Assembly: GCA_963693055.1 (NCBI GenBank)
Contig: OY843751.1
Coordinates: forward strand, 6,471,008 to 6,535,007
Direction: 5' to 3'
From: a bacterium
GTDB lineage: Bacteria > Zhuqueibacterota > Zhuqueibacteria > Residuimicrobiales > Krinioviventaceae
Length of the DNA stretch: 64,000 nt
Shown: one piece after another, positions 1-64,000 of the stretch
Position numbering within the stretch: position 1 is the first letter of the stretch
How the letters are laid out: each line of letters starts with the position of its first letter
Notes under the pieces: model-generated
Seen by the model: the letters and a program-made list of their open reading frames with translations, nothing else
Database searches by the model: none
Told to the model about the DNA's origin: nothing
Translations under genes and position numbers: made by a program

Positions 1-1317
1 TCCATTGTGCCCAATAGTGTATTGGCAGGGAATGGAAAAACAGCTCCAAGTGATAAATTAAATATAGCCGCAATTGGTATTGGTGGCAAAGGGAAATCTG
101 ATATAAGTGGCGTAAGTTCTGAAAATGTAATAGCGCTTTGCGATGTTGATGATACCATGTTCAGTAAATTTAAAGAACATGTAGATAGAGATAAAGAAAA
201 ACATCCTAACCTGCCCACACTGTTCAAGAATGCAAAACGTTTTCGTGATTTTCGCGAAATGTTAGATTCTATGCCGGAAATTGATGCTGTAACTATCAGT
301 ACTCCGGACCATACACATGCTACAATCGCTATGAAAGCGATGAGTCTGAAAAAACATGTTTATTGCCAGAAACCTTTGACCCACTCTGTATATGAAGCAC
401 GTATGCTTGCCGAAACAGCTAAAAATATGGATGTTGTAAGCCAAATGGGTAACCAGGGCCATGCAAGTGAAGATGCACGCCTGATCAATGAATGGATCTG
501 GGACGGTGCAATTGGTGATGTTACCCGCGTTCATGTTTGGACCAACCGTCCGGTATGGCCACAGGGTATTGATGCACCCAAAGAAATTCCTTCAGTTCCC
601 CCGACACTCGATTGGGACCTGTTCCTGGGACCTGCCCCATGGCGTCCTTACCATCCTGCATATCATCCATTTGCATGGAGAGGCTGGAAAGATTTCGGAA
701 CAGGTGCTGTTGGTGATATGGGTGCGCACTTGATTGATCATCCCTGGTGGGCTTTGAAACTGGAAGCTCCTGAAACTATTCAAGCTTCTTCTTCTGACTT
801 GTGGTCAGATTCTTTTCCGTTGGCATCTACAGTACATTTTACATTCCCAAAACGTGGAAAAATGGCACCTGTTGAATTGACATGGTATGATGGTGGATTA
901 ACACCTCCTCGTCCAAAAGAATTGGAAGATGGTCGTCGCATGGGTGACGGCGGTGGTGGTGTATTGTTTGTTGGTACAGAAGGAACCATTATGTGTGGTA
1001 CTTATGGCAGCAGCCCGCGTATCATTCCAGAAGCCAAGATGAAAAAATACAAACAACCCAAGAAAACCATCGAACGTTCACCTGGTATTTACGCGGAATG
1101 GATCCAGGCTATTAAGGAAGGAAAGAAATCAACCACTGATTTTTCATATTCCGGTCCCCTGACTGAAGCTATGATGCTTGGAAATATTGCAACATTGTTA
1201 CAGGATGATAACAAAATCCTGCAATGGGATGCAAAAAATATGAAATTCACCAACCATGATAAAGCAAATGAACTTGTTCATACCGACTATCGCAAGGGTT
1301 GGAAATTAGAATATTAA
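1..1317 (+). CDS. Gfo/Idh/MocA family NAD-dependent oxidoreductase (5'-partial; frame is open to the window edge)
   Basis: Rossmann IGIGGKG, STPDHTH, YCQKP and GDMGAH motifs. Positions 1-6 are in frame with no stop, so the true start is probably upstream. Confidence 0.9.
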   Translation, partial: SIVPNSVLAGNGKTAPSDKLNIAAIGIGGKGKSDISGVSSENVIALCDVDDTMFSKFKEHVDRDKEKHPNLPTLFKNAKRFRDFREMLDSMPEIDAVTISTPDHTHATIAMKAMSLKKHVYCQKPLTHSVYEARMLAETAKNMDVVSQMGNQGHASEDARLINEWIWDGAIGDVTRVHVWTNRPVWPQGIDAPKEIPSVPPTLDWDLFLGPAPWRPYHPAYHPFAWRGWKDFGTGAVGDMGAHLIDHPWWALKLEAPETIQASSSDLWSDSFPLASTVHFTFPKRGKMAPVELTWYDGGLTPPRPKELEDGRRMGDGGGGVLFVGTEGTIMCGTYGSSPRIIPEAKMKKYKQPKKTIERSPGIYAEWIQAIKEGKKSTTDFSYSGPLTEAMMLGNIATLLQDDNKILQWDAKNMKFTNHDKANELVHTDYRKGWKLEY

Positions 1318-1325
1318 TAAAATCA

Positions 1326-1360
1326 GGACCTGCCGGTCCATTACCGGCGGGTCTTTTCCT
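1326..1360 (+). terminator. Intrinsic terminator-like hairpin
   Basis: GGACCTGCCGGT-ccatt-ACCGGCGGGTCT followed by a T-rich run, just after the stop at 1317. Confidence 0.6.
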
Positions 1361-1391
1361 TTCTTCAAGTTTATCAAATATAGGATGACTC

Positions 1392-2837
1392 ATGAGTATT
1401 AGAAAATCTATAAAGCTGGCGCTGATTGGTGCCCTGATTTTGGTCTGTTCGGTAATGACTTTTGCCGAAGAACTTCCTACAACTTATCATCCCGCTACCG
1501 ATGCTTATGAAGGATGGCGACTGGGTGCACAGGCATACACCTTTAACCGTTACACTTTTTATGAAGCATTGGATAAGATGGCATCTTTGGGACTCGATTG
1601 GGTTGAAATGTACCCGGGACAGGTAATCAGCAAAGATGACCCAAACATGAAAACCACCACAGACATGCCCGCAGAAAAAAGAGCTGAAATTAAAGCCAGA
1701 TTAAAAGAATATGGAATGACCCTGGTAAATTACGGTGTGATCAGCCTTCCGAATGATGAAAAAGAGTGCCGTAAAGTTTTTGATTTTTGTAAAGACATGG
1801 GTATTGAAACCATAGCTTCTGAACCCCCGGAAGAAGCATTTGATTTGATTGATAAATTGTGTCAGGAATACAAGATCAATGTAGCTATTCACAATCATCC
1901 CAAACCTTCTCATTACTGGGATCCTGAAACTGTTCTTAAAGTTTGCAAGGGCCGCAGCAAATATATTGGTGCGATGGGAGACACGGGTCATTGGATGCGT
2001 TCTGGCATTGATCCCAAAGAAGCGATTGAAAAATTGGGTGATCGCCTGATTGCTTTACATTTTAAAGATTTGAATTCTTTTGGTAGAAAAGACGCTCACG
2101 ATGTTCAGTGGGGTACCGGAAAAGCAGATGTTAAAGGTATTATGGAGCTGCTGCACAAACAGGGCTACAAAGGTACATTTTCAATTGAATATGAACACAA
2201 TTGGGAATATTCAGTACCTGAAATTCGGGACTGTGTAAAATATTTTAATCATGTTGCGCAATCATTGAATCCTTCCGGTTGGAAGTGCCTGCTCAAGTGC
2301 GACCTGTCAAATGCTGTTATGAATCCAGGCGCCTGGACCTGGGAAAATGGCGAACTGACCTGGCATCATAAAGGTTATATTTGGACTGAAGAACGATATG
2401 GCGATTTTATTCTGGATGTAGAATACAAAGTTTCAGAAGGCGCAAACAGTGGTGTCTTTTTCCGTTGCAGTGATCTTGACAATACTGTTCATACCAGCAT
2501 TGAGGTGCAAGTACATGAAACTTCCGATGGTGCAAGGATTGGTATGTGCGGAGCAATTTATGACGTAAAAGCACCCAAAGTTCAAAACCAGAAAAAAGCC
2601 AATGAATGGAACCATTATACTATTACTTGTAAAGACAATATGATATGGGTTGTACAAAATGGTGAACAGATCGTTGAAATGGATTTGAATGACTGGACCG
2701 AAGCTGGTAAAAATCCCGATGGTACCCCGAATAAATTCAAATATGCCTATAAAGATATGGTTAGAGAAGGCCATATAGGTTTTCAGGACCACGGACAGCC
2801 TGTTTGGTTTAGAAATTTGAAAATTAAAGAATTATAA
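1392..2837 (+). CDS. Secreted sugar-phosphate isomerase/epimerase (xylose-isomerase-like TIM barrel) fused to C-terminal DUF1080 (3-keto-glycoside hydratase-like)
   Basis: Signal peptide. TIM-barrel motifs IHNH, DTGHW, LHFKD and SIEYE. DUF1080 motifs NSGVFFR, EVQV, GAIYD and GHIGFQDHG..VWFRNLKI. Confidence 0.85.
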   Translation: MSIRKSIKLALIGALILVCSVMTFAEELPTTYHPATDAYEGWRLGAQAYTFNRYTFYEALDKMASLGLDWVEMYPGQVISKDDPNMKTTTDMPAEKRAEIKARLKEYGMTLVNYGVISLPNDEKECRKVFDFCKDMGIETIASEPPEEAFDLIDKLCQEYKINVAIHNHPKPSHYWDPETVLKVCKGRSKYIGAMGDTGHWMRSGIDPKEAIEKLGDRLIALHFKDLNSFGRKDAHDVQWGTGKADVKGIMELLHKQGYKGTFSIEYEHNWEYSVPEIRDCVKYFNHVAQSLNPSGWKCLLKCDLSNAVMNPGAWTWENGELTWHHKGYIWTEERYGDFILDVEYKVSEGANSGVFFRCSDLDNTVHTSIEVQVHETSDGARIGMCGAIYDVKAPKVQNQKKANEWNHYTITCKDNMIWVVQNGEQIVEMDLNDWTEAGKNPDGTPNKFKYAYKDMVREGHIGFQDHGQPVWFRNLKIKEL

Positions 2838-2840
2838 GCA

Positions 2841-2866
2841 AAAAACGCCCCTTGCGGGCGTTTTTG
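2841..2866 (+). terminator. Intrinsic terminator
   Basis: AAAAACGCCC-cttgc-GGGCGTTTTT immediately after the stop at 2837. Confidence 0.8.
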
Positions 2867-3041
2867 TGGTTTAAGTGATTGTTTTTAAACGAATTCAATT
2901 TTATATTGTTTTTGTTTGCATATTTTTTTAATACATGTTATATTATTCCTGCGGTTTGATTTGAAACCTTTGAGCAGTCAGATCGTTAAATATTTAACAT
3001 GAAATTAAGTATATTGGCATATGAAAAAGGAGAGTATAGCC

Positions 3042-3743
3042 ATGTTGAGTAAATTCCTGATGCGTACCTATATTTTGTCATTTGCATTGACTTTGACGTT
3101 GTCAGTAGTTGGTGTAGATATTTTGACATCTAGAGCACAAGCGCAAGATATGGAACCGATTCCACTGGAATTGCCCAAACCGATGTTTGTGGGAACTCCT
3201 CAAAATTTGAACGTACCAAATCTTGAAAAACCATTGGGTAAAGCCCGTGCACCATTTTTGGCACCTAAAGGCACAGTAAATGTTGCTGAAGGTAAACCGG
3301 TAACCAGTACAGATGATATGCCTATTATTGGTGAAATTGATATGATTACCGATAATGACAAAGAAGCCGCAGATGGTAGTTATGTAGAGCTTGGACCCTT
3401 TTTGCAGCATGTAACCATTGATCTTGAAGAAAAATGCGATATTTATGCAGTTGTTTTGTGGCATTTCCACAAACAGGCACGTGTTTATTTTGATGTAATT
3501 GTTCAGGTTGCAGATGATGCTGATTTTACTCAGAATGTATCAACTATTTATAATAATGATATTGATAATTCAGCCGGTTTAGGTGCTGGTAGTGATAAGC
3601 ATTATGTTGAAACTTCTGAAGGTCGTCTGATTGATGCCAAAGGTGTTAAAGGCCGCTATGTTCGCTGTTATAGCGCTGGCAATAGCAATAACGACCTTAA
3701 CCACTATATCGAAGTCGCCGTATACGGCAAACCGGTGAAGTGA
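3042..3743 (+). CDS. Secreted discoidin/F5-8 type C-like (galactose-binding fold) protein
   Basis: AAGGAG RBS before the ATG at 3042 (ORF track starts at 3021). Signal peptide. Motifs NVAEGKPVTS, VTIDL and GRYVRCYS..NHYIEVAVYG are typical of F5/8C-like domains. Confidence 0.65.
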   Translation: MLSKFLMRTYILSFALTLTLSVVGVDILTSRAQAQDMEPIPLELPKPMFVGTPQNLNVPNLEKPLGKARAPFLAPKGTVNVAEGKPVTSTDDMPIIGEIDMITDNDKEAADGSYVELGPFLQHVTIDLEEKCDIYAVVLWHFHKQARVYFDVIVQVADDADFTQNVSTIYNNDIDNSAGLGAGSDKHYVETSEGRLIDAKGVKGRYVRCYSAGNSNNDLNHYIEVAVYGKPVK

Positions 3744-5350
3744 AAACACAAAAACTAATTCTTTTTATAATAGTACTATTAGCTGCGGCAGTCATACGCT
3801 TGCCGCAGCTTTCTATTCGTGCCCTGCACACGGATGAAGCCATTCATGCTGTAAAACTTGGGGAATTGATTGAACACAATAACTACAAGTATGACTGGCA
3901 CGAGTATCATGGTCCTACATTAAATTATTTTTCCCTTGTTCCTGCTGTTTTAAGAGGCCAGTTTACATACCCTGAACTTGACGAGTTTACTTTGCGAGTG
4001 GTTACTGTATTTTTTGGTCTGCTGCTTATTCTCTTATTGTTTCCCCTTGTAAATGGTCTTGGCTGGCCTATTGTATTATCGGCCGGGATCTTTACGGCAA
4101 TTTCTCCGGTGATGGTGTTTTACAGCCGATATTATATTATGGAAATCTTGTTGGTTGCGTTTTCATTTGGGGTAATTGTTTCCGCTTATCGATATTTAAA
4201 GACCCATCATATTGCCTGGGTTATATGGATGGGAGTTTTTATTGGGTTGATGCACGCTACCAAAGAGACCTGCATTATTGTGTGGGGAGCTATGGGGCTT
4301 GCATTGCTGATAAATGCTTTTGCGTGGCACCCTATTGCCACTCGTGAATATTTAAAGCTGATCCGTTGGGACCATGTAGCCGCCCTGTTTTTGTCCGCTG
4401 TAGGTATATCGATATTATTCTTTTCTTCTTTTTTTGCAAATCCGCGTGGTATTATTGATTCTGTTATTACATTTACCAATTATTTCAACAAAGCGGGTAA
4501 TTTTGATATTCATATATATCCCTGGTACTGGTATCTAAAAATATTATTATATAATCCTGCTTCTTATGGTGTGAACTGGAGTGAGGGGTTTATCTTTGCA
4601 TTTGCACTGCTGGGTTTCTTTGCTGTTTTCAGTGGGCGCTGCAGTTCCCGGATTGATGAAAATTTACTCAGGTTTATAGCATTATTTACATTGATATTAA
4701 CTGTGCTATATTCCGCTATACCTTACAAAACCCCCTGGATTGTTCTCGGATTCTGGCATGGATTTGTTATTATGGCAGCCGCTGGCGCGGTTTACATGTT
4801 GTCAACAATACGCAACCGCATGGTAATTGGCGGTATTGTTTTTCTGTTGCTGTTAGGCTCTGCCAACTTGTTATGGCAATCTCTGCTGGGAAATTTTAAA
4901 TATTATGACGATCCTGCCAATCCCTGGGTTTTTTCTCATCCGCAAAAAGATGTTTTTGCCATTAGAGACAAAGTAAGAGCAGTTGCGAAATATCATCCGG
5001 ATGGTAAGAACGTTCGTATTGATGTGATTTGTGCTGGTGGCGATTATTGGCCATTACCCTGGTATTTACGTGAGTTTCCCAGAATTGGCTGGTGGAATGA
5101 GGTAAACATGGATACACCAGCGTCACCCATAGTGCTTGTTTCTCCTGATTTAGAGTCTGAACTGGCACGGAAATTGTATGAAATTCCGCCACCGGGTCAC
5201 CGGGAGTTGTATATGCCTCTGTTTGACGATTACCGCGAACTGCGGCCAATGATTGAAATTAGAGGCTATGTTGTAAAATCTTTGTTTGATAGATACTACT
5301 ATGAACAACCACCAATCATAAATCAAGAAAAGGAAAATGAAAGAGAATGA
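3740..5350 (+). CDS. GT-C fold membrane glycosyltransferase, TIGR03663/Agl23-like (PMT_2/GT39-related)
   Basis: LHTDEAIH, YHGP, FYSRYYIME, ATKE, PYKTPW and YWPLPWYLR motifs. Many TM segments. GTG start overlaps the upstream stop. Confidence 0.75.
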   Translation: MKTQKLILFIIVLLAAAVIRLPQLSIRALHTDEAIHAVKLGELIEHNNYKYDWHEYHGPTLNYFSLVPAVLRGQFTYPELDEFTLRVVTVFFGLLLILLLFPLVNGLGWPIVLSAGIFTAISPVMVFYSRYYIMEILLVAFSFGVIVSAYRYLKTHHIAWVIWMGVFIGLMHATKETCIIVWGAMGLALLINAFAWHPIATREYLKLIRWDHVAALFLSAVGISILFFSSFFANPRGIIDSVITFTNYFNKAGNFDIHIYPWYWYLKILLYNPASYGVNWSEGFIFAFALLGFFAVFSGRCSSRIDENLLRFIALFTLILTVLYSAIPYKTPWIVLGFWHGFVIMAAAGAVYMLSTIRNRMVIGGIVFLLLLGSANLLWQSLLGNFKYYDDPANPWVFSHPQKDVFAIRDKVRAVAKYHPDGKNVRIDVICAGGDYWPLPWYLREFPRIGWWNEVNMDTPASPIVLVSPDLESELARKLYEIPPPGHRELYMPLFDDYRELRPMIEIRGYVVKSLFDRYYYEQPPIINQEKENERE

Positions 5351-6296
5351 CATTTCGCTGGACCGGACCATCCATCCGGAGGGCGTAGCCGCCCAAAAAA
5401 ATGTGCACCGTTTTGAACACGAAGCCATGGGCACCGTATATGAAATTTATATTGCGGACCAGGATAAGCAATACGCAGCCCAGGCAGCACATGAAGGTTT
5501 TATTTTACTTGACCAGCTCGAAGGGGACCTCAGCAAGTATGTAGAGGGGAGCGATATTACCCGTATTAATGTAGCTGCAGCAGATACTCCGGTAAGGGTA
5601 GGACAGGATGCGTTCGATTGCCTGCTTGCCTGCCAGGAATTTTTCAACCATACCAACGGCATATTTGATGTGACGATAGGTTCGTTGATGCAGTTGTGGC
5701 TGAACCCAGACAAGTCTTTACGTAATCCCTCCAAATCTGAAATTGAAAAGGTTTTAAATGAGACCGGCATGGATCACCTCTTTTTTGATGTGGATGATTT
5801 TTCCATTTCAAAATCGTTGGATTCTGTCAATATTGATCTGGGTGGGTATGGCAAAGGATATGCGGTTGATGAAATGGCAACGCAGCTTGAAGAGTGGGAC
5901 ATTGAAAACATGCTCATTCATGGCGGTTACAGTTCTGTTGTTTCACGTGGACGCATGCCGGGACGCGCAGGCTGGCCTGTGTCTATAACCGATCCCTTTA
6001 CTAACAAAGTGCTGGAAAAGATTGATCTCGAGAATAATGCCATGTGCAGTTCGGGATTGATGAAGGGCAGTCACATTATTGATCCCCGTAGTGGTGAACC
6101 CTTGAAACGTAAACGGGCAACCTGGGTATTTACCCCGGATGCAGCAGAAGGTGACGCATTATCAACAGCATTCATGGTAATGGATTTTGAAGAAATTGAG
6201 CAGTATATTGAGGATTTTCCTGAAGTGTCTGTGCTGATTGTATCTGAAGAAGATGGCAAAAAGCAGGTGCTGCGTTTAGGCAGACAGTGGGACTAG
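5337..6296 (+). CDS. apbE: FAD:protein FMN transferase (ApbE family)
   Basis: AMGT, FDVTIG, IDLGGYGKGYAVD, HIIDPRSG and DALSTA motifs. Confidence 0.88.
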   Translation: MKENDISLDRTIHPEGVAAQKNVHRFEHEAMGTVYEIYIADQDKQYAAQAAHEGFILLDQLEGDLSKYVEGSDITRINVAAADTPVRVGQDAFDCLLACQEFFNHTNGIFDVTIGSLMQLWLNPDKSLRNPSKSEIEKVLNETGMDHLFFDVDDFSISKSLDSVNIDLGGYGKGYAVDEMATQLEEWDIENMLIHGGYSSVVSRGRMPGRAGWPVSITDPFTNKVLEKIDLENNAMCSSGLMKGSHIIDPRSGEPLKRKRATWVFTPDAAEGDALSTAFMVMDFEEIEQYIEDFPEVSVLIVSEEDGKKQVLRLGRQWD

Positions 6297-7018
6297 TGAT
6301 AGTTTCGCATTTCTTTGGTGATTTCCCACATTTCCAGTAACATATTCATAAAGGTACGCGTGGGCGCCAACCGGCTGTCCACGTCTGCGTACCAGTCAAT
6401 GGGGAATTCTTTGATTCGATAATTATTTTTCAATGCCTTGAGCAAGATTTCAATATCAAACAGAAAACCGTCGGTGGTGCATTCTGCATATAACCGGCGG
6501 CCAATGTCTCCCTTGTACATTTTTAATCCGCATTGGGTATCTGTGACCCAGTCCGGAATGCCCATTAATATTCTTGCTACACGTCGAAAGATGAGAGATG
6601 TGATTTGCCGTGCTTTAAGATGGGGACGTACAATGCGGCTTTCAGGCAATCGTCGTGAGGCGTTTGCAATGTCGCACTGGTCTGTTTGCAATAATTCTAT
6701 TCCCCGGCTTACTTGCTCCCAGGGCACAGTGTTACCGCTGTCAATAAACATGATGTATTTGCCATTCGATTCCTGCATGCCCTGACGCACCGCGTAACCT
6801 TTACCGCGGTTGGGTGTATAATGAATTACCTCTTTTTTAATTTTCGAGGGAACGTCCGCAAGAATAGCGGATTCCGCCGTATAGTCGGTACTGCCGTCAT
6901 CCACAATAATAATCTCACCTTCAAGATTGTGGTTTTCAAGAAACGTAGATGCTTCTAAAATATCACGTCTTATCTTTTTGTGCTCATTATATGCTGGTAT
7001 AATAATGGACAGATCCAT
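6293..7018 (-). CDS. GT2 glycosyltransferase, polyprenol/dolichyl-phosphate glucosyltransferase-like
   Basis: SIIIPAYNE, VDDGSTD, NRGKGYAVRQG, DTQCGLK and FLFDIEIL motifs. Confidence 0.88.
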   Translation of the reverse strand: MDLSIIIPAYNEHKKIRRDILEASTFLENHNLEGEIIIVDDGSTDYTAESAILADVPSKIKKEVIHYTPNRGKGYAVRQGMQESNGKYIMFIDSGNTVPWEQVSRGIELLQTDQCDIANASRRLPESRIVRPHLKARQITSLIFRRVARILMGIPDWVTDTQCGLKMYKGDIGRRLYAECTTDGFLFDIEILLKALKNNYRIKEFPIDWYADVDSRLAPTRTFMNMLLEMWEITKEMRNYH

Positions 7019-7375
7019 ATTCGCCGCCGGGATTTGTTGATGGTTACCTGTTTACTAATATATAAAATTGCCATAATGGAAGCAAGCAAGATTGTGTAAG
7101 CAATTGTTAAATCCGTTTTGCGGCTCTGCCCGAGCCAGAAAAACAGTGAGGGAAATAATGATGATAGTTGCGAGCATATCTTTTAGAGGTCAATTCTTTT
7201 TTTTCGTAACCGAGAAACCCAAGTGTGCTGCATAATACAGAATAAAGTGGAAACTGACAGAATCCATGTAACCCATGTTATATACATGCGTATGCTCACA
7301 AGAAAGAGGGATGGAAACAGCATTTATGATTGTTGTTTTTATCAAATATGATTTCATTTAAGGAGAATATATATT

Positions 7376-8311
7376 ATGCAGACCATATTGGGTTCAGGGG
7401 GTGCCATAGGTGTAGAATTGGCAAAAGCCCTTATGCAACATACAGAGGATATCCGCCTGGTGAGCAGGAATCCTGAAAAAGTAAATCCAACGGATCAGCT
7501 TTTGGCGGCCGATCTTTTAAATCCTGACGAGGTCCAAAAAGCGGTTAAAGGATCAGAGGTGGTGTATTTGACGGTGGGATTGCCTTATAATTTCAAAATA
7601 TGGCAAGCCAAATGGCCGGTGATTGTGCAGAATGTAATTGACGCATGCAAGCAGCACAAGAGCAAACTGGTGTTTTTTGACAATATTTACATGTATGATC
7701 CCGATTGCCTGTCACACATGACAGAAGAGACCCCCATCCGTCCGGTCAGCAAAAAAGGAGCAATACGAGCAGCATTGGTTGAAATGATTTTCGACAGCGT
7801 GGAAAAGGGCGAGTTGCAGGCACTGGTAGCCCGGTCAGCGGATTTTTATGGTCCGTCGATAAAAAATACCAGCGTCATGACAGAAACGGTGTTCAACTAT
7901 TTGGTGCGTGGTAAAAAAGCCATCTGGTTGGCGGACGCGAACAAAAAACACTCGTACACCTATACCCCGGATGCGGGCAGGGCCACGGCTTTGCTGGGCA
8001 ATACCGATGGAGCTTATAACCAGGTCTGGCATTTACCCACAGCCCCCAATCCTTTCACGGGTAAAGAGTGGGTAGAGGCCATTGCAAAGGAACTGGGGGT
8101 TGCGCCCAAATACATGGTTGCTTCACGATTCATGATGCGCATGATTGGATTGTTTGACATCACCATGAAAGAGGTGGTTGAAATGATGTACCAGAATGAC
8201 CGGGACTATGTGTTTGACAGCAGCAAGTTTGAAAACCGGTTTGGGTTCAAGCCTGCATCGTATGAAGATGGTATTCGCTATATTGTCAACTTGGATTATA
8301 AAAAGGGGTGA
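7376..8311 (+). CDS. NAD-dependent epimerase/dehydratase (extended SDR) family protein
   Basis: AAGGAG RBS. GSGGAIG Rossmann motif, FFDNIYMY and ARSADFYGP. Confidence 0.85.
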   Translation: MQTILGSGGAIGVELAKALMQHTEDIRLVSRNPEKVNPTDQLLAADLLNPDEVQKAVKGSEVVYLTVGLPYNFKIWQAKWPVIVQNVIDACKQHKSKLVFFDNIYMYDPDCLSHMTEETPIRPVSKKGAIRAALVEMIFDSVEKGELQALVARSADFYGPSIKNTSVMTETVFNYLVRGKKAIWLADANKKHSYTYTPDAGRATALLGNTDGAYNQVWHLPTAPNPFTGKEWVEAIAKELGVAPKYMVASRFMMRMIGLFDITMKEVVEMMYQNDRDYVFDSSKFENRFGFKPASYEDGIRYIVNLDYKKG

Positions 8312-8355
8312 TAAGACTTTCGACGGAGCTGCAATGAGCGTAGTGAAAAGAAATA

Positions 8356-8494
8356 AACCGCGGAAAACGCGGAATGACACGGAAAGTAGAGCGAAAAGAA
8401 CCACAGATAGCGCGTTATGAAACGGAAAGTTGTACGAAAAGAACCACAGATGAATCCGCCAGTGGGCGGACAGGCGCTGATAAACGCAGATAAA
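8356..8494. repeat. Degenerate tandem repeat, three ~43-bp units
   Basis: Units begin AACC at 8356, 8399 and 8442. 8379-8408 and 8422-8451 match at 27/30 positions. Confidence 0.7.
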
Positions 8495-8497
8495 AAC

Positions 8498-8532
8498 AAG
8501 ATCGTGACAGAGATTATCTCTGTCACGATCTT
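8498..8532. repeat. Perfect 35-bp palindrome (17-bp arms, 1-nt centre), REP-like
   Basis: AAGATCGTGACAGAGAT-t-ATCTCTGTCACGATCTT. Confidence 0.85.
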
Positions 8533-8551
8533 TATGGCTGCTGTTTTTTTA

Positions 8552-8577
8552 GGTTCCAGTGGCTCTGCCCTGGAACC
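8552..8577. repeat. REP-like hairpin
   Basis: GGTTCCAG-tggctctgcc-CTGGAACC. Confidence 0.5.
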
Positions 8578-8596
8578 AGAGGGGATTTTGTTAATT

Positions 8597-8628
8597 CATT
8601 TAAACGCAGAGACCCAATGAGCGCAGAG
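8597..8628. repeat. Left arm of the imperfect inverted repeat flanking the defence operon
   Basis: CATTTAAACGCAGAGACCCAATGAGCGCAGAG matches the reverse complement of 12629-12658 at 25/30 aligned positions with one 2-nt gap. Confidence 0.65.
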
Positions 8629-8807
8629 AAAAACAGTAACCATAATGATCGAAAATAAAGAATCAATCTATATTTATATTGATGAATTAAAATAATATTT
8701 TGTTTTTATTAATGAATTTGTTTAATTGTAAAAAGGTTAATGGGGTGGATATGGAGCTAGGGATAAAAAATAATTAAGGGGTATAGATTACTAAAGAGGG
8801 GAAAGAT

Positions 8808-10022
8808 TTGCAAGATAATAAGTATTCTAAGAAAAATAAATTTTCAGCGGCAGAACAAGCTTTAGGCTATTTTTATCAGCTGAGATATGCTATGCTTCAG
8901 CTTTTGAGTCTCCCAGAAGATATTATCTGTTATATTGAGAGGGATGATGATATAGATTTCTCAAATGATAGTGAAGGACAAATTCTGGCATCTCTTAAAC
9001 ACAAGGCTGTCGGAGATACTCTTTCTGATTTGTCACCAGATTTTTGGAAATCCGTTCGAATTTGGCTTGATTACTACAATAATGAAAAAAATTTAATTTC
9101 CAAAGCTTCTTTCTTCCTTTTTACAACGGGAAGAGTAGTTGCTGGTTCTTTACTAGAAGCTTTTCTTCCTAATAAGAAATTAGAAGACACTTTCCCAAAG
9201 CAAGTATCCGAAATACTTGATAAATCAGAATCGAAAACAATACAAAAAACAAAAGAACTACTTAAAATTCTACCTAAAGAGAAATGGCTTGATTTCTTTG
9301 GTCGTATTGTAATTTTTGATAATCAAGAACGAATACAAGACATACCTGAAAAAATTATTAATGAAAAATTAAGAACTGTACGACCTCAATTTCGGCAAGC
9401 CGTTTATGAGCGACTTGAAGGTTGGTGGATTAACGAATGTATCGAACTTTTGAGTGGTCAACGCCATGAACCTTTCAAAGGGCATGAAGTATCAGAGATG
9501 TTGAGTTTTTTTGCAGAGCAATTTCATGAAGACAATCTTCCGATTGATTATGAAAATATTGAGCCGGAGAATGGTGTAAATGTTGAAACAGACAATCGTT
9601 TTTTCGTAAATCAGTTGAAAGCAATTGGTCTTCATTCAGATAGACTTAAAAGAGCAATATTGGATTATTATCGTGCATTTGAGCAAAGAGGTTCTTGGTT
9701 ACGTGAAAATGTGACATTATCCGGTGAGCTTGAGAGATATGACGATCGTCTTGTTGATGAATGGTCACGGCTTCGTGAGATTATTTTTGAAGACTTGGCA
9801 AATGATAGTCCAGAAGAACTTTTAAAAAGTACAGGAAGGAAACTGTTAAATGAACTTTCAACAAGTAATCAACCGAATCTTCGTATACGAAAAGGTGTAA
9901 CTGCCACCTTTGTTACAATGGGTAGCTACCATATGCTTGCAAATGATGAGAATCCTCGAGTTCATTGGCATCCCTGTTTTGAGAAAAGAATTCAAGAAAT
10001 TTTCAATGGAGTGGAATTATGA
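8808..10022 (+). CDS. lmuA: Lamassu/ABC-3C effector: Cap4-like PD-(D/E)xK nuclease N-terminus plus ABC-3C C-terminal domain (LmuA/DdmA-like)
   Basis: SAAEQALGYFYQ, IERDDD, SLKHK, FWKSVRIW, RLEGWW, AILDYYRAFEQR and GSYHMLA..VHWHP motifs. First gene of an overlapping three-gene operon. TTG start after a purine-rich RBS. Confidence 0.8.
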   Translation: MQDNKYSKKNKFSAAEQALGYFYQLRYAMLQLLSLPEDIICYIERDDDIDFSNDSEGQILASLKHKAVGDTLSDLSPDFWKSVRIWLDYYNNEKNLISKASFFLFTTGRVVAGSLLEAFLPNKKLEDTFPKQVSEILDKSESKTIQKTKELLKILPKEKWLDFFGRIVIFDNQERIQDIPEKIINEKLRTVRPQFRQAVYERLEGWWINECIELLSGQRHEPFKGHEVSEMLSFFAEQFHEDNLPIDYENIEPENGVNVETDNRFFVNQLKAIGLHSDRLKRAILDYYRAFEQRGSWLRENVTLSGELERYDDRLVDEWSRLREIIFEDLANDSPEELLKSTGRKLLNELSTSNQPNLRIRKGVTATFVTMGSYHMLANDENPRVHWHPCFEKRIQEIFNGVEL

Positions 10023-10507
10023 AATCCTGGAGTAGTAGACCTCGAGAAATAAGAAATTTATTTAATCCAGCATTTTGTGGCTTAGTATTGGTTCGTGGTA
10101 TTGAAGGGTTTATAAAAGAAACTAATAAGCCAATGCCGTTTTCTCTTGCTTTATTGATTCTACCGCTTTGTCTCCATAAGCGGACAAGAGATCACCTTAA
10201 ACAAGGGAATCGTTCTTACTTTTCAAAAATACTTCAAGAACATCCTGAAATTCGAGTTGATTTCGCACAGAGAGCACGAGACCTTTTGCCATATACGATG
10301 GAAGCATTTGCTTACCTCATGGCTTGTGATGTTATTCTTGTTGATGAGTCAGGTGCAATAAAAGTGATTGAACATTCCATTCGTAAGAGTATTATTGGTT
10401 CACAAGATACAAAGGATTGTCAGACAGTAGCTCATTCACTTGGAAAGAAGTTGGCTTTAATTAATGATAGGGTAACCATTTATTCAACATTAGGAATTCG
10501 ACCATGA
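10019..10507 (+). CDS. lmuC: ABC-3C middle component (LmuC/DdmB-like, DUF6521/MC3-like)
   Basis: W..RP.E.RNLFNPAFCG, LILPLCLH..TR and a C-terminal LGIRP. ATGA overlaps with both neighbours. Confidence 0.8.
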   Translation: MKSWSSRPREIRNLFNPAFCGLVLVRGIEGFIKETNKPMPFSLALLILPLCLHKRTRDHLKQGNRSYFSKILQEHPEIRVDFAQRARDLLPYTMEAFAYLMACDVILVDESGAIKVIEHSIRKSIIGSQDTKDCQTVAHSLGKKLALINDRVTIYSTLGIRP

Positions 10508-12453
10508 ATATTTGTGATATAATTCTTTATAGCTATTCAGGTGAAATGAGACGAATCACCTTTAATGTTAAAGGTCTAAATATTATCACTGGACGATCAT
10601 CGACTGGTAAATCGACACTTTCTGACATTGTTGAATATTGTATGGGGCAGAGTGATTTTAATATACCTGAAGGCCCTATTAGAGATAAAGTATCATGGTA
10701 TGGTGTTATTTATCAGTTTAAAGGAGAACAAGTTTTAATTGCTAAACCATCTCCGGCAATAAATGCGGCGAGCTGTTCAAGGGCAATGATTAAAAGAGGG
10801 GCAGAAATTGAACCACCACCTTATAATGAACTTAAACAAAATGCTGATGATTCAACCGTGGTATCACTTCTTTCAGAATTGCTTGGAATCCCTGCGAATC
10901 GAACAGATGTGCCAAATGATCAGAGCCGTCAATCATTTTCTACAACAATTAAGCATACCCACTTCTATCTTTTTCAAAAACAAGGTTTGATTACAAATAA
11001 AGAGCAATTGTTTTACAAACAAAATGAACAGTTTTTACCACAAAAAATTAAGGATACTTTACCAATCCTTCTTGGCGTAATACCAAGTAATCGCTTTGAA
11101 ATTGACAATAAACTACGGGCAATTCGTCGGGATTTAAAGATCGTCCAAAAACAATTAGATGAAGCTGAACAATTTAATGAAAAAATTAATGTAAGAGCTT
11201 TAGGACTTTTATCTGAAGCTCAACAGGTTGGTATTTATAGTCAAGGGCCACTTCCCAATAATACAAATGAAGCATTAGTGGCAATGAAAGAGATTTTGAA
11301 ATGGAAACCTATTTCTGTTCCTGATGAAGATACGCGTCGGATAATTGAATTAGAAGAAGAAATTGCTGCCATACGAAAAGAAAGAATGTCAGCAAATGAG
11401 ACTTTACGTGCAACTCAAGATTTTGTTAATAAAGAAAAAAGTTTTACAACAGAAGCGAAAGAACAAAAAAGTCGTCTAGAATCCATTAATGCTTTACCAA
11501 TTAATCCTGAATCAGGTAAATGGCAGTGGCCATTTGTACCTGAAAATTTTGGAATGGATACTCCAATAGGTAAATCTTTAATAAAGGAACTTAATTCGTT
11601 AGATGATGAATTAAAAACAGTGCTTGGAGAACAACCACATTTGGAGAAATATACTCAAAAAATTGAAAATCAAATTTCTGATTTAAATCAAATAATGCAG
11701 ATGAAAGAAGAGGAGCTTGCTGCAGCAATTATGGCAAATGAAGCAATAGCAGTAATGGGTAATAGAAATGCAGCTGCAGCTAGAATTGTTGGACGAATAA
11801 GTTTGTTTCTTGAAACTTATAAACCAGAAGAAGATGTTGCTTTGTTGAAAAAGCGTGTTGAGGTGTTATCTGAACAAGTTGTCCTTTTGGAAAAAGAATC
11901 AGGAAAAAATGATATAGAAGAGCGATTAGAATCAATAATCAATATTATTTCAACTAGAATAAGTCGATATGTTACTGAACTTGATGCAGAGTTTTCAGAA
12001 TACCCTTTTAGATTTGATTATAAAAAGTTGACTGTTGTTGCAGATAGACCCGAAAGACCTATACCAATGAATAAGACCGGGGGTGGGGCCAATCATTTAG
12101 CTTATCATTTGGGAATTATGCTTTCACTTCATCATTTTACATCTAATAATTTGAAACCTGTACCTTCGTTTTTATTTCTTGATCAACCTACACAAGTATA
12201 CTTTCCTTCTGAACAAATGTACAAAGCGGTTTCTGGCTCTATTGAAGAAACGGAAAGAGATTCAGATCTAGAGAAAGTACGTAATTTATTTTTCATGTTA
12301 CACCGTTTTGCAAATAATGAGGCGAAAGATTTTCAAATTATAGTAACTGAGCATGCAAATTTACGAGATGATTGGTTTCAAAATTCGATTATCGAAGTGC
12401 CGTGGGCAAAACCACCAGCTTTAGTGCCTGAAGAATGGGGTTTTTTTGATTAG
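10504..12453 (+). CDS. lmuB: SMC/Rad50-like ABC ATPase, DUF3732 family (LmuB/DdmC-like)
   Basis: Walker A GRSSTGKS, Q-loop FQKQ, long coiled coil, signature-like GGGAN, Walker B FLFLDQPTQVYFP and switch VTEHA. Confidence 0.85.
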   Translation: MNICDIILYSYSGEMRRITFNVKGLNIITGRSSTGKSTLSDIVEYCMGQSDFNIPEGPIRDKVSWYGVIYQFKGEQVLIAKPSPAINAASCSRAMIKRGAEIEPPPYNELKQNADDSTVVSLLSELLGIPANRTDVPNDQSRQSFSTTIKHTHFYLFQKQGLITNKEQLFYKQNEQFLPQKIKDTLPILLGVIPSNRFEIDNKLRAIRRDLKIVQKQLDEAEQFNEKINVRALGLLSEAQQVGIYSQGPLPNNTNEALVAMKEILKWKPISVPDEDTRRIIELEEEIAAIRKERMSANETLRATQDFVNKEKSFTTEAKEQKSRLESINALPINPESGKWQWPFVPENFGMDTPIGKSLIKELNSLDDELKTVLGEQPHLEKYTQKIENQISDLNQIMQMKEEELAAAIMANEAIAVMGNRNAAAARIVGRISLFLETYKPEEDVALLKKRVEVLSEQVVLLEKESGKNDIEERLESIINIISTRISRYVTELDAEFSEYPFRFDYKKLTVVADRPERPIPMNKTGGGANHLAYHLGIMLSLHHFTSNNLKPVPSFLFLDQPTQVYFPSEQMYKAVSGSIEETERDSDLEKVRNLFFMLHRFANNEAKDFQIIVTEHANLRDDWFQNSIIEVPWAKPPALVPEEWGFFD

Positions 12454-12581
12454 TTATTTCACAACTTAAAAAATGAAATTTGTACCTAAGAATATAATAT
12501 GCTTGGCATAAAGCTACTTTCAAGTATCTTGATTTGGATTTTTATTTGATCAAGAGAGATCATTTTTTTCCGTTCAATCAA

Positions 12582-12611
12582 CCTTCCGAGGGGCTATCAG
12601 CCCTCGGGAGG
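12582..12611. repeat. REP-like palindrome, possibly a terminator
   Basis: CCTTCCGAGGGGCT-atc-AGCCCTCGGGAGG, located between convergent genes. Confidence 0.6.
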
Positions 12612-12628
12612 AGGTTTTTAATTCTTCC

Positions 12629-12658
12629 CTCTGTGTTCTTTGGCTCTGCGTTCAAGTG
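12629..12658. repeat. Right arm of the imperfect inverted repeat flanking the defence operon
   Basis: Its reverse complement CACTTGAACGCAGAGCCAAAGAACACAGAG aligns to 8597-8628. Confidence 0.65.
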
Positions 12659-12756
12659 TTTCAAGATGTTAGAATAATTAAGCTTGTTGGTCCCCTTCAA
12701 GTAATATTTGAATGTATCCCGGTTCCATATTTCATAAAGAACCGGGATTTTTAATA

Positions 12757-14553
12757 TTACAATTTCAGCAGTGAATCCAGCAATGATTGCGGTACCTCGA
12801 ACACGGTGCCGTGGCGCATGTCGTCGGGATGGGTGATCCATTTTGAGATATCGTCCCAGTTTTTCAGATCTTTGGAGCGTACCGCGCCGTATTTGTGCTT
12901 GCGGTATTTGTCAAAATAGACATACCACCAGTCCCCGATCTTGATAGCGGTGGGACCTTCGGCCCAGTAATCGCCAGTGATAGGTTTTGAAGCGTCAGTG
13001 TAAGGCCCGGCTGCTTTATTGCTGGTGGCGATACGTATGTTTTTTTCCGGAGTCAAGGGACGGTCGGTTTCGTTCTTGAGATACATGACATATTGATCGC
13101 CATTCTTTGTCAGGGTACCATCAATCACATTAAATCCATGATCATAAAACAATTTGGTATCGCTGAATGTATCAAAATCCTTTGTGGTGACGTAATACAT
13201 GCGGTGGTTTTTCATGTTTTTGCTGGTGTCCCGGGGGTCTTTGTGGTCGGTTTCCGGAAAGCGTCCGGGAATGGTTGTCGACCAAAAGATATAGTATTGC
13301 TCTGTGGCATCGTCATAATACACTTCGGGCGCCCAGGTATTTTGCGCGATGGCTTCGTGCTCCATCACCGGAATATATTTCTGTTCCGACCAGTGCACCA
13401 GATCTTTTGAACTGGCATAACCTATGCCTTTTTCTTTCCAGCTAACGGTCCATACCATGTGATAAAGACCATCCGGTCCCTGAATAACACAGGGATCTCG
13501 CATGAGCTTGTCGCCGCCAACCATGGGAGTTAGAAAAGATTTACCATTGTTCAGGGCCTTCCAATCCAGTCCGTTATAACTGTACGCCAAATGCAGTCCG
13601 TCTTCGCCGTTACCGTTGAAATAGGTAAAGAGATAGGCGGTGGATTCTTTTTGTTCCAGTTTGTGCATGGTATTTGCGAATTGTACACCCAGATCAATAA
13701 AACCGGCAGTGTCATAATGATATCTATCGGAATAGCCGTAATTGTCTGTACTGGTTACCAGTGCGGCGTAAGGATCTTTATCACAATAATCAGCTTCTGC
13801 TTTACGGACGATATCGCCATAATCCCAAACCTTGCCGTCATCATCCTGTCCCGAATCCGAGATACGTCCCACAACAACCGGCAGATCATCCACACGCAGT
13901 GCGGCACGGACCTGGTCCATCAGCTTTTTCAGATTGGCTTCATATGCTTCGGCGCTGTTTTGGGCGTGACCATCACTCTCGCCCTGCATCCACAAAATAC
14001 CGCACGGGATGAGCGTGTCTTTTTCGCCATCACCATCAATATCATCTACGCTTAGGGCATTGCGCAAGGTTGCCAGAAAATGGTCGTACTGGTTAATACC
14101 ATTACCACTGTAAAAATCGGGGTCCCAGCAGCCTGCTTTGCGTGCCTGATCGGGATGAATAGATGTGCCGCCTTTGGAGTATTTAACCAGAGCGATGGGC
14201 ATAGTGGGGTCCAACTCGTTCATGTGTTTGCCAAAAGTCAGTTCAAGCCCAAAACGATTGGAATAGGTGTTTGTGAGACCATCGGATTTGAATCCGCTGC
14301 CATGACCCGGCATCAGGGGAGACCATTTGCCGATTCCATTGACAGGCATATTGTCCGATTCACGGCTGCTTTGATAGATCAGTACATTGGGCACGGGTTT
14401 GTTAAGATCGGCAGGCAGTTCACTGACCGTACCGTAACCATCCATATTGGACTGGCCGCCAAGATAATAGAGCTTGTATGTTTTTGCGGAAAGCGGGGTA
14501 ACAGTTAAAACGAGTAATATAAAGACAAGTAAAAGTAAATATAATCTTTTCAC
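12757..14553 (-). CDS. Secreted sialate O-acetylesterase-like (SASA/CE6-type SGNH) domain fused to a GH43-like beta-propeller
   Basis: Signal peptide. Esterase motifs GQSNM, WMQGESD and DRYH. GH43-like motifs LMRDP, WAPE, VIDG and AEGP. GTG start with a GGAGG RBS. Confidence 0.8.
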   Translation of the reverse strand: MKRLYLLLLVFILLVLTVTPLSAKTYKLYYLGGQSNMDGYGTVSELPADLNKPVPNVLIYQSSRESDNMPVNGIGKWSPLMPGHGSGFKSDGLTNTYSNRFGLELTFGKHMNELDPTMPIALVKYSKGGTSIHPDQARKAGCWDPDFYSGNGINQYDHFLATLRNALSVDDIDGDGEKDTLIPCGILWMQGESDGHAQNSAEAYEANLKKLMDQVRAALRVDDLPVVVGRISDSGQDDDGKVWDYGDIVRKAEADYCDKDPYAALVTSTDNYGYSDRYHYDTAGFIDLGVQFANTMHKLEQKESTAYLFTYFNGNGEDGLHLAYSYNGLDWKALNNGKSFLTPMVGGDKLMRDPCVIQGPDGLYHMVWTVSWKEKGIGYASSKDLVHWSEQKYIPVMEHEAIAQNTWAPEVYYDDATEQYYIFWSTTIPGRFPETDHKDPRDTSKNMKNHRMYYVTTKDFDTFSDTKLFYDHGFNVIDGTLTKNGDQYVMYLKNETDRPLTPEKNIRIATSNKAAGPYTDASKPITGDYWAEGPTAIKIGDWWYVYFDKYRKHKYGAVRSKDLKNWDDISKWITHPDDMRHGTVFEVPQSLLDSLLKL

Positions 14554-14666
14554 AATTCCTCCGGGGTTTATTACAATTCTTTACAGGCAGTTTTGAATGT
14601 TCAAGATTTGATCTTGAATGTAATAAAAAAATGGGTTATAATACAGAAAAAACAGAGGTGGAGGAT

Positions 14667-15977
14667 ATGAATAAAGTTGTCCTTTTTATATTGAGCTTGA
14701 GCGCAGCGCTTGCCGCGGATACCGGCATATGGTACTCGCAAATTTTCCCTTTACAGGAGTTACATGTGCATGGTTCTACGCTTGTCGAATGTGCCAATGG
14801 AGATATTATTGTGGCGTGGTTTCAGGGCTCTGGCGAGCGTCAGGCAGAAGATGTAAGAATTATGGGTGCCAGGTTGAAAAATGGCAGCCAGGAGTGGAGC
14901 ACTCCCTTTGAACTGGCAGATACACCGGGGTTACCCGATATTAATCCGGTATTGTTTATTGATCCGCAGGGGAAATTATGGTTATTCTATTACGCGGTGA
15001 TTGCTCACCAGTGGGAAACATCGTTGTTAAAGTACAAAATTGCCAACGAGTATGAGGCCGATGGCCCGCCTAAATGGGATTGGCAGGAAGTTTTACATAT
15101 AATTCCGGTACCGGGATCAGGACGAGGCATTCAACCCGGTGACCCGTTTCTTGCTTCTGTTAAAGAACAGCTTGAAGCACAGGAAGATTTTCTCGAAAAG
15201 CAGGGTGCATTCCAAACTGAGGAGTTGAGCAAAAAATGGCAGGACCGGAAAGAAGAGTTGATCGGTCATGCAGCAGGAGAAAATATGGTGCGCTCCGGCA
15301 GGTTGTATCACGAGGATGGCAGTTATGATGAACAATCCATGGGGTATCCCTGGTTTCGCAGAATGGGATGGCAAACCCGCAACAAACCTTTTGTTGTTGG
15401 CGAGCGCATGATTTTACCCCTCTATTCCGACGGATTCAGTTTTTCGCTTATGGCGATAACTGACGATTGGGGAAAGAACTGGCATACCAGTGCTCCCATA
15501 GTGGGTTTGGGTAACATACAACCCGCCATTGCGGAAACCCGTGATGGAGATCTGGTAACCTATATGCGTGATAATGGTCCGCCACCCAAACGACTGCATG
15601 TCAGCCGTTCAACAGACAAGGGCGAAACCTGGGGACTGGTTCAGGATACCGAAATCCCTAATCCCGGTGCGGGAGCGGATGTTGTAACACTCGATAATGG
15701 AGACTGGGTTTTGCTGGATAATGATGTTGAAGAAGGTCGGCATAGTTTGGCGGTGTATTTGTCTACAGATGAAGGGAAAACCTGGCCCTACAAACGTCAC
15801 ATTGAACTGGATGAACGGGGTAAGGATGGAAACCGTTACCACTATCCGGCAGTGATACAGGGCAAAGATGGAATGCTGCATGTCTGTTACAGCTATTTTA
15901 AAAGAGGAGAAAACAGAAAAAGAAACTCGATTAGATATGCAAGGTTTTCAAGAGACTGGATTATGGCTGATGAATAA
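14667..15977 (+). CDS. Secreted BNR/Asp-box sialidase-like protein (BNR_2)
   Basis: GGAGG RBS before the ATG at 14667 (ORF track starts at 14631). Asp-boxes TDDWGKNW, STDKGETW and STDEGKTW, plus YHYP. Confidence 0.8.
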   Translation: MNKVVLFILSLSAALAADTGIWYSQIFPLQELHVHGSTLVECANGDIIVAWFQGSGERQAEDVRIMGARLKNGSQEWSTPFELADTPGLPDINPVLFIDPQGKLWLFYYAVIAHQWETSLLKYKIANEYEADGPPKWDWQEVLHIIPVPGSGRGIQPGDPFLASVKEQLEAQEDFLEKQGAFQTEELSKKWQDRKEELIGHAAGENMVRSGRLYHEDGSYDEQSMGYPWFRRMGWQTRNKPFVVGERMILPLYSDGFSFSLMAITDDWGKNWHTSAPIVGLGNIQPAIAETRDGDLVTYMRDNGPPPKRLHVSRSTDKGETWGLVQDTEIPNPGAGADVVTLDNGDWVLLDNDVEEGRHSLAVYLSTDEGKTWPYKRHIELDERGKDGNRYHYPAVIQGKDGMLHVCYSYFKRGENRKRNSIRYARFSRDWIMADE

Positions 15978-15998
15978 TATAATGATAAGGACTAGCAG

Positions 15999-17315
15999 AT
16001 GAATTTAAAAAAGCTTTTTTATTCAAGTATTATATTTATGTTTGTTATTATGGGGTGTCAAAAGAACCAGCCCTTGCCCGCATCAGAGTATAATTCTCTG
16101 ACAAATGATGGTGTGTGGTGCTGGTTTTCTGATCCGCGTGCCATCTATCATAAAGGTGCCAAAGAGTGCACCTATGCCGGCTGGGTGTCGGAACAGGGTG
16201 ATATTGTGATTGGTTCGTATAACCATACCAGCAAAAAAATAGATACATTTGTACTACATGAAAAACTGGAAAAAGATGATCATAACGTACCGTCTATACT
16301 GGTTCGGGATGATGGCAGAATTCTGGCATTTTATTCTCGTCATAGTGATGACGATATGTATATGCGGATTTCTACAAATCCTGAAGATATTTCCCAGTGG
16401 GAGCCGGTATCGCGCATGTATATCAATGATGTGGATGCCTTTCCCAAGGGGACCAAAAATTCATATACTTATAGCAATCCCTATCAGCTTTCTCAGGAAG
16501 ATGGGCGTATTTATTTGTTCTACCGGGGTATGGATTTTAAGCCCAATGTTTCAATCTCTGATGATGGCGGCTTGACCTGGTCCATGGCAAAATTGTTTAT
16601 TTTACCGGAGCGGATCTACAAGAACCGCAGACCGTATGTGAAATACTATTCGGATTACAAGTCAAAAGTCCATTTTTTGTTCACAGATGGACATCCGCGT
16701 AACGAACCCACCAATAGTGTGTATTATGCTTGTTATCATGATGGTGCGTTTTACAAAGCCAACGGTGAAAAGATGATCGATTTTGAAAATATACCCTTTT
16801 CACCACAGCAGGCTGATCGCGTATATGATGCCCGACAGGACAGTGTGCGCGCCTGGGTTTGGGATGTTACGGTAGACAGTGATGATCGTCCTGTTATCGT
16901 TTATACACGTTTTCCCAAAGAGACAGACCATCGCTATCATTACGCTCGCTGGGACGGACAGAAATGGCAGGACCACGAGATCACCCCGGCGGGACCGTGG
17001 TTTCCTCAAACTCCCGAAGGAAAAGAAGAACGGGAAACCTATTACTCGGGTGGCGTGGTGCTTGATCATGAAAATCCCAATGTGGTTTATTTGAGCCGCA
17101 AAATTAACGGTGTTTTTGAGATTGAACGCTGGGTGACGGATGATATGGGCAATAGCTGGACACATGCTGCAATTACTCGGAATTCTCAATACGACAATGT
17201 AAGACCCTTTGTGCCCTGGTTTTCGCCAGAGGATGTAGAGCCGCATGTGTTCTGGATGACAAATTTAAAATATATACACTATTCGGATTATAGCAGTGAA
17301 ATAAAAATGTTTTGA
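15999..17315 (+). CDS. BNR-4 repeat lipoprotein
   Basis: Lipobox IMGC. WCWFSDPRA, DDHNVP, YTY.NP, Asp-box SDDGGLTW and RPYVKY motifs. Confidence 0.75.
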   Translation: MNLKKLFYSSIIFMFVIMGCQKNQPLPASEYNSLTNDGVWCWFSDPRAIYHKGAKECTYAGWVSEQGDIVIGSYNHTSKKIDTFVLHEKLEKDDHNVPSILVRDDGRILAFYSRHSDDDMYMRISTNPEDISQWEPVSRMYINDVDAFPKGTKNSYTYSNPYQLSQEDGRIYLFYRGMDFKPNVSISDDGGLTWSMAKLFILPERIYKNRRPYVKYYSDYKSKVHFLFTDGHPRNEPTNSVYYACYHDGAFYKANGEKMIDFENIPFSPQQADRVYDARQDSVRAWVWDVTVDSDDRPVIVYTRFPKETDHRYHYARWDGQKWQDHEITPAGPWFPQTPEGKEERETYYSGGVVLDHENPNVVYLSRKINGVFEIERWVTDDMGNSWTHAAITRNSQYDNVRPFVPWFSPEDVEPHVFWMTNLKYIHYSDYSSEIKMF

Positions 17316-17364
17316 GCTTGTTTTAATACTATTGTTTGATTATGAATTGATGGGAGTACCAACC

Positions 17365-18654
17365 ATGTCAGGACCTTTGCTGGATTCTATTGCTGACCTG
17401 AGATCGCTCGTTGACCGGCTTAATTTTCTACACAAGGTTTCGCAAAAAATTTCAGAAACCAAGCCTTTATCAAAATTATTGAATGAGATCCTTGAAGACA
17501 GTAAAATTGTAATGGATGTTGAAGCCAGTTCTCTGTTATTGTATGATAAAAAAGAGAAAAAGTTGTATTTTCAGGTTGCTACCGGCAGTAAAGGTAAATC
17601 GGTAAAGCGGCACAGTGTCAAGCTGGGTGGAGGTCTGGCCGGGTGGGTGGCAAAACATAAACAACCGCTATTAATTGATGATTGCTATAATGATCCCCGT
17701 TTTGATGACTGGTATGATAAAAAGTTGAATTACAAAACCCGGAATATGATCTGTGTGCCCATGATGCGCAAGAAAAAGCTGATAGGAGTCATACAGGTTA
17801 TTAATAAAAATAATGGCAAAGGTTTTGCCCAGCAGGATTTGAATATTTTTGAGACCCTGGCTTCGCAATGCGCTATTGCTATTGAAAACGCCAGGCTGGT
17901 GGTAACACAGGTTGAAAAAGAGGCCCTTGAGCGGGAGCTGGATACCGCGCGCACCATTCAGCAAAACCTGTTGCCAGACAAACTCCCGGATTATGATGAT
18001 CTGGATACGGCGGCCATGCTGGTCCCGGCCAAAGAAGTAGGGGGTGATTATTATAATGTACTCCGGATTAATGATAAGACCAGCCTGTTTCTGGTTGCGG
18101 ATGTTGCAGGTAAAGGGATTCCCGCGGCCTTGATTGTTTCTACCATTTTTTCTTATTTGCAGACTTTTATAAAGCTGGAAGATTCTTTTGATCTTATGCG
18201 GTTTGTGAAGAGTCTGAATCGGGTATTGATGGACTCTACCACGTTCGATAAATTTGTAACTGTTTGGATTGGTGTATATCATCATCAATCCAAAGAGCTG
18301 GAAAGCGTTAACGCCGGTCATAACCCTACCTATCTTTTTAGAAAGGGAATAAGCAATCCACAGATTTTGAGTGATGGTGGGATATTTTTAGGTAGTCTTG
18401 AGGTACCGTTTGAGATCGAGTCCATTCGGATTGGATCCGGGGATGTGTTATTATTCTATTCGGATGGTGTTACCGAGGCATGGAACAAAAAGCAGGAAGA
18501 TTATGGTGAAGAGCGCCTGATTCAACTGGTTTCTAAAAACCGGAAAAAGAAAGCCGCTGATTTATTGGACTTGATCAATAAAGATTTAAAGCAGCACGCT
18601 GGTAAAGCAGTGCAGAGTGATGATATTACCTGCGGTATTGTTAAATTCAAATAA
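17365..18654 (+). CDS. GAF-domain SpoIIE/PP2C serine phosphatase (RsbU-like)
   Basis: N-terminal GAF domain. VGGDYY, VADVAGKG, NAGH, YSDGVTEA and DDIT motifs. GGAG RBS before 17365 (ORF track starts at 17332). Confidence 0.9.
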   Translation: MSGPLLDSIADLRSLVDRLNFLHKVSQKISETKPLSKLLNEILEDSKIVMDVEASSLLLYDKKEKKLYFQVATGSKGKSVKRHSVKLGGGLAGWVAKHKQPLLIDDCYNDPRFDDWYDKKLNYKTRNMICVPMMRKKKLIGVIQVINKNNGKGFAQQDLNIFETLASQCAIAIENARLVVTQVEKEALERELDTARTIQQNLLPDKLPDYDDLDTAAMLVPAKEVGGDYYNVLRINDKTSLFLVADVAGKGIPAALIVSTIFSYLQTFIKLEDSFDLMRFVKSLNRVLMDSTTFDKFVTVWIGVYHHQSKELESVNAGHNPTYLFRKGISNPQILSDGGIFLGSLEVPFEIESIRIGSGDVLLFYSDGVTEAWNKKQEDYGEERLIQLVSKNRKKKAADLLDLINKDLKQHAGKAVQSDDITCGIVKFK

Positions 18655-18673
18655 ATAATCCCCGGAGATTTTT

Positions 18674-19801
18674 TTGAACGTTCACGAGATATAGTCAAAG
18701 TCCATTTTACGGAAACAAAAGAAAATTGAATTCTGGTTTTTGAGTTACTATGGTATGAATCTGTACAGAGGATGTACGCACAACTGTTCTTATTGCGATG
18801 GCAGGGCAGAAGGATATTATGTGGAAGGTGAGTTTGGCTGTGATATCAGCGTAAAAATCAATGCGCTGGAATTGTTAACACGCGAGTTGGATCCCTCCCG
18901 AAAGCGCAAGCCTATGAAGCGCAGTTTTGTGCTGCTCGGCGGGGGAGTCGGTGACAGTTATCAGCTTATTGAAAAAAAGTATCAATTGGCACGGGGGGCG
19001 TTGGAACTGATAGAACACTTTGATCATCCCGTGCATGTGCTGACCAAATCCACATTGGTCGAGCGGGACATGGATATTTTACTCCGTATCCATGAGAAAC
19101 AGCGAACGCTTTTGAGCATGAGTTTTTCATCTGTGGATGAAGAGATTAGTCGAATATTTGAACCGGGTGTACCGTCGCCAACCAAACGATTAGCGACTCT
19201 GAAAAAGTTTAAAGAACAGGGTGTGATATGCGGCATGTATCTGCTGCCGGTCATACCCTTTATTACAGATTCTGAAGAGCAGATTGACAGGTCCGTCAAG
19301 GCTGCGGCAGATGCAGGATTGGATTACATTCATTTTGGCGGTATGACGCTCAAAGATGGACGCCAGCGACAGTATTTTGAATCTGTGATTGAAAGGCATT
19401 ATCCAGAGGAACTTGGGAAATATCGTAAAATCTACACGGGGGACCGTTGGGGCCAGGCAATTGGTAAATATTATGACTGGATCCATAAAAGCCTGCTCAA
19501 AGCAGCCAAAGAACACAATATACCACTACGAGTACCTAAACCGGTGTTCGATGATATTTTAGATGAAACAGATACTGTCATTGTAATGCTGGAGCAAATG
19601 GATTACATGCTGCGCTTGAAAGGTGAAAAGGGTCCATATGGATACGCGGCATGGTCTCTTGCAAAAGCAGGAGAACCGGTATCGGAAATAATAAACAATT
19701 TGGAAAGCATCAAGGGGATCAATGCCAAAGCGGCATCGGTAATACGAGAGATTTTGGAAACCGGAAACGCAAAGGCGTATTTACAATCTATGGAATTGTA
19801 A
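18674..19801 (+). pseudogene. Spore-photoproduct-lyase-like radical SAM protein with C-terminal HhH domain, interrupted by an in-frame TAG at codon 7 (downstream ORF 18740-19801 intact)
   Basis: GGAG RBS then TTG at 18674, reading MNVHEI*SKSILRKQKKIEFWFLSYYGMNLYRGCTHNCSYC (TAG at 18692-18694). CxxxCxxC, LTKS and LLPVIPFITD motifs. C-terminal SIKGINAKAASVIREILETG. Confidence 0.65.
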
Positions 19802-19820
19802 ATACGCCGGAAAAAGTCAA

Positions 19821-21059
19821 TTATATCAATAATTCTTTGATTGCAAAATATGTGGTCATGAGTGAAAACAGAATAACCGCAATAATGCCGATTTTCATTT
19901 TCAGGTTTGCAGTGTGTTTTTGCATCAAGGATGATCGGGTGATGAGCATATATATAGGAATAGCTACAGCCGGTAAAATACACGCTTGAAACGCTTGTGA
20001 AAATACCATCAATGCGGGGGGGCGCTGTTCCAGGAAAATTCGTCCCAATCCAAACAAAATACCGACAAGCATGAGTGTTCGATACATGGGCGAATGGATG
20101 TCGCGCGGTTTGCCGGTATAATCGCTAATGAGCCAGGGAGCAATCAACACAATGGGGAATACGGTTGAAAGGCCCGCGCCGGTGATTCCCAATATCAGAA
20201 CAAAAGCCGCAAATTTGCCACCGAGGGGTTGAAACATGTGGATCATTTCTACAGTATCATCCAGTTTTAAACCCATAATGTGTAGCGTACCCGCGGATAC
20301 CGCCATAATAATACCACTGAGAAACAACATCATTGCTGCAGATACAAAGGCGTCTTTTTTCTCGTTTTTCAAGTGACTCAGGTTCCAGCCCTTTTCCGCA
20401 ACAACCGTACTACGCATAATAAAAACTGCAGCCGAACAGGTGGTGCCAGCCATGGCGGCTACCAATCCCATTGCACCGGGTGTGCTGGGAATACCGGGTA
20501 TCATACCTTTTGCAATTGCCGCAAAACTGGGTTTAACCATAAAAAATACAACCAGAAAACAGAGTCCCATTAATATTACAAAAGCAGTCAATACTTTTTC
20601 AAAGACCTGGTAACGACCAAACCATAACAACGCATAGAGACCAATTATGAGTGTTACAATGAACCAGGCAATGTGAGGTGTGCCCCAGCCCAATAATCTG
20701 ACACCTTCCTGAAGCAGATCTGCAACAATGCCCAGTACACCCATTAATGCCAGCAGTTCACCAATAATTAATGCTGCCATAATGTACAGGGCCAGAATGT
20801 TGCCATATTTGAATTGAGTTTTTATATTGTACAAAGCAGTATGTCCGGTAACCAGAGTGACCTGTCCATAGGCTACCATGAGGATATAGGTAAAAACGCA
20901 CGAGAGGATCAAAGCCCAGAACAGGGTCATACCGTGTTCCGCACCTGATTTTGCCATGGTGGTTACACTGCCGGTCCCAATGTTATAACCGATCAAAAAC
21001 AGCCCCGGTCCCACAGCACTTAGAGCAATAATAATTTTTTTTAGAATGGGATTTTTCAT
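19821..21059 (-). CDS. Nramp-like family membrane transporter
   Basis: AVGPGLF..GYNIGTGSVTT..KSGA, MAGTT, and about 11 TM segments. Confidence 0.8.
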   Translation of the reverse strand: MKNPILKKIIIALSAVGPGLFLIGYNIGTGSVTTMAKSGAEHGMTLFWALILSCVFTYILMVAYGQVTLVTGHTALYNIKTQFKYGNILALYIMAALIIGELLALMGVLGIVADLLQEGVRLLGWGTPHIAWFIVTLIIGLYALLWFGRYQVFEKVLTAFVILMGLCFLVVFFMVKPSFAAIAKGMIPGIPSTPGAMGLVAAMAGTTCSAAVFIMRSTVVAEKGWNLSHLKNEKKDAFVSAAMMLFLSGIIMAVSAGTLHIMGLKLDDTVEMIHMFQPLGGKFAAFVLILGITGAGLSTVFPIVLIAPWLISDYTGKPRDIHSPMYRTLMLVGILFGLGRIFLEQRPPALMVFSQAFQACILPAVAIPIYMLITRSSLMQKHTANLKMKIGIIAVILFSLMTTYFAIKELLI

Positions 21060-21088
21060 AACACACCTTATGATAAAGGTTAGAATTG

Positions 21089-21125
21089 AACACGAATAAA
21101 ACGAAAGACACGAATTTTCACGAAT
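21089..21125. repeat. Left arm of a periodic inverted repeat (CACGAAT cores)
   Basis: aacacgaat|aaaacgaaa|gacacgaat|tttcacgaat gives a 28/37 ungapped match to the reverse complement of 21565-21601. Confidence 0.75.
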
Positions 21126-21511
21126 TAAATTTTTAGAGATTTTTTGTCATTTGTGAAAATTTTTCTAACATATTCAGGCTTTTTACCAAAATTTAATAAT
21201 AAACCAAGTTCAATATGACTTGCTCTTAGATAATTAATTAACTGGTATTCATGCGCTGAACATAATTTTTCACAAACTTAAAGTTCTAAAATAATTTTAT
21301 TTTCAACCAGTATATCAGCATAGTATTCACCAATTGATATACCCTCGTAAATCACATTGATCTTTTTTTGCTGTTCGATTCCGAGTCCCTTTTTTTGCAA
21401 TTCTATGATCATTGCATTTTCGTATACTTTTTCAAGGAACCCATATCCAAGTTTGTTATTCACCGTATAAAAAGAATGGATAATTTGATTCGATAACTCC
21501 TGATAAAGCAT
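21125..21511 (-). pseudogene. GxxExxY family (PD-(D/E)xK nuclease-like) protein with an internal TAA stop
   Basis: GYGFLEKVYENA, YYADILVE, then ILEL*VCEKLCSAHEYQLINYLRASHIELGLLLNFGKKPEYVRKIF continuing in frame to the TAA at 21125-21127. The internal stop is at 21278-21280. Confidence 0.88.
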
Positions 21512-21564
21512 GTTTCCCCCAGATTGGAATTAATTAAATCAAAAAAGTATGATAGTTTAGAAAG

Positions 21565-21629
21565 ATTCGTGTAAATTTGTGTTTATTGTGTCATTCGTGA
21601 CATATCTTATATAGAACACGAATGACACA
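21565..21629. repeat. Right arm of the periodic inverted repeat plus a local 13-bp hairpin
   Basis: The reverse complement of 21565-21601 is gtcacgaat|gacacaata|aacacaaat|ttacacgaat. TGTGTCATTCGTG (21587-21599) pairs perfectly with CACGAATGACACA (21617-21629). Confidence 0.75.
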
Positions 21630-21641
21630 TATTGAGAAAGA

Positions 21642-22478
21642 TTACTTTTCAAAGATTTTTGCCATATATTCCTGGCAGATACCTTCTTTGGCCATCATGC
21701 GTTTGATGCCGCTAACAACGCTAAAATAGCCGCCAATCTTGTTATATTCAGATTGGCGTTCTACAAGTTTTTTCTGTAATTGTTTTGCCTTGTCCCAATC
21801 TCCGGCAGTTCCTGCGTCAAAAATTTCATTACACAATTCCGGATACAAATGCCCAATGCTGGCAACGCTGCCATTACAACCGCGTTTTAAACCTTCATAG
21901 ATAAGTGTTTCTTCACCCATAAAGACTTTGTAATCATCGGTTTTACATTCTTTGACCAGACTTTCAAAATACTCAAGATCTCCACTGCTGTCTTTGATGC
22001 CTACAACATTGGGATGCCCTACAAATTTTTTGGCAACTGAAACAGGAATCTTTTTACCATTAAATTGAGGAATACTGTACAGCATGAGTGGTAATTTACT
22101 ATATTCTACAATGGTTGTAAAAAAGTGTTCGATCATTTCATCTGTCATGGGGAAATATGGAGGGAGCTGAAGTGAAACAATATCTGCTCCCGAATCATAT
22201 GCTTTGTCTGCAAAATCTAACACATCTTCATATGCACATGCCCCAATGCCGGCAATGACCGGAACTTTTTTGTCTACTGCTTTGATAACTGTATCAATGG
22301 CTTCAAGCCTTACCTTTACGGGCAATGCAAGAAATTCACCGGTTGATCCGGCTACATAAAAACTGTTCACATTATCGATCAATTTATCGATGATTTGGTT
22401 CATGGCCTCTGCATCAAACTCCCGTTCCTTTGTCAGCGGGGTCACCAAGGGTACCATGAGGCCCTGTAATTTGGACAT
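21642..22478 (-). CDS. Dihydrodipicolinate synthase/N-acetylneuraminate lyase family aldolase
   Basis: LVTPL, GSTGE, PPY, LYSIP and Schiff-base GIKDSSGD motifs. Confidence 0.88.
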   Translation of the reverse strand: MSKLQGLMVPLVTPLTKEREFDAEAMNQIIDKLIDNVNSFYVAGSTGEFLALPVKVRLEAIDTVIKAVDKKVPVIAGIGACAYEDVLDFADKAYDSGADIVSLQLPPYFPMTDEMIEHFFTTIVEYSKLPLMLYSIPQFNGKKIPVSVAKKFVGHPNVVGIKDSSGDLEYFESLVKECKTDDYKVFMGEETLIYEGLKRGCNGSVASIGHLYPELCNEIFDAGTAGDWDKAKQLQKKLVERQSEYNKIGGYFSVVSGIKRMMAKEGICQEYMAKIFEK

Positions 22479-22671
22479 AAAACTTTCCCTTTCCGATTAT
22501 TTTTTATTTATAACATATTATTTTTCGGCATCTTAATCAAGCAGTTTTTTTCGCAAAAACGGCAATTAAATATAATTTGTGAAAATTGTATCACTTTTGA
22601 AATATTTAATACATTTAATTGTTATATTTTTTACAATTTAGGATATGAAATATAATAGTTTAGGAGGAAAA

Positions 22672-23151
22672 ATGAAATCGAAATTTTTTATTATTCTGGC
22701 GCAGGTCGTTTTATTTCTGGGAATTCACTCATCTGCTGTAATGGCCCATTGTGAGATTCCTTGTGGTATATATAATGACGAATTGCGTGTAAAGTTGATC
22801 ATGGAACATGCTACAACTATAGAAAAATCAATGAACCAGATTGTACAATTGTCAGGAGAAACACCAATTAATTATAATCAACTTGTTCGTTGGGTTACCA
22901 ATAAGGAAGATCATGCAAACAAGGTACAGGATATTGTAAGTCAGTATTTTATGACTCAGCGAATCAAACCGGAGCAGGAAAAGTATACTGAAAAAGTTAC
23001 GCTTTTGCACCAGATGCTTGTGACTGCTATGAAATGTAAACAAACAACGGAATTGAGTAATGTTGAAAAGTTACGCGAGTTGACTGATAAATTCAGTGAA
23101 TTGTATTTTGATGCAGCAGCAAAAGAACACATGAAAGAACATAAACACTAA
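22672..23151 (+). CDS. sodN: Nickel superoxide dismutase precursor with signal peptide
   Basis: Ni-hook HCEIPCGIY directly after VMA. NQLVRWVTNKEDHA and AMKCKQ motifs. AGGAGG RBS before the ATG at 22672 (ORF track starts at 22645). Confidence 0.9.
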   Translation: MKSKFFIILAQVVLFLGIHSSAVMAHCEIPCGIYNDELRVKLIMEHATTIEKSMNQIVQLSGETPINYNQLVRWVTNKEDHANKVQDIVSQYFMTQRIKPEQEKYTEKVTLLHQMLVTAMKCKQTTELSNVEKLRELTDKFSELYFDAAAKEHMKEHKH

Positions 23152-23162
23152 AAGCTTGATTC

Positions 23163-23194
23163 ATCCCGGTAGTTTATAACTGCCGGGATTTTTT
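23163..23194 (+). terminator. Intrinsic terminator
   Basis: ATCCCGGTAGTT-tat-AACTGCCGGGAT followed by a T-run, after sodN. Confidence 0.7.
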
Positions 23195-23831
23195 ATTTAT
23201 GAAAGGTATACTCTTCTTTAACCTTCATATCTCCACTTTCAAAGTGCACCGTCTGATCTCTCAGCAATAAAAGCCCTGATTTCGGGTCTATTACTAGTTC
23301 TGTTGCTGCTAAAAGAACATTATCCACAAATACATCAAAGGTAATTGCGTCAACATTCTTTTCCGCGTTTTGAACATTTGCAACTGTTACCCATTGTTTT
23401 ACGGTGCTATCGGTTTTGTCAGGTTGTTTGCCAAAATGCATTACAGCAATGTTGTGCAACAATCACATTCTAGTCAGGCTAATAATCGAACCCTGATTTA
23501 AATAAGGTGGTGTTTGCACGCTGATCTTGTTATTGCTATTGCTGACATCCATTTTTGATCCGTTAGACAATAGTTCAAGGTTGAGGGGTTCGCCAGTAAA
23601 TTCACCCTTGGCAGAAAAACTCACCCGGTTATAGGATTTTAGCAGCATTGTGCCTTTTGCATTTGCTTCAATTGCACCTGTTGCGGTTATATTGAAATCG
23701 ATTTTAATGGAATCTGTTTCCAGCAGGTTGATTTCGAGTGCGTTCAAGCAAAGTTTGGTGGAATTGTTTCCATTTGCAAATACCAGGGATGCAAAAATCA
23801 AAAAGACTAATAATATTATACGGATTTTCAT
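23193..23831 (-). pseudogene. Secreted hypothetical protein split by an in-frame TGA
   Basis: ORFs 23463-23831 and 23193-23462 abut in the same frame (...SLTRM*LLHNIA...). The first has a signal peptide and the second has no separate RBS. Confidence 0.6.
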
Positions 23832-25177
23832 GAGACGCTCTTTTTATTTATCTGTTTTAATATAAAATAGAGAGGAACACCTATGGCAACATTCAACAAC
23901 GCAATTCCGGATTCCTGGGGTCTTGTAATGAGAGATAACAGTAATATGATCAAAGACAATGAAACAAAAAAGATCAGGGTGTATGGATACCCCGGCATTT
24001 TTAAAGCAGCCCCTTGTTTGCGCAATTTTACCAAGCCCATTGCTGTAAGAACGGGAAAGAGACCCAGCGAAAAGCCCATATATGTCAGGATCTGATCAAA
24101 GGATCCTGTCATGACATAAAGAATGGCGATTGCGCTTTGTAATAGAATTGCCGCAACCGGAACGCCGGTTTTGGGGTGCACCTGTGCAAAGAATCTGAAA
24201 AAAAGTCCGTCTGTGGCCATTGCATAGTAAACCCGGGGACCCAGTATAATAAACGCGCTAAGTGAAGAAAAGAGAGCAAACGCAATTAACGCGGAAACAG
24301 TACGCTCCGCGGCTTTTCCGAATATGCTGCCGGCAGCCAATCCGGCAATGGATATAACACCACTCATTTCCTGTGGCGACAGCGCGTAAATGTAAAAAGC
24401 ATTTATCAACAGATACAATGCAACAACGATAGCAGTCCCGGAAATGAGTGAGCGCGGCAGGTTTTTATGAGGATCAGTGATTTCTGATCCAATATAAGTT
24501 GCAGCATTCCAACCACTGTAAGCGAACATGATCCACATGAGCGATAATCCTGCATTTTTTATTGTGGCAAGTTTGAATGTGATCTGGGGGCTCTGAATGA
24601 AATGATTCAAAGAACCGCTTCCCGCAGTGAATCCCATAATGATCAAACCGGCTAACAGACCGATTTTGAAAAGTGTTAATCCGTTTTGGACGCGGGTCCC
24701 GAATTCTATTCCTTTTGCGTGGACCAGAGTAAAGACAAGGATGATCAGTATGGCAATCCCTTTTTCTAATGTATCTGCTGAGACCGGGAAGACAATGTTG
24801 ATTTGTTCTGTCATGCCCGGAACTGCCCTTGAAAGATATGCTGAAAATCCAATTGCGGAAGCGGCAATAGGCGCTGAAAAACCGGCAACCAAAGAAATCC
24901 ACCCGCTTAAAAATCCGGGCAGGGGATGATAGAGTTCGGAAAGGAAACGGTATTCTCCGCCGGCTTGGGGAAATGCCGCACCCAGTTCAGCATAAACAAA
25001 TGCACCTGCAAGAGCAATTAATCCGCCAACAAGCCAAAGACACAACATGATCAAAGGGTTTCCCAGATCTGCTATCAGTAAACCCGAGGTAGTAAAGATC
25101 CCCGCACCTATCATATTGGCAATCACGATATTTGTAACCGGAAACCAACCCAGTTTTCGTTTTAAATATGGCCCCAT
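23828..25177 (-). CDS. APC family amino acid permease
   Basis: IANMIGAGIF, YAELGAAFPQAGGEY, FAYSGWNAA..GSE and GPRVYYAMA motifs. Confidence 0.9.
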   Translation of the reverse strand: MGPYLKRKLGWFPVTNIVIANMIGAGIFTTSGLLIADLGNPLIMLCLWLVGGLIALAGAFVYAELGAAFPQAGGEYRFLSELYHPLPGFLSGWISLVAGFSAPIAASAIGFSAYLSRAVPGMTEQINIVFPVSADTLEKGIAILIILVFTLVHAKGIEFGTRVQNGLTLFKIGLLAGLIIMGFTAGSGSLNHFIQSPQITFKLATIKNAGLSLMWIMFAYSGWNAATYIGSEITDPHKNLPRSLISGTAIVVALYLLINAFYIYALSPQEMSGVISIAGLAAGSIFGKAAERTVSALIAFALFSSLSAFIILGPRVYYAMATDGLFFRFFAQVHPKTGVPVAAILLQSAIAILYVMTGSFDQILTYMGFSLGLFPVLTAMGLVKLRKQGAALKMPGYPYTLIFFVSLSLIILLLSLITRPQESGIALLNVAIGVPLYFILKQINKKSVS

Positions 25178-25204
25178 ATCGGTCTCGTTAAAAGTAGATG
25201 ATGT

Positions 25205-25843
25205 TTATTTTTTCTTTTTATACGAAATTGACACACCCGCTTGAGAAGATTTGTTAATAGTTGTTTCAAGATCCAGATGGTTTTGCGCGTATTGTAAGAA
25301 TTCTTTAATAGAAGAACTGTAGAGATTGGTAACATTATGTGCGGTAAAACATCCACCGGGTTCTAATTTGGGCAGTACATCTTGAAGGTATTGAGTATAC
25401 CACCCCTTGTCTGCATCACTGAAAACAAAATCGAACGGTCCTTCAAGTTCTTTAACCAGTTCGTGCGCATCGGCCAGGCGCGCGTCAATGAAATCGCTCA
25501 CACCCGCTTTTTCAAAGTTTTCGAGGGCCTGGCGATGGCGTTCTTTATTGATTTCAATGGTGATCAGTTTTCCACCGGTTTTACTGAGCGCCCAGGCAAT
25601 CCATACTGCTGAATGACCGGTAGAAGTTCCAATTTCCAGTGCCTGGGTATAATTATGTTCTATAATCAAGTCATAAAGCAGCTTTCCGTCATTCACCGGT
25701 ACGTTCATATCGTACCATTGACCCTGATGGCTGGTTAGAAAAGACTGCACTTTGTTATCAAGATCTGTATGGGTTTTATCCTGGGCAAAACCATTTTGCA
25801 GCATTACCTGGATAAAAATGAGTAACATTGTTGTTCTCTTCAT
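25205..25843 (-). CDS. Class I SAM-dependent O-methyltransferase (COMT-like) with an apparent signal peptide
   Basis: LEIGTSTGHS, ITIE, FDFVFSDADK and AHNV motifs. GGAGG RBS before the ATG at 25843 (ORF track starts at 25855). Confidence 0.85.
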   Translation of the reverse strand: MKRTTMLLIFIQVMLQNGFAQDKTHTDLDNKVQSFLTSHQGQWYDMNVPVNDGKLLYDLIIEHNYTQALEIGTSTGHSAVWIAWALSKTGGKLITIEINKERHRQALENFEKAGVSDFIDARLADAHELVKELEGPFDFVFSDADKGWYTQYLQDVLPKLEPGGCFTAHNVTNLYSSSIKEFLQYAQNHLDLETTINKSSQAGVSISYKKKK

Positions 25844-25944
25844 ATGAACCTCCACAGGCTTAAAACCTATAAAACACCTATAAATTTAAAATTATGCCTG
25901 TAAAAATTTATAAAAATATGTATATTAGTGAAAACGGAGGATAT

Positions 25945-27498
25945 ATGAAAAAGTTCTTTGCCTGGTTTGCATCAATACTGGCAGTATTGATTTTTGCAAT
26001 AGTGATTTTTGCATTGGTACGGACTCGGGACCATCATCCCGATTATGATCTGGACCTAACACTTGAGAGCCCTTCTCAGGAAAATGGATTCAAAGCGGGT
26101 TTGGCCAAAGTTACAATTACCCCGGACATTATAGACAGCTGGTACGATGCTGACGGGGATTCGCGGTTTAATCCTGACAAAGGGGATTCTGTTATTGATA
26201 ATAATGGTAACGGGAAATTTGATGCGTATTGGATGGCAGGATTCAGCAACAATCATCCCATACAGGGTGTGCATGACGACATATGGGCCCGTTCAGTTTA
26301 TTGGGAAAATGGCGATATGGGTGTTGCCTATGTTGTGTTGGATGCCATTGGATTTTTCCATGATGATGTTATAGAATTGCGTGAAATGATCAAGACGGAA
26401 AATCCGGATATTGATCACGTAATTGTTTCATCCACACACAACCACGAAGTCCCTGATCTGATGGGATTATGGGGCCCCACTATTTTCAAAACAGGTGTGA
26501 ATGACGAATATAAACAGTTTGTTAAAGAACAGGCAGTTAAAGCGGTAACTCTGGCGAAACAGCAGGCCGTGCCTGCATATTTAAAACTGGCTAAAATTGA
26601 TTCAACCGGAGATGATCTGATACGCGACAGCCGCCCGCCAATTGTTAAGGACGATACTATCCGTATGATGCAGTTGTGCGATTTGGAAACAGATAAAGTA
26701 ATGGGTGTAATGTTAAATTATGGTAATCATCCGGAAACACTGGGTTCACGCAATAACCTGATCACTGCTGATTTTTGTCATTACTGGCTTGAAGGTATTG
26801 AGAACGGTATTGTTTATAATGGAGAAACCAAACGAGATGGCGTTGGTGGCATTGCTGTCTTTGCCAATGGGGCCGTTGGCGGTTTAATGACAACCCTGGG
26901 CTGCAATGTTTACGATCCCTGGACAGATAAGCATTATAAGGAGGGGTCTTTTGAAAAAGCAAGAGCGCAGGGATATCGTCTTGCAGATGCTGTGCTGGAC
27001 AAGATGGCGTCTGATGATTGGCAGGTTGTAAAAGAACCGGCTATGAAATTAAGAGCAAAAACATTTCTGGTTCAGGTAGATAATGATATATTTAAACTGG
27101 CCGGAGTATTGGGTGTCTTGAATCGCGGATTTATTAAATTTAAATACCTTCGCAGTGAAGTGAATTTATTGTCCATTGGGCCTGTGTGGATTGCTACGGT
27201 TCCCGGTGAAATTAATCCTGAGATTGTAAACGGTGGTATTGAATTGCCTGAAAATCGCGATCTGGAGACTGGCATTGTTGAAACGCCCCCCATCCGTGAG
27301 TTGATGCAGGGAGACATGAATTTTGTGATTGGACTGGGTAATGATGAATTGGGTTACATGATGCCGAAAAGCCACTGGGATGCCAAAGAACCTTATACCT
27401 ATGGTGAAAAAAAGCATTATGGCGAAATAAACTCGTTAGGACCCAATACAGCCCCAACGGTTTATAAAGAGGTAAAAGGATTGATAGATACATTTTAA
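25945..27498 (+). CDS. Membrane-anchored neutral/alkaline ceramidase-like metallohydrolase
   Basis: N-terminal TM segment. GVHDDIWAR, SSTHNHE.PD, NHPE, TVPGE and GLGNDELGY motifs. GGAGG RBS before 25945 (ORF track starts at 25894). Confidence 0.65.
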   Translation: MKKFFAWFASILAVLIFAIVIFALVRTRDHHPDYDLDLTLESPSQENGFKAGLAKVTITPDIIDSWYDADGDSRFNPDKGDSVIDNNGNGKFDAYWMAGFSNNHPIQGVHDDIWARSVYWENGDMGVAYVVLDAIGFFHDDVIELREMIKTENPDIDHVIVSSTHNHEVPDLMGLWGPTIFKTGVNDEYKQFVKEQAVKAVTLAKQQAVPAYLKLAKIDSTGDDLIRDSRPPIVKDDTIRMMQLCDLETDKVMGVMLNYGNHPETLGSRNNLITADFCHYWLEGIENGIVYNGETKRDGVGGIAVFANGAVGGLMTTLGCNVYDPWTDKHYKEGSFEKARAQGYRLADAVLDKMASDDWQVVKEPAMKLRAKTFLVQVDNDIFKLAGVLGVLNRGFIKFKYLRSEVNLLSIGPVWIATVPGEINPEIVNGGIELPENRDLETGIVETPPIRELMQGDMNFVIGLGNDELGYMMPKSHWDAKEPYTYGEKKHYGEINSLGPNTAPTVYKEVKGLIDTF

Positions 27499-27546
27499 AC
27501 AGGGTAATCATTGGGTAAGCGTTGAACTAAATTTATGGAGAAGGAG

Positions 27547-30294
27547 ATGAAAGCATTCAAATTAATGCTGATGTTATGGGTAGTATCATCGACTGTACTA
27601 TTTGCACAGCCTTTTGACGCGAAAAATATTCCATTGCCGGAACACCCCAGGCCTGATTTTATGCGGGCTGACTGGTTGAATTTGAACGGTCCCTGGCAGT
27701 TTGCCTTTGACACAGAAGATAGTGGAGTTGACCAAGGCTGGTTTGATGGAAAACATGAGTTTGATAAAACCATTATGGTGCCGTTTTCGTGGGGCAGTAA
27801 ACTGTCTGGCGTTGCAGATGAGGGAGACATTGGCTGGTATCGCAAAACGATCACCGTACCGGCAGCCTGGAGCGGAAAGCGCGTATTTGTAGTTGTTGGC
27901 GCATGTGACTGGCATACAACGGCATGGTTAAATGGCGAACAATTAGGCACCCATCAGGGTGGCTATACGCCCTTTGAATTCGAATTGCCGGCAGGCACCC
28001 AATCCGGTGAGCTGGTATTGCGTGTGGATGATATTAAACGCGATTTTAAATTGTATGGTAAACAGGGCTATGGCCGTGCCGCGGGTATCTGGCAGACTAT
28101 TTATCTGGAAGCCCGTCCCGATGTCTATGTAGAAACCGTACACTTTACTCCGGATATTGATAAAAATGAGGTTACGGTTGAGCTCATGTTGAATGCTCCC
28201 GCACCCAAAAATTTATCGTTGGATCTTGTTTTTGCAGTAAACGGCAATAAAGAAACCTCATATAGTGGTGATATTGCAAGAGGTAAAGATGAAGTTACTT
28301 TTGTTGTTCCTATTGAAAATGCAAAATTGTGGTATCTTGATGATCCCAATTTATATGATGTAAACGTCAAGCTTGATAAAGACGAATTGGCAACCTATTT
28401 TGGAATGCGCAAAATCAGTGTAGTGAATCTACCGGGCAGCGAGATACCCTATATTGCACTGAACAATGAACCGGTGTATCTGCAAACAACTCTGGACCAG
28501 GCTTATCATCCTGAAGGTTATTATACTTTTCCAAGCGATGACTTTATGCGTGATGAAATTTTGCGTTCACGCCGTATTGGGTTAAACGGTCAGCGTGTTC
28601 ATATCAAGGTAGAGATTCCACGTAAACTGTACTGGGCTGACAAGCTGGGTATGTTTATCATGGCGGATGTTCCCAATAGTTGGGGTAATCCCGATAAGGA
28701 TATGCAAAAAGAAACCGAATACGCTATGCGTCAAATGGTTAAGCGTGATTATAATCATCCTGCTATTTTTTCCTGGGTTTTATTTAATGAGACCTGGGGA
28801 TTAAAAACAGATGGCAAGTACTTGCCAAAGACCCAGAAATGGGTTGCAGAAATGTACCACAAGGCAAAAGAACTGGACAAGACGCGTTTGATTGAAGACA
28901 ACTCGGCCTGTTTGTACGATCATGTGATTACAGACATTAACAGCTGGCATGATTACAAAGCAGGTTATCAATGGAAAAGCGTTCTGGACAATGTTGTTAA
29001 AAATACCTATGAAGGTTCTACCTGGAATTATGCCAAAGGATACAAGCAAGACAAGGATCCGCTTTTCAATAGCGAGTGTGGTAATGTTTGGGGATACGAA
29101 GGCAGCACAGGTGATGTAGATTGGTCTTTTGATTATCATTGGATGATGAATGAGTTTCGTCGTCGTCCCCAAATTTGCGGCTGGCTCTATACCGAGCATC
29201 ATGATGTGATCAATGAATGGAACGGATATTATAAATATGACCGTTCTCAAAAATTTACCGGTATGGGAGACATTGTAGAGGGCATGGGTTTGAATGATAT
29301 GCACAGTCCCTCTTATATAGTTGTGGGTGAGCAAATATGCGAGGATGTCAGTACCGGAGAAACTCTTGATGTACCTGTATTTGCTTCTTTTATGACAGAT
29401 AAAAATTATGCAATGGGTCTTGAATTAGAAGCTTCTTTGTTTGGATGGACAACAACCGGTGAGTATAAAGAATACTGGAAAACCACAGTGCCGGTTCCTT
29501 ATCTGCCCTGGTTGAACCACAAGCTGGATCCCTTGTCTGTTGTAATGCCCGATGCTCCGGGATTGGCTATTCTAGCCGTCCGGTTAGTGGATCCTACCGG
29601 TACTGTGCTGCACCGGAATTTTACCGCGTTTCAGGTTATTGGTAAAAATTTATACCCGGATGAAAAACAACTGGTTCTGTCCGCAGAAGCCAGAGATTTT
29701 ACTGATTCCAAATGGAGCGTTAAACAATGGGACGTTCTTGACGGATTAAAGGTGAACGGAGCAGGGAGCGGTTATTTTGAATACCGTTTGCCGGTACCCA
29801 AAACATTGGATGTTGATCTGGTTGATGAAGCTGTGTTCAGAGCAGAATTGGGCGCAAAGCAATTGTTCGGTAAAGACCAGGATAACCAAACCGATATGGA
29901 TGGCAATTACATGCTGGGCAAAGGCACTAACGATCCATCCCGTAATCCTAATTCTTACCCCATGACGGATGAAACTTTGTATCCCAGTATGGTGCAGGTG
30001 ATAATAAATGGCGTTTCGTGTGGTGTGTTTGATCTCAAGGATGATCCTGCGGATCATCGCGGATTGTTGAGTTGGCACAATCAACCGCATGATCGTAAAC
30101 TGCGCGAGGCGGGTTCTTATGGTTATCTGGTGAATGCTGTACTGCCGGAGAAGGTGATCAGAGACGCAATTAAAACGGGTGAACTGGTTGTACGTCTGCA
30201 AGTGGGTGATGCTTTACCGGGTGGACTTGCCGTTTATGGCGAGAAATTCGGTCGGTATCCGCTCGATCCTACAGTTATTTTTCAAATGAAATAG
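27547..30294 (+). CDS. Secreted glycoside hydrolase family 2
   Basis: PEHPRP..R..WLNLNGPW, HQGGYTPF, GKQ, GIWQT, RDYNHP, putative acid/base NETWG and putative nucleophile NSECG. AAGGAG RBS before 27547 (ORF track starts at 27535). Confidence 0.88.
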   Translation: MKAFKLMLMLWVVSSTVLFAQPFDAKNIPLPEHPRPDFMRADWLNLNGPWQFAFDTEDSGVDQGWFDGKHEFDKTIMVPFSWGSKLSGVADEGDIGWYRKTITVPAAWSGKRVFVVVGACDWHTTAWLNGEQLGTHQGGYTPFEFELPAGTQSGELVLRVDDIKRDFKLYGKQGYGRAAGIWQTIYLEARPDVYVETVHFTPDIDKNEVTVELMLNAPAPKNLSLDLVFAVNGNKETSYSGDIARGKDEVTFVVPIENAKLWYLDDPNLYDVNVKLDKDELATYFGMRKISVVNLPGSEIPYIALNNEPVYLQTTLDQAYHPEGYYTFPSDDFMRDEILRSRRIGLNGQRVHIKVEIPRKLYWADKLGMFIMADVPNSWGNPDKDMQKETEYAMRQMVKRDYNHPAIFSWVLFNETWGLKTDGKYLPKTQKWVAEMYHKAKELDKTRLIEDNSACLYDHVITDINSWHDYKAGYQWKSVLDNVVKNTYEGSTWNYAKGYKQDKDPLFNSECGNVWGYEGSTGDVDWSFDYHWMMNEFRRRPQICGWLYTEHHDVINEWNGYYKYDRSQKFTGMGDIVEGMGLNDMHSPSYIVVGEQICEDVSTGETLDVPVFASFMTDKNYAMGLELEASLFGWTTTGEYKEYWKTTVPVPYLPWLNHKLDPLSVVMPDAPGLAILAVRLVDPTGTVLHRNFTAFQVIGKNLYPDEKQLVLSAEARDFTDSKWSVKQWDVLDGLKVNGAGSGYFEYRLPVPKTLDVDLVDEAVFRAELGAKQLFGKDQDNQTDMDGNYMLGKGTNDPSRNPNSYPMTDETLYPSMVQVIINGVSCGVFDLKDDPADHRGLLSWHNQPHDRKLREAGSYGYLVNAVLPEKVIRDAIKTGELVVRLQVGDALPGGLAVYGEKFGRYPLDPTVIFQMK

Positions 30295-30301
30295 AGTGTT
30301 T

Positions 30302-30337
30302 CATGTACCCGTCATTAGGCGGGTACATGTTTTTTTT
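30302..30337 (+). terminator. Intrinsic terminator
   Basis: CATGTACCCGTC-atta-GGCGGGTACATG followed by a T8 run. Confidence 0.85.
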
Positions 30338-30405
30338 ATCCTGGGGATGATTATTTGTTGAACACAATGATATAATCAAGAATAACACGAAATGGGGAAA
30401 GTCTA

Positions 30406-30969
30406 ATGAAAACACTAGATTCGATTGTTGCGTTATTATTGGTTTTAATTATTTCAAGTGGTTGTACAACATTTCATAGTGCAAAAGGAATAGACAAGGG
30501 CGATGTAATGCTTAGCTATCATGCTCCGTTTGCAGGCACTATACGATACGGTGTAACGCAGCATATTGAGAGTCAGTTTACTGTTTTTGGTTGGGGGAAT
30601 TGTGCGGAATTGTTTTATCATCAACATAATAATGCTTATAATTTTGATTATGGCTTGTCTGCCGGTATTATGTATGATTATAAAGACTATTCGCCGATTC
30701 TTAGTGCAGTGATCAGTAAGGAATATAAAGGGAAAATCAATCCATATATCAGTTATTTTTATGATTTTAATGATGTGTTTGAAAAGAACACATCGTTGTC
30801 GTATTGGTCTGTTGGATGTGAGATCTTTAGTAATGATAATAAAGGAGAAAAATTTGTAATTACACCGGAAATTGGTATAGCGGATGATGTGTTTGATGAG
30901 AAAAACAAAAACGCAACGGTTTGGGGGACAATCAGTTTGGGGTGGCGATTTAATTTCAGCAAAGATTAA
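30406..30969 (+). CDS. Hypothetical lipoprotein, possibly a small outer-membrane beta-barrel
   Basis: Lipobox ISSGC. Alternating hydrophobic strands and a C-terminal ISLGWRF. Confidence 0.55.
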   Translation: MKTLDSIVALLLVLIISSGCTTFHSAKGIDKGDVMLSYHAPFAGTIRYGVTQHIESQFTVFGWGNCAELFYHQHNNAYNFDYGLSAGIMYDYKDYSPILSAVISKEYKGKINPYISYFYDFNDVFEKNTSLSYWSVGCEIFSNDNKGEKFVITPEIGIADDVFDEKNKNATVWGTISLGWRFNFSKD

Positions 30970-31064
30970 TCAATCCATTTTTATAATGCTGTTAAGCGAA
31001 ACAAACTATCTTGTTAGATATGAACCAGGCGTTTGAAGGAGGGTAAACAACCGGTTTGTATCTG

Positions 31065-32609
31065 TTAAATAAAGTGTTTATCCCTTTGCCAAAGTTCTTT
31101 TATACTGACAATTAAATTCCTGCCAATAAATAAGCCGATATTGTTTTCATAGGGTATACTGTATTTTGCCCTGTGAATTGCAACTTGTTCTACAAATTCA
31201 AGTGCATTGAGGTGGTCTTCAATTTTTCCACCGATAATAATAATCGTACTGTAATATTTGTTAAAATGCTTTTTGCCCCAGAACCAGTAATTGTTGTGCA
31301 TGCATATTACGGGTGGTAGATCGTATTTGTCCCGATAATAGTCCATGGCCCCGGCTTCACCGTAGTTATGGGCATATATTACAGTGTTTTGTTTATCCGG
31401 TTCAGGCAGGGAGTGATAAATGTCTGCTACGGATTTTGCCATTTCTTCCCAACCATGCATATCTGCGTAAAACTGGGGCAGCTGGGACAATTCTTTACCT
31501 TCGTTAGATTCTGCCTGAATGCCCAGATTAAATGAATATTGGATAAATTTTTCAACAGGTAATATGGGTATTGCCAGCGGTGCAATGGCAATACCACCTG
31601 CCAGCAAAATAACCGGGACTGCAAACATGCCCCATTTCATATAACGTAATTTGAACAATTTTTCTGTCAGGATGCTGCCGCCTGCAAAAAGCGGAATAAA
31701 GGCGGGTGAAAGATATTCGGGTTTGCTGTGTCCGTTGATAACCAGAATGGCAAATGTTGTTATAAAGATCCAGCCCAGCATTTGATATTTTCTGCCGGAT
31801 TTGGGGAGCAGTAAATAGATCAAACCGGCAATCCAGAGGGGTAACAGAAGCGGGTGCATATTCAGTACCAATCCGGATATAAAGTTCAAGCGTGAAATTC
31901 CATTATATTTGTACTGTGTTGCATTGTGTATGAATTCAAGCATGGGAAAGTCGTTTGTGATGTTCCAAATGATATATGGAGCAAAGATTAAAAGAGCAAT
32001 ACCCCCAGCCAGATAGGGGCGAACAGTCAATAGCTTTTTCCGTTGTGGTGTAAGCAGCAGGCCCACAACAAATCCTATAGCCAGCCATGCCATACTGATC
32101 TTGTTGAGCATTCCCAGGCCTACAATAATACCAAAGAGAATCCAGTCCTCTAAAGAGTCGTTCTGAATGATGCGCAAAAGTACGTAAAAGGCTACCGCCC
32201 AGAGGAGTATATCAAAACTGTTCATGGAATAAAAACTGTTCATACCAAGGTAAATAGGAGTAATACAAACAGCAATGCTGCTCATAATGATTGCAAAAAC
32301 ACCTCCACCCAGGCGTCTTGTTACAAGCCCGGTAAAAAACACCGTGAGTGCGCCTGCAAGCGCGGGCAGTAACCGAATAGCAAAAACAGAATCCCCAAAA
32401 ACAGATTTGTATAGCCATAAAATATAAATAGATAAAGGAGGTTGGTCTACATAGCCAGCGGCCAGATGGTTGGAACATGCAAGATAATACAATTCATCTC
32501 TAAATATACCATAACCGGCAAATAAATTGGTATAGAGATGAACAAAAAATTTGGCAAAGACAAACAGCAAGAGCACTGTCATTTCGGGGGAAATGTGTTT
32601 TGATTTCAC
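31065..32609 (-). CDS. GT-C membrane glycosyltransferase (GT39/ArnT/PMT_2-like)
   Basis: FRDELYY..C..HLA.GYVDQPPL, GLGMLNK, FYADMHGW and NYGEAGA motifs. Many TM segments. Confidence 0.85.
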   Translation of the reverse strand: MKSKHISPEMTVLLLFVFAKFFVHLYTNLFAGYGIFRDELYYLACSNHLAAGYVDQPPLSIYILWLYKSVFGDSVFAIRLLPALAGALTVFFTGLVTRRLGGGVFAIIMSSIAVCITPIYLGMNSFYSMNSFDILLWAVAFYVLLRIIQNDSLEDWILFGIIVGLGMLNKISMAWLAIGFVVGLLLTPQRKKLLTVRPYLAGGIALLIFAPYIIWNITNDFPMLEFIHNATQYKYNGISRLNFISGLVLNMHPLLLPLWIAGLIYLLLPKSGRKYQMLGWIFITTFAILVINGHSKPEYLSPAFIPLFAGGSILTEKLFKLRYMKWGMFAVPVILLAGGIAIAPLAIPILPVEKFIQYSFNLGIQAESNEGKELSQLPQFYADMHGWEEMAKSVADIYHSLPEPDKQNTVIYAHNYGEAGAMDYYRDKYDLPPVICMHNNYWFWGKKHFNKYYSTIIIIGGKIEDHLNALEFVEQVAIHRAKYSIPYENNIGLFIGRNLIVSIKELWQRDKHFI

Positions 32610-32677
32610 GAGTACTCCAATTTTAGAATATATATTTTATACGTTGGCAAATAGAAAAAGTAACATGTGGGGATACA

Positions 32678-32715
32678 AAAAAAGCCCGGTATCTCATCGA
32701 AAACCGGGCTTTTTT
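32678..32715. terminator. Bidirectional-type terminator hairpin
   Basis: AAAAAAGCCCGGT...ACCGGGCTTTTTT, downstream of the minus-strand gene ending at 32727. Confidence 0.75.
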
Positions 32716-32726
32716 ATAAATGGGGA

Positions 32727-33122
32727 TTATCTACTGACAAACTCGACCGCAATGCTGTCCTGAAATATGTTTGCCCGAACCGTACAATTACTACCATCAT
32801 CGTCTCCGTCCATTGTGCCGATACCTTCCAGCACAAGTCTTCTAGCTCCTGCGGAAATTACCGAGTATGCTCCATTTTCATTATCGTCAAGCACGGTAAG
32901 CTTTTCAATGGTCAGGCCTTCAAAACTGTGGCCTCCTCCACCCATCATTTTGGGCTTTATAAAGTATTCCTGCGCACTGGACGCGAGGACCAGCAAATCA
33001 TTAGTAACTGCTTCCAGATTTGAAGTTGCTGAAAACAAGGAGAAAATTTGAATTCCAACAACAACCGCAATTGCCACAATAATTACAGTGAGTACAATCA
33101 ACAAGAGTTGTGATTGTCCCAT
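32727..33122 (-). CDS. Small pilin-like protein with a class III-like N-terminus
   Basis: MGQSQ followed by a ~22-residue hydrophobic helix and an amphipathic helix, plus a YFIKP.MMGGG motif. Confidence 0.55.
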   Translation of the reverse strand: MGQSQLLLIVLTVIIVAIAVVVGIQIFSLFSATSNLEAVTNDLLVLASSAQEYFIKPKMMGGGGHSFEGLTIEKLTVLDDNENGAYSVISAGARRLVLEGIGTMDGDDDGSNCTVRANIFQDSIAVEFVSR

Positions 33123-33413
33123 AATGAGCTCCGTTATTATTCTAAAGCAAATTTCTCTTGTTACAAATCAAGAATTATACCATAATGAGTTAAATTCAAT
33201 ATTTTGCGTAAAGAGATGCATGATATTTTCAGGTCACGCGCTTTGCGTAACACGTTGTTTTAAATTGTGTTAGCGTGAGTTGTGATACTTTCCTGAGGTG
33301 ATATTTGATTGAAAAATGAATAAAAGATGGCACAGTAATAATTTTTTTTGAAAAATGCCCGGAATGTTACCAACAGGGGATAACTTTTTATTTTTATGTA
33401 GCCTACAGGGGAC

Positions 33414-33445
33414 AAAAAAAGCCGGTACAATGATCTGTACCGGCT
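33414..33445 (-). terminator. Intrinsic terminator of pckA
   Basis: Minus strand reads AGCCGGTACA-gatcat-TGTACCGGC followed by T7. Confidence 0.85.
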
Positions 33446-33452
33446 AAATATA

Positions 33453-35099
33453 TTATACCAAAGGGCACTCGGCGGCAATTTTAGCGTCTACCTTGCCTGC
33501 AAAGCTTTTGTCAAAATGAGATTTGAATAGACCTGCAAGTTTTTTTGCAGTTTCTTCAAATGCGTTTTTATCTTCCCAGGTGTTGACAGGGTTCAATACA
33601 TCGCTGGGTACATCCGGGCAGGTTTTGGGGATCCAGATTTTGAACAATTGATCCTGTTCATATTCCACTTTATCCAGATCGCCGTTTAATGCTGCACGAA
33701 CCATGGCTCGAGTCAGGTTAATGTCCATACGGTCTCCAACACCATACGGGCCACCGCTCCAACCGGTATTGATTCCATAAACATTAACATTGTGTTTTTT
33801 CATTTTTTCGCCCAGCAGGTCTGCATAGTCTGACGGGTTACGCGGCATAAAAGGAGCGCCAAAAAAGCGTGAAAAAGCAGCCTGGGGTTCGGTGATTCCG
33901 GTTTCTGTTCCCGCAAGTTTAGAGGTATAACCCATAATGAACCAGAACATGGCCTGTTCCGGGGTCAGTTTGGATACAGGTGGTAGAACACCGTATGCGT
34001 CAGCAGTCAGGAACAGGATTGTGCTGGGGTGCCCTGATTTTGATGATTCTTTAACATTTGAATTGTATTTCAAAGGATATGAAGAACGAGAGTTGGGTGT
34101 ATAACGTTCATCATCCAGGTCATAAGCGCCATCAGGGTAAACCATGAGGTTTTCTACAATTGAACCGTGACTGAGATAATGGTCCGGATGAAATGTAGCA
34201 TAAAAGATATCCGGTTCTTTGTCCGGATTTAAATTGATCAGTTTTGCATAGCAGCCATTTTCAAAATTTGCAACGCCAGTATCGTTCCAGCCGTGTTCAT
34301 CATCGCCCAAAAGTGCGCGTTCGGGATCAGCAGACAAGGTGGTTTTTCCAGTACCCGAGAGACCCAGCAACATGGCACAATCACCTTTGGGGCCTTCATT
34401 CGCAGAGCAGTGTAAAGGAAGAATGTTTTCTTCGGGAAGATAATAGTTCATTACAGTAAAGATCAATTTTTTCATAGATCCCATATATGCTGAACCATAC
34501 ACAATTCCCACACGTTTATCAAAATCGATGGTAACCAAAAGGTCAGAATATTCACCATTGGGCAGTTTTCTAACCCGGTCTTTATATTTATCAGTATCCA
34601 GATAATCATATGGTAATGAAAGTAGTACAAAAGGTTTTTCCGCAAAAATGCTGGTTTCCAGATCGAGGGGAACCGGGCGGAACATATTGTCAATAAAAAG
34701 TGCACTCAGGGGGTTATCCGTAACAGTCAAAATGGGTAAAGCATAAGAAGAATCTGCACCTACAACGCGGTTCAACGTGTACAGGGTCTTTTTTTCACCC
34801 AGGGTACGGATTGCATCGTCAAATACCATTTCAAATGTATCCGGTTCCATAGGTATACAGTTTGCAGATGTCCAGTCGATATTCTTTTCGCTGGTTGGAT
34901 TCTTGACCATATAGGTGTCTTTGGGGCTTCGCCCGGTCGAATGTGATGGGGTCCATGTTGCGAGAGTACCGGACTTCATAACCACTGCACGTTTTTGAGC
35001 AACGGAATCAGAAATCATTTTCTCACGTGATGGATCGACCAATAGTTGACTGGGGTCTTTTTTAAGCATGTCTTTTACAATCGAATGATGTTGTTTCAT
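33453..35099 (-). CDS. pckA: Phosphoenolpyruvate carboxykinase (ATP)
   Basis: TGRSPKD, LHCSAN, GLSGTGKTTLS, LGDDEHGW, NFENGCYAK, FLTADAYGVLPP and NTGW.GG motifs. GGAG RBS favours the ATG at 35099 (ORF track starts at 35111). Confidence 0.97.
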   Translation of the reverse strand: MKQHHSIVKDMLKKDPSQLLVDPSREKMISDSVAQKRAVVMKSGTLATWTPSHSTGRSPKDTYMVKNPTSEKNIDWTSANCIPMEPDTFEMVFDDAIRTLGEKKTLYTLNRVVGADSSYALPILTVTDNPLSALFIDNMFRPVPLDLETSIFAEKPFVLLSLPYDYLDTDKYKDRVRKLPNGEYSDLLVTIDFDKRVGIVYGSAYMGSMKKLIFTVMNYYLPEENILPLHCSANEGPKGDCAMLLGLSGTGKTTLSADPERALLGDDEHGWNDTGVANFENGCYAKLINLNPDKEPDIFYATFHPDHYLSHGSIVENLMVYPDGAYDLDDERYTPNSRSSYPLKYNSNVKESSKSGHPSTILFLTADAYGVLPPVSKLTPEQAMFWFIMGYTSKLAGTETGITEPQAAFSRFFGAPFMPRNPSDYADLLGEKMKKHNVNVYGINTGWSGGPYGVGDRMDINLTRAMVRAALNGDLDKVEYEQDQLFKIWIPKTCPDVPSDVLNPVNTWEDKNAFEETAKKLAGLFKSHFDKSFAGKVDAKIAAECPLV

Positions 35100-35404
35100 A
35101 CTATGCTCCATTTTGATTTATGATTAAAAAATTCTCTTGTCTCTATAGTTTTCCCTTGTCAGGTATTGTTTAAAGTAGCTTATTTTAAAACAGTACCTGT
35201 TCTCTTGAGATATTTCAGTTCCGGATCATAAGACGATAGGAATGTCGATCAAAGCAAATAAGAGAATCGGTTTGTGTGAATCATTGGTATATAGTATTTA
35301 AATTAGAATAAATATATAAAAAAGCAAAACCTTTTTTGGCTTTTTGTGTAAATAATTGCAAAATAATTTTTTTAGACATACAGTGTTTGTTTTGAAAATT
35401 GATA

Positions 35405-35433
35405 TTGACCTTTTAAGGATAGATTGCTATATT
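35405..35433 (+). promoter_or_regulatory. Putative sigma70 promoter
   Basis: TTGACC-17 bp-TATATT with an extended -10 TG, about 60 bp upstream of 35497. Confidence 0.55.
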
Positions 35434-35496
35434 AAAACAAGAATTTAATATATTGGGTTACCATCGAAATCATCTTATTTTTGTGAATATACAATT

Positions 35497-36051
35497 ATGA
35501 TAAAAGAATTTGGACAAAGATCTGTTATTTCATATTACAAGTTTATATCACGCTTTGGGAATCGTCCTGCTCCGATAAGTATTTTTGAGCAAATCAAAGA
35601 CGCCAATAATGTATTATTGTGCCTGCCAAATGATATGCAAAAGCTGAGCGGAATTGTATCATTTGATTCTTTTCGTCAAGTCTTTCCTAACGCAAAAATT
35701 ACCTTGTTATATAATGCAGATACTATACAGAATAATGGCTTTCCAAAAGGCTTTAAACACATTTTTTATCAAAATGCACAGCTTTCAACATTGGGAATGC
35801 CCCCCAAAAGTTTACGTTTGGATATTCTTAGAGGAAAATATGATATTGCTATTGATCTAAGTCTGGAATATAATTACATCAATACCAGTGTGATCTGGGA
35901 GAGCAAAGCATGCTTGCGTATAGGATTTAATCATCCCATGCGTGATGATTTGTACAACTTTTTAATTCGTGTAAAAACAGGCGAAACCCCTGAAAACACA
36001 TATAATTCTTTATTCCGGTATCTGGGTGCCGGTACAATCAAAACCACATAA
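35497..36051 (+). CDS. Hypothetical protein resembling the N-terminal half of a GT9/heptosyltransferase (DUF6913-like)
   Basis: FPNAKITLL, KYDIAIDLS, SKA.LRIGF and LYNFLI motifs. Confidence 0.55.
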   Translation: MIKEFGQRSVISYYKFISRFGNRPAPISIFEQIKDANNVLLCLPNDMQKLSGIVSFDSFRQVFPNAKITLLYNADTIQNNGFPKGFKHIFYQNAQLSTLGMPPKSLRLDILRGKYDIAIDLSLEYNYINTSVIWESKACLRIGFNHPMRDDLYNFLIRVKTGETPENTYNSLFRYLGAGTIKTT

Positions 36052-36910
36052 AGCTTTTTATTTTTTTTAGAGCTTTTTCCGTTTTTTCTATACCTTCCGC
36101 AATGAAATAATCTATTTTTTCAAAATCAGACCAATGATACGTACTAACTTTGGGTTGAATCAGTACGTCTGCCTGTTTGATCATCTGATTGTGATAAAGC
36201 ATTGAAGAGATGCTATAACTCCTTAAAACGATATCTATACTGTTATCCAAATCCGGTTTGCTTTCAAGAGAGCCGGACACGTCTACAGCAACAACTTTGG
36301 TGTGAGGGTGAAACTGTTTTGCAATTGAGATGGGAACCGGCGCCGAGTATGCACCATCTACCAGGATTGAATCATCCATTTTTATTGGCGGGAAAAACCC
36401 GGGTATAGAAGCGCTTGAAATTACAGCTTGAATAATGGGGCCGGATTTATGTAACACCATGGAACCTTTGAGTAAATCTGTAGAGATTGCTGTGAAGGGG
36501 ATTTTTGTATCTTCAATATTGCTGTCATCAAGAATGTATTGTACCGGGACTCGTAATTTTTCAGTAGAAAACAGCGAGTTTCTAAAAAGTGCTATATTCA
36601 TTGTGATCTGTTCTTTGATCTGTGAAGATAATTGCTCAAACCAGCCTTCGTGGTCTTTATTGATACCATTATAAGATTTGGTACCTTTGTAGGTTCGGGA
36701 ATCGTCAATCAGATCACGAAATTTTTGTTCTACGGTGTTGATATCCCGAGTTTGAGCATAGGCTGCGCCCACTGCAGCACCCATACTTGTACCTACAATT
36801 TGTTTAATGGGTATTTTTTCTCTTTCCAGCACTCTGAGAACTCCCAAATGGGCCAGTCCTCTTGCACCGCCGCTGCCAAGTACCAGCGAAATGGGTTTTT
36901 TAAATAGCAT
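36038..36910 (-). CDS. Patatin-like phospholipase
   Basis: GSGGARGLAH, GTSMG nucleophile, SASIPG and LVDGA motifs. Confidence 0.92.
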   Translation of the reverse strand: MLFKKPISLVLGSGGARGLAHLGVLRVLEREKIPIKQIVGTSMGAAVGAAYAQTRDINTVEQKFRDLIDDSRTYKGTKSYNGINKDHEGWFEQLSSQIKEQITMNIALFRNSLFSTEKLRVPVQYILDDSNIEDTKIPFTAISTDLLKGSMVLHKSGPIIQAVISSASIPGFFPPIKMDDSILVDGAYSAPVPISIAKQFHPHTKVVAVDVSGSLESKPDLDNSIDIVLRSYSISSMLYHNQMIKQADVLIQPKVSTYHWSDFEKIDYFIAEGIEKTEKALKKIKSFMWF

Positions 36911-36919
36911 TGTTTTCCT

Positions 36920-38599
36920 TTATCTTAACAGGGTAATTCGTATTGTGTGAGAGGTATTGTTGGTTTTGAAATAACAGAAATAACTCCCGGATGCTGCCGG
37001 TTCACCGTTCTCATGAGTACCGTTCCAATAAACGCGTTGATAGTTTCCGGCTGAACGATTTGCATCCCATAGGGTTTTGATTTTCTGGCCCAGTACGTTA
37101 TAAATACTCATATTAACGTGTGTAGTTTGTTCCAGATTGAAAATAATTCTAACCGAATTGTCATTTGCGGGATTAAAGGGATTTGGATAGCAGCCCAACT
37201 GGTTATTATCTGTCAGTACAACGGTTTCACCCCAATAATTCAGTGCTTTTATGGCATTAACTAATCCGTAACCATAGGTATTGTTTGGTTCTGTATTCCT
37301 ATCTGCGGTGTTGATAATAGCTTCCCGAACCTGTTCGGGGGTAAGGTCGGGGTGCGCGCTCAAAATTAACGCTGCTACTCCGGTAACCAGGGGACAGGAA
37401 GCAGAGGTGCCTGAAAAGGATACGTATCCGGAACTCTGCGTACTGGCTGCAACAATACCTTCTCCCAATGCAACAACCTCGGGTTTAATACGCCCATCGG
37501 CAGTGGGGCCGCGAGAGCTGTAAGACGTTATGTTTCCATTTCCAAAGACCGAACCCACACTGATAACATTAAAAGCATCCGCTGGTGCGCTAATGATCTC
37601 CCATGAGATATTGCCTTCATTCCCGGCAGAGGTAACGACTGTAATCCCTTTGCTGACAGCAATGTCAGCGGCAATTGAGATTGGCGCGGTTTTTCCATTC
37701 ATGTCTTCGGGCATATACCAATCCAGATATCCAATACTGGAAGAAATAATATCAGCACCCAGACTGTCTGCCCATTCTGCCGCGGCAATCCAGTGGTCTT
37801 CTTCTACTGGTGCTTCTATTCTTATGTCTTCTGTTTTGGCCAAAAGAAAATCCGCTCCAAAGGCAGTGCCTATCAATGCTCCGGGTTCGTAACCGGCTAT
37901 TACGGATAATGCATAGGTCCCGTGACGGTTCTGGCTGGACACATCCTGATTTTCTTCTTCATTATCCACATTGCTGTCATTGTGAATGAAATCATAACGA
38001 TCCAGAACATGTACGTCCTCTAGCGCGGGATGGGTCAGTCGATAGCCGGTATCAAGAACAGCGATGAGAACCCCTTGTCCTGTAATCCCTTTGTCATGGA
38101 TTTCGGGAATATGCAAATGGTCATTCTGGAAAAGCGAGGGGCCGTAATCGATTGCGGCAGATTTGTTTAATCGGTCTGTTGCTGATATCTCGTTTACAGC
38201 GTTAACCGGATTTTTTTTGCCGCTAAGCACCGGTTGTATTTCTTTGATAAAGTCGTATTGGGAAATCTGATCGATCTGCTCTTTACTCAGATTGGCAGAT
38301 ATAGCATTTAACCATTTTGAACGGGTTTGAATTGATATGTTGAGGGTTGCCAGGCTGTCTAAATATTCCTGGCAGACTGGCAGGTCTGTAAAATCAAATG
38401 CCGGGCCATTGTTGTACATTTTGGCCCGGCGTTTCAAAGCTTTTTGGGTAAAATATTGTTTTCCGTCAAAAGATTTTGTTAATGATTGCGGCCCTTTGTC
38501 AGTAAAGTATATCCAGTTTTTGGTTTGACTACCGGTTTGAGATAACAACAATCCGGGTATAAACAGTAAATAGAATATACATTTTTCAAGGGCGCTCAT
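36920..38599 (-). CDS. Secreted S8 subtilisin-like serine peptidase with a C-terminal FlgD-Ig/T9SS-like domain
   Basis: Triad LDTG / HGT / GTSAS, oxyanion AGNEG, and C-terminal YPNPFNP...IYNVLGQ...WNG...SGSYF. Confidence 0.92.
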   Translation of the reverse strand: MSALEKCIFYLLFIPGLLLSQTGSQTKNWIYFTDKGPQSLTKSFDGKQYFTQKALKRRAKMYNNGPAFDFTDLPVCQEYLDSLATLNISIQTRSKWLNAISANLSKEQIDQISQYDFIKEIQPVLSGKKNPVNAVNEISATDRLNKSAAIDYGPSLFQNDHLHIPEIHDKGITGQGVLIAVLDTGYRLTHPALEDVHVLDRYDFIHNDSNVDNEEENQDVSSQNRHGTYALSVIAGYEPGALIGTAFGADFLLAKTEDIRIEAPVEEDHWIAAAEWADSLGADIISSSIGYLDWYMPEDMNGKTAPISIAADIAVSKGITVVTSAGNEGNISWEIISAPADAFNVISVGSVFGNGNITSYSSRGPTADGRIKPEVVALGEGIVAASTQSSGYVSFSGTSASCPLVTGVAALILSAHPDLTPEQVREAIINTADRNTEPNNTYGYGLVNAIKALNYWGETVVLTDNNQLGCYPNPFNPANDNSVRIIFNLEQTTHVNMSIYNVLGQKIKTLWDANRSAGNYQRVYWNGTHENGEPAASGSYFCYFKTNNTSHTIRITLLR

Positions 38600-38604
38600 G
38601 GTGC

Positions 38605-39342
38605 CTATCGTTTAACCATATATGCGTTTTTGATTACAACATCAACTGTTGGGTACGATTTTTCTCTTGCGCGTGGATTAGCAACACGTGTAGGTACGTT
38701 TGCAATGGCATCCAGCACATCCAAACCGCCTATCACTTTGCCAAATACGGTATATTTACCGTCCAGGGCGCGGGTACCTTCGCGAGAGAGACAGATAAAG
38801 AATTGACTACCGGCTGAATTCGGGTTTTGTGAACGTGCCATAGACAATACACCGGCACCATGTGGAAGATCGTTAAATTCCGCATTCAGGCTGTAACCGG
38901 GATTTCCATAACCATCGTTTTGTGGATTATTATCGCGTGTCAGAATGTCTCCACCCTGAATCACAAATCCGGGAACAATGCGATGGAATTTGGTGCAATT
39001 GTAAAAACCGGATTTGACCAGGCGTTTAAATGCGGTGCAATGCTCAGGCGCAACATCAGTATTGAAAGCCAGGATCATGGTGCCATAATTGGTCTCTAAT
39101 ACCGCAACTTCTTTTTTACCAACCGGTTCTTTGGGAAAGCTTTTCAAGTCATTCATAATGGTTTGTATGTCCTGCTGGGATAACGTGTCGCAGGGAGCAT
39201 CAGAACCGGGATTCTGTTCTTTTGCTTTTTCCAACAGGCTTGCTACCTGTTCATTTGTCAGGGGGGCAAACGGATCAAATTTTTGGCAGGAAATGCCAGC
39301 AATTATGATGAACAAGGCCAATAAAATTACACGAAAACGCAT
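38605..39342 (-). CDS. Cyclophilin-type peptidyl-prolyl isomerase lipoprotein
   Basis: Lipobox GISC. FHRIVPGFVIQGGD, LSMAR, SAGSQFFI and LDGKYTVFGKV motifs. Confidence 0.95.
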   Translation of the reverse strand: MRFRVILLALFIIIAGISCQKFDPFAPLTNEQVASLLEKAKEQNPGSDAPCDTLSQQDIQTIMNDLKSFPKEPVGKKEVAVLETNYGTMILAFNTDVAPEHCTAFKRLVKSGFYNCTKFHRIVPGFVIQGGDILTRDNNPQNDGYGNPGYSLNAEFNDLPHGAGVLSMARSQNPNSAGSQFFICLSREGTRALDGKYTVFGKVIGGLDVLDAIANVPTRVANPRAREKSYPTVDVVIKNAYMVKR

Positions 39343-39488
39343 TCACAATCTCCTCTGTTTATATGAATGGTAAAATTAAAAAAAATACTCTACACTATCA
39401 AGCGTTAAATCATAAATATACTGCGAATGATTCAATACAATTCATTAATGTTTGTTGAAATTGAGCAGGATTTTAATTAACTTTTGTC

Positions 39489-41975
39489 ATGAAAATACCT
39501 GATATTGAAATGCCATTTGCAGAGGTTGTGTTCCCCATACCGGTGCAAAATTCTTATACTTATATTATTCCTGAACGTTTTGCAGATGATGTGGAACCGG
39601 GAGTACGGGTTCTGGCGCCTTTTGGTCCCAGAAAAACCACCGGTTTTGTGGTATCGCGCAAGGCCAGCAGTGATTTCCCCAAACTCAAATCGATTGAAGA
39701 GGTGCTTGATCCTGTACCCTTGTTTACTCCTGAGGTTTTGGGCCTGGCAAAATGGATTGCTGAATATTATGTTTGTGGCTGGGGAGAAGTTTTAAAGGCT
39801 GCATTGCCTGCCGGTATCCATTTAAATTCTGAGCGCATTTTGCGTTTGCTGACGGATGATCCCATCAGACTTGCTGACTCGCTTATGGTACGCTCGCCAC
39901 GTCAGGCAGAGATTGTCAGACGGTTGGGTGGGCAAAATCCCATGTCTTATAACAAGCTGAAAAAGCAAATGTCGGGCGGTTCTTTTTATTCAAGCCTGAA
40001 ACGACTGCGACAGGAAGGCTTTGTGAGGATAGAGCTGGAGCTTTCACGTGCAAGGGTTGACGCCAAATATGAAACCCTGGTCAAGCTTCCCGAAATACTG
40101 ACCCATGACGAAGTTGAAGCCATCATGAAATCCATTGCCGCCAAAGCACCCAAACAAGCTGAATGTTTGCAAGTATTGTTGGACAATCATGACCGTGAAT
40201 TTTCCCGTACCGGTCTGGCCCGGCAAGCCAAAACCACTCCTGCATCCGTTGCTACATTGGTGGAAAAGGGGTTCCTGGAACTGGAAACCCGCGAGGTAAT
40301 CAGAGATTATTATTCCAGTATGAAAATTGATCCACCCAAGGCGATCACACTGAATCCCGACCAGCGGGAATCTCTGGAAGCAATTGCAAAAAAACTGGAT
40401 GAAAAAGTTTATAATACATTTGTATTACACGGGGTAACCGGAAGCGGAAAGACCCAGGTTTACATTGAAGCGATTTATCATGCCCTTCAAAAGGATAAAT
40501 CTGCAATTGTGCTGGTTCCTGAAATTGCACTGACACCACAAATGGTCAGACGGTTCCGTGCGCATTTTAGCGACAAGGTGGCGGTATTCCACAGCCGCAT
40601 GTCTCCGGGTGAGCGTTATGATTCATGGCGGCAAATCTGGGAAGGCAAACATCAGATTGTTATTGGTCCCCGTTCTGCAATCTTTGCTCCGTTAAAAAAC
40701 TTGGGATTAATTATCATAGATGAAGAGCATGAACCTTCATTCAAGCAAAGCGACCTGACACCGCGCTATAATGCCAGAGATGTAGCAGTAGTAAGAGGAC
40801 AACTGCATAAAGCTGTGGTTGTTTTGGGCTCTGCTACACCTTCTATAGAGACTTATTATAACACCCATATAGATAAATTTGAATTGTTGAAAATGCCCCG
40901 GCGTATTGATGATATTCCCATGCCCAAGGTTGAACTTGTTGATATGAAACGGGAACCACGGACCATTGGTAAATCGGGACCTATAATTTTCTCAAGGCCG
41001 CTTCGTAAAAAGATTGATGAAAAGCTGAATCTGGGTGAACAGATTATATTGTTTTTAAACCGCAGAGGGTTTGCACCGGTTTATAAATGTACGGATTGCG
41101 GTTATACCGCAGAGTGCCGGTTTTGTGACATACCCATGACGTTCCACAGCAAGGGGGGACGATTAAAGTGCCACTATTGCGGGTACAATCGTTATGCCCC
41201 TGAAAAATGTCCTGAATGTGGGGGCTCTGAAGTGCTGTTTAGAGGTGTTGGTACCCAGCGTGTAGAAGAAGAACTGCATGAACTGTTTCCCGGTGTAAAA
41301 GCGCTGCGCATGGATCTGGACACTACTCGCGGCAGAATGGCGCATGACAATTTGCTGAAAAAGTTTGGCGATCGTGAATATCAGATCTTGTTGGGAACGC
41401 AAATGGTAGCAAAGGGATTGGATTTCCCAAATGTTACGCTTGTGGGAGTGATCTCTGCTGATACGGAATTGTTTTTACCGGATTTTCGGTCTGCGGAACG
41501 AACGTTTCAGTTGATTACTCAGGTGGCGGGTCGTGCGGGAAGAAAGGAGAAATTGGGTGAAGTGATTGTACAGAGCTTTTCGCCCGAGCATTACAGTCTG
41601 CAGTTTGCCAGATTGCATCATTATGAGAACTTTTTCAAGTCAGAAATCATGGACCGGAAGGGGTTGATTTATCCACCCTTTAGCAGGTTGATCAATATAT
41701 TGTTCAAAGGCGAAAACGAATTTCTTGTACAAAAAGCCGCAGAACAGTTTAGCAAACAGATCCCGGAACATAACAGTTACCAGATGCTGGGCCCCGTACC
41801 CGCTCCCCTGTCTAAAATTCAAAATCAGTATCGCTGGCATATTCTGTTTAAAAGCATAAAACAAAGCGATGCATCGGGAAGATTGTTAAAATCAGCCATT
41901 CGCAAAGCTATGGATCAGTTAAAGAAAAACAAAGTTTCTATATCTATAGATGTTGATCCTGCTTCTATTATGTAA
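39489..41975 (+). CDS. priA: Primosomal protein N' (replication restart helicase)
   Basis: GVTGSGKT, VPEIALTPQ, DEEH, GSATPS, NRRG, Cys-rich Zn region and QVAGRAGR. Confidence 0.97.
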   Translation: MKIPDIEMPFAEVVFPIPVQNSYTYIIPERFADDVEPGVRVLAPFGPRKTTGFVVSRKASSDFPKLKSIEEVLDPVPLFTPEVLGLAKWIAEYYVCGWGEVLKAALPAGIHLNSERILRLLTDDPIRLADSLMVRSPRQAEIVRRLGGQNPMSYNKLKKQMSGGSFYSSLKRLRQEGFVRIELELSRARVDAKYETLVKLPEILTHDEVEAIMKSIAAKAPKQAECLQVLLDNHDREFSRTGLARQAKTTPASVATLVEKGFLELETREVIRDYYSSMKIDPPKAITLNPDQRESLEAIAKKLDEKVYNTFVLHGVTGSGKTQVYIEAIYHALQKDKSAIVLVPEIALTPQMVRRFRAHFSDKVAVFHSRMSPGERYDSWRQIWEGKHQIVIGPRSAIFAPLKNLGLIIIDEEHEPSFKQSDLTPRYNARDVAVVRGQLHKAVVVLGSATPSIETYYNTHIDKFELLKMPRRIDDIPMPKVELVDMKREPRTIGKSGPIIFSRPLRKKIDEKLNLGEQIILFLNRRGFAPVYKCTDCGYTAECRFCDIPMTFHSKGGRLKCHYCGYNRYAPEKCPECGGSEVLFRGVGTQRVEEELHELFPGVKALRMDLDTTRGRMAHDNLLKKFGDREYQILLGTQMVAKGLDFPNVTLVGVISADTELFLPDFRSAERTFQLITQVAGRAGRKEKLGEVIVQSFSPEHYSLQFARLHHYENFFKSEIMDRKGLIYPPFSRLINILFKGENEFLVQKAAEQFSKQIPEHNSYQMLGPVPAPLSKIQNQYRWHILFKSIKQSDASGRLLKSAIRKAMDQLKKNKVSISIDVDPASIM

Positions 41976-41984
41976 AAATTAAAA

Positions 41985-43352
41985 TCAAGGCAGGTTCTTT
42001 TGTTTATAGAGATACATTGCACGTGACCTGCCATACTCTGCATATGCCCGCCACTCGCGCTGCTCATCTTTGGATGAAGCCATTACCTGCACCGTTTCAA
42101 TTTTTTCTGTTAACGCGTTAAGGGTTTCTCTTTCCGTGCGAATGCGTTCAAGTAGTGTATACCGTTGGGTTTGTACTCTATCTTTTTCTTTTATCATGTA
42201 TTCGGGGATATCTCCATCAAGGTTCAAAGACATATCAACAAATTTGCTTTCCAAAAGGAGAATATCCATTTTGATTTTTTCAATCTCTTCTAGCTGATCC
42301 GTTAAAAATATATTTATATTATCAAACGTTCCGGGAAGAACATTTTGCGCGGGCAGGATCTCTATGAGATAATCATAACTTTTTAGAGCTTCTTCAAAAT
42401 AACCCAGTTTCAGATAGCAGCGTCCCAGGAGAAACAGCCCTTGAGGAGTGTCCGGATTTTCCTGATAGTTTGAAATAAAATCTGTCAAATAGATAATGGC
42501 TTCTTTATAATTTTCCATTTTTGTTGCGGCCCAGCCGGCACTAAGCAGAACAGTCGCATAATTGTCATATTCAGAGGATATTTTGTTAAATTCTTTGAGT
42601 GAATGCTGGTAATAGCCCATTTCATAATATAGAAACCCCAAAGTAAGGTGTGCTTCATTTACAATCCTTTGGCGTTCCTGATTATAAACAGGCAGTTTGC
42701 AGATGTTGTGAAAAACGTCAATGGCTTCTCTCACTTTTTCCGCTTTTAACATGGCGAGTCCGCTTGTATATTGTGCAAAGTCAGAGTAGGGATAATTTTC
42801 TCTAACCAAAGCCAGGGTTTCTATAGCTTCATTATACTGCTTGTTGTAATAGTGTGCTAATCCCGCATAATAGTGTACATAATCCAATAATTCAGATTCC
42901 GGTTTACCCTGAACAATAATATTGTAAATGTCGATGGATTCCTGGTATCTGCCCATTTCAAAATGGTTACGTTGAATTCCCGCAAGGGCGTAGGGAAGAT
43001 AGGTACTGGAAACATATTTAGAGATAAAGAATTCGAACATGCGTCGTGATCCTTCAAGCATTTCTGCTTCGTATAAACATTCGCCCAGCATATAAACAAC
43101 ATGATCTATGTCCGAATAATCAGGGTATGTATCCAGAATGAGAATAAGATTTCTTGAGCATTCCCAGTATTGTGTATCGTTAAACATTTTTTTGGATTCA
43201 GAAAATATAGTATCTGCAGATTTTTCCAGTTCACCGGATGTTGGCTGGTTAGTATCTGATAAAGCCAGGGGTGCAGAAATGAATAATAAAGGCAAAGTAA
43301 AGATCAATAGGTTTTGTTTTATATATATACCAATAGACACCAATTTATACAT
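41985..43352 (-). CDS. Tetratricopeptide repeat protein, probably exported
   Basis: Multiple TPR units (e.g. YMLGECLY, YYAGLAHY, FLLGRCYLKLG) and a C-terminal coiled coil. GGAG RBS before the ATG at 43352 (ORF track starts at 43367). Confidence 0.8.
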   Translation of the reverse strand: MYKLVSIGIYIKQNLLIFTLPLLFISAPLALSDTNQPTSGELEKSADTIFSESKKMFNDTQYWECSRNLILILDTYPDYSDIDHVVYMLGECLYEAEMLEGSRRMFEFFISKYVSSTYLPYALAGIQRNHFEMGRYQESIDIYNIIVQGKPESELLDYVHYYAGLAHYYNKQYNEAIETLALVRENYPYSDFAQYTSGLAMLKAEKVREAIDVFHNICKLPVYNQERQRIVNEAHLTLGFLYYEMGYYQHSLKEFNKISSEYDNYATVLLSAGWAATKMENYKEAIIYLTDFISNYQENPDTPQGLFLLGRCYLKLGYFEEALKSYDYLIEILPAQNVLPGTFDNINIFLTDQLEEIEKIKMDILLLESKFVDMSLNLDGDIPEYMIKEKDRVQTQRYTLLERIRTERETLNALTEKIETVQVMASSKDEQREWRAYAEYGRSRAMYLYKQKNLP

Positions 43353-43542
43353 GGTATATCTCTCCAATAAATTAGGTAATATTGTTTGTACGGGGAAAAT
43401 ATTCAGTTAGTGAGGCAAAAGTGGGGCAGCTGTAACACCAATAAATCAAAAGAGTTAAGACCTTGGCCTATTCCCTGTACATTTAATAATCCCATAATTG
43501 CAAGAATTATTCCAACAATAGTAAAAGAAAATGGCCTTTAGG

Positions 43543-44061
43543 TTATTTCAAGGCATTTTTAAGCAGGGTACGAAAGGAGAGAAAGTCATTTTCATAAATT
43601 CCGCTTTTAAAATCAGGAAAGCAGTATTCTCCGGGGATATAGTGGCCTTTTGCATAATGAAGAGTAGTGTCTGCATAAATACCCTGGTTCAGGTAAATCT
43701 TGTGCCCTTTGTACTTTGCAGACGCCAGTACAAACTTGTCATAATCCAGATAACCGGGGTCAAGGTTGATTTTTCGATTATTGTCTACAGCCAGAGCGTC
43801 TTCAATATCGTTACATTGAATTTTTATGTCTGCCAGCCTACCGGGATTAATGAGGATTTGAAAACCACAAAACAGTCTGTAAATGGGTGAGCCCATTTCC
43901 GGATCATAGTAATGGGTACTATCGAAAGGAAAATCTTTTGTCTGGTGGTCAATGGGACCATAATTATCTGTCATTTTTTCACGGGCGCGTTCCCAGAGTT
44001 CCGAATCGCTATACAATACACCTATAATCAGTTTTACCGGATGCGGTTCAATCGGTTTCAC
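43543..44061 (-). CDS. DUF4416 family protein
   Basis: F..THYY..EMG, LADIK, R.INLDPGYL, LASAK..GHKIYL..GIYA and FPD motifs. Confidence 0.85.
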   Translation of the reverse strand: MKPIEPHPVKLIIGVLYSDSELWERAREKMTDNYGPIDHQTKDFPFDSTHYYDPEMGSPIYRLFCGFQILINPGRLADIKIQCNDIEDALAVDNNRKINLDPGYLDYDKFVLASAKYKGHKIYLNQGIYADTTLHYAKGHYIPGEYCFPDFKSGIYENDFLSFRTLLKNALK

Positions 44062-44941
44062 TCAGAAAAGTCCTTTCGTTTTTTTGAAACAGTCCCAAAT
44101 GCTTTTGTTGTTCAACATTCACTTTGATCGCGTACAGTGCTTTTTCCACAAGCTGCGGTTCAATGCCGAATATTTCTTGTACAATTTGATGATAATTGTT
44201 TTTGATGCGCTGCTTTTGCTTACCATCATAATTTGATATTTGCAGCAGATCTTTATGAAGATAGACCAGACCGTTATTACGGATCTTTGTCATACAGATA
44301 CCATGCATTGAACTTTTGTAGAAAGAATCGTACCAGAATTGCAAAAACATGTTGAAAGAAACCGGTTTATTCTGAAAATAGTAACGCCATTTGCTTTGGT
44401 TTCGGTCAAATGTGCAAAGGAAATAATGTTCGTTATTTTGATTGAAAACCAACTCTACACCGGATTGGGGTGTTTTATAGATACGAGGGCGGTCTTTGTT
44501 CAGTTCCATGGGTGTTGTTAACAGATACCCAGGGTCTACAAGGTATTGTTTTTTTTTGAGATTCACAACCAGTGCGCAATGAGCGTTTGGCCGGTTATGC
44601 ATACTGCCAATTACCGGGTAACAATGAAATCCCTGATCCATAAGAATGGATTGCAGGAAAAAGGTAAGGGAGAAACAGGTACCGCCTAAATGATAATGGG
44701 CATGGTCATCCATGACTTCTTCAGGCAGGCGTATACGCTCATTGGAGGTAAAGTCGTTAGAGAGTTTGACAATTTTGCTAATATTTTCATAGGGAAGGGA
44801 AGAAAAGTGCTGCAAGATGGTTTGCAGGTATTCGATTTCGGGTTTGTTTGGTTTTAGATCAAAATATTGAATGAATCGCTTAACAGCGATTCCATGATCA
44901 TCAGGATTAATAGAAATAATTTTATTTTCAGCGTTTTTCAT
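44048..44941 (-). CDS. Arylamine N-acetyltransferase family protein
   Basis: PYENISK and a Cys-His-Asp triad in GGTCF / HCAL / LVDPG. Confidence 0.85.
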   Translation of the reverse strand: MKNAENKIISINPDDHGIAVKRFIQYFDLKPNKPEIEYLQTILQHFSSLPYENISKIVKLSNDFTSNERIRLPEEVMDDHAHYHLGGTCFSLTFFLQSILMDQGFHCYPVIGSMHNRPNAHCALVVNLKKKQYLVDPGYLLTTPMELNKDRPRIYKTPQSGVELVFNQNNEHYFLCTFDRNQSKWRYYFQNKPVSFNMFLQFWYDSFYKSSMHGICMTKIRNNGLVYLHKDLLQISNYDGKQKQRIKNNYHQIVQEIFGIEPQLVEKALYAIKVNVEQQKHLGLFQKNERTFLSETD

Positions 44942-45076
44942 GTAAAATTAACTTTGAAATGATGAAAAATTTGTTTATTTGCTACGGGCATAAATTGTTT
45001 TATTAATCTGTTTAATTTATACTCTGGTAGTATGTAAATATAAATAATTCAAACAAAAAAACAAATAGGAGTCAAA

Positions 45077-46111
45077 ATGAGAACTGTATTGAACGTTGCT
45101 GCATGGATGTTGGTAGTATTTGTTGCAGCAGTATCGGCACAGGTTACCATCGAATCAAAAGCAAGTAGCGCCGGATTTTATGGCATGGGAGGATTCACTT
45201 CAACAAGTAAAGTAATGGTACAGGGAGATGCAAAGCGTTCGGAAACTCGATTGAAATTTTCTGGTGCAATAATGAAACATTTCAGCCCCAAAGGAACCAC
45301 GATTGATATTACCCGCCTTGATAAACAGTTAATGTGGAATTTTAATGATAAAGATAAAAAATATACGGAAACCACTTTTGCGGAAATGAAGGAATTGTTT
45401 GAATCCGGTAAATCCATGTATGACATGCCAGAACAGCAGGAGCAGGAGAATCCTGAGCAGGAAGAAATGGAATCTGAATATGAATGGCAGGAACCTGTTG
45501 TTGAAATAAAAAAAACGGGCGAGACTATAAGCATAAGTGGAATTAAATGTGATCATTATCTGGCAACTATTATGACCATTGGTACACACAAACAAACCGG
45601 AAAATTGGATACTATGTTGTTCAAGGGTAATTTTTGGAACAGTCCTACCACCTCCAGTGAATTACAAAAAGCTGCTGATTTTGAAAAGAGACTTGCCGAA
45701 GCATTGGGATTTGATTTTTCTTCAGATCGCGGTATGGCCCAGTTCATGCAAGCATTTAAAGAACAGGCATCTCAATTGCAGGATTCCATGGGCGAAATGA
45801 AGGGATATCCCCTGAAAATGGATATGGAATATACAGTAACCACCAATGCTTATGCCGCGGAACAAGCTGCCGCTCAGGAGGAAGAAAGCCAGGAAAGCAA
45901 TGACGTAGATGTAACAGATGTTGGTGGTGCGTTGGGTGGATTCTTTGGTAAAAAAATATCCAAAATGGCAGAGAAAAAAGTTGCGCCCAAAGCAGACGGT
46001 GGAAATAAAATGTTGTTTCAATCTTCTTATGAAGTAACCAATATTAAAACCGGTAATATATCTGCAGACAAGTTTGAGGTCCCCTCAAATTATAAATTGC
46101 AGGGTAAATAA
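45077..46111 (+). CDS. Secreted hypothetical protein (DUF4412-like)
   Basis: AGGAG RBS and signal peptide. ITRLDK, KTGET..ISG..C..Y, GYPLK and FEVP.NYK motifs. Confidence 0.6.
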   Translation: MRTVLNVAAWMLVVFVAAVSAQVTIESKASSAGFYGMGGFTSTSKVMVQGDAKRSETRLKFSGAIMKHFSPKGTTIDITRLDKQLMWNFNDKDKKYTETTFAEMKELFESGKSMYDMPEQQEQENPEQEEMESEYEWQEPVVEIKKTGETISISGIKCDHYLATIMTIGTHKQTGKLDTMLFKGNFWNSPTTSSELQKAADFEKRLAEALGFDFSSDRGMAQFMQAFKEQASQLQDSMGEMKGYPLKMDMEYTVTTNAYAAEQAAAQEEESQESNDVDVTDVGGALGGFFGKKISKMAEKKVAPKADGGNKMLFQSSYEVTNIKTGNISADKFEVPSNYKLQGK

Positions 46112-46116
46112 TTTTG

Positions 46117-46150
46117 AAAGCACCTGCCTGTTCAAGACAGGTGCTTTTTT
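46117..46150 (+). terminator. Intrinsic terminator
   Basis: AAAGCACCTGCCT-gttca-AGACAGGTGCTTT followed by a T-run. Confidence 0.8.
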
Positions 46151-46323
46151 GTTTTGCTTTTTTTCATGGGGTTTAGTATTATTAGGTTAAATGAATTGTA
46201 TTAACAAAATAGCAAATTTAAAAACAAAATCAGTAATCCAGTTACTTTATATTAATTGTTTCATCATGTCAACTCTGATAATTAATTTCATATACAATTG
46301 ATTTGGAATCGAAAGACCTCTAG

Positions 46324-46998
46324 ATGTATCGAAAAACTTTTCTCAGTCGATTTACTTTGCTCGGCCCCTGGTTGAGTGCGGCCTTGCTCATGCTGCATTG
46401 CGCGGGTGGTATTCAAATGGTTGAAAAACTGGACCATCTTGTGCCCGTTTCAGAAAAAGTAAAATATTACCAGGGAAAAGATTATAGCGCATACCAAACC
46501 GGTCCGGTCCGTATTTATTTTTCACCCTGGTTGTCAATCGGATTCAGTGGAATTGAAGATGAATCCCGTGATGGATTGATGAATTTTTATCAGTCAAGTC
46601 TGAATGATCTTGCTGTTTATTTTCGCAAGGGATTAGTTGATGGGCAGATGTTTTATGAAAATTATAAAGGTTTCCGAAAATTGGATAGCAAGTGGCAGGG
46701 TAGAGCATCGCAAGCTGCAGCTGGAAATTTAAACTTTAAAGCGCAATATTCTGATGATACTGATTCATACGAAGGCCTGGAATTAAAGATAATCTATTTT
46801 GAAGAAGAAATGGGGCTTGAAAGCGCGCCCTTTATTCGGTTATACAATGTGTGGGTGCAGCTGGACAAGGCAGGGGATGCCTGGGGAGAAATTGATCAGT
46901 ATATGCTATTGATAACGCTGCCAAATGGTGATTCTGATGATTATTTGCTGCGATATGATAGTGCCGAGTTTATGAGCCTCGAGTATAATTTAGAGTAA
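46324..46998 (+). CDS. Hypothetical lipoprotein
   Basis: 224-aa ORF filling the intergenic space, with a hydrophobic N-terminus ending LMLHC. Confidence 0.55.
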   Translation: MYRKTFLSRFTLLGPWLSAALLMLHCAGGIQMVEKLDHLVPVSEKVKYYQGKDYSAYQTGPVRIYFSPWLSIGFSGIEDESRDGLMNFYQSSLNDLAVYFRKGLVDGQMFYENYKGFRKLDSKWQGRASQAAAGNLNFKAQYSDDTDSYEGLELKIIYFEEEMGLESAPFIRLYNVWVQLDKAGDAWGEIDQYMLLITLPNGDSDDYLLRYDSAEFMSLEYNLE

Positions 46999-47028
46999 TT
47001 TGCCAGTTGTTCATATTTGTTTGGGGAT

Positions 47029-47065
47029 AAAAAAATCCGTCCAAAACCGAGGTCTCAGACGGATT
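47029..47065 (-). terminator. Intrinsic terminator of the giant gene
   Basis: Minus strand reads AATCCGTCTGAGACC-tc-GGTTTTGGACGGATT followed by a T-run (stem includes G-U pairs). Confidence 0.7.
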
Positions 47066-47096
47066 GTAATGTCAAATCAAGTATTTTAGATCAGTT

Positions 47097-50000
47097 TTAT
47101 TTAACCAGCGCGAGTTTTTTCACAAACCGACCTTCTTCCGTATTCAGAACCATATAGTAAACACCTGCCGCAACGATCAGATCCTGAGCATTGGTGCCAT
47201 CCCATTTGGAGATATGGTAACCTGGCTCAATTCGATCATTTATCAGCATTTTAACCGTACGTCCAAGGATGTCATAAACTACCAGCGTAACTTTTGACGG
47301 TTTGGGCGTTTCAAACCGTATAGTGGTAGATGGATTGAACGGATTGGGATAATTCTGATGCAGTGTAAATGATTTTGGCAGCGGTGGTTCAACCGTAATC
47401 ATTTCATGTGTTGTACGGCTGCCATCTGTCTGCAGGTCTTCAAGACGATAATAATATGTCTTGCCGGCCTGAACATCCTGATCTGTAAAAGTATAAAGGC
47501 CTTTTTCGTTTGAGGGTATCAAACTGCTTACTGTCTCAAACGGGCCTGCTTTTTGGGTTGCGCGTTGAACATAAAATCCACTATTGTCGGTTTCGCGACG
47601 TGTGCTCCAGTTCAGTTCTACACCGTCAAAATTCTTGAATACACCCGCAAAATCTTTCAGCTCAATAGCCGTAGTAATGGATGCAATCCATGCTGTTTTT
47701 GCAGTATCCTGCTGATCAAAAACCAGCGCTGTAACGGTAAGGCTGCCGATATCGAGATTCTGTGTTTGCAGTTTGTATTCTGTTGTGGTTGCTTTTGCTT
47801 CATCATTGACCAACCAGACATAATTAAGCGGGTCATTGTCGGCATCTGTGGCTTTGACATAAAAATCAATCGATTGACCTTTGGTAATGGTACCCAACAC
47901 ATGTGCCACAGGTAGACTGGCATCCAGATCGATTACCGGTTTTCGGTTTGCATTGGTAACGGTTAGCTGGACAAATTTTTGGCTGGTTGCACCCAGTGTG
48001 TCGGTTGCTGTGAATTTTATGTCATAGGTACCTGCCTGTGAAAAAGTTGGCAGCCAAACAAATTTGTAAACGCCATTGGAATTAAATTCGGCGCCGTCAG
48101 GTAATCCCTGGACATTAACACTAAAACTGTCATTTTCAGCGTCTGTGATCTGGACTGTAAATTTCATGCTGTCGTTTTCGGCAACTGTCAGATCTGTTGT
48201 TGAAATGGCAATGGTAGGAGCACTGTTTGACAATACCTGTGCCTGGAACTGTAATGGAGAATTATCAAGCCCATTTTTAATGGCTGTAACGGATTGGGTT
48301 GTGGCACTTTTGCCCAGTACCCAGCTTGCTTTGGCATGACCGGTAGAATCGCTAACGACAATAGAATCCGGTTCGATGCTGCCTTGTGCGGCTCTAAAAG
48401 TAATCATTACCTGGGGCACACCGTTGCCATATTGATCGCTGACCAATACAGAAAGTTTATTGTTTAATCTGTGACCTGCAATGCCGGTCTGGTTATTACC
48501 AGCCGCTATTTCCATACTTGTGGCATCATCAGGCAGACATTTGATTGTAAACCATACAGTATCTCCCGGAACAGAAGCGCTGACAGCTCTCACAAGTGAT
48601 GTACCACTTGATGTGCTTGCAGTAAATCCGATGGATGCTAAACCCGAGGCATTGCTGGTTTGAGTAGTATCTCCATCTAATTCGCCTGGCCCGCTTATTA
48701 ATCTAAACACAACATCACGGTCTGCTACGCCATTGCCGGCATCATCTGTGATTTTGACAGAAAGCGGAGATGCAAGCGATTCGGTTACATTGACCGATTG
48801 TGGATTTTCCGAAGCGAGTGCAAGGTTTTGTGCCTGATCGGAAGTTGATGAGACTGTAAAGGAGACCTGTTTGCTTGTTCCCACCATGCGAGCTGTGATC
48901 TGGGTTTGACCGGATTTTGTACCCAGGCTGATGGTGGTTTGCGCGCTGCCATCAGCCGCGGTTTTTACTGTACCGCTGTCTACCTGGGCAATATCTGTAT
49001 TTTCTGATGAAAACAGAATACCCATGTTGCCTGCGGGTCGGTTATCGCTGTCTTTGATCTGAACGACAACCGGCTCGGGTAATGATTGTCCGAGAGGGCC
49101 GGTTTGGTTGTCGCCGCTGATTTTATGTACAGAGAGATTTTCCGGCATCATTACATATATGCTGAATGACATGGGGCTGCCGGTCAGACCACCTGCTACT
49201 GCTTGTACTGTCAGTTCGCATGGCTCGGGGCATACCTGAACATTACAAGTGGCCAGGCCAGCTTCATTGGTATAAACCGGTTGAATAAATTCAAAATTTA
49301 TATCCGTGTTTTCTGATTGAAACGTAATGGGATAGTTGGCAACCGGTTGATTGTTGCTATCTGTCACTTTAACAGTGAGTGGTTCAGCAAGAAACGATCC
49401 CGGAAAAGCAATGATATCCGAATCACTAATGCGAGTGAGTTTTGACGCATCAGTTGAAAAGAAGGAAATGTTTATTGATTGATCCAACTCTACACCATCT
49501 GCTGCTGCTGTCAGGGTAACAGTACCCGGAGTAACAGAAGATACCAGTGCTCCAAAAGTGCCATTTTGATTGGTTTTACCTGTAGTTGGTGTAATTGTGG
49601 CAGTAACACCCTGCTGAGTAAGTGTAACCGTTCTGTTGGCAAGGGCGTTACCATATTTATCTTTTAATTTAACAAGAACGGAAGAAAATGCATCACCAGA
49701 TGCCGGAATTGGAGATTCGGCGCTTATGGTAGAAAGCGTTGCATCTGTAATACCCGCTTCACCTGATGCTGTGAATAAAAAGGGTGAACCCGTCAAAGCG
49801 GTACCTTTATTGGATGACCTGGCTTCTACGGTGTGTAAATTGTCACCCATTTCGCTTCCCAGGGTAAAGACAACGCTGGCAATACCGTTTTCATTCGTGT
49901 GGACCAATGTGTCGGGTCTTGTGCCAACGGTTCCGGAGCCGCCTTTAACCGTAAATGTTACGGGATGATTGGATACCGGAAAGCCTAATCCATCTTTAAT

Positions 50001-53000
50001 TTTGACCGTAAGAGGAGTCGAAAGTGCCTGCCCTACCATTCCGGTTTGATTGTTTCCTGCTTCATAAACCAGATCTTCAGCACCGGAAGAAACGGCATAA
50101 GCGCTAAAGCTGAGAGGCGAGTTTTCCAGATGTTCAGATTCATAAATTGCCGAAACCGAGATTTGTTGCGCATCCTGATACTCACCCAGACGCCAAACCG
50201 CATACGCAATACCTCTGGAATCGGTCTGTACGGACAAGGTGTCTTTGTCATTTGCTTCAAATTGACCGTTGCCGGTTAGAATTGAATATTTAACCGTAAA
50301 ATTGGGGATTGACAGGTTATCTGTATCTACCACTTTGACAAAAATAGTGTCCGGCAGAACCTGGCCCGGCGCACCAATCAAACCACTGGTACTGGTAATA
50401 GGTATTATTCGTGCAGGATTCCCACGTTTAACGGACGCGTAAAATGTGTAGGGACTACCATCCAACTCTTGTCCTATGTATTCACTGGAGACAGTTACAA
50501 CGTGATTTGAATCACCCAGTTCTTCACCCAATGTGAGATATGCACGCGCAAGTCCCAATTCATCAGTACTGGTGTTGAATGAGCTTAGACCATCTATTTC
50601 ACCCAATTCGCTGGTTACTTCATAACTTACGGGATGGTCTTGAACGGGATTTTCAAAAACATCTGTAATTCTGATCTGGAAAGGTTGATTTAGCCGGGTA
50701 CCTCGTACACCGCTTTGAACATTGCCCGATACATAGAGCAGTTTTTGAGGTACATCGTGCACGCCGGTTGCAGAAAATGCAATAACTTCCGGAGACAAGC
50801 CGGCAAAGACTGCCTGGACCTGATTTTGACCTGCTTTTTCATCCAGAGTAAAGTTGACCGATGCATATCCATTTGCATTGGTAACCTGGGTGTCAATATT
50901 TTGCCCGTTAAAAGAACCATCTCCATTTTCAACCCAGAATCTAACTTCAAAGCCTTCAACGGGGTTATTGTAACTGTCAGTAACTCTTACACGGAATGGT
51001 TGATTCAGAACATGACCAACAGTATCGGTCTGCGCATCTCCTGAAATTTTATATGCGTTAGCAGCATTTCCGGCAGTGGCTGAAGCCCAAAAGGTTACCG
51101 GAGATCCTGGAATGTCGCTGTTATTAAATGTAGCACTGGCGTTAATTTCGTAAATGTCAGTTCCTGCGGTTTGACCGGTTGTAAATTCAGCCTTGGCGTC
51201 TCCCAGAGTGTTGGTTTGAGCCACAATTTGAGTACTGCCGTCAAATCCACCTCCATTTTCAGCGGTAAAGACAACCGAATGGCCGGATATGGGATTGCCA
51301 TATTTATCATTAATACGAACTATTAGAGATTCTGGCAAAGAATGGTTTACTGCCGCAGTTTGACCGTTACCGGATATCTGTAATATCACTGCGGGGTTTC
51401 CGGCTGTTGCGGTTGCATTAACGGTAACAGGAGATCCGTTTATCTCTCCGGCATTGACTTGCATGCTTGTGGTACCAGCAGTTTTACCCAATAACCAGTA
51501 GCCCTTTGCTATACCATTTACATTGGTCAGGATTTGAGCTGAGGAATCTGCCTGCACTGTAGCACCCTGAAGAATGGCTGCATAGGTGGTGGAATCTACA
51601 ACTCCGCCGGTATCACTCAAAACCGCAAAATTCACTTGGTAACCAATTGCGGGGCCACCATTTTCTTCCAGTACTTTGACCTGTATGGGATCAGCCAAAA
51701 ATTCCAGCACTTTGCCGGATTGATTGTTGCCGGATACATACTTCATATCGCTGGCTACACCCCGAATGGCTGCTGTAAATGTAACCGGTGAACCGGGAAC
51801 ACCTTCTGCAATGGCCTGTACCTGCTGCAATCCGCTGGAGCTGCCAGGAGTCAAGGTAGCACTTGCCTGCCCTGACGCGTCTGTATTCACCGCGTTATAA
51901 TCCATAACGCCGCCGCCTGAAAGGACTAAAAATACGACCTGAAAATCGGGAATGGGGTTGCCGAAGGCGTCTTTGATAGTAACGACAAAAGGCTCATCAA
52001 GAGGAACATTTATATCACCTGCCTGAGCATCACCTGATGTCTTTTCAATGGAAACCGGGGTACCGGGAAGTGCTGACAAGTTGAATTGAACAGGACTGCC
52101 GTCAACTGGTGATCCGTTATAGGATAGAGATGCTTCAACGATGATTTCACCAGATGTTTGTCCCAGTTCAATAAAACGACGCGCCAAACCTTCGCGGTCA
52201 GTAAGATTAGGCGATTCATTTTCTCCTTCTTCCGCACCGGTAGGAACATAATTGACATCAGTAGTGAATAATAATTTGTCAATATGGGGTCTGCCGTTAT
52301 TGATATTCAGGGTGATGGTATGTGAACCCTGATCTAAACTGTATAAATATGCAACGCTGTTTTCCTGTACTTGTACCCATTGCCAGCCTTCCTGAGAAGA
52401 GAGTGTCAGGGTTTTGGCTTGATGCTCATCAATTGCCACTGTTACCTGGTCTGATGATTGCGCGTTTGCAAAACGCACCCATACCGAAAACTGGTCTGCT
52501 TCGGCTGTTTCAACTTGGAGTTCGGCACTGCCGGAACCTCCCAAATAAGAGGGAACTGCAACAAATCCATTGCCGGATGCAGTCAGATCATAAAACCATT
52601 GCATATTTCCGGAAAGATTACCGGTTTCTGTTTCAACTGAAATAGCGTCTGTGGTCAGATCCGGGATGAACAAGGTAGCATCGCCTTCAATGACTTGAAA
52701 TGCCACACTTGAACCTTCAACAGGTCTGCCTTCATCATCTGTAACTTTGACGACGATGGGATTGTCTAGCGTTTGGCCTACAATTTTTTCCTGATTGTTG
52801 CCGCTATATTCTGCCAGGAGAGCGGGATCTGTACCTGTATTCTGAGGTATTTCGGGACGAATAGTAATAGTCTGGTTAACCGCAACATTACGCATTACAA
52901 CCATTGTGCCGTCAGTGAATCTTGCGAGCAGATCGCATTGGCTGTGTAATGCCATACCGATGTGCTGTGTGGGAGAGTATTGCGAAAAGTAACCGGCACC

Positions 53001-55544
53001 CGAAGTGATTTCACGATAGTTCAACAGATAATCTGCATCATCCACATGTCCAGATTCATAAATCCATATTTTGGTGCCGTATCCGCCAATATTGCCATCC
53101 GGACCATATGCATTAACACGTAACCAGTTATAACCATTGCTGAGATTGTTTTGCATCATAACATTGAAAACATCAGCACGGGTAATAATCAGGTCCAGAT
53201 CTCCATCCAGATCATAATCAAAGGGTGCGCCACCACGCATATCACCGGCATAAAGCTCGGTGCCGCTGTTGTTTTCTTTGGCAAAAGTCCAGTTGCCTTG
53301 GTTCAGATAAAGTCCCGCATAGTTTGCCACACTGGTAATGAGAATGTCTTCCCATCCATCATTGTTAAAATCGCCAATGATGGGAGCAAGTCCATCCATG
53401 GGGATGGCTAATGAATTGGAAATATTATCAAAAGTGCCGTCACCCTGGTTTTCGTAAACCTGCAAATAGGGATCAGGAGTGCTGCTGGTATGGCTGACAC
53501 CCAAAATCAGGTCCAGATCCGCATCGTTATCCAGATCTGCCCAGCTTGCACCGTTGTGGTTAAGACTGACGTAATTACCCTCAACACCAGCAAATTCGGC
53601 AACGTCAGAAAAGTTGCCGGCGCCGTCATTAAGCCAAAGTTTATTGTTTGTTTCGCGTTTTGATAAAAAGATGTCAACATCGCCATCATTATCAAAATCC
53701 GCTGCTGAAGCCGAGATGCTGTATTTGCCTGCTTCAACTGCATCACGAAGACTGCTGGCGGTTGAGGTAAAGCTGCCGTTACCATCGTTTACATAATATT
53801 CATTCAAAGCTTCGGAATTGATCGCGAGAATGTCCATATCTCCGTCATTTTCCGCGTCAAATGCCAATGTTGTAGTGGTTGTTTTTATCTGGTTTAGTAT
53901 TCCCGCCAGGGTGCTAATATCTTCAAAATCCTGATTGTCTTGGTTCAGGTATAAATGGTTGGGGCTATCGGCAGTGCTACCATTAAACAGGTCAAAGTCG
54001 CCATCATTGTCAATGTCTACAAAGACGGAACTGTTGCTTTTTTCTTCATCCTCTATGTGATAGTCAAATGCGCTTTCCGTATAGGGCAATTGTGGATTAC
54101 TGAGGTAGAATGCTTCATGCGGATCAGCATCACCTTTAGCTGTGCGGGCTATGTAAATATCATCATAACCATCCTGGTTGATATCTACAAGGGAAACACC
54201 TTTATAACTGTGATATTTGTCAGCAAAACCTGCAACGTCAGCGTACCATGTGATATCGCGGAACCATTTTGTCTCTCCTGATAAAATATACTCAAACACA
54301 TCAAAATAGGAATCTCCTATGGTGTCTAATCCCTCTTTGGTGGGGTGCATCATATCCCACATGGGATCATAATAGTCATTGGTCCAGATATGAGGATTTT
54401 CCTGCAAACGGGAAAAATGGTCGCAAATGTAAACCGGTTCCGGCTGCCCTGTTAGAACACCATTGCGGTAATCTCTGGCAAGGCGGGCCACTTCTTTATT
54501 GAACTCGACACATTTTTCAAGTGTTCCGCTGCGAGCAGTATCTTCCATGGGAATGATCAGGCTGACAATGATATAATCAAGGTTTTCACCAAATTCACCA
54601 TTGTGCCATTTTAGCAGGTAATCGATCAATACTGCAACTTCACCACTTTGTGTGTTTATAATTTCTCCGTTTTCTTCATACGGACCAACATCTTTATATT
54701 GACTGTTAAGATCGTTTGTACCCAAATGAAAAGCCACAATATTGGGCCTGTGATTGTTCATGGGATTGGTAACATCCATATTTCCATGATCACCGCCAAG
54801 CAGGTCAGGAGGGTAAAAATCGTCTATTTTTTGACTGAATCTAAAATGTCCTTCATAAGGTGCGTCACCCCAGCTTCCTACAAAATCAAAGTTGTAGCCT
54901 GCATTTGTCAATCGTTCATATAATCTTTTTCGGAGCCCTTCTTCCGCATTATCATATTCACCCCAGGTGATAGAGTCACCCAGCAGCATGATTTTAACTG
55001 CTTCGTCATTAATGATCTCGCCCACGTTTGCAGAAGCAATGATTTGTGACGGCGTATCCGGAGCCATTTGAGGAACCAGCACTAGTATTTCGTCGGTATA
55101 CTGTCCGCCAAAGGTTGTAGAGAGAGAGCCATCCAGATTGAATGTTTCTGTAGATACAAGCTTGTAACCTGTCTTGCTTTTTACAAAGATATGTGCCGAA
55201 AGCGGGCTGTCGGGTGAAACAGATAAATTGCGGTCAAGTGTTAAATCTATCTTGCCGGCAAGCGTTTCTGCTGAATGGAGTTGAATTGTGGTCTGGCTAA
55301 AGTTTTCAAAAGCAGAAAACGCTATACCATTTTCTGCAAGCTGGTCCTTAAGGTTATTGTCCAGCGATCTTAAAGGTATAGCACGCTGTCTCGTATTAAT
55401 ATTGTCTATATTGTGATATTCAACCCCGCCGTTAAATGGTGGTTCTGCGTTTTGCCCTTGCGGGATAGCTGCTGAATACAAGGGTTGAATTGCATAAATG
55501 ATCAAAATTGCAACGATATGTTTTAATTTCAATTGCCGCTCCAT
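47097..55544 (-). CDS. 2815-aa secreted multidomain protein: SGNH hydrolase, 7 FG-GAP repeats, ASPIC/UnbV, ~13 Big_1 Ig-like repeats, a CBM-like insert and a FlgD-Ig/T9SS-like C-terminus
   Basis: GDSIT, GTND and DMMHP. Seven D.D/NxDG.xD repeats. GAGYFSQ. Repeated SGxxQ...P..V.V.D..GNP units. C-terminal QNYPNPFNPST...WDG...GVY...KKL. Confidence 0.85.
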   Translation of the reverse strand: MERQLKLKHIVAILIIYAIQPLYSAAIPQGQNAEPPFNGGVEYHNIDNINTRQRAIPLRSLDNNLKDQLAENGIAFSAFENFSQTTIQLHSAETLAGKIDLTLDRNLSVSPDSPLSAHIFVKSKTGYKLVSTETFNLDGSLSTTFGGQYTDEILVLVPQMAPDTPSQIIASANVGEIINDEAVKIMLLGDSITWGEYDNAEEGLRKRLYERLTNAGYNFDFVGSWGDAPYEGHFRFSQKIDDFYPPDLLGGDHGNMDVTNPMNNHRPNIVAFHLGTNDLNSQYKDVGPYEENGEIINTQSGEVAVLIDYLLKWHNGEFGENLDYIIVSLIIPMEDTARSGTLEKCVEFNKEVARLARDYRNGVLTGQPEPVYICDHFSRLQENPHIWTNDYYDPMWDMMHPTKEGLDTIGDSYFDVFEYILSGETKWFRDITWYADVAGFADKYHSYKGVSLVDINQDGYDDIYIARTAKGDADPHEAFYLSNPQLPYTESAFDYHIEDEEKSNSSVFVDIDNDGDFDLFNGSTADSPNHLYLNQDNQDFEDISTLAGILNQIKTTTTTLAFDAENDGDMDILAINSEALNEYYVNDGNGSFTSTASSLRDAVEAGKYSISASAADFDNDGDVDIFLSKRETNNKLWLNDGAGNFSDVAEFAGVEGNYVSLNHNGASWADLDNDADLDLILGVSHTSSTPDPYLQVYENQGDGTFDNISNSLAIPMDGLAPIIGDFNNDGWEDILITSVANYAGLYLNQGNWTFAKENNSGTELYAGDMRGGAPFDYDLDGDLDLIITRADVFNVMMQNNLSNGYNWLRVNAYGPDGNIGGYGTKIWIYESGHVDDADYLLNYREITSGAGYFSQYSPTQHIGMALHSQCDLLARFTDGTMVVMRNVAVNQTITIRPEIPQNTGTDPALLAEYSGNNQEKIVGQTLDNPIVVKVTDDEGRPVEGSSVAFQVIEGDATLFIPDLTTDAISVETETGNLSGNMQWFYDLTASGNGFVAVPSYLGGSGSAELQVETAEADQFSVWVRFANAQSSDQVTVAIDEHQAKTLTLSSQEGWQWVQVQENSVAYLYSLDQGSHTITLNINNGRPHIDKLLFTTDVNYVPTGAEEGENESPNLTDREGLARRFIELGQTSGEIIVEASLSYNGSPVDGSPVQFNLSALPGTPVSIEKTSGDAQAGDINVPLDEPFVVTIKDAFGNPIPDFQVVFLVLSGGGVMDYNAVNTDASGQASATLTPGSSSGLQQVQAIAEGVPGSPVTFTAAIRGVASDMKYVSGNNQSGKVLEFLADPIQVKVLEENGGPAIGYQVNFAVLSDTGGVVDSTTYAAILQGATVQADSSAQILTNVNGIAKGYWLLGKTAGTTSMQVNAGEINGSPVTVNATATAGNPAVILQISGNGQTAAVNHSLPESLIVRINDKYGNPISGHSVVFTAENGGGFDGSTQIVAQTNTLGDAKAEFTTGQTAGTDIYEINASATFNNSDIPGSPVTFWASATAGNAANAYKISGDAQTDTVGHVLNQPFRVRVTDSYNNPVEGFEVRFWVENGDGSFNGQNIDTQVTNANGYASVNFTLDEKAGQNQVQAVFAGLSPEVIAFSATGVHDVPQKLLYVSGNVQSGVRGTRLNQPFQIRITDVFENPVQDHPVSYEVTSELGEIDGLSSFNTSTDELGLARAYLTLGEELGDSNHVVTVSSEYIGQELDGSPYTFYASVKRGNPARIIPITSTSGLIGAPGQVLPDTIFVKVVDTDNLSIPNFTVKYSILTGNGQFEANDKDTLSVQTDSRGIAYAVWRLGEYQDAQQISVSAIYESEHLENSPLSFSAYAVSSGAEDLVYEAGNNQTGMVGQALSTPLTVKIKDGLGFPVSNHPVTFTVKGGSGTVGTRPDTLVHTNENGIASVVFTLGSEMGDNLHTVEARSSNKGTALTGSPFLFTASGEAGITDATLSTISAESPIPASGDAFSSVLVKLKDKYGNALANRTVTLTQQGVTATITPTTGKTNQNGTFGALVSSVTPGTVTLTAAADGVELDQSINISFFSTDASKLTRISDSDIIAFPGSFLAEPLTVKVTDSNNQPVANYPITFQSENTDINFEFIQPVYTNEAGLATCNVQVCPEPCELTVQAVAGGLTGSPMSFSIYVMMPENLSVHKISGDNQTGPLGQSLPEPVVVQIKDSDNRPAGNMGILFSSENTDIAQVDSGTVKTAADGSAQTTISLGTKSGQTQITARMVGTSKQVSFTVSSTSDQAQNLALASENPQSVNVTESLASPLSVKITDDAGNGVADRDVVFRLISGPGELDGDTTQTSNASGLASIGFTASTSSGTSLVRAVSASVPGDTVWFTIKCLPDDATSMEIAAGNNQTGIAGHRLNNKLSVLVSDQYGNGVPQVMITFRAAQGSIEPDSIVVSDSTGHAKASWVLGKSATTQSVTAIKNGLDNSPLQFQAQVLSNSAPTIAISTTDLTVAENDSMKFTVQITDAENDSFSVNVQGLPDGAEFNSNGVYKFVWLPTFSQAGTYDIKFTATDTLGATSQKFVQLTVTNANRKPVIDLDASLPVAHVLGTITKGQSIDFYVKATDADNDPLNYVWLVNDEAKATTTEYKLQTQNLDIGSLTVTALVFDQQDTAKTAWIASITTAIELKDFAGVFKNFDGVELNWSTRRETDNSGFYVQRATQKAGPFETVSSLIPSNEKGLYTFTDQDVQAGKTYYYRLEDLQTDGSRTTHEMITVEPPLPKSFTLHQNYPNPFNPSTTIRFETPKPSKVTLVVYDILGRTVKMLINDRIEPGYHISKWDGTNAQDLIVAAGVYYMVLNTEEGRFVKKLALVK

Positions 55545-55695
55545 TTTTAGAATACCTGTTATTGTAACAATTTCAAGTGTTAAAAAAGTTTATACTGTTC
55601 AATAAATACCAAAAAAAGACAGTGGTGCGTAAATTAATCCCTTTTCATAAGTGTCTTGCTTTCTTGCCTTTACGTTGTGCCCGGCCTAATTTAGC

Positions 55696-55724
55696 TTGAC
55701 AATCGTACGTTATTTTAATATATT
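55696..55724 (+). promoter_or_regulatory. Putative sigma70 promoter of the folB operon
   Basis: TTGACA-17 bp-TATATT, 36 bp upstream of the folB ATG. Confidence 0.65.
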
Positions 55725-55760
55725 AATTTTTTATTTTATTTTTTGGATTTTTTTTAAAAA

Positions 55761-56126
55761 ATGTATCGTGATAAACTCAAAGTTCGCGGCATGACCTTTC
55801 ATGCATATCATGGACTGGACGACAGTGAACAGAGAAATGGTCAACGCTTTGATGTTGACGTTGAAGTGCTCTTTGATAGTTCCAAATCAGCGCAATCCGA
55901 TAAACTTCATGATACGATTGATGTGAGAAAAATTTATAATATTGTTTACGATTGTGTAGTAAATAATCGCTTTTTTTTAATAGAAGCACTAAGCCAAAAT
56001 ATTGCAGACAATTTGTTAAGCAAACTGGATATTGAGCAGGTTACTGTTAGAGTTAAAAAACCCGTGGCACCGTTGGGTGGTTTGGCTAACGGTACGGAAA
56101 TTGAAATAACCCGTGATAAAGCATAA
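55761..56126 (+). CDS. folB: Dihydroneopterin aldolase
   Basis: FHAYHG...E...GQRF.VD, SDKL.DTID, LIEAL and VRVKKP motifs. Adjacent to folK. Confidence 0.93.
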   Translation: MYRDKLKVRGMTFHAYHGLDDSEQRNGQRFDVDVEVLFDSSKSAQSDKLHDTIDVRKIYNIVYDCVVNNRFFLIEALSQNIADNLLSKLDIEQVTVRVKKPVAPLGGLANGTEIEITRDKA

Positions 56127-56646
56127 AGAATACAAAAATGTTTTTATCGGGATAGGCTCAAACCAGGGAGATCGGAAAAGTTGTATCTTTAGCGCTCTTG
56201 AAGAAATCAGGTCTTTTGGTGATCTGGTTAGCATTTCCGGATTATATGAAACAGAGCCATTCGGAAGCATAGAACAATCGGATTTTTTGAATGCGGTTGT
56301 TCAAGTTAGTACAGCTTTAGCACCTGATGAATTGTTGACGCGTCTGCAACATGTTGAGCAAAGGTTAGGGCGGGTCCGTAAAGAAAAATGGGGTCCCAGA
56401 ACCCTGGATCTTGATATTTTGATTTTTGACCAGCTTTTATTGAAAAGCGAAACGCTTGTTGTGCCGCATCCGGGATTGTCTGAACGACTGTTTGTTCTGG
56501 TTCCTTTATGTGAAATTGCATCGCAATATAATGTACCCGGATTAAACAAGACTGTAGAACAGTTATTAAAAGAGACCCCTGATGGAAGCAGAATTGAACT
56601 TTATGCAACCTCAAACGCTGTTTGGGAAAAGCTGAAAGAGGTTTAA
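56113..56646 (+). CDS. folK: 2-amino-4-hydroxy-6-hydroxymethyldihydropteridine diphosphokinase
   Basis: IGIGSNQGDR, YETEP, FLNAV, WGPRTLDLDIL and PHP...ERLFVLVPL motifs. Confidence 0.96.
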   Translation: MIKHKEYKNVFIGIGSNQGDRKSCIFSALEEIRSFGDLVSISGLYETEPFGSIEQSDFLNAVVQVSTALAPDELLTRLQHVEQRLGRVRKEKWGPRTLDLDILIFDQLLLKSETLVVPHPGLSERLFVLVPLCEIASQYNVPGLNKTVEQLLKETPDGSRIELYATSNAVWEKLKEV

Positions 56647-56647
56647 T

Positions 56648-57307
56648 GTGTCTTTGCCAAAATATATATGTGTAGAAGGCGTAATAGGCGCCGGAAAAAC
56701 CAGTTTAACTCGAATGCTGGGCGAGCATCTTGATGCAAAAACAGTATACGAACAACCTGAAGAAAATCCGTTTTTAAAAGATTTTTATAAAGATCCGCAA
56801 CGGTTTGCTTTTCAGGTGCAATTGTTCTTTTTACTGAGTCGATATCGTCAGCAGCAGGAAAATGTGCAGCCTGACCTCTTTCATGATATTATGTTATCTG
56901 ACTATTTGTTTGCCAAAGACAGAATCTTTGCGCATTTGAACCTTGAAGACCGTGAACTATTTCTGTACGATAAAATTGCTAGTTTATTGGAGCAGGATAT
57001 CCCCAAACCTGATCTGGTTGTGTTTTTACAATCTTCGCCAGAACGGTTGATGGCCAATATCCGACAGCGGGGACGGGGTTATGAAAAAGATATTTCAATG
57101 GATTATATAAAATCATTGAATGAAGCCTATAACAAATTCTTTTTTCATTATAATGATACGCCTCTGCTGGTGATCAACAGTACTTTGATAGATTTTGTTA
57201 ATAATGATAATGAATTTGATGATCTTGTAAAACAAATAATGCGCCCACACTACGGAATAGAGTATTATTCTCCGGTCCACTTAGATCAAAAGTCAAAAAA
57301 ACAATGA
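56648..57307 (+). CDS. Deoxynucleoside kinase
   Basis: EGVIGAGKT, NPFL..FY, FLLSRY.Q, DRIFA, PDLVVFL and RGRGYE motifs. Confidence 0.92.
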   Translation: MSLPKYICVEGVIGAGKTSLTRMLGEHLDAKTVYEQPEENPFLKDFYKDPQRFAFQVQLFFLLSRYRQQQENVQPDLFHDIMLSDYLFAKDRIFAHLNLEDRELFLYDKIASLLEQDIPKPDLVVFLQSSPERLMANIRQRGRGYEKDISMDYIKSLNEAYNKFFFHYNDTPLLVINSTLIDFVNNDNEFDDLVKQIMRPHYGIEYYSPVHLDQKSKKQ

Positions 57308-57311
57308 TATT

Positions 57312-57336
57312 AAAAGAGGGTTTATGCCCTCTTTTT
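57312..57336 (+). terminator. Terminator-like hairpin
   Basis: AAAAGAGGG-tttatg-CCCTCTTTTT after the dNK stop. Confidence 0.55.
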
Positions 57337-57358
57337 GTAATTTTAGCGTTCAAGGTAA

Positions 57359-57541
57359 ATGGAAATGTTATTTCGGTTTTTATTTTTAGGTTTTTTAATA
57401 TATTGGGCATATAAACTGATTGTTAGTCTATTACCCTCAAGAAAATCAGATATTGAAGTAAATGGAAAATCCAGCAATGAGCCTCTGGATTTGTCAGATT
57501 CGGATGTTGAAGATGTGGATTATAAAGAAATTAAGGATTGA
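57359..57541 (+). CDS. Small single-TM hypothetical protein
   Basis: Hydrophobic N-terminus and an acidic C-terminal DVEDVDYKEI motif. Lies between co-oriented genes. Confidence 0.65.
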   Translation: MEMLFRFLFLGFLIYWAYKLIVSLLPSRKSDIEVNGKSSNEPLDLSDSDVEDVDYKEIKD

Positions 57542-57552
57542 TATATAAATAA

Positions 57553-59454
57553 ATGAAGATTTTTTTTCGTATTCTGGGGTATATCCGGCCATACTGGGCA
57601 CGTTTAACAGGTTCCATATTGTGCATTGTTTTGTATACGCTTTTTAATGGTGCTTCTTATATGGGTATAATGCCCTTTTTGAACACCATTTTTAATGCAG
57701 AAAACAGTTCGGCACAAGTGATGACAATGGATTCTGCAGAAATAGAGTCATCTTCTGATGCAGCCCCATCCATGATGGATAAAGCAATACCAAAGTCTTT
57801 GAATGATAAATGGCTGTTTGTTAAAGGCCATCTTTACAGCATGTTTAATACGCCAGACCGACATGTGAATTTAAAGCGCGTTTGTATTTTTATTATCATT
57901 TTAATGTTGTTTAAAAACATATTCTCGTATTTTCAATCCTTTTTTATGGCTTATGTGGAGCAGGGAGTCATACGGGATGTAAGAAACGATCTGTATAAAC
58001 ACATAAACAAACTCTCTCTTAGCTATTACCATAGCACGCGGACTGGCCAGATCATTTCGCGAATCACCAATGATGTTACCCTGGTGAACAATGGTGTATC
58101 TGCAAGTTTTGTGACTTTGGTTAAAAATCCGTTGATCATTCTGTTTTCTCTGACATGGGCAGCCATTATCAGTTGGCGACTCGCATTAATAGCGTTGCTG
58201 GTAACACCGTTCAGCCTGGGAATTATTGGCTGGATCAGTATAAAGCTTCGCAAGCAGAGCGCGCATTCGCAAGAGAAAATGGCAGATGTAACTTCGGTCT
58301 TGCAGGAAACGATTTCCGGTGTACGCATTGTTAAAGCGTTTGCCATGGAAAACTTTGAGATCAAAAAGTTTATGAAGGAAACCCACGCCTTTTTTAAAAC
58401 TCTGGTCAAGATCACGCGTACACGTAACCTGGCTTCACCCCTTACCGAGTTTTTAGGAACATCCATTGCCGTAGGTATTTTGTGGTTTGGCGGAGATATG
58501 GTCTTGAGAGGTCAGTTGCTTTCTCCCGATGATTTTATTTTGTTTTTATTGCTGATATTCTCCATCATGACACCGGTAAAAGAATTGTCTAATGTAAACA
58601 GTCGAATTCAGGAAGCGTTGGCTGCAGGGGAGCGTATCTTTCAGGTTCTGGATCTGGAACCCGCCATTCAAAATGTTGAGAAACCGGTAATTGTTAACGA
58701 GTTTAAAGGACAGATAGAGATCAAAGATCTCTCTTTTTCATACAAAAAGGGTAGTGAGGTTTTGTCTGGGATTAATGTTGGGGTAAATAAAGGAGAAGTA
58801 CTGGCAATTGTAGGACCCAGTGGCGCAGGTAAATCTACATTGGTTGACCTGATTCCCCGCTTTTACGATCCTGACAGCGGCTCCATTGAACTGGATGGTG
58901 TTGATATACGCAATATCGACTTGCATTGCCTGCGTATGGTAATGGGTATTGTAACTCAGGAAACCATTTTGTTTAACGATACTGTTCGGAACAATATTGC
59001 TTATGGTGCAGAAGAACGCACGATGGATGAGATTATAGCGGCTGCTAAAAATGCAAATGCCCATAACTTTATTGAGGCGTTACCCAATGGTTATGATACC
59101 AATATAGGTGAGCGTGGAGTAACCCTTTCCGGAGGTCAGCGACAACGTCTTGCTATTGCCAGAGCGATATTGAAAAACCCCCCTATACTGATTCTGGATG
59201 AAGCCACTTCGGCTTTGGATACGGAATCTGAATTGCTGGTACAACAGGCAATTGAACATTTGATGGAAAACCGTACCTCTTTTGTTATAGCGCACAGACT
59301 TTCTACCATATTACATGCGGACCGAATCATTGTTCTTGAAGACGGTAAAATAGTAGAGCAGGGCCGCCACGAAGAACTTGTAAAAAGCAAGGGATTGTAT
59401 CAGAAATTATATAATATGCAGTTTAGATTACAGGAGCATGCAATTGACGCCTAA
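57553..59454 (+). CDS. msbA: ABC exporter, fused permease/ATPase (MsbA-like lipid A flippase)
   Basis: TM domain, GPSGAGKST, LSGGQRQR, ILDEATSALD and IAHRLST. Adjacent to an O-antigen ligase. Confidence 0.75.
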   Translation: MKIFFRILGYIRPYWARLTGSILCIVLYTLFNGASYMGIMPFLNTIFNAENSSAQVMTMDSAEIESSSDAAPSMMDKAIPKSLNDKWLFVKGHLYSMFNTPDRHVNLKRVCIFIIILMLFKNIFSYFQSFFMAYVEQGVIRDVRNDLYKHINKLSLSYYHSTRTGQIISRITNDVTLVNNGVSASFVTLVKNPLIILFSLTWAAIISWRLALIALLVTPFSLGIIGWISIKLRKQSAHSQEKMADVTSVLQETISGVRIVKAFAMENFEIKKFMKETHAFFKTLVKITRTRNLASPLTEFLGTSIAVGILWFGGDMVLRGQLLSPDDFILFLLLIFSIMTPVKELSNVNSRIQEALAAGERIFQVLDLEPAIQNVEKPVIVNEFKGQIEIKDLSFSYKKGSEVLSGINVGVNKGEVLAIVGPSGAGKSTLVDLIPRFYDPDSGSIELDGVDIRNIDLHCLRMVMGIVTQETILFNDTVRNNIAYGAEERTMDEIIAAAKNANAHNFIEALPNGYDTNIGERGVTLSGGQRQRLAIARAILKNPPILILDEATSALDTESELLVQQAIEHLMENRTSFVIAHRLSTILHADRIIVLEDGKIVEQGRHEELVKSKGLYQKLYNMQFRLQEHAIDA

Positions 59455-60625
59455 AATGAAAAAGTTTGATCGTTTTCTGGAAAAATCGATTGTGGTGTTT
59501 TTATATATTTTTGCGGCGTTTATGCCATTTAAAATTGCAGTTACTCAGAGCAGTATAGGGCTTGCAATTTTTTTCTGGCTGCTCAGACTTTTTGTTACAA
59601 AAGGCACTCGCTTTAAACCCATAAAGTTGGAATGGGGATTCCTATTGTTTGTAGCAGCATCGTTGGTGTCTTTGCCCTTTTCTCAAAATATTGGCGAGTC
59701 TTTTATATTTTTAAAACGATTGCTTTTAATACCCATCGTTTACGTACTGTCTTCCCAATTGGATGACGAAAAAATATTTAAACGATTGATATATATATTT
59801 GTTTTTTCGGTTTCATTTTATTCGCTATTGGGTATAAAGTCCTTCTTGGCTAATCCAACTGTACGTGTGAGAAATATTCACAATTCCATGACTGCCGGTG
59901 GAATAACCATGATTGGTTCTCTTGCTGCAATGGCACTTGCAGTATTGTATAAAAAGAAGCCCTGGCAATGGATTTTTGCAGCTTTAACGTTTGTCAATTT
60001 AATGTGCCTTATCCTAACCTCAACACGTGGCTCGTGGTTGGGATTTTTTGTAGGCGCGCTGCTGATTGTTTATTTTTCAAATCGAAAATTGATTATTGCT
60101 ATTATTGCGTTAATGCCTGTTGTTTATTTCCTGGGTCCCGATGCTTTTTCGGACCGGGTTCAGCACATGTTTGACCCTACCTGGCGAACAAATGCCAAGC
60201 GAATTGCATGGTGGTCTGTTGGCTGGGAGATTTTTAAAGATCATCCCATTGTGGGGGTGGGTGATATGAGCACACAAAAGGTTTACAAAAAATATGCACC
60301 ACCCGGAACAACAGAACTTGTTGGGCATTTTCACAGTAATTATGTGCATATAGCTGTAACACTGGGCTTGGTAGGGTTGGCAGCATTTTTGTTTATGATG
60401 GTCAATATTTTTGTCAGACTATGGAAGCAAAAGATTTTTTTAGGTGGTCAAGATCCCTCATTACAGTATGCCTGGGTAATGGCAACCCTGGCGATTTTTC
60501 TGGCGTTTTTATTAAACGGTTTTTTTGAGTGGAACTATGGCGACGCTGAAGTTGTTACAATGGTTTGGTATGCTGTTGGAATGGCTTTTGTAATCCCTTT
60601 GAATAAAATAAAGTTGAATAAATAA
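59438..60625 (+). CDS. O-antigen ligase family protein
   Basis: Many TM segments, LTSTRGSW, R...W..G.EIFKDHPIVGVG and H.HSNY motifs. Confidence 0.88.
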   Translation: MQLTPKMKKFDRFLEKSIVVFLYIFAAFMPFKIAVTQSSIGLAIFFWLLRLFVTKGTRFKPIKLEWGFLLFVAASLVSLPFSQNIGESFIFLKRLLLIPIVYVLSSQLDDEKIFKRLIYIFVFSVSFYSLLGIKSFLANPTVRVRNIHNSMTAGGITMIGSLAAMALAVLYKKKPWQWIFAALTFVNLMCLILTSTRGSWLGFFVGALLIVYFSNRKLIIAIIALMPVVYFLGPDAFSDRVQHMFDPTWRTNAKRIAWWSVGWEIFKDHPIVGVGDMSTQKVYKKYAPPGTTELVGHFHSNYVHIAVTLGLVGLAAFLFMMVNIFVRLWKQKIFLGGQDPSLQYAWVMATLAIFLAFLLNGFFEWNYGDAEVVTMVWYAVGMAFVIPLNKIKLNK

Positions 60626-60635
60626 ATCGTTAACT

Positions 60636-61898
60636 GTGAATAAATCACTTCAACAATTCGAGTTTACTAGAGGCGACAAGTTTAAATTAGAGCTGTTGCT
60701 AAGTGTAACCCGTAATATTTCAAAAGAACTTGAAATTGACCGGCTGTTGATGAAGATTATGGATGAAGTGAAAAAAGCGCTGGATTGTGACAGATGCTCG
60801 GTATTTATTCTTGACGCGGAAAAAGGAGAACTCTGGTCCAAAGTTGCACATGGAGAAAAAGAGATACGGTTCCCCAGTAATACGGGAATTGCCGGTCATG
60901 TTGTAGAGACCGGAGAGATTTTGAATATTAAAGATGCGTATAACGATTCACGCTTTAATCCTAATATTGATAAAAAAACCGGTTACAAAACAAGAAATGT
61001 ATTAAATGCACCTCTCAGGAACCAGAAAGGAGAGGTTATTGGTGTTTTTCAGACTTTGAATAAACATGGTGAATCTTTTAATAAAGATGATGAAGAACTA
61101 TTGACTGCAATTGCCGTACTGTCCGCCGGACAAATAGAAAATGCCCAACTCTATGAAGAACAGATCAAGACTTTTGATAGCTTTATAGAAACACTTGCGA
61201 GCACTATTGATGCGCGGGATCCCTTGACAGCGGGTCATTCAAAACGAATTGCCTTGTTTGCTGATTTGATAGCCCGAGAAGCAGACTTTGGTGAGCAAGA
61301 TCGCCGGGTATTGAGAATATCTGCTTTGCTGCATGATTATGGCAAGATTGCTATCCGTGAAGCCGTGTTAACCAAAGAAACCCGATTGACAACTGAAGAA
61401 TATGAGCACATTAAGGACCATCCCAAGTTTACCAAAAGTATATTGGAGCGTATCAATTTTTCAAGGGAATTGCGTAATGTTCCCATGATTGCATCTTCTC
61501 ACCATGAGAATGTTGATGGCAGCGGATATCCTAATGGATTGAATGGAAATGAGATTCCTGAATTAAGCAAAGTTATATCTGTTGCAGATGTGTTTGATGC
61601 CTTGACTTCACGACGTCATTACCGGGACCGAATGGATTTTCAAAAGGTGATGCATCTGATTGATAAAGATGCCAGCATCAAGTTTGAGACCAAATATGTT
61701 GACGCGTTGAAAATGATAAAATTGGATAAAATTTTGAATATTATGGAAGAAGACGTACAGCTTTTAGATAAAGATAAAGAAATGTTGGCAGAAATATCGA
61801 TACGGGATCTCTTGTCTGACAAGGATTTAAAGAACTCTGAGAAATGGGAACTGTTTTTATATTATTATCAACCAAACATAACCGGGATAACTAGATGA
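60636..61898 (+). CDS. GAF + HD-GYP cyclic-dinucleotide phosphodiesterase
   Basis: GAF domain. DARDPLTAGHS, LHDYGK, HHENVDGSGYP and ADVFDALTS.R.YR motifs. Confidence 0.92.
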   Translation: MNKSLQQFEFTRGDKFKLELLLSVTRNISKELEIDRLLMKIMDEVKKALDCDRCSVFILDAEKGELWSKVAHGEKEIRFPSNTGIAGHVVETGEILNIKDAYNDSRFNPNIDKKTGYKTRNVLNAPLRNQKGEVIGVFQTLNKHGESFNKDDEELLTAIAVLSAGQIENAQLYEEQIKTFDSFIETLASTIDARDPLTAGHSKRIALFADLIAREADFGEQDRRVLRISALLHDYGKIAIREAVLTKETRLTTEEYEHIKDHPKFTKSILERINFSRELRNVPMIASSHHENVDGSGYPNGLNGNEIPELSKVISVADVFDALTSRRHYRDRMDFQKVMHLIDKDASIKFETKYVDALKMIKLDKILNIMEEDVQLLDKDKEMLAEISIRDLLSDKDLKNSEKWELFLYYYQPNITGITR

Positions 61899-62284
61899 AA
61901 AAAATAATAAGTACTGAAAACGCCCCAATACCTCAGGCACATTATAGCCAGGCAGTTGTATCAGAAAAAACCGGGCTGATTTTTGTCGCTGGTCAATTGG
62001 GATTTGATCCGAAAAGTGGTGAATTGGTTTCAGATAATGTGGGAGACCAAACCCGACAAGCCATGGAAAATATAAAACAAATATTGCTGGCAGCCGGATC
62101 AGATATGGATCATGTTTTAAAGGTAACCATCTTTCTGCAAAGAATTGAAGATTTTGCATCTATGAATGCAGTATATTCTGATTTTTTCCCAACAGATCCA
62201 CCAGCCAGATTGGCATTGCAGGCTGGAAAAATTCCTGCAAATGGACTTGTTGAGATTGAGGCGATTGCCGAGGTGGCCGGTTAA
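61895..62284 (+). CDS. ridA: RidA/YjgF reactive intermediate deaminase
   Basis: YSQAV, AGQL, NIKQIL.AAG, F..MN.VY, PPAR and VEIEAIA motifs. Confidence 0.88.
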   Translation: MKKIISTENAPIPQAHYSQAVVSEKTGLIFVAGQLGFDPKSGELVSDNVGDQTRQAMENIKQILLAAGSDMDHVLKVTIFLQRIEDFASMNAVYSDFFPTDPPARLALQAGKIPANGLVEIEAIAEVAG

Positions 62285-62288
62285 CGTG

Positions 62289-62798
62289 ATGAAACCGTTT
62301 TTTTTGATTTTGGTAGTGTTTATCACTTTTCCTTTGATTTCCTCTGCGCAAACACTGACCATCTCTTCACCCGATTCAATGACTGCGGACAGTGTATCCG
62401 TTGTGCAAGATACTTTGATGTCGCGCTCTCCCCGTGGAGCCATGTTACGATCTTTGGCTTTGCCGGGATGGGGCCAGTTTTATAATGGAAAGTGGTTCAA
62501 GGGACTGGTAATTGGTGGTACAGAAGTTGGATTGATTATTGACGCTGTTGTGCAGAACCAGTGGGCGCAAGAGTCAGTATATTATTATGACAAAGAATTT
62601 TACCGTGAAAACCGGAGCCTGGCAATATGGTGGCTGGCCGGTGTAGTATTATACAGCGTGACCGATGCATTTGTAGACGCGCATCTTGCTGATTTTGATG
62701 ACACCCCAAATGTTAGTATGCAAATGAAACATGAACAAGATATTTATACTAATAATAGATATGCTGTATATCAGTTGACTCTGGCAATTCCGTTTTAA
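62289..62798 (+). CDS. DUF5683-like membrane protein
   Basis: Signal peptide from the ATG at 62289 (the ORF-track start at 62166 overlaps ridA). SP..A.LRSL..PGWGQFYN and DAFVDAHL..FD motifs. Confidence 0.75.
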   Translation: MKPFFLILVVFITFPLISSAQTLTISSPDSMTADSVSVVQDTLMSRSPRGAMLRSLALPGWGQFYNGKWFKGLVIGGTEVGLIIDAVVQNQWAQESVYYYDKEFYRENRSLAIWWLAGVVLYSVTDAFVDAHLADFDDTPNVSMQMKHEQDIYTNNRYAVYQLTLAIPF

Positions 62799-62825
62799 CA
62801 AGATTTGAAAGCAATGGAGGTATAG

Positions 62826-64000
62826 GTGTTACAATCATCACAGGAACGAGGGGCCTGGGGCTCTCGCTTTGGTTTTGTATTGGCGGCGGCGGGATCCGCA
62901 ATTGGATTGGGAAATATATGGCGTTTTCCATATGTAACCGGTCAAAATGGTGGTGCCGCGTTTGTTTTATTATATATTGCATTTGTAATATTAATAGGTG
63001 CCCCTGTCATGATTGCCGAACTTGCTGTGGGTAGGACAACGCAACGAAATCCTGTTGGAGCATATAAAGCACTTGCGCCAAAAACTTTCTGGGTTTTTGT
63101 GGGGGTGCTGGGTGTAATAACGGGTATTGGTATTCTTTCTTATTATTCTGTGATAGCAGGATGGACCGTTGGGTACTTTATTAAAGCATTGATGGGAGAT
63201 CTTAACCAGCTAACCTCTGCTAATGAATCTGTATCTATTTTTAATAACTTTGTCAAAGAGCCCGTAACCGTTATTGGTTATCTGTTTGGATTTCTGGTAA
63301 TCAATATTTTGGTTGTGATGCGTGGCGTCTCTAATGGAATTGAAAAAGCTGCTAAAATTTTAATGCCGGTATTATTTGTTTTGTTGGTTTTATTGACTAT
63401 ACGTTCGGTAACCTTGCCGGGTGCGGGTGAAGGTCTGTCTTTTTATCTCAAACCCGATTTTTCCAAGATAACCGCAGGAACCGTTGGACGCGCTTTAGGA
63501 CAGGCATTGTTTTCGCTCAGTCTGGGTATGGGTGCCATGATTACCTATGGCAGTTATATCTCTAAAAAAGAAAATTTAATTATCTCTGCCGGCTATGTCT
63601 GTTTGTTTGATACACTGATTGCCATCATTGCTGGTCTAATGACGTTTCCGGCCTTGTTTGCAATGGGCTTGAGTCCTGATGGCGGACCGGGACTTGTTTT
63701 TGTGTTATTGCCTTCAATTTTTGCAAAAATTCCGGGAGGATATATTTTTGGAGCCGGATTTTTTCTGCTACTAAGTGTTGCCGCGTTAACTTCAACCATA
63801 TCATTACTTGAAGTGGCTGTTTCTTTTGTTGTTGACGAATGGAAATGGACACGCACCAAAGCAGTCGTGGTTTTAGGATTGTTATCGTTTGTATTGGGTA
63901 TTCCCTCAGCTCTATCCACAGGAGCTTCCAAGTGGTTGTCGAATTTACCCTTGTTTAAAATGGGCTTTTTGGACCTTGCCAATGTGATTTTGGGAAATTA
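62826..64000 (+). CDS. Sodium-dependent transporter, neurotransmitter:sodium symporter (NSS/SNF) family (3'-partial)
   Basis: Absent from the ORF track because it has no stop in the window. GGAGG RBS then GTG at 62826. R..WGSRFGFVLAAAGSAIGLGNIWRFPY..GQNGGAAF, GIEK, ALGQALFSLSLGMG and GPGLVF motifs. Confidence 0.93.
   Translation, partial: MLQSSQERGAWGSRFGFVLAAAGSAIGLGNIWRFPYVTGQNGGAAFVLLYIAFVILIGAPVMIAELAVGRTTQRNPVGAYKALAPKTFWVFVGVLGVITGIGILSYYSVIAGWTVGYFIKALMGDLNQLTSANESVSIFNNFVKEPVTVIGYLFGFLVINILVVMRGVSNGIEKAAKILMPVLFVLLVLLTIRSVTLPGAGEGLSFYLKPDFSKITAGTVGRALGQALFSLSLGMGAMITYGSYISKKENLIISAGYVCLFDTLIAIIAGLMTFPALFAMGLSPDGGPGLVFVLLPSIFAKIPGGYIFGAGFFLLLSVAALTSTISLLEVAVSFVVDEWKWTRTKAVVVLGLLSFVLGIPSALSTGASKWLSNLPLFKMGFLDLANVILGN

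What the first reader, a model, noticed from the sequence alone, without database searches (positions are those of the whole stretch)
8356..21629. Hypothesis: a repeat-delimited cassette system linking GxxExxY nucleases and defence cargo
Seen: two independent accessory inserts in this window (the Lamassu-like operon and the GxxExxY gene) share one architecture. Each has inverted 30-37-bp arms built from repeated 7-mer cores (C(G/A)CAGAG or CACGAAT; related CACAGAT/CGCGGAA cores occur at 8356-8494), with the purine-rich strand pointing inward on both sides and no recombinase. Inference: these arms may be one family of mobility or recombination signals, possibly served by GxxExxY PD-(D/E)xK proteins, able to carry cargo such as defence operons. 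I know of no description of such a mechanism, but two examples are weak evidence and the cores are not identical.
Basis: inference. Interest (0 to 1): 0.7.

Follow-up and report, generated by a model that had tools for sequence, protein, structure and literature searches.

The report
GxxExxY-linked repeats mark gene-turnover hotspots
The short repeat "arms" are real, occur over 100 times in this genome and frame every GxxExxY nuclease gene, but the anti-phage operon most likely landed in an existing repeat cluster rather than travelling as an arm-bounded cassette.

Summary
The arms are real and belong to one family. A profile trained outside the window finds 116 intergenic copies against 4.2 by chance. 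Arms face inward around 5 of 5 GxxExxY genes here and 10 of 19 in relatives. This scan noted that gene-plus-arms design before, on other DNA; my searches found no paper on it.

The cargo-cassette claim mostly fails. A sister species lacks the Lamassu operon but keeps the right arm. The missing segment starts 14 nt outside the left arm and ends about 50 nt inside the right arm. None of 40 Lamassu homologue loci is bracketed. Inward pairs 1-20 kb apart are depleted (3 vs 7 expected). Defence enrichment is not significant (5/32 vs 8/110, p=0.17).

What survives: arm-bearing intergenic sites are gene-turnover hotspots (15/113 vs 4.4 expected, p=0.0005), but an unrelated hairpin marks them equally well. 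About six inward pairs enclose AT-rich, species-specific genes. The window's GxxExxY gene is a pseudogene.

Verdict: a REP/BIME- or NIME-like repeat mosaic with an undescribed GxxExxY-linked unit. A dedicated cassette system is unlikely (about 0.13).

The parts
8355..8384 (+). Arm: three phased CRCRRA units (CGCGGAA/CGCGGAA/CACGGAA)
   Evidence: 30.3 bits; not at this place in sister genome G001
8398..8427 (+). Degenerate arm
   Evidence: 16.6 bits; 43-nt direct repeat with the previous unit
8442..8491 (+). Arm interrupted by a small TCCGCC..GGCGGA palindrome (stem 8455-8470)
   Evidence: the module 8442-8532 is inverted in G001
8498..8532 (.). Hairpin H2 (perfect 16-bp stem), member of a second dispersed family
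   Evidence: z -9.65; 89 intergenic half-motif matches in the genome
8552..8577 (.). Hairpin H4, shared with the empty allele of G001
8587..12581 (.). Segment absent from G001 (about 20 nt there); 34% GC against 47% for both flanking genes
8601..8628 (+). Left arm (AACGCAGAG subtype), 14 nt inside the left breakpoint
   Evidence: 18.8 bits
8808..10022 (+). lmuA: Lamassu effector with ABC-3C CTD7; N-terminal domain probably a Cap4-like nuclease (only a weak DUF4297 hit)
   Evidence: PADLOC LmuA E 3.5e-63; Pfam CTD7 E 3e-38
10019..10507 (+). lmuC (ABC-3C MC3)
10504..12453 (+). lmuB, SMC-like ATPase, 649 aa
   Evidence: PADLOC E 4e-126; closest relatives 67-74% identical in other phyla
12582..12611 (.). 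Hairpin H1 at the right breakpoint, shared with G001
12629..12654 (-). Right arm; present in the Lamassu-free allele of G001, so not part of the insert
   Evidence: 18.7 bits
21087..21125 (+). 3' arm of the GxxExxY element (CACGAAT units), abutting the gene's stop codon
   Evidence: 26.0 bits
21125..21511 (-). GxxExxY (PF13366, PD-(D/E)xK) pseudogene, 128 codons; TAA at 21278-21280 falls on the invariant Lys78
   Evidence: intact in G001
21565..21599 (-). 5' arm of the GxxExxY element
   Evidence: 18.4 bits
21587..21629 (.). Hairpin formed by the 5' arm and an outward arm (21613-21642); its 17-nt loop is inverted between G000 and G001

Best explanation
The arms are a dispersed REP-like repeat family whose gene-bearing form encloses a GxxExxY nuclease gene, and the Lamassu operon is a likely horizontally acquired insert that most likely landed in an existing mosaic of these and other palindromic repeats rather than moving as an arm-bounded cassette. 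Shown: each arm is three 7-mers (CRCRRAK) at 8-10-nt phase; arms face inward around GxxExxY genes and form short gene-less doublets; they cluster with other hairpin families; such sites rearrange locally and gain or lose genes about three times more often than length-matched sites. Inferred: the GxxExxY nuclease binds or cuts the arms, or the hairpins they form, and so spreads and maintains them. Inferred: breakage and host repair, or homology-assisted recombination, at these mosaics lets foreign genes in. Inferred: an inward bracket appears when an insert with an arm at one end lands next to a resident arm.
For: 116 intergenic arms vs 4.2 in shuffles; 59 of 116 have a neighbour within 300 nt; inward doublets under 300 nt 15 vs 9.6 expected, P=0.014. 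GxxExxY genes framed inward 5 of 5 here by inspection of flanks. Of 19 full-length genes in 5 relatives, 17 have an arm on at least one side and 10 are framed inward, against 1 of 11 control loci with any arm. The empty allele in G001 keeps H4, H1 and the right arm. Empty alleles carry arms in 15 of 113 vs 4.4 expected, p=0.0005, and hairpin H2 in 18 of 113 vs 4.5, 12 of them without an arm. Local inversions at 8442-8532 and in the loop at 21587-21629. Lamassu is 34% GC and has no relative above 26-30% identity in 166 other genomes of the phylum. The predicted fold is a Cas4 / lambda exonuclease / Hjc-type nuclease, and no recombinase was among the listed matches.
Against: Only one sister genome could be aligned, over 2.43 of about 6.5 Mb, so the direction of each event is inferred. 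Blocks bracketed on both sides are inward 4, same-direction 4, outward 0. Inward pairs enclose lower-GC DNA than outward pairs (median 0.33 vs 0.42, p=0.028; 3 of the 11 inward pairs are GxxExxY elements). Both hint at more order than random landing. No activity of the GxxExxY protein on the arms has been shown.
Confidence: 0.65

Rival explanations
1. Dedicated cassette system: subtype-matched inward arms are transfer or recombination signals, served by GxxExxY proteins in trans, that carry replaceable cargo including defence genes.
For: About six inward pairs enclose AT-rich species-specific genes other than GxxExxY: Lamassu; an IrrE/HTH + IS256 + DUF4411 + HEPN block whose G001 allele holds two other genes; a 226-aa and a 349-aa gene, each beside a GxxExxY element with the same build in G001; a 253+129-aa pair; and a TIR/NDT-like gene. 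No outward bracket among 211 species-specific blocks. The Lamassu arms share a subtype and are 79% alike; the 95th percentile of random pairs is 74%.
Against: The right Lamassu arm is resident and the breakpoint is about 50 nt inside it. Only 4 of 211 blocks are inward-bracketed; both breakpoints lie within 15 nt of an arm in 1 of 21 sites. Inward pairs at 1-20 kb: 3 vs 7.0 expected. 0 of 40 Lamassu homologue loci bracketed. In 146 metagenome anchors, inward brackets around other genes occur at 4 loci, at background GC, with mostly housekeeping genes. Arms point toward cargo 25 vs 14, p=0.11. Defence 5/32 vs 8/110, p=0.17.
Confidence: 0.13
2. Neutral landing pads: the arms are mobile or amplifying repeats that survive only where insertions are tolerated; foreign genes survive in the same places, so the association has no mechanistic link.
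For: The unrelated hairpin H2 predicts variable sites as well as arms do. At one site a RAYT gene with GTAG REPs in G000 and an arm doublet in G001 occupy the same slot. Several cargoes are ordinary IS transposases.
Against: The enrichment persists after length matching and is measured on the allele without cargo. Inversions and duplications occur within the repeat clusters themselves.
Confidence: 0.17
3. The arms are RNA-level signals: pairing of the two arms in a transcript loops out the enclosed gene, as in intervening sequences, so the inward geometry is selected to limit harm to host operons and is unrelated to DNA mobility.
For: The GxxExxY element sits between two co-oriented genes (DHDPS and Nramp families) and its arms are subtype-matched. 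Arms lie mostly between co-directional genes (52 of 76 regions).
Against: No strand preference relative to transcription (43 sense vs 36 antisense). A single arm does not fold. The Lamassu arms are 4 kb apart, and the right arm lies between convergent genes.
Confidence: 0.05

Closest known systems
REP/REPIN-RAYT systems, REPtrons and TIRtrons (PMC3116915, PMC3733652; passages read)
   Same: A small nuclease-type gene flanked by inverted short repeats; the same repeats dispersed in intergenic DNA as singlets, inverted doublets and clusters.
   Different: The gene is a PD-(D/E)xK GxxExxY protein, not an HUH tyrosine transposase; an arm is three phased direct 7-mers, not a palindrome, with no GTAG or CGTC tag; doublets are less dominant here.
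BIMEs, and REPs as IS targets (PMC3733652 passages; PMC1525189 abstract)
   Same: Mosaics of several small repeats at gene ends that are preferred sites of insertion; IS transposases are among the cargo here.
   Different: Other repeat units; the Lamassu insert has no transposase and no target duplication was seen.
Neisseria NIME/dRS3 arrays and minimal mobile elements (PMC1797815; passages read)
   Same: Syntenic but dynamic intergenic repeat arrays, proposed there to promote exchange and insertion of adjacent genes; alternative cargo at one syntenic slot, including restriction-modification genes.
   Different: dRS3 is a 20-bp element with 6-bp terminal inverted repeats; here the unit is a phased heptamer arm tied to a small nuclease. 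The recombinase role is a hypothesis in both cases.
Lamassu (ABC-3C CTD7/MC3) defence system (PMC12663957; passages read)
   Same: lmuA-lmuC-lmuB are all present.
   Different: Nothing unusual in the genes; only the repeat context is special.
Integron cassettes and MITE-bounded or composite transposons (recalled; no paper read)
   Same: Short repeats next to variable, AT-rich, often defence-related genes.
   Different: No integrase or transposase at the site, no breakpoints at both arms, no target duplication, no recurrence of cargo with its arms.

Membership tests
REPIN-RAYT system | Cognate gene is an HUH (Y1) tyrosine transposase | tested here: not met
   The flanked gene is PF13366 with a PD-(D/E)xK fold; of the genome's two Y1_Tnp matches, the one inspected has GTAG REPs, not arms
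REPIN-RAYT system | Each repeat is itself a short palindrome with a GTAG or CGTC tag | tested here: not met
   Three single arms folded, none better than shuffles
REPIN-RAYT system | Repeats dispersed in intergenic DNA, enriched as inverted doublets, and flanking the cognate gene | tested here: met
   116 vs 4.2; inward doublets 15 vs 9.6; 5 of 5 and 10 of 19 genes framed
REPIN-RAYT system | The enzyme processes the repeat | not testable with these tools
   needs biochemistry
BIME/NIME-like intergenic mosaic | Several repeat types clustered at syntenic sites with variable content | tested here: met
BIME/NIME-like intergenic mosaic | Associated with gene exchange nearby | tested here: met
   15 of 113 vs 4.4 expected; 32 of 163 vs 22 of 686 junctions; one genome pair only
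Repeat-bounded mobile cassette (MITE-bounded or integron-like) | Both breakpoints of the filled and empty alleles coincide with the two repeats | tested here: not met
   Lamassu: 14 nt outside the left arm, about 50 nt inside the right arm; 1 of 21 sites
Repeat-bounded mobile cassette (MITE-bounded or integron-like) | Cargo recurs with its repeats in other genomes or sites | tested here: not met
   0 of 40 Lamassu loci plus 2 distant ones in the phylum. One 39%-identical homologue of the 226-aa cargo has arm doublets about 500 nt upstream but no bracket. Flanks of TIR/NDT-like homologues stayed unchecked.
Repeat-bounded mobile cassette (MITE-bounded or integron-like) | Excised circles or precise empty sites in the population | tested here: inconclusive
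   Three contig sets of one sample show no joint that skips the operon; contigs drop rare variants
Repeat-bounded mobile cassette (MITE-bounded or integron-like) | Cognate recombinase or transposase | tested here: not met
   None among the ORFs scanned at the locus; the GxxExxY model matches nucleases
Lamassu | lmuA, lmuC and lmuB in one operon | tested here: met
Lamassu | Anti-phage activity | not testable with these tools
   needs plaque assays

The most novel reading that the evidence does not exclude
GxxExxY nucleases cut at helically phased heptamer arms and turn arm clusters into recombinase-free capture slots. Subtype-matched inward pairs then act as exchangeable gene slots, filled in different lineages by the nuclease gene itself, by single conflict genes or by whole defence operons such as Lamassu.
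Probability: 0.13. Interest if true: 0.8.

Novelty: new variant of a known kind. Interest (0 to 1): 0.4.

Why it matters
GxxExxY (PF13366) is a widespread family listed with unknown function (PMC3424549, passage). A candidate DNA substrate, the phased heptamer arm, makes it directly testable. New here is a filled-versus-empty comparison, which shows that arm-bearing mosaics are sites of gene turnover, including defence systems, in this lineage. It also shows that the arms do not behave as cassette ends. If the capture-slot reading were true, it would be a route of defence-gene acquisition without an integrase or transposase.

Tried and rejected
Generic repeat finding did not report the Lamassu arm pair among its longest pairs. 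Rfam: no match in 8000-22500. PDB sequence search with an intact GxxExxY protein: none. Sequencing runs: no RNA holder listed. The three DNA contig sets are one sample and may be the window's source; they match the window, including the TAA, and show no joint skipping Lamassu, which is not independent evidence. Leading/lagging strand bias of arms: 67 vs 49, p=0.11. Orientation relative to transcription: no bias. ESM Atlas for the 226-aa cargo: only unnamed clusters. Flanks of the two close TIR/NDT-like homologues (G004 63%, G088 53%) could not be examined and remain open. Defence counting left out RtcR sigma-54 regulators, viperin-like radical SAM hits, a subtilase and all hits weaker than E 1e-10. 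No complex prediction was run.
Full report
1. The observation. The three genes between the first pair are lmuA (CTD7), lmuC (MC3) and lmuB. They are 34% GC against 47% for both neighbours. The second pair frames a PF13366 gene at 21125-21511 with an in-frame TAA at codon 78. Lys78 is invariant in 17 of 17 aligned relatives, so this copy is a pseudogene; the sister-genome orthologue is intact. No recombinase family was hit among the eight ORFs scanned in and beside the interval; three ORFs at 14631-18654 were not scanned.

2. One family, genome-wide. I trained a three-unit profile on intergenic copies outside the window. It finds 116 intergenic sites at 18 bits or more, against 4.2 in order-2 shuffles. 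All 5 GxxExxY genes of the genome have inward arms by inspection of their flanks. Of 30 matches in five relatives I kept the 19 full-length ones. An arm lies within 300 nt on at least one side in 17; the nearest arms face inward in 10, the same way in 3 and outward in 2. One of 11 control loci had any arm. Most arms have no such gene: 59 of 116 have a neighbour within 300 nt, and inward doublets at that range are enriched (15 vs 9.6, P=0.014). At 1-20 kb inward pairs are depleted (3 vs 7.0, P=0.038) and same-direction pairs enriched (21 vs 13.9, P=0.007).

3. Filled and empty allele. G001 (same genus, about 90% nucleotide identity) lacks Lamassu. Its orthologous gap is a 390-nt repeat mosaic. 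Hairpin H4 (8552-8577), hairpin H1 (12582-12611) and the right arm (12629-12654) are in both genomes. Homology stops at 8586 and resumes at about 12576-12582, with about 20 nt between in G001. So the left arm lies 14 nt inside the variable segment, and the right arm is resident, about 50 nt beyond it. No target duplication is visible. The module 8442-8532 is inverted between the genomes, as is the 17-nt loop of the arm hairpin at 21587-21629. LmuB's closest relatives (67-74%) are in other phyla; within the phylum only 2 of 166 other genomes match, at 26-30%. That favours a recent gain (inference). None of 40 homologous Lamassu loci is bracketed, and 1 has an arm-like hit within 600 nt. Several of these loci are cut short on one side, and many hosts may lack the family altogether.

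4. Are arms tied to variable genes? Over 2.43 Mb of G001 I compared 1525 junctions between orthologous genes. Arms occur at 32 of 163 variable junctions and at 22 of 686 invariant ones of 40 nt or more. Counting only the allele without cargo and matching for length, 15 of 113 carry an arm against 4.4 expected (p=0.0005). The unrelated hairpin H2 does the same, 18 of 113 vs 4.5, 12 of them without an arm. The hotspot effect is real for this genome pair but not specific to arms. Of 211 species-specific gene blocks, 8 have arms on both sides: inward 4, same-direction 4, outward 0 at 16 bits (3, 5, 0 at 18 bits). Breakpoints lie within 15 nt of an arm in 8 of 42 cases, and at both ends in 1 of 21 sites. 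The nearest arm points toward cargo 25 times and away 14 times (p=0.11; 25 vs 17 with a wider window).

5. Defence cargo. Arm-bearing junctions hold Lamassu, a type II restriction-modification system, DarTG, a PifA-like NTPase and an IrrE/HTH-DUF4411-HEPN block: 5 of 32. Arm-free junctions hold HerA-DUF4297, a type II RM system, methyltransferases, PDC-S28, an AbiLi/AriA-like gene and HEC-09: 8 of 110 junctions scanned at least in part (82 fully, of 131; 96 of 152 G000 and 134 of 150 G001 genes). Fisher p=0.17, or 0.30 without Lamassu. No enrichment is shown.

6. Inward pairs enclose lower-GC DNA than outward or same-direction pairs (medians 0.33, 0.42, 0.39; p about 0.03). That comparison includes three GxxExxY elements among the inward pairs, counts two related genomes, and left out part of G000. 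About six inward pairs, most of them subtype-matched, hold species-specific non-GxxExxY genes. In G001 a 226-aa gene and a 349-aa gene each sit in an arm pair built like the neighbouring GxxExxY element. A 253+129-aa pair is bracketed too; its RHS-tip look is a recalled motif, and Pfam gave no hit. The slot at G000 273-279 kb is bracketed in both genomes with different cargo. At the TIR/NDT-like gene, G001 keeps the left arm but has another gene and no right arm. That is the same one-resident-arm pattern as Lamassu. These cases are few and were picked after the fact.

7. Wider sample. A metagenome scan for the Lamassu subtype gave 124 loci, 122 of them analysed, with 146 anchors. On the side the arm points to, the next arm closes a short hairpin in 45 cases, encloses GxxExxY in 1 and other genes in 5 (4 loci); 49 were too short to tell and 19 had no partner. 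The four brackets are at background GC and hold mostly housekeeping genes such as PanB/PanC, AcpS and a sigma-54 regulator. GxxExxY lay within 400 nt on the pointed side 3 times and on the back side never.

8. Mechanism. The intact protein models at pLDDT 91 and matches Cas4 SSO0001 (E 7e-4), lambda exonuclease and Hjc. It is a small nuclease with no sign of a strand-joining domain. The most economical reading is a REP/RAYT-like pairing with a different enzyme. The nuclease likely recognises phased arms and keeps them spreading (inferred), gene-less copies pile up with other palindromes in mosaics (shown), and those mosaics rearrange and take in genes (association shown, cause inferred). Lamassu entered one such mosaic.

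9. Known systems. REPINs and RAYTs, REPtrons and TIRtrons (PMC3116915, PMC3733652, passages); REPs as IS targets (PMC1525189, abstract); Neisseria NIME arrays and minimal mobile elements (PMC1797815, passages); Lamassu (PMC12663957, passages). PMC3390384 (passages) added nothing on repeat-bounded cargo. Full-text searches for GxxExxY (3 records, 2 listed, single table or aside mentions) and PDDEXK_3 (function unknown), found no description of these arms. The library lacks most subscription papers. This scan had noted the gene-plus-arms design in other genomes and a repeat mosaic in this one; a search for the defence-cargo version returned nothing. The KSB1 label for the organism comes from an earlier AI note and was not tested.

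10. Verdict. Observation partly confirmed. One repeat family linked to GxxExxY: supported. Cassette system carrying defence cargo: not supported by breakpoints, recurrence, orientation or enrichment, though a handful of inward brackets keep it open at about 0.13. Interest 0.4.

Noticed in passing
G000:C1:372521-373754 (L210) vs G001:C3:2387716-2387814: The same slot holds a Y1/RAYT gene region between inverted GTAG REPs in G000 and a gene-less inward arm doublet in G001.
   Followed up: partly
window 8498-8532 and genome-wide: Hairpin family H2 (89 intergenic half-motif matches) marks variable sites as strongly as the arms do; no cognate gene was identified.
   Followed up: partly
G000:C1:5715021-5717570 (L214) vs G001:C3:1833519-1837476 (L158): Swap slot next to an arm cluster: DarTG in G000; in G001 four genes with only weak putAbiC, PDDEXK_9 and Eco29kI-like hits.
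   Followed up: partly
G000:C1:4596739-4597056: Four-helix-bundle gene flanked by a different set of heptamer tandem repeats in opposed orientation.
   Followed up: no
L252 (G001:C3:2627948-2630602): Co-oriented GxxExxY, 222-aa LamG and 349-aa genes separated by duplicated element ends; absent at the G000 site.
   Followed up: partly
L029 (G010) and L041 (G014): Long tandem arrays of arm doublets (about 107- and 155-nt units) directly upstream of GxxExxY genes.
   Followed up: no
L256 (G161:C300): A homologue of the 226-aa cargo lies downstream of two duplicated arm doublets and what looks like the end of a CRISPR array.
   Followed up: partly
G001:C3:1849585-1851104: A 1.2-kb array of repeated mosaic units between matched inward arms, without real genes.
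   Followed up: no
G000 whole genome: 84 of 116 arms lie in the half of the chromosome nearest the GC-skew minimum, the likely origin.
   Followed up: no
window 47097-55544: A 2815-aa ORF on the minus strand, not examined.
   Followed up: no
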